A DNA stretch of 56,928 bases from Gemmatimonadota bacterium (GTDB taxonomy: Bacteria > Gemmatimonadota > Gemmatimonadetes > Longimicrobiales > Gaopeijiaceae), in contig VXLT01000318.1 in assembly GCA_009841475.1 (NCBI GenBank), forward strand, positions 1 to 56,928, given 5' to 3'. Positions 1 through 56,928 of the stretch are shown here, in pieces (the first letter of the stretch is position 1; every line of letters begins with the position of its first letter). Under the pieces are notes generated by a model. It saw nothing but the letters and a program-made list of their open reading frames with translations, was not told the DNA's origin and made no database searches. A program made the translations under genes and the position numbers.

Positions 1-95
1 CCCCCCCCCCCCCCCCCCCACTTATTTTTATAACCCCACCTCCCCCTATCCCCTTCTTGCGCTTTTTGGTGTGGCCTGGGTTTTTTTAAGATCCC
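1..95. other. Artefact-like contig end: 29-nt poly-C followed by low-complexity T/C-rich sequence
   Basis: Positions 1-29 are all C. The composition that follows (e.g. acttatttttataacccc, gggtttttttaag) is unlike the rest of the window. A TAA at 87-89 closes the QatA frame upstream. Confidence 0.5.
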
Positions 96-101
96 CCGCC
101 G

Positions 102-1472
102 TTGGCTCCACCCGCCGCAGAGGGGGCGCCCGGGGCGTCTAAGCTCATCAACCCCGCCCCGGACTCCTCTCCCCCCAAAGAGATTCACGCGATCCGGAAG
201 AGCTTCACGGATACCCTGTCTGAAATGGGAATCACGCTGGTCGTTCTCATTGACGACTTGGATCGATGTCTTCCGCCCACGACGATTTCCACACTCGAAG
301 CTATCCGGCTCTTCCTCTTTCTCGAGAACACTGCGTTCGTGATCGCCGCCGACGATACGATGATCAAGCACGCGGTCCGGAAGCACTTTGAAGGGATCGA
401 GAACGAGACTCTAGTCACCAGCTACTTCGACAAGCTCATCCAGATTCCCATCCGCGTTCCGCCTCTCGGCACGCAGGAAGTCCGTGCTTACATGATGCTG
501 TTGTTCGTTGAGAACAGTGCTCTCAGCGACGCCGACACAGAGGCCATTCGGGAAAAGGTCTGCGGCCAACTCCAGCAGACCTGGCGTGGTCAACGCGTCG
601 ACCGCGCGTTCATCGAGACTACGTATGATCCGTTTCCGGCTGAACTATTAGGTAGGTTTGACACGGCCGACCGCCTTGCTCCTCTCATGGTTTCCGCCTC
701 GCAGATCGCCGGCAACCCGCGCCTGATCAAGCGCTTCCTCAATGCGCTGTCGATCCGCATGGCGATTGCTCGCATTCACGGCGTCGCGGTGGACGAAGCA
801 GTTCTCGCCAAGCTAATGCTCTTCGAACGATCCGGTCCTTCAGACGCCTACGAGGAACTCATCAAGGTGGTGAACGAGAACGAAGAGGGCCGACCAACAT
901 TCCTCGCCGACTGGGAGGAGAAGGCGCTCGCCGGACAGGAGTTCCCACTTGAAGGACCCTGGGATGTCGCTTTTGTTCGCGAGTGGCTAGCGCTGCAGCC
1001 GCAGCTTGCTGACATTGACCTTCGCGGCGCGCTGTATGTCAGCCGCGAACATGCTCCGCTCGTTACCCCGGAGGACAGACTGTCCTCAGGGGCGGCGGAG
1101 TTGCTCACCGGGATCCTCGAGAATCCGGACATGGCAGGCGCCGTACGTGATCAACTTGAACAACTACCGCCCACGGAAACGGCTGTGATCATGGATAGGA
1201 TCCTTGCGAGCGCGCGACAGGAGCAAGAATGGGGCACACCACCGATCCTCGACGCAGCTTTGGCAGTCGCCGCCGCTGACCCAGCAGCGGGCGTACGTTT
1301 TGCGGGGTTCCTGCAAGAACGCCCACCCAGTCAGGTCACTCCGAGCATCGTCCCGAAAATCAGTGGTCACTCCTGGACTTCCCAGGTATACGAGAGCTGG
1401 CTCGCGGCCGATGTCGGTGGCCCTGTGAAGAGGGCGATAGCGCAGCGCACGACAGCAGCGGACGGTAGATAG
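102..1472 (+). CDS. qatA: KAP-family P-loop NTPase, 5'-truncated (QatA-like); the Walker A part is missing
   Basis: Contains VVLIDDLDRCLPPTTISTLEAIRLFL, the KAP Walker B/DDLDRC signature. No N-terminal P-loop is present. The ORF opens with TTG just after junk sequence. It is followed by QatB/C/D-like genes. Confidence 0.7.
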   Translation: MAPPAAEGAPGASKLINPAPDSSPPKEIHAIRKSFTDTLSEMGITLVVLIDDLDRCLPPTTISTLEAIRLFLFLENTAFVIAADDTMIKHAVRKHFEGIENETLVTSYFDKLIQIPIRVPPLGTQEVRAYMMLLFVENSALSDADTEAIREKVCGQLQQTWRGQRVDRAFIETTYDPFPAELLGRFDTADRLAPLMVSASQIAGNPRLIKRFLNALSIRMAIARIHGVAVDEAVLAKLMLFERSGPSDAYEELIKVVNENEEGRPTFLADWEEKALAGQEFPLEGPWDVAFVREWLALQPQLADIDLRGALYVSREHAPLVTPEDRLSSGAAELLTGILENPDMAGAVRDQLEQLPPTETAVIMDRILASARQEQEWGTPPILDAALAVAAADPAAGVRFAGFLQERPPSQVTPSIVPKISGHSWTSQVYESWLAADVGGPVKRAIAQRTTAADGR

Positions 1473-1475
1473 CCG

Positions 1476-2333
1476 ATGGGAACATCGAAATCGAGCACTG
1501 GAGCGCCATCGAGCGTCCCTATGACACCTCCGTGGGTGCCGGACCCAGTTCCACCCTCGGACGATCCAGCCGATACGGATGGCGATGGCGAAAGCCTCGA
1601 CAGCCAGGGAGAGGGAGTCGATCAGGCGACACCAACTCGCGTACCTCTGCGAATTGCCCCACCACGCCGGTTTGCATCTGCCCGGAGAAGTCTCGGGTCG
1701 TTTGCGCGATCCGGTTCCAGAACAGACATGCGGCGTGGCGTTGGGCATTATTTTCGCAAAGGCCTTGGGGGTAGCCGATCGGCGTCACGGCGCTTCGCAG
1801 GGACCGCACGGACAGCAGGAGTCCTCTACGGTGCCCTCTCATCTTCGGCCGCTGGGCAGCCATTCGAGCCTGACAGTCCGCTGGACCCTGGTCGTCTCGC
1901 AGGGCGCTCCGCCCGGGAGATCATGGATGCGGTGGTTGAAGCAGTTCGACCCGTAGACGGGACACAGGACGCTGAAGCAAGCCGTCAGGCTGTCAACGAA
2001 GGTCTTTCCGATCTGCTTGATCGCTATCCCGACGCGGATCTTCTCAATCTTCACGAGGAGCAGCGGCTGTTCGTCATCGAACGCTTCATGGCGCAGGATG
2101 TATACAACCGCCTTTACCTCGATATCGGGAAAGCGGTGCAGGACAAGGCATCGGGTGTCTCGGCCGCTCTCCTCCGGATGCGCCAGATCAAGGACTACAT
2201 CCGTGAGACGATCTCGGCCCGTTTCCGCGCAATGCGGGCTACCGCATCCGCGCTCACACCTCGTTCGGTGGCCCAGATGGCGACACGGGCTCTCGCGGAG
2301 GCCTTTGCTGTCTTCGAGGATTACATCCAATGA
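1476..2333 (+). CDS. qatB: QatB-like protein of unknown function (called by position only)
   Basis: 285-aa ORF starting 4 nt after the qatA stop. Its stop overlaps the qatC start (ATGA at 2330-2333). I recognised no motif; the call rests on the conserved gene order KAP-X-QueC-TatD. Confidence 0.55.
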   Translation: MGTSKSSTGAPSSVPMTPPWVPDPVPPSDDPADTDGDGESLDSQGEGVDQATPTRVPLRIAPPRRFASARRSLGSFARSGSRTDMRRGVGHYFRKGLGGSRSASRRFAGTARTAGVLYGALSSSAAGQPFEPDSPLDPGRLAGRSAREIMDAVVEAVRPVDGTQDAEASRQAVNEGLSDLLDRYPDADLLNLHEEQRLFVIERFMAQDVYNRLYLDIGKAVQDKASGVSAALLRMRQIKDYIRETISARFRAMRATASALTPRSVAQMATRALAEAFAVFEDYIQ

Positions 2334-3610
2334 AGGTCATCTGCGCGCCAGCCGATTGGTCGTTCCGTCCGGACCATTCAGCCGATTTAGAAGTTGTTCT
2401 CTTCTCGCGTGCTGACCGACCCCAGCGGGGTGCGGCAGGTGCCCGCATCATCCGCGTGGTCAAGGAAGCCAAGCTGCGCCCCGACCCGCGGGCCTGGGAT
2501 CTCCTCTCGCTGGCGCTGGCTGTGACGGCGGCTGACCTAGGAGTTAGACGAGACAGGAGCCCGGATGGCTGGACGCGCGAGATCAACCTGCAAGTCGCCG
2601 TATCAGATCCGTCCTTCTGGCGCGAACACCGCTCTCTCCTCGAAAACCAGCTACGCTTCCTCACCACAGACCGGTGGACCGTCACCTTCGTTGATGGCGG
2701 TGCTCGTCCGTCGCCGCCGAAACGGGTGGTGCAGCCGGACGAAGATTGTGTTTCGCTTCTATCGGGTGGGCTCGACAGCCTTGTTGGGGCAATCGATCTC
2801 GTCGGTGGACATGGTAGGCGTCCGTACCTCGTGAGCCAGGTGGCGAAGGGTGACAAGAAAAGGCAAGTCCGTTTTGCATCGCTGATCGGGAGTGGACTCA
2901 GTCATCTGCAGCTTAACCATGACACGAAGTGTCCGGCACAGCACGAGAGATCACAGCGAGCTCGATCGATCGCCTTCCTCGCTTATGGCGTCCTGCTTGC
3001 AACGGCCCTGCGTCGCTATAGCGACGGCGACGAGATACCGCTGTTTGTCTGCGAGAACGGCTTCATATCTGTGAACCCGCCGCTGACGATTGGGAGGCTT
3101 GGTAGCCTGAGTACCCGCACTGCGCACCCGGTCTTCCTAAGCCAGTTTCAACGTTTACTTGACATGGCCGAGTTGCGGGTTCGACTCACGAATCCCTATG
3201 AGTTTGTCACGAAAGGAGAGATGCTAAGCGATTGTGATGATCAGCCGCTTCTCGAAGCACTCGCCCACGCCTCCACGAGTTGCGGACGCTTCGCCCGCTA
3301 TGCCTACAAGCATTGTGGCCGCTGTGTCCCCTGCCTCATCCGGCGAGCCAGCCTCCATGCGTGGCGAGGCCAGGATAGCACCCCTTATCACTATTCTGAC
3401 CTGTGGCGCGACGACACGAACCACGCCCGGTTCGATGATGTTCGGTCGGCCGCCATGGCTGTGACCCAGATCCGCAGGGATGGCCCTGATCGGTGGCTAG
3501 GTGCCTCGTTGTGCTCGAAGCTGATGGACGACGCGACCCCTTATCGGGAAGTTGTGAAACGCGGCATCGATGAGTTGAGCCGATTCCTCAGAGCCGTCCA
3601 AGTGATGTGA
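2330..3610 (+). CDS. qatC: QueC-like PP-loop ATPase (QatC)
   Basis: PP-loop motif LLSGGLDSLVGAIDL. QueC-type C-terminal Cys cluster SCGRFARYAYKHCGRCVPCLIRR. An N-terminal extension of about 130 aa precedes the PP-loop. Confidence 0.8.
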   Translation: MKVICAPADWSFRPDHSADLEVVLFSRADRPQRGAAGARIIRVVKEAKLRPDPRAWDLLSLALAVTAADLGVRRDRSPDGWTREINLQVAVSDPSFWREHRSLLENQLRFLTTDRWTVTFVDGGARPSPPKRVVQPDEDCVSLLSGGLDSLVGAIDLVGGHGRRPYLVSQVAKGDKKRQVRFASLIGSGLSHLQLNHDTKCPAQHERSQRARSIAFLAYGVLLATALRRYSDGDEIPLFVCENGFISVNPPLTIGRLGSLSTRTAHPVFLSQFQRLLDMAELRVRLTNPYEFVTKGEMLSDCDDQPLLEALAHASTSCGRFARYAYKHCGRCVPCLIRRASLHAWRGQDSTPYHYSDLWRDDTNHARFDDVRSAAMAVTQIRRDGPDRWLGASLCSKLMDDATPYREVVKRGIDELSRFLRAVQVM

Positions 3611-4362
3611 TCGATCTGCACTGTCACCTCGACCTCTATAGCGATCCCGCCCAAATTACCGCCACCTGCAAGGACCGTGGTATCTATGTCCTGTCGGTTA
3701 CGACCACACCTTCTGCATGGGAAGGAACTGCGCGGCTGGCGCACGGGGCTGATAGGATCAGCACCGCAGTCGGACTGCATCCGCAACTGGCCCGCGCGCG
3801 GCACGCGGAATTGGAGATCTTCGACAGGCTTCTCCCGCTCACGCGGTACGTTGGGGAGGTTGGTCTGGACGGTGCTCCCGAGTTCCAACCCCATTGGGAC
3901 ATCCAACTCGCAGTCTTCAACCATGTTCTCAAGGCCTGCTCGAACGCGGGAGGACGCATCCTATCGATCCACAGCAGGCGGGCCACCGCCGCCGTGTTAG
4001 GTCGCCTTCAGGCCTACCGCGATGCGGGGATCCCCGTGCTACACTGGTTCTCAGGTTCACGTCGCGACCTCGAATGCGCCATCGACCTTGGATGCTGGTT
4101 CAGTGTGGGCCCTGCTATGCTCCGTAGCAGGAACGGGCGTTTCCTTGCCGCACTCATGCCACGCGACCGGGTCCTGACGGAGTCGGATGGTCCGTTTGCT
4201 CAAGACAAGGGGACGCCACTGATGCCGTGGCACGTCGACCGAGCGGTTCACATCCTCGGCGAGCTCTGGTCGGTCTCGGCTGCGCAGGCACAGCAGACTA
4301 TCCGTCGCAATCTCCGAGCACTTACGATGCTCGTCCCAGACCTGCGGTCGGCGCCTAGGTAG
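3607..4362 (+). CDS. qatD: TatD-family metal-dependent hydrolase/DNase (QatD)
   Basis: N-terminus MIDLHCHLDLY is the TatD HxH metal motif. Also SIHSR, LHWFSG and ESDGPF. The GTG start overlaps the qatC stop (GTGATGTGA). Confidence 0.8.
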   Translation: MIDLHCHLDLYSDPAQITATCKDRGIYVLSVTTTPSAWEGTARLAHGADRISTAVGLHPQLARARHAELEIFDRLLPLTRYVGEVGLDGAPEFQPHWDIQLAVFNHVLKACSNAGGRILSIHSRRATAAVLGRLQAYRDAGIPVLHWFSGSRRDLECAIDLGCWFSVGPAMLRSRNGRFLAALMPRDRVLTESDGPFAQDKGTPLMPWHVDRAVHILGELWSVSAAQAQQTIRRNLRALTMLVPDLRSAPR

Positions 4363-4484
4363 TCTTACTTCCGGGCATCCGGTCGCGCCGCGAACCTCGC
4401 CTGTCATAATCAAGATGGGCGGGGGACTGTCGCGATGCTGTCGAACGTTCTCGATCTAGGCCCGCTTACCCGACTGCTCGGGAT

Positions 4485-4875
4485 CTACAACCATAGCCTC
4501 GCGTAGGGTTCCATCTTCGCCCACCATTCGGCGGGTGTGACGATGCTCAGCGGCAACCCCCTTAGGTCATCGCGAAGCTGCAGAACCGTTCTCCAGTCCC
4601 GCGTGCAAAACAACTCGCACCGATAGACGACGGCGTCACAGACGAGTACACGGTCACCCATGTCCGATAGCGCGTCGAGACTGCCTGATGCGAGCAGGCG
4701 AACGCGAATCTCCTCGGCTTCGACGAAGCTCGGCAGGTCGTTGTCTGAACAAATGGTACGTTGCCAATAGTGCCATGTGTCACTGAACCAAGTCTCCAAT
4801 TGGTAGCGTCTGGCGTCATCGGAGGTCGCTGCTATCTAGGAAAATCCGCCTTGGCAGGTCTTGAAGATCCATCAT
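4485..4875 (-). pseudogene. PIN-domain (VapC-like) gene, apparently frameshifted near 4820
   Basis: Minus strand ATGATG at 4875 gives MMDLQDLPRRIFLDSSDLR then a stop. The next frame continues DARRYQLETWFSD...DRVLVCDAVVYRCELFCTRDW...IVTPAEW. FLDSS and CTRD resemble the first and last acidic motifs of a PIN domain. Confidence 0.4.
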
Positions 4876-4999
4876 GTCCGCAGGGACACTGCTCGCACTA
4901 TCGCGTGCAGGACCAACTCCTCACGACCTGTGTCGGGCACGGCGCGGGGAGCAGTCCCAAGATACCTCGCGCCCGCTGGCCCCCCCCCTATTCGACGCG

Positions 5000-5920
5000 T
5001 CACTTTGCAACCTCCTCGCGCTCCTCAGAGGCACCCATTCCATCATTCTCTAACCCCGCGGAGTCTCCTGGACCCACCCGTTCCACCGGTCCTACCCCCT
5101 TGAGCCGCTCTACCATCGCATCGCAGCACTCTTCTTCTCTGTCGCATGCGATAAACTCCATCCCGATCTCCCTCGCCGCCACCAAAGACGTTCCGGCTCC
5201 AGCAAACGGGTCCACTAGGAGCCCGCCCCTATCCCCGCTGATCCTCACCACTCGTCGCAGCAGTGGTAGAGGCAACTCGTTCCCGGGACGGCTCTTGTTC
5301 CTCCGGTGACGCACTGGACTGAGATCATCCCATACATCACTTAGGTTCAACCCTTCACTACTCACGTATTCCAAATAGCCGCCGTAGTCCTTCACCAGTC
5401 CACCACAATGCCGACAAGTTGCCGGAGGAATCTTCGGCCGCCGAAACACGCGTGGTACACCTTTAGAATAATGTAAGAGTGCGTAATGCGCTGGATACAA
5501 GCGGCCCCCGTATGGATAGCTTCCCTTCATCGACACAGCAATCCAGTGACAGAAATCAAGCACACCCTCGAGCATACCTCCGATACGAATCGCCCACGCT
5601 GGTAGATGATATACGTACAACGCTCCTCCTGGGCGCAACACTCGCACGCTCTCCTCCACCATGGACGAAAGCAACTCTAGGTACTCCTCCTCCTCAAGTT
5701 GATCACCGCTCCGCGGACTACTTCCGTATCGCTTCCCTAGGTTGAACGGTGGATCCAGAAACACTACATCGGCACTGCCGTCTCGTACGGTCGACATGAA
5801 ATCCCTCGCGTCCACCGAGAAAATCAAGCCATCCCTTAGCTCTCTATGTGGCATGACTCCCTTGTTCCGTAGCGCCTCCAGCGCACGACGCGGCAGCTCA
5901 TCCACTTCGACATCTCTCAT
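5000..5920 (-). CDS. Beta-class N6-adenine/N4-cytosine DNA methyltransferase
   Basis: Catalytic motif IV is near the N-terminus (VVFLDPPFNLGKRYG). SAM-binding motif I is C-terminal (LLVDPFAGAGTSLVAAREIG). Its start overlaps the stop of the upstream gene by 4 nt. Confidence 0.85.
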   Translation of the reverse strand: MRDVEVDELPRRALEALRNKGVMPHRELRDGLIFSVDARDFMSTVRDGSADVVFLDPPFNLGKRYGSSPRSGDQLEEEEYLELLSSMVEESVRVLRPGGALYVYHLPAWAIRIGGMLEGVLDFCHWIAVSMKGSYPYGGRLYPAHYALLHYSKGVPRVFRRPKIPPATCRHCGGLVKDYGGYLEYVSSEGLNLSDVWDDLSPVRHRRNKSRPGNELPLPLLRRVVRISGDRGGLLVDPFAGAGTSLVAAREIGMEFIACDREEECCDAMVERLKGVGPVERVGPGDSAGLENDGMGASEEREEVAK

Positions 5921-6885
5921 GCTTTGCCAAGACTCCCATCGCTTGCAATTTGTGTGAAGTTCGAAAAAATCTCCCGTAGCGCCTTGCGATACCCTGCATC
6001 AGGTGTGGAGATCAACGACCCGGCTGGTATGAACTCCAATATCCAAGCTGCCATCGGGGCGTTAGGCGGCGTCCCGTAGCGAAAGTTGTGCTTGGTCACC
6101 AATCGCCAGCCCAAGTTTTGGACCACTTGTGCAATCTTCTTTGGCACAAACACCATCAAGAACCGTTGCTGTTCTACGCGATCCAAGTCTTTGAAGTCGA
6201 TTGTGTTTGCTGCCACGAGGCGCTCCACAAAGTCTTTGGTTAGCGCATTGGTGGCGCGCACGCGAAACTCGTCGTCGCGACCGAGGTTTTCTCGCATGAA
6301 TGCCTGGGCTGACTCGGCCACCTGGACGGGCCATGGAATCGTCCCGTTTAATGTGAGGCATAGAGTCCACTGCAGCGGTTGCGGGCCCGCATGGATCTCA
6401 AGAAGTTTCCGGATCACCTCGATGACTGGAAAGACCACCAACCCACCCGCAGACTGCGCGATGAGCCCCGTGTTGAGATCCAGATTGACGACGCGCGCCC
6501 GAAAGAGGCGACGGTCCTTCTTTGCGGGCCAGTTAAACTGACTTTGCCACGCTAGGAGGTTTTCGACCGTGCCTTCTATGATCTTCATGCCAGGAAACTG
6601 TTGGATCAGTTCCGCAACGGCCATCCCGTTACGTTCAATGCAGACGACTCGGAATTGTTGATCCTCGGCGATGGCACCGCTCTCCGTCAGAGCGAGCAAG
6701 CCTTGATCGATGAGCAACCGAACATCATACGCTGCCGGGCCTGGAAGGGTAAGAAACAGAGGATCAGTATCCTCTGGATACCGTTCAGAATAGGCCTTAG
6801 CCTCTTCCAACCAAAACTCCCGCATCACCTCCTTCTCCGGACGCAGCTCCGACATCGCTTCGTGAACCGGCTGTCGACCCTTCAC
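5917..6885 (-). CDS. Hypothetical 322-aa protein, middle gene of the GHKL-X-MTase operon
   Basis: ORF is overlap-coupled at both ends (6882-6885 and 5917-5920). No motif recognised. FLTLPGPAAYD...VVCIERN...VVNLDLN is only vaguely Rossmann/MTase-like. Confidence 0.6.
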   Translation of the reverse strand: MKGRQPVHEAMSELRPEKEVMREFWLEEAKAYSERYPEDTDPLFLTLPGPAAYDVRLLIDQGLLALTESGAIAEDQQFRVVCIERNGMAVAELIQQFPGMKIIEGTVENLLAWQSQFNWPAKKDRRLFRARVVNLDLNTGLIAQSAGGLVVFPVIEVIRKLLEIHAGPQPLQWTLCLTLNGTIPWPVQVAESAQAFMRENLGRDDEFRVRATNALTKDFVERLVAANTIDFKDLDRVEQQRFLMVFVPKKIAQVVQNLGWRLVTKHNFRYGTPPNAPMAAWILEFIPAGSLISTPDAGYRKALREIFSNFTQIASDGSLGKA

Positions 6886-8378
6886 TTCCGCAACCGCTCG
6901 GTAAGTCGCTTGACGAAACGGGCCAGAACCGGCTTCGGTAAGACCTCTTCGGCAACTCCAATTACGATATCGTACAGCTGGCTAACTGAGTACTTCCTCG
7001 TCAACCTAACCGCCCAGGTGTCACTCCCAGCCTCATCCCGCCACGTTTCCTTGACCTCCTCCATGGCTTGTGGGGCCACCGCTGTCCGGTCAGCAACAAC
7101 GCGTTCAATCTGCCGCATCTCGCCCTCGGCCCGATACACGCGGCGTGCCGTGGCGCCTGCGCCGTACAGTTCCCGTCTTACGTCTTTCAGGAAGCGAGAC
7201 ATGAATTCATGCAGGGCTTTTCGCAGTTCGACGTACGCCGGATGAACATCGCGGAGAGTGCTTCGGTCGATATTCATCGCGTCTTCAAGTTCGTCGTTTG
7301 CCCACACCTCTCCGCTAACCCATGTCTTGAACAACGGTCCTTCCGACGCCGGGAATCCCCAATATGTCTTGTCGTACTCCCCAACGGCGGCGTGTCGAAT
7401 GCGAACCAAGACCCCTTGCAATTCCTCAGGCTGAATTCGGCCATGTTGAGCATAGAAATAGCCTCGAGCCGCCACCCGGTCGCCACGGTGCTCGAACGTT
7501 CTCGTCAGGGTTCGCTTGTCTCCCGGCCGCAGAACGATCGGCTTTCGGACATCCGTACCGTCGTACTTGAGCGCCAGATTCAAAGTGTCCGCCTCCACTG
7601 AGAACTCTTCCAGTCCGTCAGCCAGTACGGCCTCTGGAGCCCAAGCAGGGGCATAAGCGACCGGCACATTGAGACCGATTCGCAACATCGTCTGCGAATA
7701 TGAATCTAGGTCGGTCCATGAACGGAGCTTTGGGTCTGCAAGAGCATCAGCTATCGATTCCGGCGATTTTCCATAAAGCGATCCCGGCTGGTGTCGCGCG
7801 CCCTCTCCGGCCAAGAGATCCCTTGCCTCACCGCGGATCTCCTTAAGGACGAGAGTAGTGTGATGATCGTTTGGATGGGCAGATAGGATCTCACCCATAT
7901 AATCAGCTTTGGCGAAGTCACCGCCGTCCCGCCTACGCTTGTCAGGATCCGTTCTCATCATCCTGAAGTTGATAGTGACATGCAGAAGGTCTTTACTGTT
8001 GATCTGTGTCGAGTAGATCTCGAGTTCCTCGCACAACTCGTTCGCGGCAATAAAGCCAATGCCTATTCGGCCGATCTTGGGTCGGCCACTTGTCGTCGTG
8101 TCTGAGTTGTCGCGCTTGCGTGACTCGGCGATTCGACTGAAGTGGGCCTCGAACTCCTCTCGTGAGAATCCCGTGCCATCATCTTGGACGATGATCCGGT
8201 CCGCGTCCGGCTTGACCGATACATGAACGTTGAGCGCATCCGCATCGTAGGCGTTATTGATCAATTCTTTCAGACACGCGGCAGGCGACTTGTAGATGCC
8301 GGAGCTAAGGTGGTCCACGATACGCGACGCCACCTTGATCTCGCCCTTGAATCCTTCGGTTTCTTGTGCCATGGTCAC
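6882..8378 (-). CDS. GHKL (HATPase_c/MORC-like) ATPase
   Basis: Bergerat-fold motifs: N box LKELINNAYDADA, G1 VQDDGTGFS, G2 GRPKIGRIGIGFIAA. There is no HisKA or other kinase context. It is the first gene of a three-gene overlapping operon. Confidence 0.8.
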   Translation of the reverse strand: MTMAQETEGFKGEIKVASRIVDHLSSGIYKSPAACLKELINNAYDADALNVHVSVKPDADRIIVQDDGTGFSREEFEAHFSRIAESRKRDNSDTTTSGRPKIGRIGIGFIAANELCEELEIYSTQINSKDLLHVTINFRMMRTDPDKRRRDGGDFAKADYMGEILSAHPNDHHTTLVLKEIRGEARDLLAGEGARHQPGSLYGKSPESIADALADPKLRSWTDLDSYSQTMLRIGLNVPVAYAPAWAPEAVLADGLEEFSVEADTLNLALKYDGTDVRKPIVLRPGDKRTLTRTFEHRGDRVAARGYFYAQHGRIQPEELQGVLVRIRHAAVGEYDKTYWGFPASEGPLFKTWVSGEVWANDELEDAMNIDRSTLRDVHPAYVELRKALHEFMSRFLKDVRRELYGAGATARRVYRAEGEMRQIERVVADRTAVAPQAMEEVKETWRDEAGSDTWAVRLTRKYSVSQLYDIVIGVAEEVLPKPVLARFVKRLTERLRK

Positions 8379-8769
8379 CCGCTTCGCGACGAACTTCTGA
8401 CCCGAACGATCATGGACAAGCGTGCTCCTGTTCGGACCTCGGATGCGCGCGCCGCTAGGTGCGCCCTTGACCTGCTGTCTTTCCGCCTACGCGGGTCGGC
8501 CTGGCACGTCTCGGTCCTCCACGACCTCATCTTCCTATGGCCTCCCGAATTGTAGGTCGCCGAGCACGAACGGCTCTGGTCCCTGCGCTCCGGAGCAGGG
8601 AACACCGCACGCGCTGCGAGTTCCACCCTCGGCGCCCTCCGGCTTCCAGTAACAGGATCCACGGGTTGTTCACGCCGGAGAGAACGGCTTGACGACATGG
8701 CCCGCCGTGCCCGGCCGTCGATGCCTGGGCGAAATCGTCTCGTCGCACCCGTTCGGTCCCAAGGTGAAC

Positions 8770-8961
8770 TCAGCCGCTTCCGGGTTTGTTCTTCGAGGGG
8801 TCAACCAAGGTGTAGGTCGAGCCACGCACGGTCGTCGGTGGTAGCGGTTTCCCCTTCACCGCTGTGAGCTCGCGACCCTTGCCGCCCCGGGGATCGATTT
8901 GCTGATACTGACCGGAAGCGGGTGCCTCCGTACCCGGCGTCCAACCACTCGTTGTGGCCAT
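8770..8961 (-). CDS. YjzC-like small protein (63 aa)
   Basis: Internal ATG at 8961 is preceded by an AAGGAG RBS (reverse complement of ctcctttc). Sequence MATTSGWTPGTEAPASGQYQQIDPRGGKGRELTAVKGKPLPPTTVRGSTYTLVD fits the YjzC pattern G..AP.SG.Y....RGG....T...G...PPT. Confidence 0.55.
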   Translation of the reverse strand: MATTSGWTPGTEAPASGQYQQIDPRGGKGRELTAVKGKPLPPTTVRGSTYTLVDPSKNKPGSG

Positions 8962-10839
8962 CGTTGCTCCTTTCTCCCATGCACGGCGTTCGGGCGGGTG
9001 CAGCCCGCCGTGAACCTCGCAATGTAACACCATCCGGTCTGCGGATCCCGAATCGCGCCACTGAGCCCTGGCCGAGAGCTTGCGGGCCGTGCGCCCGGCG
9101 GACGTCTCATGAACGGAGAAACCGCGTGGGGTCAGGCCCGAGGAACGGATCCAAGAATCTTCTCCGCAACCGGTCGGCTTCCCACGCTGTGCTAGGGTCC
9201 CCGCAACTGTAGTCGACGCCGAGCTGGTTGAAGACACAGGTTGGGGTCGGTGCCGGGGGTCCCCCGATGCCCACGCCCATTCGTTTCAGGCCGCCAGAAT
9301 CACCTCACGCTGCACAGCCAACCTAAACGGAGGGCGTGAATCCCGGCAAGGAATCGTCTAAGTTCAACCAGGACTGCACGATCTGCCGTTCGTGCCGTGA
9401 GGTGCTGTACGGGGCTATCGTGCTCCAATAGCGTGAAAGCCGGGTCAATCAGCGGGAGTTCGGCAGGAACCGTCGACGCTACGCTGTCCTTCACATGGGT
9501 TCGGTTTCGCCGACACGAAGGAACGATGCCGTGGGGTTTTGTCCACGGGCTAGAGAAACTCGCATAGGAAGCGACGCGTTCCGGATGACTGGTTCGGTTT
9601 GCTCCGAATTGACGCAGGTCATGGAGGCGGCGAGGTAACGGGCTCGTAGCTCCTCGATCCTCGAGCCTGGAAGCCCCTTTCCTCCACGGTCGCAGATGAC
9701 CGCCTCGCGGTGAGGCCGGGTAGATTCCTCCGTAGACCACGGGATCACGCCCGAGACGTGAGAGTATCCGCCCTCGAAGTCGTCCTCAGTCGGACTCTCG
9801 GTCTTCGGCACGTGTACGTAGAGGCCACCTTCCGGGATCCCCGGTCTCGAAGTGCGGGCCGTCCACCGAGCCCAACCGCACCCAAAACGGTTCGGCATAG
9901 ACCGCGTGGACCGTCGTCCCCGCGCCCGTGGTGACCTCCCGGACTTCGAATCGACATTCCGGCTGGCCGGAGCGGCGGCGGGACGGCCACGACCAGCGCG
10001 GTGATTGAGTAGGCAAGTGAGCGCTTCACTGGGTGTACCTCCAGTCTCAGGGACAACGGTCGCCGGTTCCCTTCCTCTATGCTACCCGGATCCGGACTGA
10101 GGGCGCGAGCGCCGCCCTCCTTCACCGGTCGCGCCTTCGGCTACGGCCAGTATCGCCGCCGTCGGCTACATCGTCCTTTTTGCGCACCGCCTACGGACGC
10201 GACGACGCTGGAGGCGGCCTCGCGGATCGAGGCGCAGACCTGGGAGGGTCTCCCGAAGCTGGACCCGGAAACGCCCGGGTAAGGGCTCGAACCACTATTG
10301 AGAGCATTCGCAGGACCCGGAGGCCCGGATCACGAAGATCAAGCACGGCTGGACTCATCTGGCGCAGGAGGTGGACGTGGACACTGGAGCGGCGGTTGCC
10401 ACCACCGTGCAGACGATGGTCGGCGCCGACACGGCCTCGCTGCCGGTGAAGCTGGACGGGGCGGAGCGGCGGCTGGCGGAGACAGGGACGAGGGGGCCAC
10501 CACTCGACCCGGACCACAACGGACCAAAGAAGCGGGGGTAGCAAAGCTAAAGTGAGCGAACCCGACCGGGGCGGTCGCAGACGGGAGGATTCTCGAGGGG
10601 AGCCGAGCTATCATCCCAGCTTGGGCCACCTTACACTCGCGTGGCGTAACGCGAGTCGCGATCTTGGTCGCTGGCGGCAGATCCGTGCGTGCCCCGGGAG
10701 GAACCCACATCCGGGCTCACCCCCGCCCCTTCAAGCGGTCCCCCTTGCCCCGGTTGCCCAAGTGATCATACGATGCACGTGTGACTGGAAGGAACATCCT
10801 ACCCGTACGAACCCGCATTCCCGAGATTGGGAGGACGAC

Positions 10840-11037
10840 ATGTCGGAGGAAACGCAGGAGCAGCCGCAGCCGGAGGAGAGCCAGAAGGCGCAGGAAGAGC
10901 CAAGACAGGACAACGAGAAAGGATCTTCTGGAGAGTGGGAGTTCACGTCCGACGTCGTCCGGATGACGGATGATGAGGGACCCACGCGACCCACCACCGA
11001 CAAGGGTAGCGGAGCAGGCCGAGGGGATGGCATTTGA
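10840..11037 (+). CDS. Small acidic hypothetical protein (65 aa)
   Basis: ATG at 10840 lies 5 nt after a GGGAGGA RBS. Sequence MSEETQEQPQPEESQKAQEEPRQDNEKGSSGEWEFTSDVVRMTDDEG is hydrophilic and unlike the Arg-rich shadow ORFs around it. A possible TTGCCC-18 nt-TACGAT promoter lies upstream. Confidence 0.4.
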   Translation: MSEETQEQPQPEESQKAQEEPRQDNEKGSSGEWEFTSDVVRMTDDEGPTRPTTDKGSGAGRGDGI

Positions 11038-11177
11038 CCCTTGGGGGTCTGCTCCGAGGCCGTGCGTTCTCAATGGGCCGATTCGGGACGCGGTCCCCGT
11101 CCCACCACTTCCACGACGAGGCTCCGCTGGCGAATCCGAAATGGACCGACACCCAATAGATACGCCGCATCCGTTGC

Positions 11178-11957
11178 GTGGATCCAAGATCGTTGGGGCT
11201 GGCCAACCACTCTCGGAGGGCTACGAACGGACGCGAAATCGACGGCTCGTACGTCGCAACATTCCCCCTGACCCTTTCGGGAGGGCCATCAACCATTAGC
11301 GACGGCAACAACAAGAGACATCTTCTCATTCGACTAACACGCGACCGAACACTGAAGTTATTCCAGTCCTTGTTGCGGAAGCTTCACCGCGCGCTCGACA
11401 GTCTCTCCTTCACCCTCGATAGGCTTATTGTGCCCGACAACCGTGATACCGAGCAAGAGAATGACGGTGACAATGACCGCCGTCCTCGCCCTAGCGCTCC
11501 ACTTGCGTACGATTACGCAATCCAGTCATACGAGATTGCGGCGAATAGACTCAACACGATTCGCGATCGGCTGAGTGGCCTCGCTACCATGATACTGACT
11601 GTTACTCTGGCGGTGGGGACGTTTGCGGAACATGGTAGTGGCATCTCTGCTTGGATCTTCCGCCTTGCACTGATCTGGGGCGGCGTTACTGTACCGGTGG
11701 CGCTCTACAACTTACGGCGGCGAACGCTGCGACAACCGGATCTTGACAAAATGTGGGATGCCACCCACCGAGAGCCCGATGATTTTAAGGCGCGTCTGCT
11801 GCAAGAGACCGTTCGGTGTAGTTCTGTGAACAACCAACGACTAGAGAGATTCCAGACTACCTATGACAGGCTCCTCATTTCGTTTATGATTCAGATCGTG
11901 TTGTTCTTGGTCTCGCTTCTTCTTTCGGGCGAGCCTGTGACCGGTCATGCCAACTAG
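11178..11957 (+). CDS. Hypothetical membrane protein (about 3 TM segments), start uncertain
   Basis: Hydrophobic segments LATMILTVTLAVGTF, ISAWIFRLALIWGGVTVPVALY and LLISFMIQIVLFLVSLLL. The region is visibly less GC-rich than its flanks. The Arg-rich N-terminal 40-50 aa may not be translated. Confidence 0.4.
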   Translation: MDPRSLGLANHSRRATNGREIDGSYVATFPLTLSGGPSTISDGNNKRHLLIRLTRDRTLKLFQSLLRKLHRALDSLSFTLDRLIVPDNRDTEQENDGDNDRRPRPSAPLAYDYAIQSYEIAANRLNTIRDRLSGLATMILTVTLAVGTFAEHGSGISAWIFRLALIWGGVTVPVALYNLRRRTLRQPDLDKMWDATHREPDDFKARLLQETVRCSSVNNQRLERFQTTYDRLLISFMIQIVLFLVSLLLSGEPVTGHAN

Positions 11958-12687
11958 AGACATGCGTGGCCTTAGTGTAAGCAGGCGCGAAAGGTCCCTG
12001 CTGGCCACGGTGGCCGCAGTCGAGGCCGGTCCATCCGTACGTCTTCCGACAAGGCCTAAGACACTTGACTGCACGGCTCGAACGCCCGACTTGTCACCGC
12101 AGCATTGATTCCCCTCAGGCTCCATTCCGCGGTGCTCTCGCCATACGCGTCCGTCATGCGCACCGCAAACACCGCGGCGTTGCGCATCTGCTCAAATGAT
12201 CGCCCCATTGTCCTCGCCGAAAAAGAGGGTCCTACCACTGTACCAGAGCGTCCGTTCTTCCTCGCTGTCGTCGAAAACCAAGACTACGTTCCGGTATTGC
12301 GAGCGGATGGTTACCTGGCACCATTACGAAGTCTACCCCATATGCGCAGCGTTCCGGATTCGTGTGAGTTCACGGAGCAACTGAGCATGAGCTCCGGCAC
12401 GTCGGATCTCGTAGGCCACCAGTCCATTGAAGACGGATCGCCGCAGTCGATCCCGATGCTCTCCAACTCTTTGCACACACCTGGCAGATGGCCAAGACTT
12501 CGCCTCGAGTGTCGCCCATCCCGATGTTCCCATGCCATCGACTTCCCATGTGCCTCTTGAACGGATCGCTACCACCAGCAACACCCCGGCAACCCCAATC
12601 GCGGTCACGGCCGCCTTTACGCGTGGGCTCACAGATCGCCATCTGCCTGCAACAAGAGATCCACACATAACGCTTGCCCGCTCCGGA

Positions 12688-13764
12688 TCAAAGGGAAAGG
12701 TCAAAGACAGCGACGAAGGGCGCGTGATCAGATTCCGGGTACTTCATGTCGACAGCGAACGGCAGACTCTCGTCGTGCAGACCTTCGTTGTGAATCGCCA
12801 CGCAACACAAGTGCGCCAACAACGGTTTCGACACCAGTATATGGTCCAAGAGGTTGCCTTCTCCGTGATGCAAGTGAGTGAACCTGAGCGACTCGGGCAC
12901 CATCTCACTGCAGGCAATCATGACGCGCTTTCTTAGCGCGGGATTGCCTGTATTCTCAACCCGTCCGCAGATGGCCTCGATCGGCACTTCTCCGGGCTCG
13001 GCGTTGAGGTCCCCACACACCAGCACTTTCGCATCTGGTTCGTCGTCGAAGATAGTGTCCAAAAGTACTCTTGTTTCCAGCGCCTGGCCGACCCGCTTTA
13101 TCGACGAAAGAAAGTAGCCTTCTGCCCATCCGGCTGCGGAACGCCACAACCACCATTGCTCTTCGTCGATCTGGCCCTTTATCTTCGACGGCAATCGCGA
13201 TTTGAGATGTAGGTTTATGATATGTAGCTTATGCTTCTGTTTCCCCGAGTCTACGGTAATCGTCGCATGAAGAATCGGGCGTTCCCAACTAATCATCGCA
13301 TTCGGTTGCTCGCCCTCCTCTGCCTCTTCAGCTTTCTTCTCGGTGACCGGCACATACATCAGTTTGTCAATCCACTTGTTCCTGTACTGACTGCACGAAT
13401 CAAAGGGGAAACGCGAGAGGATCACCAAGTTGCGTTTTGCACGCGGAACCCCTTCGTGGTCGGGAAGCGACGTCCAATACGGATGATAGTTCTCGTAGAT
13501 GGTTGTCTTTAGCAGCTCGTTGAGGGCACCCAGTTCTCTCTTCGGGTTGTCCTCAGTATGTCCATCTAAGTTCTCAGCATGGACTTCCTGCAAACACAGG
13601 ACATCGGCCCGGAGTCGAGCTAGTACTCTTCTGAGTTCGTCCTGCCTAGCGTGCACCCCAGGATTGTTTTTCCGATCCTCGAAGGTGAGGTTCTCGATGT
13701 TGAAGGTCGCGATTCGGAGCATTCGGTCGTCCTCAGCGTTAGCGTGATAACCATGCTGTGTCAT
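12688..13764 (-). CDS. Endonuclease/exonuclease/phosphatase (EEP) family protein
   Basis: EEP motifs LRIATFNIENL, DVLCLQEVH, VLVCGDLNAEPGE and C-terminal PESDHAPFVAVFDL. Lower-GC codon usage. Confidence 0.85.
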   Translation of the reverse strand: MTQHGYHANAEDDRMLRIATFNIENLTFEDRKNNPGVHARQDELRRVLARLRADVLCLQEVHAENLDGHTEDNPKRELGALNELLKTTIYENYHPYWTSLPDHEGVPRAKRNLVILSRFPFDSCSQYRNKWIDKLMYVPVTEKKAEEAEEGEQPNAMISWERPILHATITVDSGKQKHKLHIINLHLKSRLPSKIKGQIDEEQWWLWRSAAGWAEGYFLSSIKRVGQALETRVLLDTIFDDEPDAKVLVCGDLNAEPGEVPIEAICGRVENTGNPALRKRVMIACSEMVPESLRFTHLHHGEGNLLDHILVSKPLLAHLCCVAIHNEGLHDESLPFAVDMKYPESDHAPFVAVFDLSL

Positions 13765-13869
13765 CTAGCCCTGCATCGGCAATGGGGACCGTACGGTCTA
13801 ACCTAACGTTCTTGCCGCATGGGTCGACATCTGGGCCCAATCGTGCTGACATCACCGAAGAATGGCCAC

Positions 13870-15135
13870 TAGTAGGGTATGTGGACGCCCCGGAATGCGC
13901 AATCCCGGGGGTCGGCGTCCGAGTCGGTGGCATCCGGGTGAGCTAGTGTCAGATGTACCGCTTCCTCACAGTAGCCTACCCCCTGGCCGGGGGTCCGATG
14001 CGTGAGTAGACCAGGTCGGTGGTTTCGAAACGAAAAGGAGACGGGGGAGGCCACGGCCAGCGAGATGTCAAGGCGCGCTCATCATCGGGCGTTCGATGGC
14101 CATGCCCAAGTCCCCACGTGGCCACCCGAATGACCGCACGCTGTACAGGCACGGCCACCGGCGCTCGTCCGCGGGCTGGTGGCAGCAGGTAGTACCCGAG
14201 AGACCGACGCACTCGACCATCCGGAGGGCCGTCCCAGATTGTCCGAGCAGTGGCGGCTGAGTCTGATCGGTTGGAAGACCTCGCGCTCTCGGTGCTTGCC
14301 CGAGGGACGCTCGACACTGTTCCGAAGCCGAGGGTCGCCCCAGGTCAGCGGGCGGGTGGATCCTCGACAATGGCATTCTCATGTTGGATGCTGTCGGCTT
14401 GGCTCATCACCGCCGTGGCCGCCAACCGGCGGACATGCGCCTGCGCGGGCAGGTGGCGGCGATCATAGTCCCAGGCTTCGCCCGCCAGTTCGCGGGCGAG
14501 GGTGCGGAGCCTCTCGATGGTCGTCATCCAGTGGTCCTCGGGGGTCTGTGGCTGCTGGTATTTACCGGTCTTGAGGGGTCTGGGGGGTCGATACAATCGC
14601 CCATCATCGATCCATCATCACCGGGCCACGGCTCGCCTAGAGAGGCCAGTTCGTGCGGATTCCGATCACCCCTTGGTCGAGCGGGCGGGCGGGCTGGAGA
14701 ACCTGACGCAGCGGCCACCGCCAGCCGTTCATCCGTTGCGAGCGCGCCTTCACCCGTTTCCGGGGCTCGACCATCCACGCGAGAATGTCGAGTTCCTCGG
14801 CCGGAATCCCCGAAACCGGGTCCCTACCCCTCCCGGGGGGTCGAGTTCGTGCGTTACAGGCGATCCTGCGGGCTTGAATCTCGCCCCTCCGCCCCCAAGA
14901 CGACCAGAATGGACGTGAGAGCGGTTTTGTTACCGGTCTCGACGGGATGGGAGGGTGGCATTGCCCGGATGTCTGACACCCAGTCGGCCAGAGGCCCGCC
15001 TACGGGCGGATCCTCAAGCCCTCGCCGGTCAAGACCAAGCTCCCGGCTGGCCGGTCCGTCGAGGACCATGTCCGGTCGGCCCGTCGGCCACGGACGGGGC
15101 AGGGGCTCAGGAGCCGCTCGTGTGGCCATGGTAGT
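13870..15135 (-). pseudogene. Heavily decayed IS701-like (DDE) transposase remnant
   Basis: The minus-strand reading frame is broken over at least 4 frames. Fragments: MATRAAPEP...LADWVSDIRA; VEPRKRVKARSQRMNGWRWPLRQ (compare ERKNGWQLAE); DQGVIGIRTNWPL (compare GVLIVDETGF); LGYYLLPPARGRAPVA and RRWPCLYSVRSFGW (compare RELYLPESW). Family assignment is tentative. Confidence 0.35.
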
Positions 15136-15226
15136 TGCGGGAATCCGCATTCCGGTCAGCCCCAACCATCGGGGGATGGCGGAGGCACACTTGATCGCGG
15201 CCCCTCGCGCAGACGCTGGTAACGGG

Positions 15227-16237
15227 CTAGTCGCTACGGCTCCACACGGTTACAAGCGTGTCAGCCGCCACGACAAGATGGTCTCGGGTCACCGATATGG
15301 CCGTCACGGACGGTGTCGGGATTGGGATGGAGTATTGGTACTGGCCTCGCTCAGCTTCGTACACATCGACCAAATACGTGCCCTCGCCGTGGGCAAGCAC
15401 ATACACCGTGTCCCGGCGGGCGACGAGGCCGAATGACGCCCCAATCCGGTCTTCCGGCGCGATCATGAAAGCACCGTCCTGGCTGACCGGAGTTGGGAAG
15501 GGCTGCTCTACGATCGTGCTCCCCAGATAGCGCCGCGCACCATCGTCAGCGGACCAACGGCCGAGGAATCCGCCGTAGGCACCGCTGTAGAAGATACTCG
15601 ATGCGTTCGCGTCGACGAATCCCCAGAGCGCAATCGCGCTCTCAAATCCCTGATCGTCTGCCACCCGGCCGAAGTCGTTCACGACGGTGCCGCTACGGGT
15701 CACCCGCCGAAACAGCAGGCTGTCCAACACCATGAGAACCACATCGTCGTCCGGGGTGAGTTCGAAGGCTGTAGCGTTCCCTGGCACTCTGATCGTCTCT
15801 ACCAACTCGGCCGCCTGATCGAACACCTGGATTCGGCCTTGCGCCGGGTCCAGCGTCCAAACCCGACCCGTCGCATCCACTTCGAAATCGCTGAGGGAGA
15901 GGAATTCCCCAGGACCCTGGCCTTCGCCAGTCCCGTAATCACGGATGAAATCACCCTCAAGAGTGAACTGCCGGACAAGGGGCGCACCGAAGTCCATGAC
16001 ATAGACGTGATCCTCCTCTGCGGATACAGCGAGCCTCATTGGGTTCGCCAGCCCCCACGGCACTGCTCCCAGGTAGGCTACTGCCGTTTCAGGCGGGTCC
16101 ACAAGGACGCGCTCGGAGGAACGCGTCGCCACCTCCTCGGACGCCGCCTCGTCGCGTTCACACGCACCGAGGATCGCCCAACACGCTGCTGCAGTCGCCA
16201 CGGCGCAGCGCGCCCCGGATGCGACGCCCGTAGACAT
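15227..16237 (-). CDS. Six-bladed beta-propeller (NHL-like) lipoprotein, paralog 1
   Basis: Lipobox AILGAC. Family signature DYGTGEGQGPGEF. The DVYE and TVW repeat character is shared with the five other paralogs. Confidence 0.75.
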   Translation of the reverse strand: MSTGVASGARCAVATAAACWAILGACERDEAASEEVATRSSERVLVDPPETAVAYLGAVPWGLANPMRLAVSAEEDHVYVMDFGAPLVRQFTLEGDFIRDYGTGEGQGPGEFLSLSDFEVDATGRVWTLDPAQGRIQVFDQAAELVETIRVPGNATAFELTPDDDVVLMVLDSLLFRRVTRSGTVVNDFGRVADDQGFESAIALWGFVDANASSIFYSGAYGGFLGRWSADDGARRYLGSTIVEQPFPTPVSQDGAFMIAPEDRIGASFGLVARRDTVYVLAHGEGTYLVDVYEAERGQYQYSIPIPTPSVTAISVTRDHLVVAADTLVTVWSRSD

Positions 16238-16249
16238 CGTCCCGCTTTG

Positions 16250-16552
16250 TTACTTCTTCGGCGGCTCGACGACGGGGGCCGGACCCAAGCAAGTGACGTT
16301 GTGCCCGTCAACGACTGCGTTCGCACACGGATGGAGCCCAGGTGCGCAGAGCTTCGGGCAGAGGGGCCCATCATCCTCGCTCGCGCAGAGACCGGTCGTC
16401 AGTGGCGATCCGGCCGGTAGCGTTGGGAGGAAGGCCGCAGCCGCAGCAACGGCAACGCCGACGGCGGCGACGCGGAACGGTCGGCGGTCGGTTGTGAACA
16501 GCGCCAAGCACGTAGCCGTGAAGGCGCGAACGGTGTGGATAACGGTATTCAT
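16250..16552 (-). CDS. Small Cys-rich secreted protein (100 aa)
   Basis: Internal ATG at 16552 follows an AAGAGGAGGA RBS. It has a hydrophobic leader (AAVGVAVAAAAAF). The mature part, LCASEDDGPLCPKLCAPGLHPCANAVVDGHNVTC, has 5 Cys. It ends 13 nt before the propeller gene start. Confidence 0.6.
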   Translation of the reverse strand: MNTVIHTVRAFTATCLALFTTDRRPFRVAAVGVAVAAAAAFLPTLPAGSPLTTGLCASEDDGPLCPKLCAPGLHPCANAVVDGHNVTCLGPAPVVEPPKK

Positions 16553-16586
16553 CGTGGCTGTCCTCCTCTTGGACGTGGGGTGCGAT

Positions 16587-16682
16587 CTTCGATGGGAATC
16601 ACCCACCGAACTCGTAGTCACAGTATGGCGACTGAGTGTGCTCTCGTCAAGACGGATATTCCATGAGGATCGCGAATTGTGA
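16587..16682 (-). promoter_or_regulatory. 96-nt promoter/leader module, copy A (-35 TTGACG at 16650-16645, -10 CATACT at 16627-16622)
   Basis: Its reverse complement aligns with 19621-19716. The 64 nt from TTGAC onward have 5 mismatches. The upstream 32 nt share TCACAATT and CATGGA blocks. Confidence 0.65.
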
Positions 16683-16800
16683 AGAATACTGCCCCATTTA
16701 CGCCTGAATCCCATTCTAGCGTATGCCTTGTACATGTCTATTTGTTCTGTTATTGTGTTGTCACCGTGACGTGACAAACTCGACCTAGGAGGGCTGACCG

Positions 16801-19110
16801 TTGAACGATTCCCGCGAACCGGCTCCAGAGCGCGAAGGCCGGGAGGACCGCGAATCCGCCGTGATCGCAGCGATCCTGCGCGTCGGCGCGAGCCTCGACC
16901 TCGACACCGTGCTGCGCGAGGCCCTTGAGGGCGCCCGCGCACTCACCGGCGCGCGTTACGGCGCCATCTACGCCCCGACCGTTCCGGACAGCCCCGTCAA
17001 CTTCGTCACCTCCGGCCTGACGCCGGAGGAACACGGAACGCTGGCCGCGTGGCCCGACGGGCTCCGGCTCTTCGAACACCTGCGCGACCTTGAGGCGCCG
17101 CGGAGACTGCCGGATCTGGCGGCCTTCGCCCGCTCGCTCGGATGCTCGCCGCTCCCGCTCCCGTGCCGGGCCTTGCTGGCCACGCCGATGCGTCACAGGG
17201 ACACGCCCGAGGGCGGCTTCTTCCTTGCGGAGAAGGAGAGCGGGTTCTCGGACGGAGACGAGGCGGCGCTGGCGCTGTTCGCGCAGCAGGCGGCAGCGGC
17301 CATCGCCCACGCCCGCGCGCACAGCGACGAGCGGCGCGCCCGGGCCAAAATGGAGGCGCTGGTCGAGACCTCGCCTGTCGGTGTCGTCGTGTTCGACACC
17401 ATGACCGGAGCGCCACTGTCGTTCAACCGGGAGGCGAAGCGCATCGTGGACGGGCTCCTCACGCCGGAGCGCCCCATCGAGCGGCTTCCGGAGGCGGTGA
17501 CCTGCCGGCGGGGCGACGGAAGCGAGGTCACACTCGCCGATCTCGGCACCGCCGAGCGGGTGCGCGCCGAGGAGGTGGAACTCTCGGTGCCCGGAGGGCG
17601 GAGCGTCCGCACGCTGCTCGACGCGACCCCGATCCGCTCCCCGGAGGGCTCGGTCGAGACGGTGGTGGTGACCATCCAGGATCTGGCCCCGTTCGAAGCG
17701 CTGGCGCGGTCGCGGGCGGAGTTCCTGGAGCTGGTGAGCCATGAACTCAGGGCGCCGCTTGCCGCCATCAAGGGCTCGGCGACGACGGCGCTGGGAGACT
17801 CCCGCGAGCCCGACCGGGCGGAGCTGCGCCAGTTCCTGCGCATCGTCGAGGAGCAGGCCGACCGCATGGACGGGCTGATCGCCGATCTGATGGACGCCGG
17901 GCGCATCGGTGCGGGTACGCTGCCGGTGGACGCGGCGCCCGAGGAGGTCGGCGGCCTCGTGGAGCGGGCGCGCGGGGCGTTCGCCGGCCGGGGCGGGAGG
18001 CACTCCGTCGTCGTCGACCTGCCGCCGGACCTTCCCGCGGTGATGGCCGACGGGCGGCGCGTCGTTCAGGTGCTCGACAACCTGCTTGCGAACGCAGCGC
18101 GGCACTCGCCGGAGACCTCGCCCATCCGGGTGGCGGCGGCGCACGACGAGGCGCATGTCTGGATCTCGGTTGCCGACGAGGGCGACGGGTTGGCACCGGA
18201 CGCGCTGCTCCACCTGTTCCGCCGCCACACGGGCGCTGATCCCCGGGGCCGGGGGTCCGGCCTGGGGCTTGTCATATGCAAGGGGCTGGTGGAGGCGCAC
18301 GGCGGGCGCATCCGGGCCGAGAGCGGCGGGCCGGGCCGGGGCACGCGCGTCGTGTTCACGCTTCCCGTGATGGAGGCGGAGCCGGATGCCTTGGCGAGCG
18401 CCTCCGAGCCGCCGCGGCGGGCGCGGGAGCGGACACCCATCCTCGTGGTGGACGACGATCCCAATTCGTTGCGGCAGGTGCGCGGCGCGCTCGCGGCGGC
18501 GGGCTACGCCCCCGTCGTCACCGCGGAACCGGGCAAGGTGTCCCGTCTTGTCGAGACCCGCAAGCCTCGTCTGGTCCTGCTGGACCTCGTGCTGCCCGGC
18601 ACCGACGGCATCAGGCTGATGGAAACGCTCCCGGCACTCGCCGGACTGCCGGTGATCCTCATCTCCGCGTACGGGCGCGGCGACACCGTCGCGAGGGCGC
18701 TGGAGGCCGGTGCCGCCGACTACATCGTCAAGCCGTTCTCGCCGGCCGAACTCGTGGCGCGCGTCAAGCTGGCGTTGCGCAGGCGTGCCGGACCCGGGCG
18801 CGAGCCCTTCATGCTCGGCGACCTCGCCATCGACTACGAGAAGCGCCGCGTGACCGTGGCCGGCCGTCCGGTGCGCCTCACCGCCACCGAATACGGGCTG
18901 CTGCGCGCCCTTTCGCTCAACGCGGGCGGCGTGACGACCTACGACGCCCTCTGGCGCCAGGTCTGGGGAGAGCACGCACCCAGCAGCGCGCAGCCGGTGC
19001 GCACTGCCGTGAAAAAGCTCCGCCGAAAGCTCGGCGACCAGGCGAGGAAGCCGACTTACATCTTCACCGAGCGCGGCGTCGGCTATCGCATGCCGACAGC
19101 GTCCCATTAG
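16801..19110 (+). CDS. Single-polypeptide hybrid two-component regulator: GAF-PAS-HisKA-HATPase_c-REC-OmpR/PhoB winged helix
   Basis: GAF-like region (ILRVGASLDLDTVLREALEGARALTGARYGAI). PAS (SPVGVVVFDTMTGAPLSFNREAKRIV). H-box FLELVSHELRAPLAAI. G2 GSGLGLVICKGLVEAHGGRI. REC ILVVDDDP...LVLLDLVLPGTDG. Trans_reg_C LTATEYGLLRAL...YIFTERGVGYRM. TTG start after a TAGGAGGG RBS. Confidence 0.85.
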   Translation: MNDSREPAPEREGREDRESAVIAAILRVGASLDLDTVLREALEGARALTGARYGAIYAPTVPDSPVNFVTSGLTPEEHGTLAAWPDGLRLFEHLRDLEAPRRLPDLAAFARSLGCSPLPLPCRALLATPMRHRDTPEGGFFLAEKESGFSDGDEAALALFAQQAAAAIAHARAHSDERRARAKMEALVETSPVGVVVFDTMTGAPLSFNREAKRIVDGLLTPERPIERLPEAVTCRRGDGSEVTLADLGTAERVRAEEVELSVPGGRSVRTLLDATPIRSPEGSVETVVVTIQDLAPFEALARSRAEFLELVSHELRAPLAAIKGSATTALGDSREPDRAELRQFLRIVEEQADRMDGLIADLMDAGRIGAGTLPVDAAPEEVGGLVERARGAFAGRGGRHSVVVDLPPDLPAVMADGRRVVQVLDNLLANAARHSPETSPIRVAAAHDEAHVWISVADEGDGLAPDALLHLFRRHTGADPRGRGSGLGLVICKGLVEAHGGRIRAESGGPGRGTRVVFTLPVMEAEPDALASASEPPRRARERTPILVVDDDPNSLRQVRGALAAAGYAPVVTAEPGKVSRLVETRKPRLVLLDLVLPGTDGIRLMETLPALAGLPVILISAYGRGDTVARALEAGAADYIVKPFSPAELVARVKLALRRRAGPGREPFMLGDLAIDYEKRRVTVAGRPVRLTATEYGLLRALSLNAGGVTTYDALWRQVWGEHAPSSAQPVRTAVKKLRRKLGDQARKPTYIFTERGVGYRMPTASH

Positions 19111-19620
19111 GGTGCGCGCGTCCTTCGGCCTGGAGTTTCCCCGGTCCCGCGCGAACCCGGGAGCCCGCCCGGATTGAACCCGGTGATACGAGGCAGCCGG
19201 ATCCGACCGACAGCCAAACCCCATGGGGCGGGGGACGGAAGAAGTCCGTGTGAACCCCATGGTCATCGGCGATTGTATTCCGGCGCGAACCCCCGGATCG
19301 TAGCGCGTTCCTAGGTGTTTCGCCAAGCCTTGTCGCTGTCTTCGGCGGCTTGGAGCGCCGCTTAACCGACGATCCCCGGTCCGGGATTCGGACGAGCCGA
19401 CGGCAGCGGCGTCCGATGGCCCGGATACTGGTCCAGACGTTCTGGGACTACTTGGGACACTTGGGATGTTGGCCTACGGCTCCTAGCGGTGGGAATCGTT
19501 CAACGGTCCGCTCCTTCCTTCGATCCCATATGGTCACTATAAGGACATGATTACATGTCACCTTGGCCATATTATCGTCATATGAGACAACTCAGGCTGG
19601 GCGTCAGTGAGCAACAACCG

Positions 19621-19716
19621 TCACAATTGCCGCTTTCCCATGGACATCAGGCTTGACCCGAGCACATTCAGTCGCCATACTGTGACTACGAGTTCGGTGG
19701 GTGATTCCCGCCGAAG
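19621..19716 (+). promoter_or_regulatory. 96-nt promoter/leader module, copy B (-35 TTGACC at 19653-19658, -10 CATACT at 19676-19681)
   Basis: Inverted copy of 16587-16682. It sits about 50 nt upstream of the 19766 ATG, which follows a TAAGGAGG RBS. Confidence 0.65.
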
Positions 19717-19765
19717 CCCCAAGGGGTTCGGATGTTCCACACTCAATTGAGCTAAGGAGGCCCAA

Positions 19766-20284
19766 ATGAGTAACGCAGCAAGAATCATGTGGATCGCGCT
19801 CATCGCGGTCGTAGCGTCGCTGGCGACGACGGGTATCGCCAGCGCCCAAGACGGAAAACCCAAGCTCCCGGAGAAGTGTGCCACGTGCAGCGACTGCGCG
19901 AACTGCGACCGCGCTGCTTGGGGAACCACCGACTGTGACTACGAAGGCGAAGATCCGGAAGACCCGGATAATGGCTGCTGCCGACTCTTCGGCAATGCCT
20001 GCAATCCGACTTTCGCCCTGAGCCTCGAAGCCGAGGACATGGAGTTTGTCGCGGTGGAGGACGGAAGCGAGGGTGTGGCCGTGGCGAGGCTGAAAGGCGA
20101 TGTGTTCGGAACGTGGACCTGCGAGGACGGGGACCTCAAGGTTGCGTACCGCGCGCTCGCCGACGGTACGTTTCACAGCCTGAGCGGGGACGAGTTCGAG
20201 GCATATCGGCGTGAGTACTCGCTGAGCCAGTATGTCGCCTTGCTCAGTGACCGTCTTCGTGAGGCGGCGCAAGAAGCGGGTTGA
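19766..20284 (+). CDS. Cys-rich secreted protein (172 aa)
   Basis: Signal peptide MWIALIAVVASLATTGIASAQ. Cys cluster KCATCSDCANCDRAAWGTTDCDYEG...NGCCRLFGNACNP. Strong RBS. Its stop overlaps the start of the propeller gene. Confidence 0.7.
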   Translation: MSNAARIMWIALIAVVASLATTGIASAQDGKPKLPEKCATCSDCANCDRAAWGTTDCDYEGEDPEDPDNGCCRLFGNACNPTFALSLEAEDMEFVAVEDGSEGVAVARLKGDVFGTWTCEDGDLKVAYRALADGTFHSLSGDEFEAYRREYSLSQYVALLSDRLREAAQEAG

Positions 20285-21369
20285 CAACCGTGTTACAGCA
20301 GCGAATCCGGCGAGCTTCGGGGCTCGCCGGGTTCGCGTTACTGGCCCTCAACCTTCAGCTAGGTGCGCAGGCCACGGATCGCCTAACTGTGACCGAGGTA
20401 TGGGTTGCTGACGGCAACACACGGCTCGAAGAGCTCACGAGGATTACGGGAGCAGCCGAGAGCCCGCTGGGGACAGTGTGGATCGCGAGTTCCAGACCAG
20501 GAATGGTGCTGGCTGTGGCCCCGAACGGAGACAAGAGTGACGATTTCCTTGTCGCTCGCGACGGAGACGGTCCTGGTGAATTGCGGGGACCGGGTCGGGT
20601 TGATGTCATGCCGGACGGCAACATGGCAGTCCACGACATCGGACGTAACGCGGTGGAAGTCTACACTCCTGCCGGGGAGCCGGTTCGACGGGTGATTATG
20701 CCGATCAGCGTGGGATGGATTAAAGGATTCGCCGCGCTGCCAGGTGGCGGCTTCGTATTGAGCGGAGGGGTGTTCGGCAATGGCCACGCGATCCATCAAT
20801 TCGACGAACTGGGAGGGTATCTTCATAGCTGGGGTGAAGCCATGGAGGCCGAAGACATGATGGCCCGGTTCGTCGGGACGGGTGGGGCGCTCGACGTGCT
20901 GCCGGACGGATCCCTACTCTACTCGCGGGCGGCGCCCCACGAGATCGTACGGTACCAACTACCCACCTCTGGATCGGTCGCCCCGAGCGGTCGTACGATC
21001 GTTTCTATTGGTGGCCTCCTTGAGTCACCGGGAGACGATGTGCTCCTCAAGACGACTGACGAGAACGGGGTTTCCTATACCACGTTCAGGGTCTGGTATC
21101 CGCAGTCTAGGGGTGTGTTCCTAATGGCCGACGGGGCGATCTTGAACGTGATCACCCACTCGAACGAGGATCCAGAGTTGCGCCACACCATCTGGCAGCT
21201 CTTCAGTCCCTCCGGCGACCTGGAGGCCGAAGCTAGGACGGACGGGGTAATGTACCAGCCTTGGTTCCAGTGCTCCAACGGTGACATCCTCGCCTCGCGG
21301 CACGATGTATTGGGCGTAACATCGCTCGTCAGATTGAGGGTCAACTTCAACGGAGGATCGTCCGGCTAA
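20281..21369 (+). CDS. Six-bladed beta-propeller protein, paralog 2 (secreted)
   Basis: Signal-like N-terminus GFALLALNLQLGAQA. Signature ARDGDGPGELRGPG. TTG start overlaps the upstream stop. Confidence 0.7.
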   Translation: MTTVLQQRIRRASGLAGFALLALNLQLGAQATDRLTVTEVWVADGNTRLEELTRITGAAESPLGTVWIASSRPGMVLAVAPNGDKSDDFLVARDGDGPGELRGPGRVDVMPDGNMAVHDIGRNAVEVYTPAGEPVRRVIMPISVGWIKGFAALPGGGFVLSGGVFGNGHAIHQFDELGGYLHSWGEAMEAEDMMARFVGTGGALDVLPDGSLLYSRAAPHEIVRYQLPTSGSVAPSGRTIVSIGGLLESPGDDVLLKTTDENGVSYTTFRVWYPQSRGVFLMADGAILNVITHSNEDPELRHTIWQLFSPSGDLEAEARTDGVMYQPWFQCSNGDILASRHDVLGVTSLVRLRVNFNGGSSG

Positions 21370-21616
21370 CGCCGCAAAGCGGCGTGGCAAGCGCCTTCCC
21401 AGGGCCCGCCGCGCACAGTCCGAAGCGAGTCTGAATCGGGCGCATGTAGACGCTTCGGCAGATCCGCAGGAGCCCCGCGCCCGAACGCACGAGACGAGAG
21501 AGCGACCGGGCCACCGCCGACCGGGCGGCAACGCGCAGGAGGTCGTCCGCCTGTATCGGCGTGGCCTCCGGCTGGGCCTCGGCACACTCCATAGTCCGTT
21601 CCGGTAGGCTGTTCAT
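21347..21616 (-). CDS. AbiEi/DUF6088-like winged-helix fragment (89 aa), probably truncated
   Basis: Starts at the internal ATG at 21616. IQADDLLRVAARSAVARSLSRLVRSGAGLLRICRSVYMRP matches the AbiEi N-terminal pattern (..DL......V...LSRLVK.G.L.R...G.Y..P). The 3' end overlaps the convergent propeller gene by 23 nt. Confidence 0.35.
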   Translation of the reverse strand: MNSLPERTMECAEAQPEATPIQADDLLRVAARSAVARSLSRLVRSGAGLLRICRSVYMRPIQTRFGLCAAGPGKALATPLCGVSRTILR

Positions 21617-22027
21617 CGCGTCCGTTTCTCCGTCGCAGGTCCGCTCGCTCAACCCGACATCAACACCCGGCGCGGACGGGGGCGACCACGGACGAGGATG
21701 TCGTGGCCGTGCCACGCAACCAAGTCTCCGGCTGGGCACGCGCGCTGACCGCGCCCACCCGAGGATCCCCCTCTTCCCGGTCCTCTGGTTCCCGTCCATC
21801 CGGCCGTGTGCCGTTTCGCCAATGGGTCGGGCCTCGGCCGAGCTTCGCATCCCCCACCACCGGAACCTCGGCTTCCGCTCCTGTGCGGGGGTGCTCCACC
21901 ACCGCGTTGGCGGCGGGCTCCGGCGGCTCCCGGACAACGTCGGATAACTATAGACGCCATAGACACTTAGGAGATTTCCTATGGGTTGACGGTGGGAAGA
22001 AAAGTCCTTCACCATTGGGGGACACCG

Positions 22028-22543
22028 ATGACACTTGAGCAGGAGTTCAACTCACGGGTGAATGCGTTTCTGAGGCGAACGGGTGTGAGTCCCACGGCGC
22101 TCGGTCTGAAGGCGCTGGGCGACCCGAACCTGATGCGCCAGATCCGCCGCGGCCGATCGCCGTCACTGCGGACGGCGGACCGGCTCCTAGCGTACATCGC
22201 CGCCTACGAGCTGGCCGGAGGCGGTGCCCGGGATCCGCCCATCCGGTCCCGCAGGCCTCGGTTCGCGACGCGGGCGATGAGAACGAGGGAAGGCAGGGCG
22301 ATGACCACGAGCGTGACGGAGGAAAGAACGACCCCGACGACTCGACTCCTGCGGGTCTCGGAGGTACAGGCCCTAACGGGCTTGGCACGGAGCACAATCT
22401 ACGCGTGGTCGGCCCAAAGGCGCTTCCCCCCGGCGATCCGGTTGAGTCCGCGAGCGGTGCGCTGGATCGAGGCAGACGTGGAGGAGTGGCTCCGCGAGCG
22501 GGTCGCGGACGGCCGGGGCGAGGCCAAGGCCGTCGCCCACTGA
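22028..22543 (+). CDS. AlpA-family HTH regulator with an N-terminal extension
   Basis: C-terminal LLRVSEVQALTGLARSTIYAWSAQRRFPPAIRLSPRAVRWIEADVEEWL is the AlpA/MerR-like phage regulator motif. The alternative start at MTTSVTEE would give an AlpA-only product. Confidence 0.65.
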   Translation: MTLEQEFNSRVNAFLRRTGVSPTALGLKALGDPNLMRQIRRGRSPSLRTADRLLAYIAAYELAGGGARDPPIRSRRPRFATRAMRTREGRAMTTSVTEERTTPTTRLLRVSEVQALTGLARSTIYAWSAQRRFPPAIRLSPRAVRWIEADVEEWLRERVADGRGEAKAVAH

Positions 22544-22566
22544 CCCCAAGAGAGAAAGGAAAGACG

Positions 22567-22842
22567 ATGAGAACGTTGTTGACGACCGTGTGGGCCGCAT
22601 TCTGGCTGCTCACGCCGACTGCGCTGGTGGCGCAGGGAACGAGTCCGTGGGTGGACGCGGTGGCGGAGCTTGAGCGGCAGTTCACGGGACCCATCGCGCG
22701 CGGGCTGTCGCTGATCGCGATCGTGGTCGGCGGGCTGATGTTCGCGTTCGGTGAGGGCGGCAGCAAGCGCACGCTGGCCGGAATCATCTTCGGAATCGGG
22801 ATGGCGGTGGGTGCGGTGAACTTCCTAGCCTGGCTGTTCTGA
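22567..22842 (+). CDS. trbC: TrbC/VirB2-family conjugative pilin
   Basis: Signal peptide MRTLLTTVWAAFWLLTPTALVAQG. Two TM segments, GLSLIAIVVGGLMFAFG and GIIFGIGMAVGAVNFLAWLF. RBS GAAAGGAAAG. Confidence 0.75.
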   Translation: MRTLLTTVWAAFWLLTPTALVAQGTSPWVDAVAELERQFTGPIARGLSLIAIVVGGLMFAFGEGGSKRTLAGIIFGIGMAVGAVNFLAWLF

Positions 22843-23147
22843 TGCGGGACTTGAGGCGCTGGCCGGGCTACGCCGCGCTCAACCGTCCGCTGACGGTCCT
22901 AGGCGTCGAGCGGCGGCTGTTCCTGCTGGGCGCGACTCTAGCGCTCGCGGTGTGGAACGCGACCGCCTCGCTGATGGCGGGCGGCGTGGTGTTCGCCGCC
23001 TGCTACGGGGCAGGCTGGCTCGCGGGCCGCAAGGACCCGGCCATGCTGGCGGTGCTCCGGGCGGCGGCGCGCTATCCGGCGCGTTTCGATCCGGGCAAAT
23101 GGGCGGACGAACCCTGGCACCTTCGGATCCGGACGGACGGCGGATGA
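22842..23147 (+). CDS. trbD: TrbD/VirB3-family protein
   Basis: LNRPLTVLGVERRLFLLGATLALAVWN plus a second TM segment. It sits between the pilin and VirB4 genes. Confidence 0.7.
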   Translation: MRDLRRWPGYAALNRPLTVLGVERRLFLLGATLALAVWNATASLMAGGVVFAACYGAGWLAGRKDPAMLAVLRAAARYPARFDPGKWADEPWHLRIRTDGG

Positions 23148-25597
23148 GGGTCGCCGAGGAGTTGCGTGCCTACGAGGCGGCCGGTTCTCTGGCCGAGGAG
23201 CTGCCCTACTGGGGCTGGCTGGACGACGGCCACACGTGCTTGGGGCGTTCGGGCGAACTGTTCACGGCGGGCCGGATCCGGCCCGCCGTGACGGACGGTC
23301 GCACACCGGACCAGATCGACCGCGTGCTGGGTCTCTGGCAGCGGCTATTGTCGGGGCTCGGTCCAGATACGCGACTCTACTTCTACTTGCTGCGAAGGCC
23401 GGGGTCCATCAAGGGCGAACTTCGGGAGTCGCGCAGGGACATTGCAGCCGTCTCGGAGCGGAACCGCCGTGCGTTTCTGGCCCGGCGCGTGCAGGCGCTC
23501 GAAGCCTACGTCGTCTGGTCGCTGGGGTCCGGCCTTCGTCCGGTGGCCGAGGATGCGCGGTCTGGACCGGTCTCCCGGCTGATTCGAAGATGGGGACGCC
23601 GAAAGAAGGGCGCGTCCACCTACCTCGCCTCTGAGATCGACACGGCTGCCAGCCGTTTCCGGGCGGTGATCGACGCCGGGCGCTCGCTCGTCGCCGAGCA
23701 CACGCCCGTCGAATTGCTCGATGCACGCGACGGGTCGCGCCTCCTCTCCGAACTGACCAACAGGCCGGGGACGGTGTGGGATGGCGCGACCGGCAGCGGA
23801 ATGAACTGGCGGCTGGCGCTCTCGGAACTCGAAGCCGAGCGCAGCCACCTCCGTCTCGACGGCGAGCCGGTGATCCTCTATTCGCTTCTTTCGCCGCCCG
23901 GCCAGGCGCACGCCAACCTGCTCAAGGACCTCTACTGCCTGGACGCGGTCCTGACGGTCTCCCTCGAATGGAGACCGTGGACAGTCGAGAAGGCGCGGAG
24001 GCGGATCCGGGGTGCGCAGCGCCACTACTTCTCGCGCCGCTACTCGATGATGGCGCACATGCGCGAGACCGAGGGCACGGCGTCGGCGATGGTCGATTCG
24101 GCCGCCGTAGCGGAGTCGGACCGGCTGGGCGCCGCGCTTGTCGAGCTTGAGGCGGACGGTGTGGCCTACGGCGAAGCGTCGCTCACCGTCGCGCTCCATG
24201 GCGATCTGGACGAGATCGAGCGGCTGGACGGAGATGTGCGCCGCCTCTTCGCGGCGCACGACGCGAAGGTTGTCCGGGAAGGCTTCGGCCAACTCCCGGT
24301 CTGGTTCTCGCGGCTCCCCGCCCAGCCGCGGAGGCGGCAGGTGCGCAATGTCGTGGTCTCGGCCGGACTGGCCGCGTGTCTTGCGCCCGTGTTCGGACCG
24401 CCGAGGGGTTCGGCGCGCAGCAACCACCTTCGGCGCGAGTCGCTCGCAGTGCTGGAGACGCCGTGGCGCACCCCGTACCACTACGACCTGTTCGCGGGCG
24501 ACGTGGGCCACACGCTGATTCTGGGCGCGACGGGGTCGGGCAAGAGCTTCACGCTCAACTTCCTCCTGGTCGAGGCGCTCAAGTACGGCCCCCGGGTGTT
24601 GATCCTGGACCTGGGTGGCTCCTACCGCTGGCTGACCCGCTTTATCGGGGGCTCCTACCTTGAGCTCACGCCGGGCGAGTCTGAGTCCGGCCTCGAGCTT
24701 CAGCCGTTCGCGCTGCCGCCCACCACGCGCACGTTCCAGTTCCTGACCGGCTGGGTCCAGCGCCTGCTTCGCCTTGGCGGCTATGAGCCGGGCGGGGCGG
24801 ACACGAGCGAGATCCGGGCACGGGTCGAGGACCTGTATGCGTTCGACCGTAAGCGCCGAACCCTCCGCGTGCTGAAGGGTTCGCTCCCGTCGGCGATGTG
24901 GCCCGCTCTGAGCCGCTGGACCGGCGACGGAGCGTGGGGCCGCTACTTCGACAACCCGCCGGGCGAGACGGCCGACCTGGAGTTCCGGGACTGGCAGGTG
25001 ATCGACCTGGCGGGCGCGGCGGAGCACGCGGACCTCTGCGAGGCCGCTCTGTCGTACCTGCTGGAGCGGATGCGGCTGGAGATCGAGGACCCCGCCGAGG
25101 CCGCACGGCTCAAGCTGATGGTCGTGGACGAGGCGTGGCGCTATCTGGCGGACCCTTCGGTGCTCGCCTACTTGGCCGAGGCGGCGAAGACGTGGCGGAA
25201 GAAGAACGCGGCGCTGGTGCTCGCCACCCAGTCGGCGGTGGACGTGACCGGGACGCCCGGCGCATCGGCGCTGCTGGAGTCGGTGCCGACCAAGCTGTTC
25301 CTCGCGAACCCCGAGTTGCCCGAGGAGGTTGGGACGCTGTTCCGGCTGAACGGGTCGGAGGTGGCGCGGATCCGGGAACTCACGCCGAAGCGCGAACTGT
25401 ATCTCCGCCGCCCGGACGAGGCGGCAGTGCTTCGCCTCGAAGTCGATCCGGCGAGCTACTGGCTCTACACCTCGTCCCCGCTGGACGCGGAGAAGCGCGC
25501 CGAGGCCGTGGCGCAACACGGCCTGGTCCGGGCGCTCGAAGTGCTGGCAGGGCCGAACACACCCCAACCGACCAACAGAAAGGACGTGACTCCATGA
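23144..25597 (+). CDS. trbE: TrbE/VirB4 conjugative ATPase
   Basis: Walker A LILGATGSGKSF. Walker B LKLMVVDEAWRYL. ATGA overlap with trbD. The ORF-track start at 22952 lies inside trbD, so I moved the start to 23144. Confidence 0.85.
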   Translation: MRVAEELRAYEAAGSLAEELPYWGWLDDGHTCLGRSGELFTAGRIRPAVTDGRTPDQIDRVLGLWQRLLSGLGPDTRLYFYLLRRPGSIKGELRESRRDIAAVSERNRRAFLARRVQALEAYVVWSLGSGLRPVAEDARSGPVSRLIRRWGRRKKGASTYLASEIDTAASRFRAVIDAGRSLVAEHTPVELLDARDGSRLLSELTNRPGTVWDGATGSGMNWRLALSELEAERSHLRLDGEPVILYSLLSPPGQAHANLLKDLYCLDAVLTVSLEWRPWTVEKARRRIRGAQRHYFSRRYSMMAHMRETEGTASAMVDSAAVAESDRLGAALVELEADGVAYGEASLTVALHGDLDEIERLDGDVRRLFAAHDAKVVREGFGQLPVWFSRLPAQPRRRQVRNVVVSAGLAACLAPVFGPPRGSARSNHLRRESLAVLETPWRTPYHYDLFAGDVGHTLILGATGSGKSFTLNFLLVEALKYGPRVLILDLGGSYRWLTRFIGGSYLELTPGESESGLELQPFALPPTTRTFQFLTGWVQRLLRLGGYEPGGADTSEIRARVEDLYAFDRKRRTLRVLKGSLPSAMWPALSRWTGDGAWGRYFDNPPGETADLEFRDWQVIDLAGAAEHADLCEAALSYLLERMRLEIEDPAEAARLKLMVVDEAWRYLADPSVLAYLAEAAKTWRKKNAALVLATQSAVDVTGTPGASALLESVPTKLFLANPELPEEVGTLFRLNGSEVARIRELTPKRELYLRRPDEAAVLRLEVDPASYWLYTSSPLDAEKRAEAVAQHGLVRALEVLAGPNTPQPTNRKDVTP

Positions 25598-26472
25598 GAA
25601 CCCCAATCCTGGCGATTCTGCTCGGACTCGTCGTTGTCCTGCTGGCGCTGCTTCTGGCCGCGGTCCCAGCCGATGCCACCGCGCAGCAATCTCATGAAGA
25701 TGCCTCGTTTCTCCGCGTAGCGGTCGCCGGGGAGGACGAGGAGCTGATCCCCCGCGTTCGCGCGCGCGTGCGCCACACGACCTTGATCGTGCTTCCGGCC
25801 GGAGAGCGCATCCTCGATTTCGTGGTCGGCGACTTGGAGTACTGGCACCTGACCGGCGCGGCGAACGTCGCGTACCTGAAGCCCTTGGCCGAGGACGGGA
25901 CGACGAACGTCGCCCTCGTCTGCGAGTCGGGCCGGATCTATTCGTTCCTGGTGTCGGAGCACGGGGACAAGGCGCCACACCTGGTCGTCCGGGTCGATCC
26001 GGCCACGGAGGCGGCTGGCGCCGTCGCTGGCGCTCCCGGGTTCGTAGCCCGGAGCGAGGTCGTGGCCTACCGCCGGATGGCCGCCGAAGCGGCCGAAGTG
26101 GCGCGCAGGGCGCGTGACGAGGCGGATGCCGGGATCATCGAGGCCCGGCAGAAGGCCGAAGCGGACATCGAGGCGTTCCGGGCCGAGTATCCGGGACGGC
26201 TGCGGTTCGAGTACCGGCTGGACTCGGAGGCGGCCAAGCGGCCGTTCCTCGTCGAGGCGATGTGGCACGACGGTCGGTTCACCTACATCCGTTCGCGCGC
26301 GCAGGAGTCGCCCGCACTTTACGAACTGCGGGACGGCGAGCCTGCGCTGGTCGCGTTCGACCTCTCACAGGACGGCCTCTACGTCGCGCGCCATGTGTTG
26401 GATGACGGGTGGCTCCAGATCGGCGACAAGCGGCTGCGGTGGCGGTTCGACCCATTGGAGGAGGGCCGATGA
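25594..26472 (+). CDS. trbG: TrbG/VirB9-family protein
   Basis: Signal peptide MRTPILAILLGLVVVLLALLLAAVPADA. VirB9-like core TTLIVLPAGERILDFVVGDLEYWHLTGAANVAYLKPLAEDGTTNVALVCESGRIYSFLV. ATGA overlap with trbE. Confidence 0.65.
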   Translation: MRTPILAILLGLVVVLLALLLAAVPADATAQQSHEDASFLRVAVAGEDEELIPRVRARVRHTTLIVLPAGERILDFVVGDLEYWHLTGAANVAYLKPLAEDGTTNVALVCESGRIYSFLVSEHGDKAPHLVVRVDPATEAAGAVAGAPGFVARSEVVAYRRMAAEAAEVARRARDEADAGIIEARQKAEADIEAFRAEYPGRLRFEYRLDSEAAKRPFLVEAMWHDGRFTYIRSRAQESPALYELRDGEPALVAFDLSQDGLYVARHVLDDGWLQIGDKRLRWRFDPLEEGR

Positions 26473-27707
26473 GCCGCTGGAAGCAGCTGGTCAAGCAGCC
26501 GAAGGGCGCGCTTCCGGGCGGGATCGTCACTAAGGCCGGCATTGCGCTGATCGCCGTGTTGATCGCCGGGATGCTGTTCTCCTGGTCCCTGACCGGTCCC
26601 GAAGCGGACCCCATGGCTACCGCCGCGCCGGAGCCGAGGGCGGTGGACGACCGCGTGGGGCGGGCGCTCCAGGGGCGCCTGCGTGCGGAGGCCGAGCGCC
26701 AGGCCCAACAGGCGGCGGCCAACGAGGTCCGTACCGGCCTGGAGAGGCGGCAGGGCGCTGGCGAAGACGCGCCCCCGGTCGAGACGCGGGATGCGGCTCA
26801 GGGTGGCGTCGGCTCCGGCTTGGGCCAAGCGGAGGCCGAGCTTCGCGAGGCGCTCCGGCTCGAAGAGATCGAGCGGAGGACCCGATCGCTCCGCTCGCTT
26901 CCGGTCGCCCGGTCGTACCGGGATCCGGGCGGGATGCGCGGCGGAGCGGGGGCTTCTCCGGCGACACCCGAGCCGACCGATGCCGCGCTGGACGCGGCCC
27001 TGGCTTCCGTCGAGCGGTCCGTCGCCGCGCTCGGAGGCGAGTTGGCGGCCGGATTGGCCGGACAGCCCCTCCCGACTTCTCCCGAAGTTCCACCGCCAAC
27101 CCCTTCCCGGAGGCCCGGCACAGCGGAGCCGCCCCGTAGCGTCCGCCCGGATGACCCGCCGGGCTGGGAGCGGATCCGCGAGGGCTCGTTTCTCGAAGCG
27201 GTGCTGCTGACGCAGCTCTCGGGCGACTTCCCCGGCCCGGTGCTCGCGATGGTGTCGGTACCGTTTCATTCCGCGGACCGGCAGCGGGTCCTGATCCCGC
27301 GCGGCGCGCGCGTCGTCGGGACCGCCCACGCCGTTCAACACCGGGACCAGAGCCGCCTCGCCGTCTCCTTCCACCGGCTGCTGCTCCCCGACGGCGCCTG
27401 GATCGACTTGGAATTCTCGGGCCTCAACCAGGCGGGCGAGGCCGCGCTCAGGGACGAGGTGAACCGCCACTACTTCTCGACGTTCGCTGCCGCGGGCGCC
27501 ATCGGAGCCCTGAGCGGGCTCACGCTGGCCGGAGCCTCGCCCTACGGCCTCCAAGCCGGAGTCGGCCAGGGTCTCGGCAACAGCTCGACCACGCTTCTCG
27601 ACCGGTTCCTCAACCGGATGCCTGAAATCACGATCCGCGCGGGCCACCGCCTGCGCATCTGGTTCACTGCGGATGTCCTCATCCCCAACCCCACGACACC
27701 ACGCTGA
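26469..27707 (+). CDS. trbI: TrbI/VirB10-family protein
   Basis: N-terminal TM segment, a Pro/Ala-rich linker, and a C-terminal VirB10 core (GSFLEAVLLTQLSGDFPGPVLAMVS...RVLIPRGARVVGT...LLLPDGAWIDL). Confidence 0.75.
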   Translation: MSRWKQLVKQPKGALPGGIVTKAGIALIAVLIAGMLFSWSLTGPEADPMATAAPEPRAVDDRVGRALQGRLRAEAERQAQQAAANEVRTGLERRQGAGEDAPPVETRDAAQGGVGSGLGQAEAELREALRLEEIERRTRSLRSLPVARSYRDPGGMRGGAGASPATPEPTDAALDAALASVERSVAALGGELAAGLAGQPLPTSPEVPPPTPSRRPGTAEPPRSVRPDDPPGWERIREGSFLEAVLLTQLSGDFPGPVLAMVSVPFHSADRQRVLIPRGARVVGTAHAVQHRDQSRLAVSFHRLLLPDGAWIDLEFSGLNQAGEAALRDEVNRHYFSTFAAAGAIGALSGLTLAGASPYGLQAGVGQGLGNSSTTLLDRFLNRMPEITIRAGHRLRIWFTADVLIPNPTTPR

Positions 27708-27724
27708 ATCGAAAGGACTCTCCC

Positions 27725-28627
27725 ATGCAATACCGCACACTTGCACTTGCCGCGGCCCTTCTCATCCCGATCCTCGCGCTCGCCAGCCCGGCTCCCGCGA
27801 GCGCCCAGTTCGACTTCGGCAGCTGGTGGCAGCGCGCGCAGATCATCGCAAACCAGATCACGCAGATCACCAACCAGGTCCGCCAGCTTCGGTCGATGGC
27901 CCGCCAGCTCTCGGAATTGGAAGACCAACTCGACCACCTCGAGCGTTCCGCCCGAGGCGAAATCGAAGCGCTTCTGCAGCCGTTCTCCGATCTCGCGGCC
28001 GATCCCTTCGGTCTCGTCCGCGACGGGCTCGCCTGGCATTCCGACTTCACCGGGCCGGGCGGTGAGATGGTCGGGGCGGTGCGGGACTTCGGAACGGGCA
28101 ACTCCCTCACCGGCCTGTGGCGCACCGCACGGAACGCGGCCGACCGGGTGACCGAGGCGGACATCCTCGCGCTATACCGCGACTATTCGCCGGCAGTCGC
28201 GACGCGAGCGCTGGAGGACTACCGCCGCGCCCGCGAGGCTGCCGACCGGCAACGCGTGCTCGACTACGCCACGCTCGACGCGGCAGCCGCGCTGACGGGA
28301 ACCATCGAGAGCGCGCAGGGCTCGTTCGCCGATCTGACCGCGAACGGCAACCTGTCCAACACAGCCCTTCAGCAAGCCGGGGTCGCCGCCGCGCTCAGCC
28401 AGGGCCGGATCAACGCGGCAACGGCACAGGTGCTCGCCCACCAGGCGGCCGAGCAGGCGAACCGGACGCGGCTGGCCGAACTCGCGCGCCTGGAACAACT
28501 CGCCGAGTGGCGGGAGAGCCGGATGCGCGCGAACGCGTTCGCCCGGACGATGCAGGGCGCCGCGCTCCAAAACCGCGCCGCGCTTCGCGAAGGGCTCTTG
28601 TTCTGGATCCCGTCGTTCTACCGATAG
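27725..28627 (+). CDS. trbJ: TrbJ/VirB5-like protein
   Basis: Signal peptide ending PASAQ, then a coiled-coil segment IIANQITQITNQVRQLRSMARQLSELEDQL typical of TrbJ. Confidence 0.65.
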   Translation: MQYRTLALAAALLIPILALASPAPASAQFDFGSWWQRAQIIANQITQITNQVRQLRSMARQLSELEDQLDHLERSARGEIEALLQPFSDLAADPFGLVRDGLAWHSDFTGPGGEMVGAVRDFGTGNSLTGLWRTARNAADRVTEADILALYRDYSPAVATRALEDYRRAREAADRQRVLDYATLDAAAALTGTIESAQGSFADLTANGNLSNTALQQAGVAAALSQGRINAATAQVLAHQAAEQANRTRLAELARLEQLAEWRESRMRANAFARTMQGAALQNRAALREGLLFWIPSFYR

Positions 28628-28648
28628 AGACCGACGGGAACACTTGCG

Positions 28649-29647
28649 ATGCAACTCCCCCCGCAGTCCATCGACCCGAACGTCCCGACCCAGATCCCGG
28701 GAGACCAACTCCAGGACTTCAAGAGCTTCCTGGACGTGGTACTCGACACCGTGATCGGCGGCGCGGCACCCGACGTGCATACGCTCGGGCTCCAGCTCTG
28801 GGGCGGGCTCGCCGCCGTCATGGTCGCGTGGACCGGGCTCAAGATCGCCTACAGCGGCACGTTCCAGCCGTGGTCGCTCGTCAAGCTCGTGATCGGCATC
28901 GCGATCCCCCGCACGCTGCTCCACTACTATGTCGTCCCGATTCCCGGCGTCGGGCTCACGTTCCCGGCCATGATCGCGTCTGGGGGGATCTGGCTCCAGA
29001 ACCTCTTCCTGTCCGACGTGGTGTCGGCTGGCTACACCGAGATGACGGCGCTCGTGCAGGCATACTCCGCGCACCTGAGCGCCGCGTGGTCCACGGGGAA
29101 TCTGCTGTCCATCGTGACCGCGGGCGTCACCGTGATCTTCTCGTCGCTCGTGACGCTGGTGATGGGCGCGTCCCTCGTGTTCTGCCTGCTCGTGCTCTTC
29201 TGCGTGACCTACGCGCAGGTGATCTGGGCACAGGTCGCCATCGCCATCGTGATCCTGCTGGGGCCGGTATTCATCGCGTTCCTGCTCTTCGAGCCGCTCG
29301 CGTTCCTGTTCTGGGGATGGTTCCGGACCCTGATGGTCTACACGCTCTACGGCGTCGTGGCGGGTGCCGTGCTCCGGGTCTTCATGGGCGTGGGGCTCGG
29401 CTACATCACGACCTACGCCGAAGCGCTGATGGGCACCGGCACCGCCGATCCGGCCGAACTCTGGCTCTGGGCCGTGGTGCTGCTTCCGCTCGTCGTCTGC
29501 GGCCTCATGGCCAGCCTCAAGGTGGGCGAACTCGCCGCCATGCTGGTGTCCGGCTCCGGCAATGCCGGGTCGGGGTTCGTGGCCCTCATCATGCGGGGCG
29601 CCGGGGGGGCGGTCGCACCCGCGGGCGGGGCCAAGCCACCCGTCTGA
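28649..29647 (+). CDS. trbL: TrbL/VirB6-family polytopic membrane protein
   Basis: At least 6 hydrophobic segments and a Gly-rich C-terminus (GSGNAGSGFVALIMRGAGGAVAPAGGA). It follows trbJ. Confidence 0.7.
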   Translation: MQLPPQSIDPNVPTQIPGDQLQDFKSFLDVVLDTVIGGAAPDVHTLGLQLWGGLAAVMVAWTGLKIAYSGTFQPWSLVKLVIGIAIPRTLLHYYVVPIPGVGLTFPAMIASGGIWLQNLFLSDVVSAGYTEMTALVQAYSAHLSAAWSTGNLLSIVTAGVTVIFSSLVTLVMGASLVFCLLVLFCVTYAQVIWAQVAIAIVILLGPVFIAFLLFEPLAFLFWGWFRTLMVYTLYGVVAGAVLRVFMGVGLGYITTYAEALMGTGTADPAELWLWAVVLLPLVVCGLMASLKVGELAAMLVSGSGNAGSGFVALIMRGAGGAVAPAGGAKPPV

Positions 29648-29664
29648 GACCCAAGGAGAAGCCA

Positions 29665-30333
29665 ATGAAGAGAGACAGGAGCGCGGGCCGCGAGTACGCA
29701 GAGATCTGGGGAGAGGCGGTGCAGGCGAACCGGAAGCTGCGGAGGATCGTGGTGCTCCTGGCCGCAAGCTGCGTGCTCGGCGTCGTGGTGCTGCTGCGGA
29801 TCGCGGGCGCGGAGCCGCCCCGGCCCATCGTGATCCGGGTCGACGAGGTGGGCCGCGCCGAAGCGCTCGCCTACGAGGCCGCCACCGCGCAGGCAGACCC
29901 GCTCGATCCCACCACCAAGTACTTCCTCAACCGGTTCGTGGACGACTTCCACTCGCGCCGCCGCGCGACCGTCGAGGAGCACTGGACCCGGAGCCTCCGG
30001 TTCCTCTCGACCGACCTCGCCAACGCCGCGTTCCAGAGGGACGGCGGGGACGTGGCCGCCACGGCGGCCGGGACGGCGGAGACGGAAGCCCAGGTCGAGA
30101 ACGTCGTGCTCCGCATCCACCCCTCTCCGGAGCCGCCCCACGGCGCGACCGCCGACTTCGATCTCGTGCACCTGGCCGGAGCACGGGAGGATCGTCGCGA
30201 GCGCTGGTCGCTGACGCTGCGGTTCGAGTTCCTTGAGTCGATCCCCCCCGAGCTTGTCGTCCACAACCCGATGGGCATCCTCATCACCTACCTCCAGGCC
30301 GACCGCGCGCTGGTCACCGGAGAGGAGCGATGA
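29665..30333 (+). CDS. trbF: TrbF/VirB8-family protein
   Basis: Internal ATG of the 738-aa ORF. Single TM segment (IVVLLAASCVLGVVVLL), then an NTF2-like part (TKYFLNRFVDDFHSRR...). Confidence 0.6.
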   Translation: MKRDRSAGREYAEIWGEAVQANRKLRRIVVLLAASCVLGVVVLLRIAGAEPPRPIVIRVDEVGRAEALAYEAATAQADPLDPTTKYFLNRFVDDFHSRRRATVEEHWTRSLRFLSTDLANAAFQRDGGDVAATAAGTAETEAQVENVVLRIHPSPEPPHGATADFDLVHLAGAREDRRERWSLTLRFEFLESIPPELVVHNPMGILITYLQADRALVTGEER

Positions 30334-31271
30334 TCGCGCATCTCAAGGGGCGCGAGAAGGCGCTCAGACCCTTCGGCTGGGCGGGGAAGCAAGCCGAGTG
30401 GATCGCGCTCGTGTGCCTCCACAGCGGCGTGTTCACCCGCGCCCAGTGGGCACGGTTCAATGACGCGCACCCGGAACAGATCCGGCGCGGCGTGCTCGGG
30501 CTGCTCGCCCAGCGAGTCGCCAGCGAGGAGACGGAGCCGGGCCTGGCAGGCATCGGCCGCGTCTGCCGGATCTTCGCCCGCCCGGTCTACCGCGCGCTCG
30601 GGGCCGAGCACATCCGCCACCGCCGCGGCGCCTCGCCCGAGGTGCTGATGCGCCGTCTGCTCTCCCTCGACTACGTGATCGAGCACGCGGATCTGCCCTG
30701 GCTCCCGACGGAGCAGGAGAAGGTCGCGGCGTTCGAGGCGCTTGGGCTAGATCGCTCGCTCCTGCCCGTGCGCGTGTACCGCGGCGCCGCCGGGCATACC
30801 CGCCGCTACTTCCCCGTCAAGCTGCCCGTCGCGCTCGACCCGGCACGTGCCCTGTTCGTCTACGCCGACCCCGGCCACAACACCGCCACCGCGCTTCGCT
30901 CCTGGGGCCGGGCGCACCGCGGTCTGTGGCAGGCGCTCGCAAAGCTGGACCTGTCCGTCGAGGTCGTGGCCGTGGCCCGCACCTCGCGCGAACTCGAGCG
31001 GGCCCGGCGCGTGATCGGCGGCTGGGCCGAGCCCGCCGGCCCCGGAGACCGCGACCCCGGACCAGGGATCCCGGAGGAACTCGCCCGGATCGAACGTGCC
31101 ATCGTCGAGGGTGCGGTCGATGTCCTCGACGAGTTCGGCGGCCTCCAGGCCGCCCTAAAGCGCAGCATCGAACTTGAAGCCCAGGCGCGCCGGCAGGAGG
31201 CCGGGCGCGGGTCGATCCACCGCGCCGCCGAATGGCGCACCGCGCGCCTCAACGGGGTCCGTTTCCGGTGA
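30330..31271 (+). CDS. Hypothetical protein, possibly replication-relaxation (Replic_Relax)-like
   Basis: N-terminal wHTH-like segment (QAEWIALVCLHSGVFTRAQWARF) and a later LFVYADPG block. Weak resemblance only. ATGA overlap with trbF. Confidence 0.35.
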   Translation: MIAHLKGREKALRPFGWAGKQAEWIALVCLHSGVFTRAQWARFNDAHPEQIRRGVLGLLAQRVASEETEPGLAGIGRVCRIFARPVYRALGAEHIRHRRGASPEVLMRRLLSLDYVIEHADLPWLPTEQEKVAAFEALGLDRSLLPVRVYRGAAGHTRRYFPVKLPVALDPARALFVYADPGHNTATALRSWGRAHRGLWQALAKLDLSVEVVAVARTSRELERARRVIGGWAEPAGPGDRDPGPGIPEELARIERAIVEGAVDVLDEFGGLQAALKRSIELEAQARRQEAGRGSIHRAAEWRTARLNGVRFR

Positions 31272-31563
31272 CCGGCCTGCGTGCTATGCCGCACTGCGGC
31301 GTGAAAACGACGCGGGGGGTCGTTTCACGACACAGCGTCCCGTCGGTTCACGCCGGACGTTCCGCCTATACGCTTGCGCGGTATTGTGTTGCGGCCTCGC
31401 GGCCCGCCCGTTCGTTGCCGGACGGGCCGCATCGGCCGTGGCGGGAGCGACCCCCCTCGCCGAAGGCTCGGTACGGCATAGCGGCGAGTGTGTTTTCACA
31501 CCCTCGCCCCCATGCCTGGGTCGCTCCCGCACCATCGATCCCTCCGGGAAGGGTGTCCGGTCC
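31272..31563 (+). promoter_or_regulatory. Hairpin-rich intergenic region, candidate oriT
   Basis: Hairpin GTGAAAACGAC-gcggggg-GTCGTTTCAC at 31301-31328. CGGCCCG...CGGGCCG around 31405-31435. GGCGAGTGTGTTTTCACACCCTCGCC around 31483-31508. The 8-mer GTGAAAAC (or its complement) occurs twice exactly (31301, 31492), plus a one-base-shorter complement copy (CGTTTCAC) in the 3' arm of the first hairpin. Confidence 0.3.
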
Positions 31564-33606
31564 GTGAGGCCGTGGACGCTCGTCCTCATCGGAATCGCGC
31601 TCATCGCGCTCGCCTGGCGCGCGTTCCTCGCGCCGTTTCCCGGTCCGGGCGGCAACCCGTACCTCGACCTGATTGCCGACCGCGATCCGGGCCTGCACCG
31701 GGCGATCCACGCCTGGCACTTTCTCGCGCCCGGCGTCGCCGTGCTCCTGGCCGGGTCGATCGCGCTGTCGGTCTCGCGCGTCTGGCTCCAGCCGCGGAGC
31801 GGGAGCGGAGCCCAGGGAAGACTTCCGGACTGGCCCGCGTCGCCCGACGACAACGCGCCCTCGCTGGTGATCGGCGAGCTCCACCATCCGACCGTCGCCG
31901 AGGAGGCCGAGCGGCCGTCCTGGCTCGTCATCCCAGAGAAGGGGCTCTACACCGGCATGCTCGTCGTCGGGGCCGTCGGCACCGGCAAGACGACCGCCTG
32001 CATGTACCCGTTCGCCCGTCAGCTGCTCTCCTGGCAGGCCGGCGATCCGGGCCGCCGCGCGGGCGCGCTCGTGCTCGAAGTCAAAGGGGACTTCTGCCAC
32101 CAGGTGCGGAGCATCCTGAAGGACGCCGAACGGGAGGACGACTACCTCGAGATCGGGCTCGGCGGCTCGCTCCAGTGGAACCCGCTCGACGATCCGCTGC
32201 TCGACTCCTACTCCATGGCCTACGGCGTGGCCTCGCTCATCAACCAGCTCTTCGGGAAGTCCCGCGAGCCGTTCTGGCAACAGGCGTACACGAACCTCGT
32301 GCGATGGATCGTCGAGCTGCACCGGCTCCTGCCGGGGAGCTGGGTGACGCTCCGCGACGTGTACCGCTGCACGGTCGACGCGGAGCTGTTCGCCAACAGG
32401 ATCGGCGAGGCCAAGGCGCAGGCGCTGCGGCTGTGTCCCATGCGGGCCGTCATCGCGGCGAAGGATCTGACCGCGCACAAGAAGGCGCTCGGCGACCGGG
32501 AGTGGGACATGGCGCCGGGCGCCGCACGGGTCACGTGCCGCCTCGACGCCGATCTCGGAACGCTGCTCGAGAAGCTGAAGGTCGAGTACCGGACGGAGCC
32601 GCGGGGCACCGGCGCGGGCCGCGAGTTCGCCGAGCAGGTGCAGGCGATCGAACGCTGGTACCTGCACGACTGGATGGCGCTCGACGCCAAGCTGCGCACC
32701 TCGATCGTCGAGGGGATCAGCGTGTTCCTCTCGCTCTTTGACCAGCCCGAGGTCGCCGGCGTCTTCTGCCCGCCGCCGCCGACCGGCGACGACTCCCAGC
32801 CAACCGGGACAGACGTCGCCCAGGCTGAGGAAGAGGCACCGGATGTCCAGCCCATGCCTGGGCTCCGCCGGAGGCTGCCGCCGCTCAGCGACCTAATCGA
32901 GGGCGGCAGGGTGCTCGCGCTCAACATGCCCGCTGGCGCAAACCCGGCGCTGGCCCGCGCCATCGGGGTGCTGCTCAAGAACGCCTGGATGCAGGCGCTG
33001 CTCCGGCGGCCCGCGGAGGCCGCCCGGCGGCCCGACCGCTACATGCGGCCCGCCGTGTTCATCTGCGACGAGTACCAAGCGTTCGCGACCGTGGGCCAGG
33101 ACGACCCTTCCGGGGATGAGAAGGCGTTCGCGCTGACCCGGCAGTGCCGGTGCGTGCCGCTGGTGGCCACGCAGTCGATCTCGTCGCTCCGCTCCGTGCT
33201 CCCCTCGGGCGAGGCGTGGCGAACGCTCGTCCAGACGCTCCGCACGCGGATTTTCCTGTCGCTGTCGGACGAGGCCTCGGCCAAGATCGCATCCGAGATG
33301 TGCGGCAGCGTCATGAAGACGCAGGCCTCCTACACGTTCACCGAGACGACGGGGAGGCCCGAGTTCTCGCTGCTGTCCGGCCGAGCCGGCGGCGGGCGCG
33401 GCACCATCGGCGCGAGCAAGTCGTTTCGCCGGTCCCGCGAGCCCGTGTTCACGCCGCGCGAGTTCGCGCTGCTCGCCAACTACCAGGCGGTCTGCCTGCC
33501 CTACAACGGCGTCAGGTCGCTTCCGGCGACGCGCGTCTACCTCAAGCCCCACTACCTGCCGAGGACCCACGGCTACTGGCGTCAGCGCGAGGAGGGCCGG
33601 ATATGA
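31564..33606 (+). CDS. Type IV coupling protein (TraG/TraD/VirD4-like ATPase); start uncertain
   Basis: Two N-terminal TM segments (WTLVLIGIALIALAW, FLAPGVAVLLAGSIALSV). Walker A MLVVGAVGTGKTTACM. Walker B PAVFICDEYQAF. I chose GTG 31564, after GGGAAGGG, over the upstream ATG at 31174. Confidence 0.75.
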   Translation: MRPWTLVLIGIALIALAWRAFLAPFPGPGGNPYLDLIADRDPGLHRAIHAWHFLAPGVAVLLAGSIALSVSRVWLQPRSGSGAQGRLPDWPASPDDNAPSLVIGELHHPTVAEEAERPSWLVIPEKGLYTGMLVVGAVGTGKTTACMYPFARQLLSWQAGDPGRRAGALVLEVKGDFCHQVRSILKDAEREDDYLEIGLGGSLQWNPLDDPLLDSYSMAYGVASLINQLFGKSREPFWQQAYTNLVRWIVELHRLLPGSWVTLRDVYRCTVDAELFANRIGEAKAQALRLCPMRAVIAAKDLTAHKKALGDREWDMAPGAARVTCRLDADLGTLLEKLKVEYRTEPRGTGAGREFAEQVQAIERWYLHDWMALDAKLRTSIVEGISVFLSLFDQPEVAGVFCPPPPTGDDSQPTGTDVAQAEEEAPDVQPMPGLRRRLPPLSDLIEGGRVLALNMPAGANPALARAIGVLLKNAWMQALLRRPAEAARRPDRYMRPAVFICDEYQAFATVGQDDPSGDEKAFALTRQCRCVPLVATQSISSLRSVLPSGEAWRTLVQTLRTRIFLSLSDEASAKIASEMCGSVMKTQASYTFTETTGRPEFSLLSGRAGGGRGTIGASKSFRRSREPVFTPREFALLANYQAVCLPYNGVRSLPATRVYLKPHYLPRTHGYWRQREEGRI

Positions 33607-34613
33607 AGCGCGCGAGCGGGGTCGGCCACCTCACTCCGTTCCTGCCGGGCCTCGAGCGGCTGCTCGGGGACCCAGAGGTCTCCGAGATCATGATCAACGG
33701 ACCCGGCAACGTCTGGGTCGAGAGAGGCGGGCGCCTCGAACCCTACGAGGCACCCAACCTCACCGCGGCCTGGCTCCACCGCGCGGCCATCCACATCGCG
33801 CGGCCGCTCGGACTCGATCCGGCCGCACGGCCGATCCTGGACGCCCGCCTCGACGACGGCTCCCGGGTCGCCATCTGCACCCCACCCGCGGCTCCCGAGG
33901 TCGCCATAACCATCCGCCGGTTCGGGGGCCGGGCGTTCTCGGCCGAGGACCTGGTGCGCCTGGGCTCGCTGCCTGAAGACATCCTCGAAGCCGCCCGGAA
34001 CACGCTTGCGTCACGCCAGAACATCCTCGTCTCCGGCGGCACGGGCTCCGGCAAGACCACGCTGCTCAACGCCTTGATCGAACTGTTGCCGGAGGGCGAG
34101 CGGATCGTCGCGATCGAGGACACGCTCGAACTCAGGATCGACCGGGCGAACTGCGTCCGGTTCGAGGCCGGGGCCACGCCGTCCGAGACGCCCGTCGAGA
34201 TCCGGGACCTGGTGCGCCACGCGCTCCGCCACCGGCCCGACCACATCGTCGTCGGCGAGGTCCGGGGCGGCGAGGCCGCCGACCTGCTGCAGGCCCTCAA
34301 CACCGGCCACGGCGGATCGCTCACCACCATCCACGCCAACAACGCGCGCTCCGCGCTCTCGCGGCTCGCCAGCTGCGCCATGCAGGCCGGCGACGCGCTG
34401 CCTTGGGAGGTGACCTGCCGGGGCGTCGTCGACGGGATCGCGCTCGTCCTGCACGTGGCCCGCCGCGGCGGGCGGCGGTTCGTCGAGGACGCGCTCGAGG
34501 TCGGCGGCTACGACGCGGCCACCGGCCACTGGATCACCGGGCCGCCGGAAGCGGCCCCGGGACTGAGCCGGGGAGAAGAAGCCACACACCAACCGAAGGA
34601 GGTGAACCCATGA
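33603..34613 (+). CDS. trbB: TrbB/VirB11-family secretion ATPase
   Basis: EIMINGPGNVWVER. Walker A ILVSGGTGSGKTTLLNAL. IVVGEVRGGEAADLLQALNTGHGGSLTTIHAN. ATGA overlap with the coupling-protein gene. Confidence 0.85.
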   Translation: MKRASGVGHLTPFLPGLERLLGDPEVSEIMINGPGNVWVERGGRLEPYEAPNLTAAWLHRAAIHIARPLGLDPAARPILDARLDDGSRVAICTPPAAPEVAITIRRFGGRAFSAEDLVRLGSLPEDILEAARNTLASRQNILVSGGTGSGKTTLLNALIELLPEGERIVAIEDTLELRIDRANCVRFEAGATPSETPVEIRDLVRHALRHRPDHIVVGEVRGGEAADLLQALNTGHGGSLTTIHANNARSALSRLASCAMQAGDALPWEVTCRGVVDGIALVLHVARRGGRRFVEDALEVGGYDAATGHWITGPPEAAPGLSRGEEATHQPKEVNP

Positions 34614-34807
34614 CCTGGAACGGCAGCACCATCCCCATCGAGACGTTCGAGGACTTCGACCGCGAGCTCGCGCGCGACAGCGGCGATACGCTCGAGGTCT
34701 CGGCGTACATGGCCGAGCAGTACGGCCTCTTCCCCGAGGACGTGGGGAGCGAGGACGAGATCGCGGCCGCCTGGGGCGACCCGCACGGCGAGGAGGTGGA
34801 TCGATGA
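34610..34807 (+). CDS. Small, strongly acidic hypothetical protein (65 aa)
   Basis: MTWNGSTIPIETFEDFDRELARDSGDTLEVSAYMAEQYGLFPEDVGSEDEIAAAWGDPHGEEVDR. Overlap-coupled to both trbB (ATGA) and ardC (ATGA). Confidence 0.55.
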   Translation: MTWNGSTIPIETFEDFDRELARDSGDTLEVSAYMAEQYGLFPEDVGSEDEIAAAWGDPHGEEVDR

Positions 34808-35853
34808 ACCACGACGAATACCACCGCAAGTTCGCCGACGCGATCATCGAGCAGATCAGGAAGGGCACCGCGCCCTGGCAGAAGCCGTGGGCGCCGGGCG
34901 AGCGCGTGATGCCCATGAACGTGGACACCGACCGCTCCTACCGGGGCGGCAACAGCCTGCACCTCGCCTCCGTCCAGCAGGAGCAGGGCTACGGCGACGT
35001 GCGCTGGGGCACCTACCGCCAGATCCAGGCCCGGGGCGGACAGGTCAGGAAGGGCGAGCGCGGCACCCGCATCCTCTCCTTCCAGGACAAGAAGCGGATC
35101 GCCGTCACCGACGCGCAGGGCAAGCCCAGGCGGGACGCCGAGGGCAAGAAGGTCTACCGCTACGAGAAGCTCAAGGCGCCGTTCGTGCGCCAGTACACGG
35201 TGTTCAACGCCGAGCAGGCCGACGGGCTGCCCGAGCGCTCGAACCCGACGCCCGAGCCGCTCTGGAAGGTGCACCAGGAGGCCGAGCGGGTCATGGAGGA
35301 TGTCGGCGTGCCGGTCCGCCACGTCCAGGGCGACCGCGCCTACTACCACATGAAGCGCGACGAGATCGTGCTGCCCGAGCGCGGGCAGTTCCCGTCGGCC
35401 AACAACTACTACCAGACAGCGCTCCACGAGCTGGGCCACAGCACCGGCCACCCCGAGCGGATGAACCGCGAGACGCTCGCCGAAGGGATCAAGAACGGGT
35501 TCGGATCGCCTGACTACGCCCGCGAGGAACTCCGGGCAGAGATCAGCGCCATGATGACCGGCGAGCGCGTGGGCGTCGGGCACGACCCGAGCCGGGGCGC
35601 GGCCTACGTCGAGGGCTGGATCCAGGCGCTCGAGGAGGATCCGCGCGAGATCCGGCGCGCCGCCGCCGACGCGCAGAGGATGTCCGACTACGTGCTCGCG
35701 CGGCACATCGAGCGCGGGCAGGCGCGGGAGAGTGCGGGCGCCACGCGGGAGCCCATGGCCGTGGCCGCGACCCGCACGCCCGGGTTCCAGCGGATCCAGG
35801 TGCCCGTGCCGCAGATCCCGACGCCCCGGCGCGGCGCCGGGCCGAGCCGCTGA
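34804..35853 (+). CDS. ardC: ArdC-like antirestriction protein (ssDNA-binding N-domain plus zincin metalloprotease domain)
   Basis: N-terminus FADAIIEQIRKGTAPWQKPW...YRGGNSLHL...WGTYRQIQARGGQVRKGERGT. C-terminal HExxH motif ALHELGHSTGHPERMNR. Confidence 0.85.
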   Translation: MNHDEYHRKFADAIIEQIRKGTAPWQKPWAPGERVMPMNVDTDRSYRGGNSLHLASVQQEQGYGDVRWGTYRQIQARGGQVRKGERGTRILSFQDKKRIAVTDAQGKPRRDAEGKKVYRYEKLKAPFVRQYTVFNAEQADGLPERSNPTPEPLWKVHQEAERVMEDVGVPVRHVQGDRAYYHMKRDEIVLPERGQFPSANNYYQTALHELGHSTGHPERMNRETLAEGIKNGFGSPDYAREELRAEISAMMTGERVGVGHDPSRGAAYVEGWIQALEEDPREIRRAAADAQRMSDYVLARHIERGQARESAGATREPMAVAATRTPGFQRIQVPVPQIPTPRRGAGPSR

Positions 35854-35860
35854 CAGGCGG

Positions 35861-36766
35861 ATGAGAGGGAGGGAGACGTTCGGCCGAACGGGCGGACGAC
35901 CGGACCCGCGCCCCGCCGCGCCAACCAGCCGCAATCCCCGCCGGATGCGGGACGGCCACCGCCGAGAATACGCCGCGGGCCGGGAGCGCGGGTCCATCTC
36001 CTTCCCCGAACGGTGCGCCGGGGCGCTGGCCGACATCGGCGTCCACGGCGCGGTGTCTTTCCGCGACCTGGCCGAGGCCCGGTTCGGCGGGCACCCCTAC
36101 ACCACGCGGCGGGCCGTGGACCTGTGGATCCGGGACGGCCTCGTCACGGAGACCACGGCCACGGGGCCGAACGGCAACCCGTTCAAGGTCCTCACCCTCA
36201 CGCCCGCGGGCGTGGGTGACGCACGGAAGCTCGCCGCAGAGCGGGGAATGGATCCGGGGCAGCGGATCGACATTCCCCGAGTCCGTTCGGAACAGGCCAG
36301 CCACGACACGGCAGTCTACCGCGCCACCTGGAAGGAACGGCAGCGGCTGCGCAGCCAGCGCGCCACGATGCGGCGCGTCCGGCTCGACACCGAACTCAGA
36401 AGCGCCGTCGCGCGAGGGAGCGAGTCGGCGCGGAAGAAGGACGGCAAGCGGGCCGCCGACGCCGAGCGGCACCGCATCGCCCATGAACTCGGGCTCCCCG
36501 TCGACGACGAGGGCAGCGTGCTCTACCCGGACGCTCAGATCGAGTACACCGACGCCGAGGGGCGCACCGGGCGCGTCAACGTCGAAGCCGTCTCCGGCGA
36601 CTACCGCGAACCGGCCGTCCGGGCCAAGGCGGCCGCCGGGTTCGCGATACGCGCCAGCGGGTCCGCCGCGGCGGCGCTCCTCGGCCGAATCGGCCTGAGC
36701 GCCGGCGAAGACGGCTCCTGGCTCAGGGGTCCGGCCGACCGCGATCCCGCGTCCGTCGAACTCTGA
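35861..36766 (+). CDS. Replication-relaxation (Replic_Relax)-like protein; start uncertain
   Basis: wHTH-like segment FRDLAEARFGGHPYTTRRAVDLWIRDGLV. FKVLTLTPAGV. HDTAVY. LYPDAQIEYTDAEGRTGRVNVEAVSGDY, which is the PD..E-type block of this family. Confidence 0.45.
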   Translation: MRGRETFGRTGGRPDPRPAAPTSRNPRRMRDGHRREYAAGRERGSISFPERCAGALADIGVHGAVSFRDLAEARFGGHPYTTRRAVDLWIRDGLVTETTATGPNGNPFKVLTLTPAGVGDARKLAAERGMDPGQRIDIPRVRSEQASHDTAVYRATWKERQRLRSQRATMRRVRLDTELRSAVARGSESARKKDGKRAADAERHRIAHELGLPVDDEGSVLYPDAQIEYTDAEGRTGRVNVEAVSGDYREPAVRAKAAAGFAIRASGSAAAALLGRIGLSAGEDGSWLRGPADRDPASVEL

Positions 36767-36793
36767 CGGCCCCACGATCAGGGAAGGACCCCC

Positions 36794-37108
36794 ATGCAAC
36801 CGTGGAGAATCAGCGCGGGACTCACTGCCGCCCTGGCTGGGTGCATCCTGCTCCTCGGGGGACCGCGGCTCCACTACCTCGGCCCGTTCTGGCCGCAGAT
36901 CCTCGCCGAGCACGGTCTCGGGCTCGCGCTGCACCTCGCGCTCGCGCTCGCCGCCGTCGCGGCCGGCATCTACGCCGCCGCCCGAACCACCGGGCTCGCC
37001 GACCTCGGCAGCCGCGTCGGTCTCGCCGAACGGTCCGTCCGGCGCGGCGAGGGGGATCCCGACCTCACCGACGCCCTCCGCAGGGACGCCGAGGGCGACT
37101 GGAAGTGA
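36794..37108 (+). CDS. Small membrane protein (104 aa)
   Basis: RBS GGGAAGGA. Three hydrophobic segments (LTAALAGCILLLGG, GLGLALHLALALAAVAAGIYAAA). Confidence 0.5.
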   Translation: MQPWRISAGLTAALAGCILLLGGPRLHYLGPFWPQILAEHGLGLALHLALALAAVAAGIYAAARTTGLADLGSRVGLAERSVRRGEGDPDLTDALRRDAEGDWK

Positions 37109-37114
37109 ACGCGC

Positions 37115-37504
37115 ATGAATGACCGCACCTCCGTCAAGGCGCTGCCCGGCATCTGGCGCAGGCGCGCCAAGGCGCTCCGGCGCTACGGCAGCGAGCCCCC
37201 TGCCATCGCGCTGGAACGATGCGCCGCCGAACTCGAGGACACCATCGCCGAGAGGGACGAGACCACGTTCTCGCTGGTCGAGGCCTCCCGCGAAAGCGGA
37301 TACTCCGCCGACCACCTCGGACGCCTCGTGCGCGACGGCAAGATCCCGAACGCCGGACGGCCCGGCGCGCCCAGGATCGCGCGCAGGCACCTGCCGCGGA
37401 AGGCTCACGCGCCCGCCGCGCCGCGACTGGCGCAGAAGCGGCGATCTGGCGAGTTTTCGAATGCGCAGATCGTGCAGTCCATCATCGAGAAGGGAATCGA
37501 ATGA
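37115..37504 (+). CDS. HTH DNA-binding protein, excisionase-like by position
   Basis: FSLVEASRESGYSADHLGRLVRDGKIPNAG resembles an Xis/MerR-type HTH. Its stop overlaps the integrase start (ATGATG). Confidence 0.5.
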   Translation: MNDRTSVKALPGIWRRRAKALRRYGSEPPAIALERCAAELEDTIAERDETTFSLVEASRESGYSADHLGRLVRDGKIPNAGRPGAPRIARRHLPRKAHAPAAPRLAQKRRSGEFSNAQIVQSIIEKGIE

Positions 37505-38664
37505 TGGCACGCACGAAACGTGGCCGGCGCGCGTACAGCGCCGGAGAGTGGGGCCGGAACCGGGTGAGGGTGTTCCCCGATCCCAAGACCGGCTTGTTCC
37601 AGATCGAGTGGCGCGAGAGCGGGCGCAGGCTCACCCGGTCGCTGAAACACCGCGACTGGGCCCGAGCGAAACGGCAGGCCGACGAGTTCGCGGCCGGGTT
37701 CGCCGGGCCCGAGCTGAACGGCAAGAACGAAGCCGAGCCCGAGCCGCTCACCCTGGGGCGGCTTTTTAACATTTACGGGGAAGAGGTGACCCCCACCAAG
37801 GGGGAAAGCACACGGCGGGGCGACCGGGTCGCGACCGCGATGTTCCTCGGGTTCTTCGGCAGGAACCGGAGGCCCGAAACCCTGTCCCAGCGCGATTGGG
37901 ACCGGTTCATCCAAGCGCGCCGCGCGGGCAGGGTCGGTGCCTCGGGCAAGCCCGTGGGCGACCGGACCATCGAATGGGACCTGACGTTCCTGCTCGCGGT
38001 CCTCAACTGGGCCGAAAGGTCGAGGGACGAGGAGGGAAGGCTGCTCCTCGACAGGAACCCGCTCAGGGGCTTGAAGAAGCCCAAGGAGAAGAACCCCACC
38101 CGGGTCGTCCTCTCCGAAGACGAGTACCGGGCGCTACTTCGGGTCTCTCGGAAGGTCGGCTGGCAATTCCACGTCGCGCTCGTGCTCGCGCACGAAACCG
38201 GACATCGCATCGGCGCCATCCGCAAGCTCAGGTGGTCCGATATCGACCTCGAGGGCGGAGTGATCCGGTGGCGGGCGAAACACGAGAAGACGGGCTACGA
38301 GCACCGGACTCCGGTGACGGCCGAGGCAATAGCCGCCCTGGAAGTGGCGCGACGGATGGGCAATAGGGACGCGGACGCGCCGGTGCTTCCCACGCCGAGG
38401 GATGCGTCGAGGTGCTTGTACCACACATCGGCCCACCGCATGTGGGGTAGGGCGGAGAGGCTCGCGGGCCTGAAACCGAAGCCTCGCCGGGGCTGGCACT
38501 CGCTGAGGCGCAAGTTCGCCAGCGACCTCATGGACCAGCCGCTGAAGGTGCTCTGCGAATTGGGCGGCTGGAAGAACGCTAGGACGGTGCTCCAGTGTTA
38601 TCAGCACGCGGACGAAGGACAGCTCAGGAAGGCCCTCGCAAGCCGCCGCACCGTTCGCCCCTGA
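37501..38664 (+). CDS. Tyrosine site-specific recombinase (integrase)
   Basis: HETGHRIGAIRKLRWSDIDL (Arg I). GWHSLRRKFAS (HxxR). LGGWKNARTVLQCYQH (catalytic Tyr region). The internal start at 37501 was chosen over the 37219 ORF start. Confidence 0.85.
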   Translation: MMARTKRGRRAYSAGEWGRNRVRVFPDPKTGLFQIEWRESGRRLTRSLKHRDWARAKRQADEFAAGFAGPELNGKNEAEPEPLTLGRLFNIYGEEVTPTKGESTRRGDRVATAMFLGFFGRNRRPETLSQRDWDRFIQARRAGRVGASGKPVGDRTIEWDLTFLLAVLNWAERSRDEEGRLLLDRNPLRGLKKPKEKNPTRVVLSEDEYRALLRVSRKVGWQFHVALVLAHETGHRIGAIRKLRWSDIDLEGGVIRWRAKHEKTGYEHRTPVTAEAIAALEVARRMGNRDADAPVLPTPRDASRCLYHTSAHRMWGRAERLAGLKPKPRRGWHSLRRKFASDLMDQPLKVLCELGGWKNARTVLQCYQHADEGQLRKALASRRTVRP

Positions 38665-38756
38665 GATCCCAATCAGCGGGAGTCATTCGGCGGGAACCCG
38701 ACCCCCGATAGCCGCTAAACCCAACCGTCACAAACAGATGCCCGCCCGGCGTCATT

Positions 38757-39089
38757 TGCTCGGTAAACAAGATCATTCTCGTGGGCAACGTGGGGAGCGA
38801 CCCCGAAGTGCGCATCACCAGCGCGGGCGTGAAGGTGGCCCGGATCTCCCTGGCGACCAACTGGAGGACAGGGGGGGAGGAGCCGGAGGAGCGCACCGAC
38901 TGGCACCGCGTCAATCTGTGGGGCAGGCTGGCGCAGGTGGCCGAGGACTACGTGTCCAGGGGCGACAAGCTCTTTGTGGAGGGGTACCTGCAGTACGACT
39001 CCTACGAGCGGGACGGCGTGACGATTCCGACGGCCGAGATCCGTGCCCGAGAGATGGTGATGCTCACCCCACGGGCGAACGACGTCTGA
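38757..39089 (+). CDS. ssb: Single-stranded DNA-binding protein, short form without an acidic C-terminal tip
   Basis: (M)SVNKIILVGNVGSDPEVRITSAGVKVARISLATN...TDWHRVNLWGRLAQVAEDYVSRGDKLFVEGYLQYDSYE. TTG 38757 or GTG 38781 start. Ends ...MVMLTPRANDV with no DDDIPF-type tail. Confidence 0.8.
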   Translation, partial: CSVNKIILVGNVGSDPEVRITSAGVKVARISLATNWRTGGEEPEERTDWHRVNLWGRLAQVAEDYVSRGDKLFVEGYLQYDSYERDGVTIPTAEIRAREMVMLTPRANDV

Positions 39090-39098
39090 CCGATCGGA

Positions 39099-39959
39099 TC
39101 AGTGCGCGGTCCAGAATCCCGAAAGGGAGTCTCCCTGCGGGCTCTCGCGAAGCTTCTCGAAGGCCCGGTTGCGAATCTGGCGGATGCGCTCCCGGGTTAC
39201 GCCGAGAAGTGAGCCGATCTCCTCCAGGGTGCGCTCCTCGCCGTCGTCGAGGCCGTAGTAGAGGTAGAGGATCTTGCGCTCGCGCTCGGTCAGGTAGCTG
39301 TCGAACATGTTCTCGAGGTACGAGCGGCGCGCGATCGCCTCCACATCCTCCTCGATTTCGGCACCGTCCACGCCGGCGAAGCGCTCGCCGAAGCTGGCGC
39401 TGTCGCGGTCACCCCGGTCGAGGGGGGCATCCAGGCTGAGTTCGGCGGCGGCGACGCGGCGGAGCGCCCGGACCGTCTCCAGGGGCTCCCCCATCTCGCG
39501 GGCGAGCTCCTGGTCGGTGGGGGACCGGCCGAGCTGCTGCGTCAGACTGGTGTTGGTACGCGCCAGCCGGGCGAGGTTGGAGTTCTGGTTGAGCGGAATG
39601 CGGACGGAGCGCGTCTGCTCGGCCAGCGCCTGGAGCACGGTCTGCCGGATCCACCAGACGGCGTAGGAGATGAACTTCACCCCCTTGTCGGGGTCGAACT
39701 TCTTGACGGCCTTGAGGAGACCCTCATTGCCGATACAGACCAGCTCCGCGAGCCCCAGGCCGCGCCCCTGGTACTTCTTCACGTAGGAGATGACAAAGCG
39801 GAGGTTCGCGGTGACGAGGCGCTCGGCGGCCTCCTTGTCACCGGTTCGAGCTCTTCGCGCCAGCGCTCGCTCCTCCTCCGGGTCCGAGATTAGGGGGTAT
39901 CGCTCCACATCCTGGAGATACTGATCGAAGGAATCGAGACCGCGCGAGTCTGCGAACAA
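39099..39959 (-). CDS. Sigma-70 family RNA polymerase sigma factor (RpoD/RpoS-type, 286 aa)
   Basis: Region 2: LVTANLRFVISYVKKY, GNEGLLKAVKKFDPDKGVKFISYAVWWIRQ. Region 4.2: TLEEIGSLLGVTRERIRQIRNRAFEKLR. TTG start after an AGGAGGA RBS. Confidence 0.85.
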   Translation of the reverse strand: MFADSRGLDSFDQYLQDVERYPLISDPEEERALARRARTGDKEAAERLVTANLRFVISYVKKYQGRGLGLAELVCIGNEGLLKAVKKFDPDKGVKFISYAVWWIRQTVLQALAEQTRSVRIPLNQNSNLARLARTNTSLTQQLGRSPTDQELAREMGEPLETVRALRRVAAAELSLDAPLDRGDRDSASFGERFAGVDGAEIEEDVEAIARRSYLENMFDSYLTERERKILYLYYGLDDGEERTLEEIGSLLGVTRERIRQIRNRAFEKLRESPQGDSLSGFWTAH

Positions 39960-40169
39960 TGCCGTCCTCCTGATAGGGGAATCGAATCGGTCCCTTCCCC
40001 GGTGCCGGAGGGGGCGGCCGACTCAGGGACGGCGGGAGATACCCGGGGCGGCCACTCCGGTGTTCGGTGAAGGGACAGATATCTTACGTCCAGACGGCCC
40101 CCAAGTCAAATGTTTTTTTATGCAGCCGGCAGTGGTGGCAGGCGCAGCGGGCTTGTTCGCCGACCCCGG

Positions 40170-41990
40170 CTACCGTCCGCCCAGGAACACGGCGGAGGGT
40201 CCCGCGCCGCGGCTTCTTTGCATCTGACGGTCCCTCAGGGTCGCCAGGAGACTGGTCGAGTCGTAGCCGATGCGGAGCTGGTAGTCGCCCAGGCCGCCCG
40301 CTTCGAACGGCACGGCCAGGTCAAAGCGAACGACCTGACGGTTGCCGTCCGGGAAGGCGAAACGGAGTCCGACGCCTGCTGCTCCGCGCACGCCGGAGTC
40401 GGTGCTGAAGGGTGCGTCCCCCTTCCAACCCGCGCCGACATCGACAAAGACCGCCAATCCGGCGTCGAATACGTCGCTGAAGGGCGCGTCCAGGGTGATC
40501 CGGTCCTCCAGACTCACCACCACCCGCCGCGCCGCCGGGAAGTCGAGTCGGCCATACCCACGGATGCCCAGCGGCCCCCCCAGAGTGAGCTGGAAGGGCC
40601 TCGTATTGTCCCACCCCCCGGCGCCGCCGAGCCCCAGAACCAGCGTGTGCCGGCGCCCGGCGCCCGGCTGCCAGTACAAGTAGGCGTCGAACTCGGCGAG
40701 CACGTCTCGAATCGACCTCGTGTGGCGCTCCGTATGGGGCAGCCACGCACCCTCCAGATTGAGCTCCGAGTTGAACACCCACCGCTCGCCGGCGGCGCCT
40801 CCGAAGAGGGAGAGGCTGCCGCGCAGCTCCCTGTCGGCCCCGTCGGCTCCGAGCACCGGCCTTCCGAGCGTCGTGCCGGCCGCGATCATCGCCTGCGTCC
40901 CCACCCGCACATCCTGCTCGGCGCGCACGGCGTCGAGTCCACGCCGCGTGATGAAGCGGATGTTTCGCTTCCCGGCGACGGCATGAAAGCGCGGGATCCT
41001 TCGCTCCGAGGTCTGGCCCGCAATGGCCGCGACCATCGCCGCGTCGGCGTTCTCGCGCGCCGAATAGTCGAATCCGGGCACCACTTCGACCCCCTCGGGA
41101 AAGCCGTCGAAGCGTAGTCCCTCCCAGGAGACCCCCGCCGCGAGCACGATCAGGTCCCCCGGGGTCCCGAACCGCCGGCCCACGGTGGCTTCGGCCCGCC
41201 GGGTCTGAATGGGAAGACTTACGTAGGTGGACGTGCCGGACTCCGGCGTGGCGTAGGGGAAGATGTCCTCGCGCAGGGAATACGACTCCACGAACGCCCA
41301 GCGGCCGACCTCGCCGACGAAGGGATAGGAGAGCGATTCGGTGAAGAACGTCCCGGTGCGAGTCCTCCCTCCGGAGATCGCCCCATCGAACCGGGTGCGG
41401 GCGAGTCGCGGATTGCGCAGGTGCACCCCGATGTCGCGCTGCTCCACCTGGTCCCGCACGTAGGCTCCGAGCAGCGTTCCCGTCCCGAGGAAGTTCTCCT
41501 CCACGCCGCCGAGGTAGGCGAAGCGGAGACCCTGATCCAGTTCCGGCCGCACGTCCAGCTTCAGTGTCCAGTCGTCGCGCGTGGCCACGAAGACGTCCGT
41601 GCCGCCGCCGTCGGCGGGAGCGTGCCGTATGTCCGCTTCGGCGAGGAAGGACAGCGACCTGAGGGAACGCTCGGACTCATCGAGGAGCAGCTGGTCGAAG
41701 CAATCCCCGGCGCGGAAGAGGAGCTCGCTTTCGATCAGACCCTTCCGGGTTCGGATGTGCACCCGGTTGGCGACCCAGGCTGCCAGTCGCTGAACCCACC
41801 CCTGCGACACCCCGTCGTCCGGCCCGTTCTCCTCGTAGATGGACTGGTTGTCAATGAAGATGTTCTCGATCACGCCCGCCGGGCATTCCGGCCGGCCCCC
41901 GGGGGTTTCCTGGGCCGAAGCCGAATGCGCCGTACCGAGCAAACCGAGCAGGATCAATGTGGCCGCCGGGCGGACGGCGGAGCCGGTCAT
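40170..41990 (-). CDS. Omp85/BamA-TamA-family outer-membrane protein
   Basis: Signal peptide ...GTAHSASAQ. POTRA-like N-terminus (IENIFIDNQSIYEE). C-terminal beta-barrel with alternating pattern (GVRGAAGVGLRFAFPDGNRQVVRFDLAVPF). Confidence 0.7.
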   Translation of the reverse strand: MTGSAVRPAATLILLGLLGTAHSASAQETPGGRPECPAGVIENIFIDNQSIYEENGPDDGVSQGWVQRLAAWVANRVHIRTRKGLIESELLFRAGDCFDQLLLDESERSLRSLSFLAEADIRHAPADGGGTDVFVATRDDWTLKLDVRPELDQGLRFAYLGGVEENFLGTGTLLGAYVRDQVEQRDIGVHLRNPRLARTRFDGAISGGRTRTGTFFTESLSYPFVGEVGRWAFVESYSLREDIFPYATPESGTSTYVSLPIQTRRAEATVGRRFGTPGDLIVLAAGVSWEGLRFDGFPEGVEVVPGFDYSARENADAAMVAAIAGQTSERRIPRFHAVAGKRNIRFITRRGLDAVRAEQDVRVGTQAMIAAGTTLGRPVLGADGADRELRGSLSLFGGAAGERWVFNSELNLEGAWLPHTERHTRSIRDVLAEFDAYLYWQPGAGRRHTLVLGLGGAGGWDNTRPFQLTLGGPLGIRGYGRLDFPAARRVVVSLEDRITLDAPFSDVFDAGLAVFVDVGAGWKGDAPFSTDSGVRGAAGVGLRFAFPDGNRQVVRFDLAVPFEAGGLGDYQLRIGYDSTSLLATLRDRQMQRSRGAGPSAVFLGGR

Positions 41991-42114
41991 GGTGTCATCA
42001 GGCGTGGGGTTGGCAATTGACGGCGCTCCGTATGCTCCGGTAGGATCACAACCCGGTGAAAGCCGTTGCTCTCCGCTGGCTGGAGCCCGCGCAAGATACT
42101 AACAGGACGGGGAC

Positions 42115-44403
<2,289 letters not shown>

Positions 44404-44440
44404 CCCTTCAGTGACCAACCACGAAACCACGGACAGCAAT

Positions 44441-46033
44441 ATGCTTGTAGCAGAAGCACCTACGACGGCTCTGCGCGAAGAGGGATTGAACCCGAGAGGA
44501 CGCGTCAACCGCAATCTCTCTCCCGCGGAGCTGTATGAGGAAACCCTCAGGCTCGGCACCGGCCAACTCGCCCACGGCGGCGGGCTGGTGACGAGGACGG
44601 CCCCCCACACGGGCCGCTCCCCCAACGACCGCTTCATCGTTGACGAACCGGGCTCCAGTCATCTGATCGACTGGGGCGATGTAAACGTCCCCATCGACGA
44701 CATCCACTACCGCACCCTCAAGGCCGAGATCATCGAGCGCCTCAACGGCTGCGAACTCTATGTGCGGGACGCGCGCGCCGGCGCCGATCCCCGCTACTGC
44801 GTCAACGTGCGGGTGATCTCGGAGAGTCCGTGGCACGACCTCTTCGCCCGCAACATGTTCCTGCGGCTCGGGCCCGGCGAGGAGGCCGGCTTCGATCCCG
44901 ACTTCATCGTCTACCACGCACCGTCGATGCAGGCGGACCCGCGGCGCCACGGCACCAACTCCGGCGCCTTCATCGTGGTTCACTTCACCGAGCGGGTGGT
45001 GCTGGTCGGCGGCACCGCCTACGCCGGCGAGATCAAGAAGTCGATCTTCGCCGCGCTCAACTACACCCTCCCGGCCCGGGGCGTGCTCCCGATGCACTGC
45101 TCGGCCAACATCGGTGCCGCCGGCGACACGGCGCTCTTCTTCGGCCTCTCCGGCACCGGCAAGACCACGCTGTCCGCCGATCCAGCCCGCGGACTCATCG
45201 GCGACGACGAGCACGGCTGGAGCGACGACGGCGTCTTCAACTTCGAGGGCGGCTGTTACGCGAAGACGATCCGCCTCTCGCCGGAGGGCGAGCCGGACAT
45301 CTACCGCGCGACCCGCAGGTTCGGCACCATCCTCGAGAACGTGATCATGGACGAGCGCACGCGGGAGATCGACTACGATTCCGCGAGCATCACCGAGAAC
45401 ACGCGCGCGTCCTACCCGATCCTCTACATCGACAATGCGGTGCCGACCGGCCGGGGCGGCCACCCGAACAACGTGGTCTTCCTCACGGCCGACGCCTTCG
45501 GCGTGCTGCCTCCGATCGCGCGCCTCACCCCCGAACAGGCGATGTACCACTTCCTCTCCGGGTACACGGCCAAGGTGGCCGGTACCGAACGGGGAGTCAC
45601 CGAGCCGAAGGCGGCCTTCAGCGCCTGCTTCGGGGCCCCCTTCCTGCCCCAGCACCCCACCGTCTACGCCAGGCTGCTGGGCGAGAAGATCCCGCGGCAC
45701 GGCGCCCGGGTGTGGCTCGTCAACACAGGGTGGACGGGCGGCCGCTACGGGGTCGGCAGCCGAATGGAGCTGGCCCATACCCGCGCCATGCTGGAAGCCG
45801 CGCTGAACGGTGACCTGGAGGCCGCGCCCCGAGCGGTTGACCCGGTGTTCGGGCTCCACATTCCCACCCGCGTTCCCGGCGTCCCGGACAGCGTGCTGCT
45901 GCCCCGCGGGACCTGGGCCGACGGCGCCGCCTATGACGCCGCCGCCGCCGAGTTGGCCGCCATGTTCAAGCGCAACTTCGAGCGCTTTGCGGGCGGGGCC
46001 AGCGAGGCCGTGCGCGCGGCCGGGCCGGAGTAG
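44441..46033 (+). CDS. pckA: Phosphoenolpyruvate carboxykinase (ATP)
   Basis: TAPHTGRSPNDRFIV. Kinase-1a motif FFGLSGTGKTTLSADP. GDDEHGWSDDGVFNFEGGCYAK. WLVNTGWTGG. Internal ATG 44441 chosen because the ORF-track start overlaps maeB. Confidence 0.9.
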   Translation: MLVAEAPTTALREEGLNPRGRVNRNLSPAELYEETLRLGTGQLAHGGGLVTRTAPHTGRSPNDRFIVDEPGSSHLIDWGDVNVPIDDIHYRTLKAEIIERLNGCELYVRDARAGADPRYCVNVRVISESPWHDLFARNMFLRLGPGEEAGFDPDFIVYHAPSMQADPRRHGTNSGAFIVVHFTERVVLVGGTAYAGEIKKSIFAALNYTLPARGVLPMHCSANIGAAGDTALFFGLSGTGKTTLSADPARGLIGDDEHGWSDDGVFNFEGGCYAKTIRLSPEGEPDIYRATRRFGTILENVIMDERTREIDYDSASITENTRASYPILYIDNAVPTGRGGHPNNVVFLTADAFGVLPPIARLTPEQAMYHFLSGYTAKVAGTERGVTEPKAAFSACFGAPFLPQHPTVYARLLGEKIPRHGARVWLVNTGWTGGRYGVGSRMELAHTRAMLEAALNGDLEAAPRAVDPVFGLHIPTRVPGVPDSVLLPRGTWADGAAYDAAAAELAAMFKRNFERFAGGASEAVRAAGPE

Positions 46034-46110
46034 CGGCCGATGGAAGATTTCCGGCGGCCCGTGGAACAACGTCCCGCGGCATTCGAGCTGCGCTAGCGGG
46101 GACAGCGCAT

Positions 46111-47307
46111 ATGGCCCAGCGACGGCGACGGTTCGGCACTCTGCTGGCGATCGCGGCGCTGGGCGCGTGTGAGCAGGCCGAGAAACTGGAAGACCGTTTC
46201 CGCGACCTGACCCCTTACGAGGCCTACCAGGAGAAGCTGGCCGCGGCCGGGCTGGACAGTACGGCGCTGGCGATGGATTGGGCCGCGGCCGGGCGGGAAG
46301 CGGTGGAGGAGCCGATCACCGTCGATCTGCCCTTCGAGGAAGAGGGTTACATCACGGCCGAGGCTCCCGTGGCGGTGGGGTACCGGGTCCACATTCCCCG
46401 GGGACGCAAGCTGACCTTCGGAGTCTATCTGGAGACGGACGACGGCACTCGTCTCTTCCTCGACCTCTTCCGCGTTCCCAGCAACGAGGAGGATCCGCTG
46501 AGGCCGGTCTTCTCCTCCGACTCCGTAGGCGGGATCTTCGAGCACGAGGACCCCTGGCGGGCGGGCGACTATGTCCTGCGCCTGCAGCCCGAGTTGCTCC
46601 GCGGCGGGACCTACCGCGTGGTCCTCACCCAGGAGGCGCAGTTCGCCTTCCCGGTCGAGGGGTCCAGCATGAGCGCAATCCTGAGCGTCTTCGGCGCGCC
46701 CCGCGACGGCGGGCGGCGGGTGCACCACGGCGTCGACATCTTCGCGCGCCGCGGGACCCCCGTACTGGCCGCGACCGCTGGGACCACCTACCGGGTGAAC
46801 GACACGAACATCGGCGGCAAGGTGGTGTGGGTGCGCGACGAGGAGCGCGAAGCCCGCTTCTACTATGCGCATCTGGACAGCCAGTACGTGGGCAACGGCG
46901 TGCGCGTCGAGGTGGGCGACACGATCGGCTTTGTCGGCAACACGGGCAACGCGCGCACCACGCACCCGCACCTGCACTTCGGCGTCTACCGCCGCCCCGG
47001 CGGGCCGTTCGACCCCTATCCGTTCCTGGATCCACCGCGCCGCACCCTTCCGGAGATGACGGCGGATCTCGCGCTGCTGGGGGGGCACGTGCTGCCGAGC
47101 AACGAGGGGATTCGGCTGCGGGCTTCGCCGGGCACGCGAAGTGATGTGGTGATGGAGCTGGAGGCCGGCGCCAGTCTGCGCGTGCTGGGTGCCTCAGGCG
47201 GGTGGTACCGGGTGCAGTTGCCGGACGGCCGGCGCGGGTATGTGGCCGCGCGTCTCATGCAGGCGGAGGTCGCGCTCGCCGAGGACGGGGGTGGCTCGGG
47301 AGGCTAG
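46111..47307 (+). CDS. M23-family metallopeptidase with a C-terminal SH3b-like domain
   Basis: HHGVDIFARRGTPVLAAT...YAHLDSQYV..GDTIGFVGNTGNARTTHPHLHFGVY. C-terminus IRLRASPG..SDVVMELEAGASLRVLG.SGGWYRVQLPDGRRGYV. Confidence 0.85.
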   Translation: MAQRRRRFGTLLAIAALGACEQAEKLEDRFRDLTPYEAYQEKLAAAGLDSTALAMDWAAAGREAVEEPITVDLPFEEEGYITAEAPVAVGYRVHIPRGRKLTFGVYLETDDGTRLFLDLFRVPSNEEDPLRPVFSSDSVGGIFEHEDPWRAGDYVLRLQPELLRGGTYRVVLTQEAQFAFPVEGSSMSAILSVFGAPRDGGRRVHHGVDIFARRGTPVLAATAGTTYRVNDTNIGGKVVWVRDEEREARFYYAHLDSQYVGNGVRVEVGDTIGFVGNTGNARTTHPHLHFGVYRRPGGPFDPYPFLDPPRRTLPEMTADLALLGGHVLPSNEGIRLRASPGTRSDVVMELEAGASLRVLGASGGWYRVQLPDGRRGYVAARLMQAEVALAEDGGGSGG

Positions 47308-47316
47308 CCGGCTAGC
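47303..47316. repeat. Perfect 14-nt palindrome GCTAGCCGGCTAGC containing both convergent stop codons
   Basis: TAG at 47305-47307 ends the M23 gene. CTA at 47312-47314 is the stop of the minus-strand gene. It is followed by a second palindrome GCGCGCC-c-GGCGCGC. Confidence 0.6.
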
Positions 47317-47677
47317 GCGCCCGGCGCGCCGTGGCATACTGCAGCACAAGCCAGGCGACCGACGCAGTGCCCAGGATGCCGAACCCCAGAATGGACGGGG
47401 TAGCGACGTTCCCGACCCCGCTCCACGCAGTCGCCGAAGACACTCCGCCCGCCTGTTCGATGACGGTGGCCATGTTGCTCACACCGAGCAGGCTGCCGAG
47501 CACCCCGACGCATGCGCCGAGAGCCCCGAGCATCAGAATCGAATGTGTGCGGAGCGGGCTTATGGAGCCCTCGCCGCGAATCGCCTGAGTTGCGCAGCGC
47601 GCGATCTGCACAAGCAACAATACCAGCACGATCCAGAGCGGGTACTGAATGTCACCCAGTGAATCGATGAACGTCAT
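47312..47677 (-). CDS. Small MotA/TolQ/ExbB-like membrane protein (121 aa)
   Basis: Three TM segments. LGALGACVGVLGSLLGV...AWSGVGNVATPSILGFGILGTASVAWLVL resembles the MotA_ExbB channel core. Confidence 0.45.
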   Translation of the reverse strand: MTFIDSLGDIQYPLWIVLVLLLVQIARCATQAIRGEGSISPLRTHSILMLGALGACVGVLGSLLGVSNMATVIEQAGGVSSATAWSGVGNVATPSILGFGILGTASVAWLVLQYATARRAR

Positions 47678-48447
47678 CGGAGTCCTCCTTGGGGTTTGGG
47701 GTTCACGCCCGGCGGGGCCGACGCAGGCCGCGCCTGAGCGAAGAATCTCGTGATGCGGCGTTCCAATTCTTCATCGCTGATCAGCCGTGGAGTGATGGCG
47801 AGCCATCCGAAAAGGCCAAAGATGGCTGTCGCGACGCCGGTGGCGGCAAGGCTCGCTATGCGTCCGACGACCTCCCAGCCGGCGGAAGCGGGTGTGACGA
47901 CCGCCAGGTAGCCCTCCCACGCGGCGCCCAGCGCTCCGATCGCCACGGCCGCGACGATCAGGCCGGCCTGACGTGCCCAGAGCGCCTGTCGCCGGGGAGT
48001 GCGCAGATCACCGTGGAGCCACAGCCGGGTCACCGCGTGGGCCAGGTTGGCAGCCAGGAGGCCGATCACGATCGCCTGCGGCCAAACCAGGAAGTTCGCC
48101 GTACCGAGCGGCACGAGCCCCGGGAGTGCGAACACCGCCTGGACGCCGACCACGGTGGCTACGGCCGCGACGGCCAGCATGAGTACCCGGTCGATCGGCC
48201 CGGAAGCGCGTGTCCATCGGCCCAGCCGCGGCGTGTGACGCGCTTCCAGCTCTTCGAGCGCGGCGCTGGCGGGTACGAGCTGGCGGAGCGCCGCCCGCCG
48301 GGCCTGCACGCGGCCGTGACCCCGCCGCACCAGTTCCGCCTGCAGCGCCCTCACATCGGCTTCAACCTCCTCGATCAGGTCGAGCCGGTGTTGCGGTGCC
48401 ACCTTCAGCTCGCGTTCAACGCTCGCCAGCGGGTGCTCACGCGGCAT
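47674..48447 (-). CDS. Membrane protein downstream of PadR (257 aa from the internal start)
   Basis: An N-terminal soluble helix region is followed by about 5 TM segments. ATG 48447 overlaps the PadR stop by 11 nt. Its stop overlaps the next gene. Confidence 0.55.
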   Translation of the reverse strand: MPREHPLASVERELKVAPQHRLDLIEEVEADVRALQAELVRRGHGRVQARRAALRQLVPASAALEELEARHTPRLGRWTRASGPIDRVLMLAVAAVATVVGVQAVFALPGLVPLGTANFLVWPQAIVIGLLAANLAHAVTRLWLHGDLRTPRRQALWARQAGLIVAAVAIGALGAAWEGYLAVVTPASAGWEVVGRIASLAATGVATAIFGLFGWLAITPRLISDEELERRITRFFAQARPASAPPGVNPKPQGGLR

Positions 48448-48766
48448 GGGTGCCTCGCAGAAGTCCCAGGAGCGCCCGAAACTGCCGCTCCAATTCGTCC
48501 GCACCGGCCTGGAGTTCGGCCCGCCCGGCTGTTGTGATCCGGTATGTCTTGCGGCGGCGGCCCTCACCGCGCCAGGCGCCGCGCACGCGCCCCTCGTCCT
48601 CGAGCCGGTGCAGGATGGGGTAGAGCGTGCCGTGCTGGAAGGAGAACGCTCCCCCGGTCCGTTCCTCGACCGAAAGCGCGATCTGGTAGCCGTGCGCCGG
48701 GCCGTGCTCCAGCACCGCGAGCACCATCAGTTCGTTGATCCGCTTGGAAAGAGTGACTTGTGGCAT
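48437..48766 (-). CDS. PadR-family transcriptional regulator
   Basis: LMVLAVLEHGPAHGYQIALSVEERTGGAFSFQHGTLYPILHRLEDEGRVRGAW...RRKTYRITTAGRAEL. Confidence 0.85.
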   Translation of the reverse strand: MPQVTLSKRINELMVLAVLEHGPAHGYQIALSVEERTGGAFSFQHGTLYPILHRLEDEGRVRGAWRGEGRRRKTYRITTAGRAELQAGADELERQFRALLGLLRGTHAA

Positions 48767-49963
48767 CTAGGTTGACCTCCGCACCAACCGGTGCAGCTGG
48801 ATGTGTGGAACCCCCATTTCATCGAGCCGGGCTCCGAGCAGGTAGTCATCTCCCACCTCGTAGAGCCAGAAATACCCGTCGAACCGGCCTTCCCCACGGA
48901 ACCGGCCTTCCGGGTCGAAGGCGTCGAAGACCGATTCGTCCTGCATTCCCCGCATGGGCGCCCGCCGGACCCAGATGTCTCCCTGGCTGCCCACTGTCAG
49001 GCCGAGTGAGGCAGGCACCAGATCGGGGATCTCGGGCCTGGCCGGGGCCGGTCCCATCGGCGGGGGCCGCATCGCCATCTCCATTGCCGCCTCCACCTCC
49101 CGGTCCGTGGGGGCGCGCCGGCCGTACACACGGCGGATGATGCGCATCAACCGTCCCTCGGGACTCCACACTTCAACCGAATACTCGGGATTGTTGACGA
49201 TTGCGACGATCATCGGCGATCCGCCGGACGCGACCCAGGTGCCGCTGGAGAAGAGGACACCCTCGTCCGCTCCCACGTAGAAACCCAATGACACCTCCGT
49301 TCCATCGGAAGTCGCGCGCAGCAGCTGTGCGACCAACCGCGAGCCCCAGCGGTCGCCGACTTCGGGCCGGCCAAGCGCGCAATGGAACCGGGACCCATCC
49401 GCAAGCAGCGCGCTGGGACCGCACGCGGCACGTTTCCTGGCAACCAGGTCCGCCGAGTCGATCCTCCACTCGCTCAGGTAATCTCCGTTGGAGGCGAACG
49501 AGATGTAGCGGTCGATCGCTTCGACCAGCAGAATGTCTCCCGGCAGACGCACGAAGGTCGAGGCGTAGTGGAACTCGCCCGGTCCCTCGCCCCTGCCCCC
49601 GGTGGTCCGCAGGTGCTGGCCCTCCGCGTCGAAGAAACGCAGTTCCGACGTCTCGCTCTCGAGGACGACGAGGCGGCCGTCGCCGAACCGGGCGGCCTGC
49701 GTGACGACCGTGAACTGGGCCGGAGGGGCCGCGGAAACACCGCCGATCGTCAGGAACGGCTCCGCTTCCACTACCCAGCGGTTCTCCGGCGATGGCAAGC
49801 CGGTGTTCTCGGCGATCAGAATACCGGCGGAATCCCGGGTTGCGTACGGGACATCCGGCACCGGTGCTGCCTCCGTCTGACACGCGAGGGCGACGGTAGT
49901 GCAACCGGCAGCGACAATGATCCTTCCGGCATTCAAGGGCTTCAGGGGATCCTCCCGGAGCAA
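48767..49963 (-). CDS. Six-bladed beta-propeller lipoprotein, paralog 3
   Basis: Lipobox IIVAAGC. Signature TTGGRGEGPGEFHY. Its stop codon abuts the PadR start codon with 0-nt spacing. Confidence 0.75.
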   Translation of the reverse strand: MLREDPLKPLNAGRIIVAAGCTTVALACQTEAAPVPDVPYATRDSAGILIAENTGLPSPENRWVVEAEPFLTIGGVSAAPPAQFTVVTQAARFGDGRLVVLESETSELRFFDAEGQHLRTTGGRGEGPGEFHYASTFVRLPGDILLVEAIDRYISFASNGDYLSEWRIDSADLVARKRAACGPSALLADGSRFHCALGRPEVGDRWGSRLVAQLLRATSDGTEVSLGFYVGADEGVLFSSGTWVASGGSPMIVAIVNNPEYSVEVWSPEGRLMRIIRRVYGRRAPTDREVEAAMEMAMRPPPMGPAPARPEIPDLVPASLGLTVGSQGDIWVRRAPMRGMQDESVFDAFDPEGRFRGEGRFDGYFWLYEVGDDYLLGARLDEMGVPHIQLHRLVRRST

Positions 49964-50122
49964 CGTATCTCATTCCTTCCCTCGGGTATGGGAATAATAT
50001 ATAGGTAATCTTTATATCGCAAGTCTGACTATTCGACTGAACTGCGTGGGGGGGGCTCGCCGCCATGCCGGCTTGGGCGCGCCTGGAACGATCACTTGCG
50101 GAGTGCCCGCGGACGTTCCCAC

Positions 50123-50169
50123 TTGACGTTGTACGTCAGTGTGTAGTATCATTAATACAGATTGACGTA
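50123..50169 (+). promoter_or_regulatory. Candidate promoter/operator of the blaI-like operon
   Basis: Inverted repeat TGACGT-tgt-ACGTCA at 50124-50138. An outer pair TACGTCA...TGACGTA spans 50132-50169 and encloses GTATCATTAATAC. -35-like TTGACG boxes occur at 50123 and 50162, and a TAGTAT box at 50144. Confidence 0.35.
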
Positions 50170-50202
50170 TGACACCGATTCCCAGGACCAGGGAGACCGC
50201 GA

Positions 50203-50574
50203 ATGGGCCTGCCGAGAATCCCGAACTCCGAGCTGGCCGTGATGGAGCTGCTCTGGCGGAAGGGCAGGCTGTCCGCACGCCAGATCCTGGAGCGGCTCTA
50301 CCCGGACTCGGCCACGTCCCAGCACGGTGCCGTCCAGAGTCTGCTGCGACGGCTCATGCAGAAGGGCTTCGTGGTCCGCGACCGCGACGTGGGCGTCTAC
50401 CTGTTCTCGGCTGTCCCGAGCCGGGAGGAGTATGCGGGTGACCGTCTCGATGCCCTCGCCGGCCGGCTGACCGGCGGTTCGGTGGTTCCGATCATCACGC
50501 AACTGCTGGCGGCGGACAGGCTGCCAAGGGAGGAGATCGACAGGCTCCGCAGGATCCTGGAGGAGTGGAAGTGA
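50203..50574 (+). CDS. BlaI/MecI/CopY-family transcriptional repressor
   Basis: ELAVMELLWRKGRLSARQILERL...QSLLRRLMQKGFVVRDRD..VYLFSAV. Confidence 0.85.
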   Translation: MGLPRIPNSELAVMELLWRKGRLSARQILERLYPDSATSQHGAVQSLLRRLMQKGFVVRDRDVGVYLFSAVPSREEYAGDRLDALAGRLTGGSVVPIITQLLAADRLPREEIDRLRRILEEWK

Positions 50575-52055
50575 CGAGCATCCTGTTACAGATCGGCGCC
50601 ACGAAGCTGGGCCTCGCGATCGTTCTGGCCGGGATGGTCTGGGTGGTCCAGCCGCGCGTGAAGCGGCCGGCCATAGTCCACGCCCTTTGGCTGATGGTCC
50701 TCGGCGTCATGCTGGTGCCCGCGGTCGTGCCACTTCGCGTGCTGCCGGAGGTGGAGGCTGTGCGGGAGGCGGTGGCGTCGGAATACGGCCCGCTGCTCAT
50801 TGCGAACCCGGAGGTCGGTGGGGAGTTCATTGCCCCTGCGGGTTGGTTCATGGAGGACGCAGAGCCGCTGGTCGCGCTCGTGTGGCTTCTGGGTTCGGCC
50901 GCGTTCTTCGGTTGGACCCTGGTGCGGACGGTGCGCTTTCAACGAACCCTCACCAGGGCTGCCCGGCCGGCCCGGCAATTGCAGCGGCTCGCGGACGAGA
51001 TTGGCGACGCGCTCGGCCTGCCGCGAGTGCCGCAAGTCCATACGACGAATTCACGCTTGCGCCCGATGGTTTGGTGGTCGGGTGGCCGTGTCCGGATTCT
51101 GATCCCCTCCATGTTCCTCTCCGAACTCGACGAGACGGAGCTTCGGGCCGTGCTGGCACATGAACTGGCGCATGTCAGGCGCCGGGACTACCTGGTGCGA
51201 ATAGTGGAATGGCTGGCGTGCTCGGCCTACTGGTGGAATCCATTCGTCTGGTGGGCAAGGCGAGAGCTGCGGTCGGCGGAGGAGTCGAGTTGCGACGTCG
51301 TCGCAGTGTCCGCGTTGAAGTCGACGCGCGTACGGTATGCCCGATCTTTGCTGCGCGTGGTCGAGGTCATGTCGTCCGCACCGGTCGTGCGGACTCCGGC
51401 GCTGGCCAGTGCGGCGGACGGTGGCCGGGATTCGAGGCAACTGGAGAAGAGGCTCCGGACGATTCTGGCGGCCGCTCCGGTGTCGGACAAGCCGGGGTGG
51501 CTTTGTGCGGTCCGGAGGGCTGCGCTGGTGTGTGGCCTGTGTGCCGGACTGGTGTATTGCGATGCGGCCGAGCGGGTGGCGGCGCCCGAGGTGGCGACGG
51601 TGCCCGAGGTCGGAGAGATGTCACCGACCGCCAAGCCGGATTCACTGGCCGGGGCCCGGGTCGTCGAACCCGGCCTGATCGTGTTCCTTTCCGGCACGCG
51701 GCGGGACTGGTTCGTCGCATGGGATGTGGCGAGGGTCGCGTCAGGTCCCCGTCCTTCCGGCCTGGGGGTCCAAGCCCCGCCGAACTGTTACCTCGACCCG
51801 GTGGAGCGGAGTGACCGGGACCTCCAGTGGGCCCACGATCGCCGCGATAAGCACATCCAGTGCATGATCGCGTGGGCGGACACGATGGATGCGCGAGGAG
51901 TGCCCCGCGGGCCCAACGGTGGGTGCATCGGTTTTGACGTGGTCCCGGACCGGCCCATTTGGGCATGCACAAGCAGGACACCTGTCGACATAGAGCGCTT
52001 TGTCAAGGTGGGTGCGATCGGGTATGCCCTGAGAGCGGAGCTGCCGGAATCGTGA
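50565..52055 (+). CDS. BlaR1-like M56 metallopeptidase/signal transducer with an unrecognised C-terminal domain
   Basis: N-terminal TM segments. HExxH motif LRAVLAHELAHVRRRDYL. WWNPFVWWARREL...EESSCD. The last 200 aa or so (Cys-containing) show no penicillin-binding motifs. Start is GTG 50565 or GTG 50571, overlapping the blaI stop. Confidence 0.8.
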   Translation: MEVTSILLQIGATKLGLAIVLAGMVWVVQPRVKRPAIVHALWLMVLGVMLVPAVVPLRVLPEVEAVREAVASEYGPLLIANPEVGGEFIAPAGWFMEDAEPLVALVWLLGSAAFFGWTLVRTVRFQRTLTRAARPARQLQRLADEIGDALGLPRVPQVHTTNSRLRPMVWWSGGRVRILIPSMFLSELDETELRAVLAHELAHVRRRDYLVRIVEWLACSAYWWNPFVWWARRELRSAEESSCDVVAVSALKSTRVRYARSLLRVVEVMSSAPVVRTPALASAADGGRDSRQLEKRLRTILAAAPVSDKPGWLCAVRRAALVCGLCAGLVYCDAAERVAAPEVATVPEVGEMSPTAKPDSLAGARVVEPGLIVFLSGTRRDWFVAWDVARVASGPRPSGLGVQAPPNCYLDPVERSDRDLQWAHDRRDKHIQCMIAWADTMDARGVPRGPNGGCIGFDVVPDRPIWACTSRTPVDIERFVKVGAIGYALRAELPES

Positions 52056-53176
52056 TTGGGCTGCGCAGTGCCCGATGGCGTGCGGGATTGCTGCCGGCCG
52101 TCCTGCTGGCGTTTGGGTGCGGTGACGGTGAGCCGAACGCGGTGGCGCGACCCGACGTGATCGATGCACTGCCGGCGGACACTGCCGTGATCACCACGGA
52201 CTCCATCCCGGGCGGGCTGACTGCGGACGCCCTGGCGGAGTGGCGGGCAGCAAGGGACGCACTTGTCGGCGCCGGTTCCCTGCTGGGCATCGGCGACTAC
52301 GAGGAGGGTCCGGCGGTTTTCGGAGAGATCACGGACGCTGCGATCGACGGAGCCGGCAATATCCTGGTCCTTGACCGGCAGGCGGTGAGAGGCTCCGTCT
52401 TCGACTCCGAAGGTGGATTCCTGGGGAGTTTTGGCGGGAGAGGAGATGGCCCGCAGGAACTGCGGGAGCCGAGGCACTTCACATTGCTCGGGGAAGACCG
52501 CATCGCCGTGCCCATACCCGGTCGCATCAAGGTTTTCCGTCCCGAGGAAGGCCAGTGGCGGCTGGGTGACCTGGTAGAGCTTTCGCTGCTTACGAATGAC
52601 ATATGCACAACGAGTGACGACCGGCTTTTCGTCTCCGCGTGGCAAGAGGAGGGGAATACGGTAGTTCACGAAATCTCCGGCTCCGAAATCGCTGCAAGTT
52701 TTGGAACGGGATACCCAAGCGAAGACTGGCTATTACGGTTTCAGTTGTCGGAGGGCCTGCTCGCCTGTATGACCCATCCACCCGGATTGGCTCATGCCCT
52801 CCGGTACGCTCCGCAGGTGCGATTGTTCGCGTTGGACGGGTCCCTCCTGTGGAGCGCCGCTCTGTCCGACTACACGCCAATCGAGACCTCGACGACCCCC
52901 GGAAGCGTGTCGATGAGCATCTCTGAAGACTATGATCTGTTGGCGTCGATCCATGGAACGCCTTCGGGTCACATCGTTCTCCAGTACGCCCATCGCCGAG
53001 CTGGGACCGATCCGCACCTGCGCACCTATCTGGTCGATGCGGCGACCGGCTCGGGGGCGCTTGTGAGCAGCGATCTGCCGTCGATCAAATTCATCGGCCC
53101 CGACAGCTACATTGCAGCATTCGCCGATCCGTATCCACGGATTGAGGTGCGGGAAGTCGACGGATGGGAGGGTTGA
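52052..53176 (+). CDS. Six-bladed beta-propeller lipoprotein, paralog 4
   Basis: GTG start overlaps the BlaR1 stop (GTGA). Lipobox LLAFGC. Signature SFGGRGDGPQEL. Confidence 0.7.
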   Translation: MIGLRSARWRAGLLPAVLLAFGCGDGEPNAVARPDVIDALPADTAVITTDSIPGGLTADALAEWRAARDALVGAGSLLGIGDYEEGPAVFGEITDAAIDGAGNILVLDRQAVRGSVFDSEGGFLGSFGGRGDGPQELREPRHFTLLGEDRIAVPIPGRIKVFRPEEGQWRLGDLVELSLLTNDICTTSDDRLFVSAWQEEGNTVVHEISGSEIAASFGTGYPSEDWLLRFQLSEGLLACMTHPPGLAHALRYAPQVRLFALDGSLLWSAALSDYTPIETSTTPGSVSMSISEDYDLLASIHGTPSGHIVLQYAHRRAGTDPHLRTYLVDAATGSGALVSSDLPSIKFIGPDSYIAAFADPYPRIEVREVDGWEG

Positions 53177-53177
53177 C

Positions 53178-54431
53178 GTGAGAAGCCGGATCCGCCTTGC
53201 CGTCCTTGCCACCCTCACCGCCCTTGCCTGTTCGCCGGACGACGATTCCGGCGGCGCCGGAATCCGCAACGACGACGAAGCCGGCCAGCGCCCGGCGTCA
53301 GCGGACACCGTCTGGCGGATCGAACCTCAACCGACCCTCGTTCTCGGGCAGGCCGAGGAGCAGGAGGAGCAACATTTCTACCTGATTCGGGGAGTCACGC
53401 GTCTCTCCACCGGGGTGGTCGTGGTGCTGGACGGTGCTTCCCGGGAACTGCGCGCGTTTTCTCCTGACGGGACGCATCTGTGGACCGCGGGCGGGCCCGG
53501 GGACGGCCCTGGTGAAATGCGGAACCCCGCCCAGCTAGAACGGCTTCCGGACGACATTCTGCAGGTGCAGGACTGGCTCTCCAGGATTCGATACGGGTCC
53601 GACGGCAGGTTGATCGCGGACCAGCAGCTGGCGGTGGCCGAGCTGTCGAAGTTCGGCCGGTACTATGCGGCGGAGTGTCACACCCCCTCGTTCGTCGGCG
53701 ACGCGGTGCTCGCGTGTACGGGTGGCTTCGACGCGAGGCAGGTGCCCCGCCAGGCGGGGCCGTGGCGAGGCGAGACCGAGCTGGCACTGCTGCCGTGGGA
53801 TCTGGACTCGATCAACCGTTTGGGCGTGTTCCTGAGGGAGGAAGCCTGGGCACTTCCCCCTGAGGAGCCTCTGGTCGTGCCCGAAGGGATCACGGTGCTC
53901 CGTACCGGACCGATCTTGCGACATGCCTCGCCGCCGATGTCGCGAAAGGGGTTGTTTGCGGTGGGCGGATGGCCGCGGAGGCTTGCGGTGGCGGACAGCT
54001 GGGGGGATTCGGTGCGCACATTCGATCTGACTGCGGACAGTTCGCTCCCCGATATGACCATGCCGATCAGGCATTCTCGGCGACCTGCGACCGGCGACGA
54101 AATGGACGCGGCCTGGGAGGCTGCAGCCGCGCGGAGTTTCAGTTCACCGCAGCACCTGCGGGAGCACCTTCCGGAACCCGACTCGATTCCCAACGTCGAT
54201 CGTCTGGTGGTCGACGACCTGGGCATGGTTTGGGTCGGGTCGTACGTGGCTGATCCTGCCGCGCCGCGATTGTATGAGGTGTATGACCCGGAAGGGCGAT
54301 TCGTGGCCCGGGTGACGATGCCGGGCGGCGTTGAGGTGGTGGAGATCGGAGCCGGGCATGTGCTCGGCGTCAACCGTGACGAGATGGATGTCGAGCGGGT
54401 CGTGGTGCTGACGCTGGTGCGGGAGCCCTGA
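53178..54431 (+). CDS. Six-bladed beta-propeller lipoprotein, paralog 5
   Basis: GTG start 1 nt after the upstream stop. Lipobox LTALAC. Signature TAGGPGDGPGEM. Confidence 0.7.
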   Translation: MRSRIRLAVLATLTALACSPDDDSGGAGIRNDDEAGQRPASADTVWRIEPQPTLVLGQAEEQEEQHFYLIRGVTRLSTGVVVVLDGASRELRAFSPDGTHLWTAGGPGDGPGEMRNPAQLERLPDDILQVQDWLSRIRYGSDGRLIADQQLAVAELSKFGRYYAAECHTPSFVGDAVLACTGGFDARQVPRQAGPWRGETELALLPWDLDSINRLGVFLREEAWALPPEEPLVVPEGITVLRTGPILRHASPPMSRKGLFAVGGWPRRLAVADSWGDSVRTFDLTADSSLPDMTMPIRHSRRPATGDEMDAAWEAAAARSFSSPQHLREHLPEPDSIPNVDRLVVDDLGMVWVGSYVADPAAPRLYEVYDPEGRFVARVTMPGGVEVVEIGAGHVLGVNRDEMDVERVVVLTLVREP

Positions 54432-54612
54432 GGGGACTGACGGGCTTCGCCAGTAAAACGCCCAGACCGTCTGGTGCAGCGGCGGATGGAGTGAGGGCGT
54501 AGCAGCTGGGCTTGACCACGGGAGCGGGCCGGTGTACTACGGCCTCCTGCGCGACGAGTGGAAGATCACGTCAGGATCGAATAACCCACTTTACTTTTCG
54601 CCCGTTCGGCGA

Positions 54613-55053
54613 CTACGCCGGACCCGATGGGAGGGGATGGCGCCATTTCAGTCCCTCGAAGCGACTGAAATCGCGATCGGTGGTCACCCACTCGCACCCG
54701 CTCTCGATCGCCATGGCGGCGAAGTACGCGTCGGGGACGAGGTTGCCCCTCGCGGCAGCCTGTTGGCAAAGCCGCACGAAGATGGACCAATGGCGAGCGC
54801 CCGGTGTCACTTCGATGCAGTTGGGCCGCGCGCGGAGTTGCTCCGCAAAAGTTGTCGCATCGGAAAGAGTGCTCGGCACCTTGAACACCCTGGGGTGCGT
54901 GACCACGCGGATGAATCCACTGAGTACCAGCGGACTTAGCCCGAAGGCCGCGTCGGAGTCGACCTCGGCGACCAGCCATTCGAGATATCGGTCGTGATCC
55001 CGAGCGTCCTGGCGATGGGCGTACACGAGGACGTTGACGTCGGGGAGAATCAA
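54613..55053 (-). CDS. vapC: PIN-domain toxin (VapC)
   Basis: MILPDVNVLVYA (first Asp). LVPDAYFAAMAIESGCEWVTTDRDF (last Asp motifs). 4-nt overlap with the upstream antitoxin gene. Confidence 0.85.
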   Translation of the reverse strand: MILPDVNVLVYAHRQDARDHDRYLEWLVAEVDSDAAFGLSPLVLSGFIRVVTHPRVFKVPSTLSDATTFAEQLRARPNCIEVTPGARHWSIFVRLCQQAAARGNLVPDAYFAAMAIESGCEWVTTDRDFSRFEGLKWRHPLPSGPA

Positions 55054-55298
55054 CCGCCGCCCTCCATCAGATCCATGAGGGTTGCGGAATCGTCAAGGTC
55101 GACGCCGGGTAGCAGGCCACCCTTCCCCGTGGTGACAAGATCCAGCGGCGCAGGCGGTTTCGAGGTCCGGCCCCTGTGTCGCTCCAGCCGTTCCCGCAAC
55201 GCTTCGGTAATGACGGCGGTCACGGTCGTTCCCGACTCGAGTGCGTGACGCTTCACTGCCTGCATGAGATGGTCGTCCAACCGAATCGTGGTTCGCAT
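55050..55298 (-). CDS. vapB: Ribbon-helix-helix antitoxin (VapB)
   Basis: MRTTIRLDDHLMQAVKRHALESGTTVTAVITEALRERL. An inverted repeat ATGAC-ataaa-GTCAT (55297-55311) spans the start codon and is a possible operator. Confidence 0.8.
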   Translation of the reverse strand: MRTTIRLDDHLMQAVKRHALESGTTVTAVITEALRERLERHRGRTSKPPAPLDLVTTGKGGLLPGVDLDDSATLMDLMEGGG

Positions 55299-55597
55299 GA
55301 CATAAAGTCATATATTACTGATGGCAATATGTCAACCGATGCTCGAGCGTGGGGTGTTCTACGCCCCTTGCCTGGTAGGATCCCCGGGCACCGGGGACCG
55401 GGTTCAACCGGACCTGCTCCTCGTGTCCGAAGAAAGGCGGGAGATCATCGGGGGGCGGCTGTACGTGCGATCCCGGAAGGGGGCCCCCTGGAGTCGCGGT
55501 TCAGTCCGGACCCTGCCACCTGCACGGGAAGCTCTACCGAAGCGCCACGTTGAGTGGTACGATGTCGGAAGTCCCCCCACACCCCCGGAGAACCCCC

Positions 55598-56065
55598 ATG
55601 GCCCGCCAGTACTGGCTCATGAAGAGCGAGCCCTACGTCTACTCGATCGACGACCTGCAGCGCGACGGCACGACCCACTGGGACGGCGTCCGCAACTACG
55701 CCGCGCGCAACCTCATGCGCGACAGGATGCGGATCGGCGACCGGGTGCTCTACTACCACTCGAACGCCAAGCCGCCGGGTGTCGCCGGAATCGCCGAGGT
55801 GTGCCGCGAGTCCTACCCCGATTTCACCCAGTTCGACGCGTCGAACAAGTACTTCGACCCGAAGGCGACCGAGGAGAATCCGCGCTGGTTCATGGTCGAC
55901 GTCCGGTTCGTGGAGAAGTTCGAGCGCGAGGTGTCGCTGCCGGAGATCCGGGAGACGCCGGAGTTGGCCGAGATGGTCCTGGTGAACCGTAGCCGGCTTT
56001 CGGTACAGCCGGTGACGCAAGCCGAATTCGAGCACATCGTCACGATGGCGGGGAACCGGTCGTGA
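55598..56065 (+). CDS. EVE-domain protein (PUA-like)
   Basis: MARQYWLMKSEPYVYSIDDL...THWDGVRNYAARNLMRDRMRIGDRVLYYHSN...GVAGIAEV...NPRWFMVDV. Confidence 0.85.
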   Translation: MARQYWLMKSEPYVYSIDDLQRDGTTHWDGVRNYAARNLMRDRMRIGDRVLYYHSNAKPPGVAGIAEVCRESYPDFTQFDASNKYFDPKATEENPRWFMVDVRFVEKFEREVSLPEIRETPELAEMVLVNRSRLSVQPVTQAEFEHIVTMAGNRS

Positions 56066-56928
56066 TCTTCCGGCGACCCTCCCCGGCAGCCCGTGGACAG
56101 AATCCCGGCTCTGTCCGGGGACTGCTCGCCCTGATCGGGGGCGCGTCCTTCTGCCTTGCCTGCACGGGCGCGCCGGACGATCCCGCCCAATCGGAGGCCG
56201 GAGAGTGGGAGCTCGTCGAGGATCTGCGCCTCGACGCGAACGCCGAGGACTTTTCGGTGGTCCGGTGGGTCTTCGTCGGACCGCAGAGCGAGATCGTCGT
56301 GCATGAGCCGCAGGACGTGCGGTTGCGGCTCTATGACTCGACCGGATCGCTGGTGGCCACGATCGGGAGGATGGGGGAGGGCCCCGGAGAGTTCCGGCAT
56401 CTGGGTCCCGTCCTTTGGGCTGCCGACACGCTGATTGTCGTGGATGCGCGACTGAGCCGCACGACGTACTGGCTGCCGGATGGAACCCTGGTCCGCACGG
56501 AGCCGATGCGGTTCTTTGAACCGAACTGGGATGCGGAGGGAGGGAGCAGCTTCTTCCACACCTTCGGTCCACAAGCCGTTGACGACAGCGGTGCGATGCT
56601 TGGGGTGGCATATCGGACGAGTGTTTCGACCACCGGAACGTGGGAGTCGTCGGCGCAGGTGGTGCTGCGGGTGGGTCGTGACGGGGAGCCCGGCGTTCTC
56701 GCCGTGCCTCCGCAGACCGACGACGAGCGTTGGGGCGTCACCGTGTCCGGCGTCACCAACCCGGTTCCCTTCGCATTCCAGCCCTGGCCTGAATTCGCAC
56801 CGGACGGAAGCCGATTCCTGTTCGCTACGACCGATCAATCGACTCTCGACGGCACCATCAGCCTAACGATGATCCGCCCGTCCGGCGGACGGGCAGAAAT
56901 CCGCATCGTCTCATGGCTGTTGAACTTA
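56062..56928 (+). CDS. Six-bladed beta-propeller lipoprotein, paralog 6 (3'-partial, runs off the window)
   Basis: Not in the ORF track. My manual translation from GTG 56062 (which overlaps the EVE stop, GTGA) stays open for 289 codons to the window end. Lipobox SFCLAC. Signature TIGRMGEGPGEFRHLG. Confidence 0.7.
   Translation, partial: MIFRRPSPAARGQNPGSVRGLLALIGGASFCLACTGAPDDPAQSEAGEWELVEDLRLDANAEDFSVVRWVFVGPQSEIVVHEPQDVRLRLYDSTGSLVATIGRMGEGPGEFRHLGPVLWAADTLIVVDARLSRTTYWLPDGTLVRTEPMRFFEPNWDAEGGSSFFHTFGPQAVDDSGAMLGVAYRTSVSTTGTWESSAQVVLRVGRDGEPGVLAVPPQTDDERWGVTVSGVTNPVPFAFQPWPEFAPDGSRFLFATTDQSTLDGTISLTMIRPSGGRAEIRIVSWLLNL

Follow-up and report, generated by a model that had tools for sequence, protein, structure and literature searches.

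The locus studied here raises the question of what is accomplished by three tightly packed genes that encode a GHKL ATPase, a partner protein and a DNA methyltransferase without a recognisable nuclease. The window, which is the whole stretch of 56,928 nucleotides from a Gemmatimonadota bacterium that was analysed, carries these genes on the minus strand as ORFs at 6882..8378 (ATPase, 498 aa, GTG start), 5917..6885 (partner, 322 aa, GTG start) and 5000..5920 (methyltransferase, 306 aa, ATG start). The translational coupling described in the initial annotation is confirmed by the ORF listing and the sequence, with 4-nt overlaps of GTGA at 6882-6885 (ATPase/partner) and ATGA at 5917-5920 (partner/methyltransferase). 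Full-length homologues of each gene exist in other phyla, which indicates that all three are real and excludes chance ORFs. The N-terminal residues RPVDxAM of the partner are conserved, supporting its upstream GTG start and therefore also its overlap with the ATPase gene, and close homologues of the ATPase are 496 aa long and begin MAQE..., so that the true start of the latter is probably the ATG at 8372 (496 aa) rather than the GTG at 8378. The region upstream of the ATPase gene (8379..8620, minus strand) is conserved by blastn against locus L101 and is a putative promoter and 5' UTR, in which a search for sigma-70-like sites gave nothing above chance. A 107-aa ORF at 8375-8698 is R/S-rich, and the gene calls of L101 leave the same region gene-free. 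The cassette adjoins QatABCD at 1-4362 (PADLOC: QatA 3.8e-99, QatB 2.2e-40, QatC 5.1e-102, QatD 2.4e-92) and has a GC content of 0.56-0.57 versus 0.60-0.66 in its flanks, both as first described, whereas a broken PIN gene claimed at 4485-4799 and decayed mobile DNA claimed at 8.7-12 kb were not borne out, with no Pfam match at E <= 0.1 in either region.

In the ATPase, a Bergerat fold is followed by an S5/transducer-like middle domain and a helical C-terminal domain (residues ~380-498). All the Bergerat motifs quoted in the initial annotation were located on the minus strand, and they occur in the order characteristic of the GHKL superfamily: motif I/N-box KELINNAYDA (8241-8270; E38, N42 and D45), motif II/G1 box DDGTGF (8166-8183; D66, G68 and G70) and motif III/G2 box GRIGIGF (8052-8072; G103, G106 and G108), the residues given being invariant in a 31-sequence alignment. 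The protein matches Pfam HATPase_c_3 (5.9e-18, 65.7 bits, cut-off 25), and a Foldseek search with its AF2 model (pLDDT 84.8) returned Hsp90/TRAP1 (~5e-13), MORC2 (9cdj, TMq 0.49), MORC3 (5ix2, TMq 0.47) and MutL, so that the predicted structure is that of a complete GHKL and transducer module of the Hsp90/MORC type, nearer to Hsp90 than to MORC proper. The middle domain contains a candidate catalytic loop, MNIDRSTLR (7251..7277, minus strand), in which N369, I370, D371, R372, T374, L375 and R376 are invariant in the alignment and which we take to resemble the Hsp90 arginine loop 'NLSREMLQ'. Conserved acidic and histidine residues (E365, D371, H379, E384 and H390) lie around and after this loop. 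At least 559 homologues were found, ~50% identical across phyla. Matches in PADLOC and NCBIfam are confined to the GHKL domain (~170 aa). Among named families this domain comes closest to type II restriction enzymes that bear GHKL (BbrUII/HgiDII, NF050001, 1.4e-24; PADLOC REase_II, 4.7e-17); TmtA matches at 8e-8, and NCBIfam MzaB reaches 20 bits where 850 are required.

The partner protein had been described as matching nothing. This stands insofar as neither Pfam nor the 5027 models of PADLOC v2.0.0 gave a match, and profile searches detected no sequence similarity to known methyltransferases, whose canonical motifs are unrecognisable in it; its orphan status does not stand, since the protein belongs to a family of 302 clusters at 50% identity and is kin to PP_RS20740. 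It aligns with the PP_RS20740 model (NF047698) over residues 15-272 (1.2e-7) at 31.4 bits, below the membership cut-off of 200, and is unmatched by the corresponding family, PF28273, in the Pfam copy searched. Sequence comparison thus supports a distant relationship to PP_RS20740/PF28273, with homology at the superfamily level and the partner in a separate, more divergent subfamily.

The AF2 model of the partner (pLDDT 90.7, pTM 0.90) has the topology b1-aA-b2-aB-b3-b4-aD-b5-(insert)-b6-b7, the seven-stranded Rossmann-like arrangement of a class-I SAM methyltransferase. SAM methyltransferases make up 49 of the top 50 Foldseek matches in the PDB, at <= 15% identity and with probabilities up to 1.0, and most of the matches in the viral library BFVD. 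The partner is thus predicted to be a divergent member of this fold, and the possibility named in the initial annotation that it is an ordinary restriction endonuclease does not hold for the model. From the topology, the strand and glycine loop LTLPGPAAYD (beta1, 6724..6753, G49 invariant) would occupy the position of methyltransferase motif I, VVCIE (beta2, 6634..6648, E84 near-invariant) that of the ribose-binding acidic residue of motif II, and VVNLD (beta4, 6478..6492, N134 and D136 invariant among 71 sequences) that of catalytic motif IV, all on the minus strand; the fold topology suggests that the partner may bind SAM. Together with invariant T178 and Y270, these residues map in the model onto the elements that form the active site of class-I methyltransferases, which suggests a catalytic or ligand pocket.

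The third gene encodes a beta-class N6-adenine/N4-cytosine DNA methyltransferase, which matches Pfam N6_N4_Mtase (PF01555) at 1.3e-24 and 87.8 bits (cut-off 26.7) over profile positions 2-220 of 221, and PADLOC MTase_II (PDLC03238) at 2e-68, with a weak mad2 match (3.8e-10). Motif IV (DPPF, residues 56-59, 5744..5755, minus strand) precedes motif I (FAGAGTS, residues 239-245, 5186..5206, minus strand), which is the beta-class order and agrees with the first reading of this gene. Searches of the three proteins with Pfam, NCBIfam, PADLOC and Foldseek returned no nuclease, helicase, specificity subunit or other known effector, as had been anticipated for the first three.

To what extent the genes belong together was addressed with 44 non-redundant loci that span six or more phyla, 36 of which were informative for gene order (>= 900 bp downstream). 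The partner lies directly 3' of the ATPase in 35 of these 36 loci, often with a 4-nt overlap, and the sole exception is a locus with a broken ATPase. Loci that are similar in one of the two proteins tend to be similar in the other (Spearman 0.62 between pairwise identities), and the ATPase and partner are an obligate unit. In 29 of 33 loci a beta-class methyltransferase is encoded no more than 300 bp away, so the trio does recur elsewhere; the methyltransferase gene is downstream in the same orientation as the pair in 17 loci, downstream and convergent in nine, and upstream in three. The attached enzymes fall into two size classes, one of ~260-390 aa that is mostly 43-55% identical to the window enzyme and one of ~440-550 aa that is mostly 21-25% identical, and their identities correlate weakly with those of the pair (Spearman 0.20-0.21). 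Nucleotide homology between the window and locus L005 stops exactly at 5917, the boundary between the partner stop and the methyltransferase, and in locus L037 the methyltransferase is replaced by a DndC-like PAPS reductase (Pfam 3.9e-13; PADLOC DndC 2.4e-57). The modification gene is therefore modular, being freely exchanged in subfamily, side and orientation. Neither the ATPase nor the partner contains a TRD-like localised hypervariable segment when the window or L101 is compared with L005, close relatives with different methyltransferases, and hence there is no sign that the pair bears a matching sequence specificity.

The cassette as a whole is also mobile. Positions 4994-8620 of the window are 86.6% identical to L101 over 3632 nt in blastn with unrelated flanks, and in locus L016 the cassette sits between housekeeping genes as an insertion, indicating that a unit of ~3.6 kb moves horizontally. 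Its hosts, many of them soil bacteria, include Gemmatimonadota, Actinomycetota, Acidobacteriota, Abditibacteriota, Alphaproteobacteria and 'Deltaproteobacteria'. Neighbours at related loci include a C-protein/BglII R-M system, toxin-antitoxin pairs such as MazE-PIN, a STAND NTPase with a second methyltransferase, a RES protein with a HEC-01A/AriA-like ATPase, and a ZorD/DpdE-like SNF2 protein, and one partner homologue, still 3' of the ATPase gene, is fused to a TIR_2 domain (6.8e-26). With Qat in the window, these bear out the defence context proposed at the outset. A sister clade, in which the ATPase is ~30% identical and is directly followed by a partner that carries PF28273 and scores 50-69 bits against NF047698, occupies overt R-M/Dnd-like contexts: a PbeA-like HKD-SF2 helicase-nuclease (4.4e-198) in at least one locus, and elsewhere a B12/radical-SAM enzyme with a methyltransferase or a DndB/DpdB-like protein with a methyltransferase.

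We give about an even chance to the reading that the cassette is a self-contained, mobile R-M-like defence system of ~3.6 kb with an unconventional interference arm, the ATPase-partner pair. The beta-class methyltransferase would mark host DNA at its own target sites, and the translationally coupled pair would form a complex that surveys DNA and targets unmodified, foreign molecules. The methyltransferase-fold partner would read DNA and its modification state, possibly in a SAM-dependent manner as in PglX of BREX or Mod of type III systems, and the GHKL dimer would provide an ATP-driven clamp or switch; the last step could be cleavage through an active site that has gone unrecognised or non-nucleolytic entrapment of DNA. 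Several observations count against this R-M-like reading: the interference step is unexplained because the trio contains no recognisable nuclease, helicase or known effector; profile searches reveal no kinship of the partner to known methyltransferases that would back SAM binding; the pair shows no TRD-like segment that would match it to its methyltransferase; plasmids, phages and viral contigs yielded no copies of the cassette; and all three proteins are acidic (predicted pI 5.6-6.1).

The alternative that survives best, although unlikely, is that the pair is an accessory to the methyltransferase, such as an ATP-dependent loader or regulator, in an epigenetic or phase-regulatory module, with restriction requiring an unlinked nuclease. 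The lack of a nuclease in the trio fits such a role, as does MANTIS/Gao_RL, in which the loading of a defence methyltransferase can depend on an ATPase and a co-regulator (bioRxiv 10.64898/2026.09.23.753747), and the addition of the PbeA-like helicase-nuclease in at least one sister-clade locus suggests that the effector may lie outside the pair. A dedicated loader is, however, hard to reconcile with a modification gene that has been exchanged for members of distant subfamilies, in one locus even for a DndC-like enzyme, while the pair shows no matching change. In addition, the only methyltransferase near the pair in locus L001 is part of the complete C-protein/BglII R-M system, and the TIR fusion suggests an effector role.

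Two further alternatives, both distinctly unlikely, concern the missing nuclease. The cassette could be a classical type II R-M system with a novel nuclease active site hidden in the ATPase, the partner or both, as suspected for the C-terminus of R.HgiDII, a type II restriction enzyme listed in REBASE whose N-terminus is GHKL and whose C-terminal fold is unassigned (PMC2441816). The acidic and histidine residues around and after the catalytic loop of the ATPase are candidates for such a site; however, the ATPase covers just positions 4-169 of the 659-position BbrUII/HgiDII model, and in the predicted structures the rest of it folds as an Hsp90/MORC-type middle domain and helices while the partner adopts a methyltransferase fold. 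Restriction could instead be nuclease-free, in which case the partner, as a pseudo-enzyme or SAM-dependent reader, would find unmethylated sites and recruit the GHKL dimer, which would use ATP to clamp, loop or compact DNA and silence it without cutting. If true, the cassette would represent a prokaryotic equivalent, perhaps even a forerunner, of a eukaryotic MORC silencing that reads the state of DNA methylation, and the pair would be a portable 'reader-motor' for any modification enzyme, whether methyltransferase, DndC-like or radical-SAM.

Finally, it is quite improbable that the cassette is an abortive-infection system in which the partner is a toxic methyltransferase or SAM enzyme acting on RNA, DNA or protein, gated by the GHKL protein and silenced by the self-mark of the DNA methyltransferase: the conserved residues on active-site elements of the model and the one homologue with a TIR domain, typical of abortive-infection effectors, point this way, but the canonical methyltransferase motifs of the partner are unrecognisable in sequence and we are aware of no defence system that uses a methyltransferase as a toxin.

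In a search of the trio against PADLOC v2.0.0, which includes BREX, DISARM, MADS, Mza, Tiamat, Pbe, Dnd, Ssp and the PDC/HEC candidates, no signature protein was matched along the greater part of its length: the partner has no match, the ATPase matches in its GHKL domain only and the methyltransferase matches the generic MTase_II, in line with the initial view that the trio is not a described system. As far as Pfam, NCBIfam, PADLOC and Foldseek show, the trio does not have the make-up of a classical type II R-M system, as a methyltransferase is present but a recognisable nuclease fold (PD-(D/E)xK, HNH, GIY-YIG, PLD or half-pipe) is absent. The BbrUII/HgiDII enzymes share a GHKL domain that is the best named match of the ATPase, and pairing with a DNA methyltransferase, but score 86.6 bits against a cut-off of 550; their C-terminal domain is absent here, and a separate methyltransferase-fold protein would carry the remaining function. 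Tiamat (TmtA) and GHKL-Shedu (VcSduA) are single-protein systems that likewise use a GHKL ATPase in anti-phage defence, although the TmtA match is weak, TmtA is 1300-1650 aa long, VcSduA has a DUF4263 nuclease, and both lack a methyltransferase or methyltransferase-fold partner. PP_RS20740, with which the partner aligns, is an uncharacterised family that appears in the literature only through a furfural-tolerance mutation (PMC9630843), and whereas the PF28273 loci in this data set contain a B12/radical-SAM gene, a PbeA-like nuclease-helicase or DndB-like genes, the window contains a minimal methyltransferase trio.

A further comparison is with the paraMORC/MORC ATPases of the predicted R-M operons of Iyer, Abhiman and Aravind (2008, PMC2292703). 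There, paraMORC GHKL ATPases are predicted to act in R-M systems, and features in common with the trio are a GHKL and S5-type ATPase linked to DNA methyltransferases, a sporadic and laterally mobile distribution, variable genomic islands and a predicted role as an ATP-driven switch. The ATPase has the generic paraMORC features of a GHKL and S5/transducer module in a DNA-modification neighbourhood, but is not a MORC in the sense of that work: GVLVRIRHAAVG (residues 322-333), the only conserved segment of the S5-like domain that starts with G, does not fit the S5 motif GhXhhpXXRhl, having R at a hydrophobic position and A at the motif R by manual comparison. Most of the systems described there have SF2 helicases and candidate nucleases of the RE-fold, HNH, HKD or TIR type, none of which occurs in the trio, and the text consulted does not mention its obligate methyltransferase-fold partner. 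The R-M-like reading fits the 2008 prediction, the association of GHKL ATPases with R-M loci having been known since then, and what is new here is the gene layout, the predicted fold of the partner and the absence of a nuclease. No matches to PglZ, BrxC, BrxL or AAA+ MtsA-type proteins were found in the trio, and its homology to BREX and MANTIS/Gao_RL is limited to generic methyltransferase-level matches, with a GHKL ATPase and just three genes here. Nevertheless, a logic is shared with PglX-centred BREX and with MANTIS/Gao_RL, in which a methyltransferase marks self, ATPases are essential, no classical type II nuclease is used and a methyltransferase-fold protein serves as a DNA reader, the role that the partner may play, and in BREX type 4 a PAPS reductase (BrxP) replaces the methyltransferase, as does the DndC-like gene of L037.

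The three minus-strand genes that the initial annotation proposed as a methylation-linked defence module were recovered exactly in an ORF listing: an ATPase (6882-8378, 498 aa), a middle protein, hereafter the partner (5917-6885, 322 aa), and a methyltransferase (5000-5920, 306 aa). Both described 4-nt overlaps are present, GTGA at 6882-6885 and ATGA at 5917-5920, as is the dip in GC content, which falls from 0.60-0.66 in the flanks to 0.56-0.57 over the three genes. The true start of the ATPase is probably the ATG at 8372, since its close homologues are 496 aa long. A 107-aa ATG ORF (8375-8698, minus strand) that shares 4 nt with the annotated ATPase start was considered as a hidden fourth gene. 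It is rich in R and S, no gene is called in the corresponding region of the related locus L101, with which positions 8379-8620 are conserved at the nucleotide level, and it is taken as spurious, being probably not a gene. The adjacency to QatABCD was confirmed by PADLOC (1-4362): QatA (102-1472), whose N-terminus is lost at the window edge and whose profile match begins at position 166, QatB (1476-2333), QatC (2330-3610) and QatD (3607-4362) lie on the plus strand and form an otherwise complete defence system convergent with the cassette. Two other proposed neighbours found no support, as neither the 'broken PIN gene' (4485-4799, minus strand) nor the 'decayed mobile DNA' (8700-12000) matched any Pfam family at E <= 0.1. 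In positions 1-20000 no tRNA genes were detected, and scanning the surroundings of the cassette for promoters, terminators and tRNAs yielded nothing informative. An Exo_endo_phos (EEP) gene lies approximately 4 kb upstream of the cassette (12688-13764, minus strand), and a gene of the same family lies approximately 3 kb upstream in the Nonomuraea locus (L014, 1755-2660). EEP enzymes can be nucleases; the presence of the gene upstream of both cassettes is probably a coincidence. Farther along, positions 17000-19000 have a very high GC content of 0.73-0.75, and long ORFs overlap there on both strands (858 aa, 16750-19326, minus strand; 769 aa, 16801-19110, plus strand).

The ATPase possesses the complete GHKL motif set reported for it (KELINNAYDA, DDGTGF and GRIGIGF), matches Pfam HATPase_c_3 (5.9e-18) and has at least 559 homologues. 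In its AF2 model (pLDDT 84.8), a Bergerat fold is followed by an S5/transducer-type middle domain and, at residues ~380-498, by a C-terminal domain made of helices. Foldseek searches with the model retrieved the N+M modules of Hsp90 and TRAP1 (~5e-13), and the top query-normalised TM-scores were those of MORC2 (0.49) and MORC3 (0.47). The loop MNIDRSTLR, which we take to resemble the Hsp90 catalytic arginine loop, is invariant among the homologues, and this loop, the Bergerat fold and the middle domain together make the ATPase look catalytically complete. Named database matches are confined to the GHKL domain (~170 aa), including those to BbrUII/HgiDII restriction enzymes (86.6 bits, cut-off 550), PADLOC REase_II, Tiamat TmtA and MzaB. 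An identity as an HgiDII-type restriction enzyme was rejected because of this limited match, and no nuclease domain was found in the ATPase by database matches or Foldseek.

The partner was originally said to match nothing, which holds for Pfam and PADLOC but not for profile searches. A word-index search found only 31 relatives, but searching exhaustively with a profile brought up 302 clusters at 50% identity, of which 196 score below 1e-30; there is also a weak but significant match to NCBIfam PP_RS20740 (E = 1.2e-7, residues 15-272, 31 bits, cut-off 200). PP_RS20740 is an uncharacterised family, and the sole paper on it treats the protein as hypothetical (PMC9630843). The AF2 model of the partner is confident (pLDDT 90.7, pTM 0.90) and exhibits the seven-stranded topology of a class-I SAM-methyltransferase, in which a helical insert separates beta5 from beta6. 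SAM methyltransferases account for 49 of the top 50 Foldseek matches in the PDB, including TcaB9, PmtA, HsdM/M.EcoKI, Trm1 and TrmM, and for the majority of BFVD matches, in both cases at a sequence identity of 15% or less. At the sequence level, a 71-sequence partner profile showed no link to canonical methyltransferases among PDB sequences (best E = 0.13), and hhalign against a canonical class-I methyltransferase gave a probability of 0.2%. G49 after beta1, N134 and D136 on beta4, T178 and Y270 are invariant in the 71 members, and E84 at the end of beta2 is near-invariant. These residues occupy the places of motifs I, II and IV and of the substrate pocket, suggesting that the partner has a real ligand or catalytic site; judging from the modelled fold, the ligand may be SAM. 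The possibility that the partner is an ordinary restriction endonuclease was rejected in view of the methyltransferase fold and the absence of nuclease matches. A partner-family protein on a contig of only 2 kb (P0160, 476 aa; L099, 498-1928) carries a TIR_2 domain at its C-terminus (6.8e-26), and its gene still comes after an ATPase gene, the upstream fragment being an ATPase C-terminus.

To assess conservation, 104 related loci were gathered and scored with profiles of all three proteins. Of the 44 non-redundant loci in which the ATPase is orthologous, 36 extend at least 900 bp downstream. The trio recurs as a unit: the partner gene immediately follows the ATPase in 35 of these 36 loci, the sole exception being L029, where the ATPase is disrupted, and in 29 of 33 informative loci there is a PF01555-type methyltransferase no more than 300 bp away. 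The methyltransferase is downstream on the same strand, as in the window, in 17 loci, downstream and convergent in nine, and upstream in three. The four remaining informative loci are L001, L007, L011 and L037. The nearest methyltransferase in L001 is part of a complete C-protein/BglII R-M system, and that in L007 is 5.4 kb distant. In L011, a second, different HATPase_c_3 protein (482 aa, 7972-9420, minus strand) separates the pair from a 550-aa N6_N4 methyltransferase, so that a single methyltransferase has two flanking GHKL ATPases. No beta-class DNA methyltransferase was detected in L037, where a DndC-like PAPS-reductase (7457-8512, minus strand; PADLOC DndC, 2.4e-57) directly adjoins the partner gene and the ATPase has a generic class-I methyltransferase (Methyltransf_23/25; 4128-4919, plus strand) immediately upstream. 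In L100, a close relative whose ATPase is 88% identical, the partner gene (10506-11047) has an internal deletion of residues ~77-203. Since the ATPase and a convergent methyltransferase remain, beside RES/Xre, HEC-01A/AriA-like ATPase and transposase genes, this locus looks like a decaying copy.

The last gene encodes a beta-class amino-methyltransferase, in which DPPF (residues 56-59) precedes FAGAGTS (239-245), as first reported, and which matches Pfam N6_N4_Mtase (1.3e-24). Pairwise identities of the ATPase and the partner are correlated (Spearman 0.62), whereas those of the methyltransferase correlate only loosely with either (0.20-0.21). The window matches L101 at 86.6% nucleotide identity over positions 4994-8620, with unrelated flanks, and its nucleotide homology to the related locus L005 spans only 5917-8351, ending exactly at the partner/methyltransferase boundary; the L005 methyltransferase is 53% identical to that of the window and lies in the opposite orientation. 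The cassette is therefore a mobile unit of approximately 3.6 kb with an invariant two-gene core and an exchangeable modification gene. It is present in Gemmatimonadota, Actinomycetota (including the cultured Nonomuraea wenchangensis, GCA_900111685.1), Acidobacteriota, Abditibacteriota and proteobacteria, and the closest relatives of the window are Longimicrobiales. Searches of plasmids, phages and viral contigs turned up no orthologues, plasmid matches being to the GHKL domain only. No TRD-like hypervariable segment that would track the methyltransferase swaps was seen among the window, L101 and L005, as might also be the case if the two methyltransferases share a specificity. Close relatives that differ in their methyltransferases exhibit no localised divergence in either pair protein, which speaks against a simple model that gives the pair a sequence specificity of its own.

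ATPases approximately 30% identical to that of the window also have a partner next, forming a sister clade (L061, L063, L051 and L102-L104) whose partner, annotated PF28273, lies nearer to PP_RS20740 (50-69 bits). In L063, L102 and L104 the third gene codes for a B12-binding/radical-SAM enzyme of 356-380 aa, which may or may not be accompanied by a 560-aa methyltransferase. L061 instead has a PbeA-like HKD-SF2 helicase-nuclease (PADLOC, 4.4e-198), and L051 has a DndB/DpdB-like protein and a methyltransferase. The combination of GHKL, PF28273 and radical-SAM proteins appears to be undescribed.

The cassette thus consists of a tightly coupled pair with an attached, freely exchangeable modification gene, is mobile and has defence-island neighbours, which elsewhere include toxin-antitoxin pairs, a STAND NTPase, a HEC-01A/AriA-like ATPase and a ZorD/DpdE-like SNF2 protein. 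In agreement with the initial annotation, no nuclease is recognisable in the trio by Pfam, NCBIfam, PADLOC or Foldseek. We infer that the cassette performs R-M-type self/non-self discrimination, in which the methyltransferase would mark host DNA and the ATPase-partner pair would act on unmodified DNA. The partner would be the reader and the GHKL dimer an ATP-driven clamp or switch, roles based on the proposal of Iyer et al. and known GHKL mechanics, and killing might come about through an unrecognised nuclease site, through non-nucleolytic entrapment or through a toxic transferase activity. The main rival, modelled on MANTIS, is that the pair may instead be a loader or regulator. The modification gene is exchanged across distant methyltransferase subfamilies, for the DndC-like enzyme and, in the sister clade, for radical-SAM enzymes, as one would expect if it supplied the protective mark for an interference module of generic type.

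Should the cassette prove to be defensive, it would be a compact three-gene addition to methylation-based defences that is common in soil bacteria. It is noteworthy in lacking a known nuclease and in joining a MORC/Hsp90-like motor to a methyltransferase-shaped partner. The first of these features makes it a tractable model for DNA restriction without a recognisable nuclease and for the actual role of prokaryotic GHKL/MORC-type ATPases, predicted for R-M since 2008. If true, this would also be the first role for the PP_RS20740/PF28273 superfamily, and would mean that a methyltransferase scaffold was co-opted to serve a GHKL motor as its obligate partner.

Nuclease-less restriction has long been puzzling in BREX. 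In BREX type 4, BrxP replaces PglX, a parallel to the DndC-like enzyme in the methyltransferase's place in L037. When compared with named families and systems, the trio does not qualify as HgiDII/BbrUII, MORC proper, Tiamat, Mza, Pbe or BREX, nor as the PP_RS20740 equivalog. Only generic descriptions fit it: a GHKL ATPase, a beta-class methyltransferase, a class-I methyltransferase fold and a paraMORC-type context. It is unnamed and undescribed in the literature searched. The original reading stands, and the trio is a conserved, widespread and uncharacterised methylation-linked cassette. A possible identity is with MTaX1, a domain associated with methylases for which discrimination of modified DNA has been proposed (Krishnan et al. 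2020, cited in PMC10853773). Type II enzymes bearing a GHKL domain, R.HgiDII among them, are listed in REBASE (PMC2441816), and Iyer et al. predicted in 2008 that GHKL 'paraMORC' ATPases are generally associated with R-M loci (PMC2292703). As that paper describes them, most of these systems have helicases and nuclease candidates, whereas the trio has a methyltransferase-fold protein as its obligate partner and is a minimal system without a recognisable nuclease. The cassette is best classed among the GHKL-associated R-M-type systems, as a variant of them.

Follow-up and report, generated by a model that had tools for sequence, protein, structure and literature searches.

Sponge symbionts are uncultured, and how they regulate their many 'eukaryotic-like' and secreted proteins has therefore stayed largely obscure. 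The stretch of DNA analyzed here (contig VXLT01000318.1 of assembly GCA_009841475.1, 56,928 nt, hereafter the window), from a sponge-associated, Palauibacter-like Gemmatimonadota MAG, carries a locus that raises this question directly: two inverted copies of a promoter-like module flank a single regulatory gene, and each copy faces a cassette of two genes, one for a small Cys-rich protein (cysA or cysB) and one for a beta-propeller (propA or propB). Is the module a target of the regulator that lies between its copies, and are the two cassettes under common control? Our best reading of the sequence, held with slightly better than even confidence, is that the module is a regulator-linked target promoter that has been duplicated and would drive both cassettes. 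The whole locus is carried on an integrative conjugative element (ICE) as cargo.

The inverted copies described in an earlier note on this DNA are present at 16587-16682 (- strand) and 19621-19716 (+ strand): their 96-nt arms are 81% complementary and 2938 nt apart, and 59 of the 64 positions that run outward from TTGAC are the same in the two copies, as had been claimed (Table 1). Within this 64-nt core lies a perfect 42-nt block, TCAGTCGCCATACTGTGACTACGAGTTCGGTGGGTGATTCCC, which occurs exactly twice in the window (16594-16635, - strand, and 19668-19709, + strand) and not once in 100 shuffles. The five core differences sit at the edges; given five differences in 64 positions, a run of at least 42 has a chance of 0.02. 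Upstream of the core, TCACAATT is identical in both copies and CATGGA is found in both with an offset of 1 nt. A sigma-70-like promoter is predicted in both copies (TTGACG or TTGACC, 17 nt, CATACT; 9 of 12 matches), and the shared part consists of this outward promoter and a leader of ~45 nt with a 9-bp hairpin, nearly identical in both copies and joined 25-50 nt upstream of the cysA and cysB start codons. On the left side, 88% DNA homology with the related loci L065-L072 ends at 16577, and on the right side homology with the relatives' cassette breaks at ~19735; the right 5' UTR also holds a 7-codon uORF (19732-19755).

Table 1. Features of the locus and of its immediate surroundings (window coordinates).
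Feature	Position	Strand	Description
propA	15227..16237	-	NHL-type six-bladed beta-propeller, 336 aa; N-terminal lipobox-like AILGAC
cysA	16250..16552	-	100 aa; hydrophobic RR-containing N-terminus; conserved 5-Cys C-terminal part; ORF with SD
Native 5' UTR of cysA cassette	16553..16586	-	Junction with module ~16577-16586
Left 64-nt core	16587..16650	-	Predicted -35 TTGACG 16650-16645; predicted -10 CATACT 16627-16622; predicted hairpin 16610-16588
Left upstream 32 nt	16651..16682	-	TCACAATT (TGTGAA on + strand) and CATGGA; copies 59% identical
Regulator's own promoter region and SD	16683..16800	+	AT-rich; conserved with orthologous regulators
Regulator	16801..19110	+	Single-polypeptide two-component regulator: GAF, PAS, HisKA, HATPase_c, REC, OmpR/PhoB winged helix (Pfam, NCBIfam)
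Non-coding spacer	19111..19469	.	Regulator stop to right copy, about 360 nt
Stub of second regulator copy	19470..19511	-	SD, TTG, AAC GAT TCC; stop after 6 codons
Diverged copy of regulator promoter region	19512..19620	-	48% to left copy, 60-64% to relatives
Right upstream 32 nt	19621..19652	+	TCACAATT, CATGGA
Right 64-nt core	19653..19716	+	Predicted -35 TTGACC 19653-19658; predicted -10 CATACT 19676-19681; predicted hairpin 19693-19715
Right 5' UTR	19717..19765	+	Cassette-native from ~19735, by alignment with L064
cysB	19766..20284	+	172-aa predicted secreted protein; 9 invariant Cys in family alignment
propB	20281..21369	+	Predicted secreted NHL-type six-bladed beta-propeller, 362 aa; start overlaps cysB stop
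AlpA-family regulator (Pfam)	21986..22543	+	First gene of the conjugative element's T4SS block

The homology of the copies reaches ~245 nt inward, ~150 nt past the 96-nt arms, and covers the ribosome-binding site, the TTG start and the first four codons of the regulator, with a block of 20/21 identical positions at the SD, TTG and first codons (16793-16813 vs 19491-19511). Because the inward homology includes the regulator's SD and start, the right copy is the stub of a second bidirectional control region whose regulator gene has been lost, while the left control region is intact; tblastn and blastn detected no gene remnant in the spacer. Identity between left and right along the repeat runs 41 / 95 / 48 / 59 / 92 / 29%. 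Identity between the inner halves is 57%, and 52-64% between them and the orthologous regions in other MAGs (58-71% for the left promoter segment and relatives). Since the inner halves differ from one another as much as from other genomes, the repeat is, as judged by alignment, a mosaic, and more than simple duplication lies behind its two copies. For the outer halves the figures are 82% between the copies and 22-33% with relatives, and the outer 64 nt are common to the two window copies only, a near-identity most readily ascribed to local copying or gene conversion, the product of which would then have been kept by selection.

The gene between the copies encodes a GAF-PAS-HisKA-HATPase-REC-Trans_reg_C protein by Pfam, as the earlier note had read it. 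The phospho-acceptor His, the receiver pocket and the output domain of a two-component hybrid kinase-regulator are all found in its sequence: HisKA (PF00512, 2.8e-14) with H314 in SHELRAPL (motif at residue 313), HATPase_c (PF02518, 2.7e-24), REC (PF00072, 3.1e-23) with D595 and the motifs VVDDD, LLDLVLPG and VKPF, and, in the same chain, a DNA-binding Trans_reg_C domain (PF00486, 3.1e-19; residues 688-764). Hydropathy gave no trans-membrane-like segment (maximum KD(19) 1.61, in a charged GAF helix). The GC content of the gene is 73%, compared with about 63% in the flanks.

The 100-aa and 172-aa Cys-containing proteins with hydrophobic N-termini, each followed by a propeller gene, are likewise as first described. 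Homologues of cysA with a conserved mature region were found in L066 (86%) and L073 (67%); the cysB family, with the Cys pattern CxxCxxCxxC...C...CC...C plus 1, forms about 35 clusters in a set of 1.84 billion representatives, and cysB has no sequence match among PDB chains. Pfam matches of propA are DUF5128 and NHL (weak), and its family profile matches the NHL domains of Thin, TRIM2 and TRIM71 in the PDB (E 1e-55 to 1e-65). propB is too diverged for detection by any Pfam model; its PDB profile E is 4e-25, and its AF2 model (pLDDT 86, pTM 0.85) has the NHL domains of TRIM71, Thin and Brat as top Foldseek matches (E 2e-11). The two propeller families are homologous (profile-profile comparison with hhalign, 98.6%, E 5e-16), in agreement with the claim that the propellers are paralogous, and to judge from pN/pS (propA 0.26 against L066, cysA 0.38, cysB 0.15 against L060, propB 0.08) the genes of both cassettes are genuine and evolve under purifying selection. 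The pairing of small protein and propeller is also found in relatives, which carry the cassettes on integrative elements without module or regulator and under other upstream sequences; in L065-L073, AlpA directly adjoins cysA and is 69-71% identical in DNA to the AlpA gene of the window. Together, the genes for the small Cys-rich protein and the NHL propeller form a rare, conserved and uncharacterised two-gene unit carried as integrative-element cargo. Because neither cassette is tied to the regulator or the module in relatives, the module-to-cassette wiring is, by this comparison, specific to the lineage of the window, and genes of a host-interaction type seem to have been rewired in this lineage.

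The regulator belongs to a family whose members, 58-86% identical, occur in MAGs of many phyla; most of these MAGs are sponge-derived by their names. Counted from the start codon, a promoter-like site that faces outward lies at -168 to -179 in L017, L031a and the two copies of the window, and at -224 in L019, which has a 46-nt insert. The module, sitting at the family position of the outward promoter, is thereby linked to the regulator. The genes beside orthologous regulators (LRR+Big_2, RTX, OMP and cadherin-like) are all of secreted or surface types; no Cys-rich/propeller cassette was found beside any of them. L031 has two convergent regulators, plausibly the precursor arrangement of the window layout. 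The proposal that the module is the regulator's target stands in part: its position matches that upstream of orthologous regulators, but the core itself is unlikely to be the operator. Orthologous regulators share 83-94% identity in the wHTH domain, and the recognition helix is the same in L017 and L031, whereas the 64-nt core shows no conservation in their control regions (22-33% identity). The core thus lacks the conservation expected of an operator, and its 42-nt block is probably not the operator itself. Blocks shared by the family lie outside the core: TCACAATT/TGTGAA upstream, with TGTGAA common to L019, L031 and L058, and GTGAC motifs, the enrichment of GTGAC/TGTGAC being marginal when shared ancestry is allowed for (6/7 regions, equalled by 7/200 shuffles).

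Constraint between strains was assessed with one pair, the window and L060 (96% identical), with few sites and with the divergence of the spacer (37/359, 10.3%) as the neutral benchmark. Changes numbered 1/64 in the core, 1/49 in the UTR and 2/113 in core plus UTR, compared with 50/500 elsewhere in the non-coding DNA (Fisher p = 0.002); pS, the divergence at synonymous sites, is 0.076-0.10 in this pair. The 2/113 compared with ~10% in neighbouring non-coding DNA points to constraint on core and UTR. The right upstream 32 nt are the most variable segment (6/32), and the regulator stub shows 0/42 differences.

The regulator moves horizontally together with a ~200-nt bidirectional control region, in which one promoter would serve the regulator and the other, facing outward ~175 nt from the start codon, would serve whatever adjoins. 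We propose that, in response to an intracellular cue, the kinase would phosphorylate its own receiver, and the winged helix would then bind family-conserved sites in both control regions, the candidates being the TGTGA(A/C) block ~30 nt upstream of the -35 element and the GTGAC motifs. We infer that both cassettes and the regulator itself would be co-regulated as an outcome, and that the outer 64 nt, spread by local copying or gene conversion, would now be held by selection for promoter/leader function. The regulator may not touch the core, and constitutive activity of the promoter is conceivable. The occurrence of the family across phyla, and the equal distance of an outward promoter-like site in all three close relatives tested within Gemmatimonadota, suggest that regulatory modules may be exchanged in the sponge-symbiont community besides effector genes. 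More speculative, and in our view unlikely, is that the regulator and its 200-nt control region are a mobile 'plug-in' among sponge symbionts of many phyla, whose outward promoter would place an adjoining 'eukaryotic-like' gene for a secreted or surface protein (LRR, cadherin-like, RTX, NHL propeller) under a common intracellular signal, with the outward promoter in the window copied onto a second ICE-borne cassette. With one soluble sensor-regulator and two near-identical candidate target promoters of ~100 nt, the locus provides a handle that is testable in a heterologous host.

The locus could also hold a plain duplicated promoter, for which ~75-100 nt would have been copied locally or by gene conversion; the promoter would perhaps be constitutive and the regulator irrelevant. 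We find this doubtful, though a serious possibility. It agrees with the mosaic of an old inner and a young outer half, the gathering of differences at the tract edges (p = 0.02), the lack of the core near regulators with near-identical DNA-binding domains, and the cassettes of relatives, which work without this regulator, but it leaves aside that the outward promoter occupies a family-conserved position in the regulator's control region and that the family-shared TGTGAA block lies just upstream in both copies. Between-strain conservation above neutral also weighs against it, though a constitutive promoter would be conserved too. A regulator-linked target promoter remains our preferred reading of the module.

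Two further explanations concern the repeat as RNA and as DNA substrate. The leader hairpin (UUCGGUGGG-UGAUU-CCCRYCGAA, ~+10 to +32) might coordinate the two operons post-transcriptionally through control or stability, which we regard as improbable: it is predicted in both copies, two 3'-arm substitutions (G>A, C>U) retain pairing and leader and UTR are conserved in L060, but its fold z-scores of only -1.3 to -1.9 are statistically like those of shuffles, and the pair-keeping changes, being transitions opposite U and G, are of a kind that is always pairing-neutral. Rfam yielded 0 matches at the gathering score window-wide and 0 even at E <= 1 for 16400-19900; the element was absent from the other genomes, metagenomes, viral contigs and plasmid collections scanned. 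The suggested shared RNA element is therefore not borne out. Less credible still is that the repeats bound a mobile insertion cassette as its terminal inverted repeats, or serve as a recombination substrate by which the 3.1-kb segment 16587-19716 is inverted. That they flank one passenger gene of deviating GC content from a horizontally mobile family, and that direct repeats bracket the regulator in Nitrospinota-type loci, would fit such an origin; however, the SD and start codon of the regulator itself lie within the repeat, which is homologous to the upstream region, present once, of orthologues that lack a downstream copy. Against a cassette or MITE bounded by such repeats, no target-site duplication was seen at the ends and there were no more copies in the window or the scanned collections; against an invertible promoter switch, 5/5 assemblies spanning the junction showed one orientation and no transposase, invertase or recombinase adjoins the repeats.

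Among known systems, Bacteroides hybrid two-component systems (HTCS), as outlined in one published account, combine sensor, histidine kinase, receiver and DNA-binding output in one chain, encoded by a gene that adjoins its targets (PMC11253607). The window regulator resembles them in uniting these four parts in one polypeptide. However, HTCS sit in the membrane, sense glycans through a periplasmic domain and act through an AraC-type output, whereas the window regulator has cytoplasmic GAF and PAS domains, no trans-membrane segment and an OmpR/PhoB winged-helix output, which rules out a Bacteroides-type HTCS. Its REC plus Trans_reg_C part matches the MtrA, PhoB, RpaB and KdpE models best, and its bidirectional control region with a predicted target promoter is reminiscent of OmpR/PhoB-family regulators such as PhoB and MtrA with divergent, autoregulated targets; unlike in PhoB and MtrA, the kinase is fused to the regulator, and all matches are far under equivalog cut-offs, so that it is not an orthologue of any of the four. 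Quinoprotein amine dehydrogenases (MauA/MauB; QhpC/QhpB) consist of a small Cys-rich subunit and a propeller subunit. The likeness of the window cassettes, with a Cys-rich exported protein gene beside a beta-propeller gene, is superficial, and this identity was rejected: cysB has no PDB match, the propellers are six-bladed NHL rather than seven-bladed, and no MauG-like or radical-SAM maturase gene lies nearby. By profile and fold, the window propellers match NHL six-bladed propellers (the NHL domains of TRIM71, Brat and Thin; the PknD sensor; PAL). NHL, LRR and cadherin are classes counted as eukaryotic-like domains in sponge-symbiont genomics, and NHL enrichment was not found in the symbiotic Actinobacteriota studied (PMC11706023). 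Unlike the NHL propellers named above, those of the window are stand-alone, predicted to be exported and translationally coupled to a small Cys-rich partner.

The locus is real and more structured than the earlier note had described. It consists of a mobile, fused sensor-regulator with a predicted bidirectional control region, the outward-facing, putative promoter-leader of which is present twice as a mirror image, and the two outward promoter-leaders are fused to two cassettes borne by an integrative conjugative element, each encoding a small Cys-rich exported protein and an NHL propeller (cysA-propA and cysB-propB). The gene content first described, i.e., a Cys-rich protein and a propeller on each side of a GAF-PAS-HK-REC-OmpR fusion, stands. 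Given position and conserved architecture, it is plausible that the regulator co-regulates the two cassettes between which it is sandwiched. The identical sequence is present in several assemblies from one sponge-microbiome study and also in the MAG GCA_009844485.1, and relatives of the propellers carry the name Candidatus Palauibacter (Gemmatimonadota).

The locus is part of the cargo of the conjugative element, and the genes beyond the integrase in the window are chromosomal. To its left lies defence-like cargo (102-8378), followed by a region (8.4-11.1 kb) in which no ORF shows local codon bias. An Exo_endo_phos family gene is found near the regulator, and in another assembly, L031, a member of this Pfam family is located between two convergent regulators (8566-9393); linkage is possible. 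A third propeller gene, of the DUF5128/NHL type, is located in the chromosomal part without a small Cys-rich partner and is flanked by a PadR-like gene and a BlaI/BlaR1-like pair.

Features of the locus and of the surrounding element
Feature	Position	Strand
KAP-family NTPase	102-1472	
QueC-like protein	2330-3610	
TatD DNase	3607-4362	
N6/N4 DNA methylase	5000-5920	
Unknown ORF	between the N6/N4 DNA methylase and HATPase_c_3 genes	
HATPase_c_3 protein	6882-8378	
Exo_endo_phos family gene	12688-13764	-
propA, propeller	15227-16237	-
cysA, 100-aa Cys-containing protein	16250-16552	-
Repeat, left copy	16587-16682	-
42-nt perfect stretch, left	16594-16635	-
Regulator, GAF-PAS-HisKA-HATPase-REC-Trans_reg_C	16801-19110	+
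Repeat, right copy	19621-19716	+
42-nt perfect stretch, right	19668-19709	+
cysB, 172-aa Cys-rich protein	19766-20284	+
propB, second propeller	20281-21369	+
AlpA	21986-22543	
TrbC, VirB3, VirB4, VirB9, VirB10, VirB6	up to ~29.6 kb	
Coupling protein	31174-33606	
ArdC	34804-35853	
Integrase	37219-38664	
Third propeller, DUF5128/NHL type	48767-49963	-

In a repeat search, no inverted repeat in the region was longer than that formed by the two 96-nt arms, which are 81% complementary. From TTGAC outward, the copies agree at 59 of the 64 positions of the core, including the 42-nt perfect stretch TCAGTCGCCATACTGTGACTACGAGTTCGGTGGGTGATTCCC, a third copy of which was not found in the window even with 3 mismatches (0 in shuffles). 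Both copies match the sigma-70 consensus (TTGACG or TTGACC, 17 nt, CATACT). The inverted copies claimed in the earlier note and, as a sequence match, its sigma-70-like promoter were therefore borne out. In alignment, similarity of the two sides extends inward for ~245 nt and ends in a 20/21 block (16793-16813 versus 19491-19511) that holds the regulator's Shine-Dalgarno (SD) sequence, TTG start and first four codons. On the right side a stop follows six codons after the start, and a search of the spacer (19111-19490) for the remnant of a second regulator found a 5' stub only. Because the SD/TTG/codon block is shared and is followed by a stop and no further regulator sequence, the right copy is a stub, derived from a second copy of the region upstream of the regulator itself.

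Identity between the two copies varies from segment to segment: 41% in the 5' end of the regulator CDS, 95% in the SD and start block, 48% in the regulator promoter region, 59% in the upstream 32 nt, 92% in the core and 29% beyond it. In the inner half (toward the regulator start), with 141 comparable positions, the two window copies match each other at 57% and the orthologous regions of other MAGs at 52-64%; in the outer segment, identity between the copies rises to 82% (92% in the core), but identity to the relatives drops to just 22-33%. Judged by the inner-half identities, the two copies are not recent duplicates. The five core differences sit at its edges (p = 0.02), and the mosaic pattern fits a tract of ~75-100 nt that was copied locally or by gene conversion. 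L031 carries two convergent regulator copies, and such a pair is a plausible precursor from which the window arrangement could derive.

The regulator is intact by its key residues (H-box His, receiver Asp and Lys); no transmembrane segment was found in it, and the protein is predicted to be soluble. Its full-length relatives (~770 aa, 58-86% identity) are found in MAGs labelled Gemmatimonadota, Vicinamibacterales, Thalassobaculaceae, Nitrospinota, Acidobacteriota and Spirochaetia, with a partial match in a Tectimicrobiota MAG; the regulator-bearing MAGs (L017-L039) are assigned to at least six phyla and are mostly sponge-derived by name. Since relatives this similar occur across MAGs of many phyla, there is a clear sign that the regulator has been horizontally transferred. 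Its GC content is 73% (GC3 0.89), that of the flanking cassettes ~63%. One Acidobacteriota chromosome carries two tandem regulator copies 12.5 kb apart (L025 and L026). In Nitrospinota-type MAGs (L023, L024, L030, L032, L038), the orthologous regulator is bracketed by direct repeats of 235-370 nt that are 85-89% identical (5215-5469 and 8320-8574 in L032) and stem from duplication of the 3' end of an alpha/beta-hydrolase gene located upstream, an arrangement that looks like site-specific insertion of a ~3.1-kb regulator-carrying unit into the end of the hydrolase gene.

The 200 nt upstream of the regulator in relatives with 82-86% identity can be aligned with both window copies across the regulator promoter, the SD sequence and a TGTGAA block. 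An outward-facing promoter-like site recurs at a similar distance from the regulator start codon, with its -10 at -179 in the left and -178 in the right window copy, -174 in L017 and -168 in L031a; in L019, where a 46-nt insert is present, it lies at -224. The genes facing this promoter vary by genome and include those for 1200-1426-aa LRR+Big_2 proteins (L017, L018), an RTX-repeat protein and an OMP (L036) and unknown genes (L019, L031), while a cadherin/He_PIG protein is encoded downstream of the regulator in L027. LRR, cadherin and NHL domains are among those that sponge-symbiont genomics commonly treats as "eukaryotic-like" (PMC11706023).

The earlier note had suggested looking for the core in related genomes, and no further copies emerged: exact-pattern scans found neither a core 35-mer in 185,579 species genomes, nor a core 22-mer in JGI metagenomes, nor two core 22-mers in IMG/VR, and the module had no blastn match among plasmids. 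Seven assemblies (L001-L007) are 100% identical to the window, and the sole informative variant is L060, a 96%-identical strain from another sponge study that spans window positions 18323-21382. L060 differs at 37/359 positions in the spacer (10.3%), 7/109 in the AT-rich region, 6/32 in the upstream 32 nt, 1/64 in the core, where the change turns the -35 into TTGACG, as in the left copy, 1/49 in the 5' UTR and 0/42 in the SD/start stub; synonymous divergence is 0.076-0.10. Because the core and UTR diverge less than other non-coding DNA in this one strain pair (Fisher p = 0.002), the comparison argues that selection maintains the module and that it is not just young. The stub (19470-19511; SD, TTG, 4 codons) is unchanged although the adjoining spacer differs by 10%, and its coding capacity is at most 6 residues. 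A seven-codon uORF (19732-19755, MFHTQLS*) terminates within the cysB SD sequence; the sole UTR change in L060 (19746 A>G) leaves its encoded peptide unaltered, and the uORF is absent from L009 and L064.

The earlier note's suggestion that the leader acts as an RNA element now seems improbable: a 9-bp hairpin is possible in both copies, and two transitions in its 3' arm preserve pairing, but the fold z-scores are just -1.3 to -1.9, Rfam searches at gathering and E-value thresholds gave no hits, and two copies are too few for covariation. It is also unlikely that the repeats are part of a mobile or inverting element, given that no target duplication was seen at their ends, no adjoining recombinase, and no further copies in the window or the scanned collections; moreover, all assemblies show a single orientation, and the repeat, which takes in the start codon of the regulator itself, is present only once in the orthologues.

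The core had also been proposed as the regulator's operator, a claim that fared poorly. Relative to the window regulator, the winged-helix domains of L017 and L018 show 94% identity and those of L019 and L031 83-87%, and L017 and L031 share the recognition helix PVRTAVKKLRRKL unchanged, yet the core was not found in the control regions of these relatives, where identity is 22-33%. Because such close winged-helix relatives lack it, the core is probably not the operator. Better candidates would be the family-shared TGTGAA/TCACA block upstream of the -35 and the GTGAC motifs, with four occurrences per 227-nt region versus 0.48 expected; TGTGAC is the most widely shared hexamer across 7 control regions, though barely above shuffles. 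The core, including its most conserved 42 nt, is probably kept as promoter and leader.

Both propA and propB are NHL-type six-bladed propellers. Against the NHL domains of Thin, TRIM2 and TRIM71, the propA family profile gave E-values of 1e-55 to 1e-65 and that of propB 4e-25; the best Foldseek matches of the propB AlphaFold model (pLDDT 86, pTM 0.85) are also NHL domains. The two families are homologous (hhalign 98.6%, E 5e-16), in agreement with the paralogy noted earlier, with just 27% pairwise identity over 48 residues. CysB has nine invariant Cys, and its family comprises only ~35 clusters among 1.84 billion representatives; it has no Pfam match, its profile matched no PDB chain, and an AF2 model from a 2-sequence alignment (pLDDT 42) gave no usable structure. 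A giant T/D/E-rich protein of 5191 aa (P0109, YTNEDG-type repeats) contains 23 tandem repeats that match CysB residues 80-143; this match is probably compositional but could mark a small beta-hairpin domain. All four cassette genes are under purifying selection (pN/pS 0.08-0.38).

Homologues of cysB-propB with overlapping stop and start are found in L008-L014 and L064, and those of cysA-propA in L065-L073; in these relatives the cassettes adjoin integrases, transposases or AlpA and never this regulator. Upstream of these homologous cassettes the DNA is unrelated to the module, and Smith-Waterman similarity between the module and the native upstream regions does not exceed that of shuffles. Conversely, among 22 genome and 3 metagenome loci with regulator relatives, the sole cassette hit is a weak propA-like match in L017, at a distance of 5 kb. 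Between the left cassette and L065-L072, DNA homology of 88% ends at 16577, which is 10 nt short of the module, and the right cassette is homologous to L064 from ~19735 onward; each cassette therefore retains 25-30 nt of its own UTR, joined to the same module. In L065-L072, AlpA is the immediate divergent neighbour of the left-cassette homologue; in the window, by comparison, cysA and AlpA are separated by an additional ~5.4 kb comprising the regulator between the two modules, cysB, propB and an unknown ORF. A propB copy with 97-98% identity occurs in L061-L063, from another study (e.g., L061, 9724-10650), with a 157-nt internal deletion and without cysB, among unrelated chromosomal genes (CoaE, Fur, arginase, sortilin-like); it is a decayed, recently transferred copy. 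On a 4.8-Mb contig (L015, 5372-13361), at least four propeller genes are clustered (propB-type, two DUF5128, one more), several with a small ORF upstream, and transposases lie on the flanks.

The locus shows the mobility of a regulator across phyla and offers a handle on how surface or secreted proteins of symbionts are regulated. An analogy of the cassettes to the amine dehydrogenase MauA/MauB was rejected: the propeller is of a different type, no maturase genes lie nearby and there is no sequence match. By its architecture, the locus is of the type of a two-component regulator with duplicated putative target promoters.
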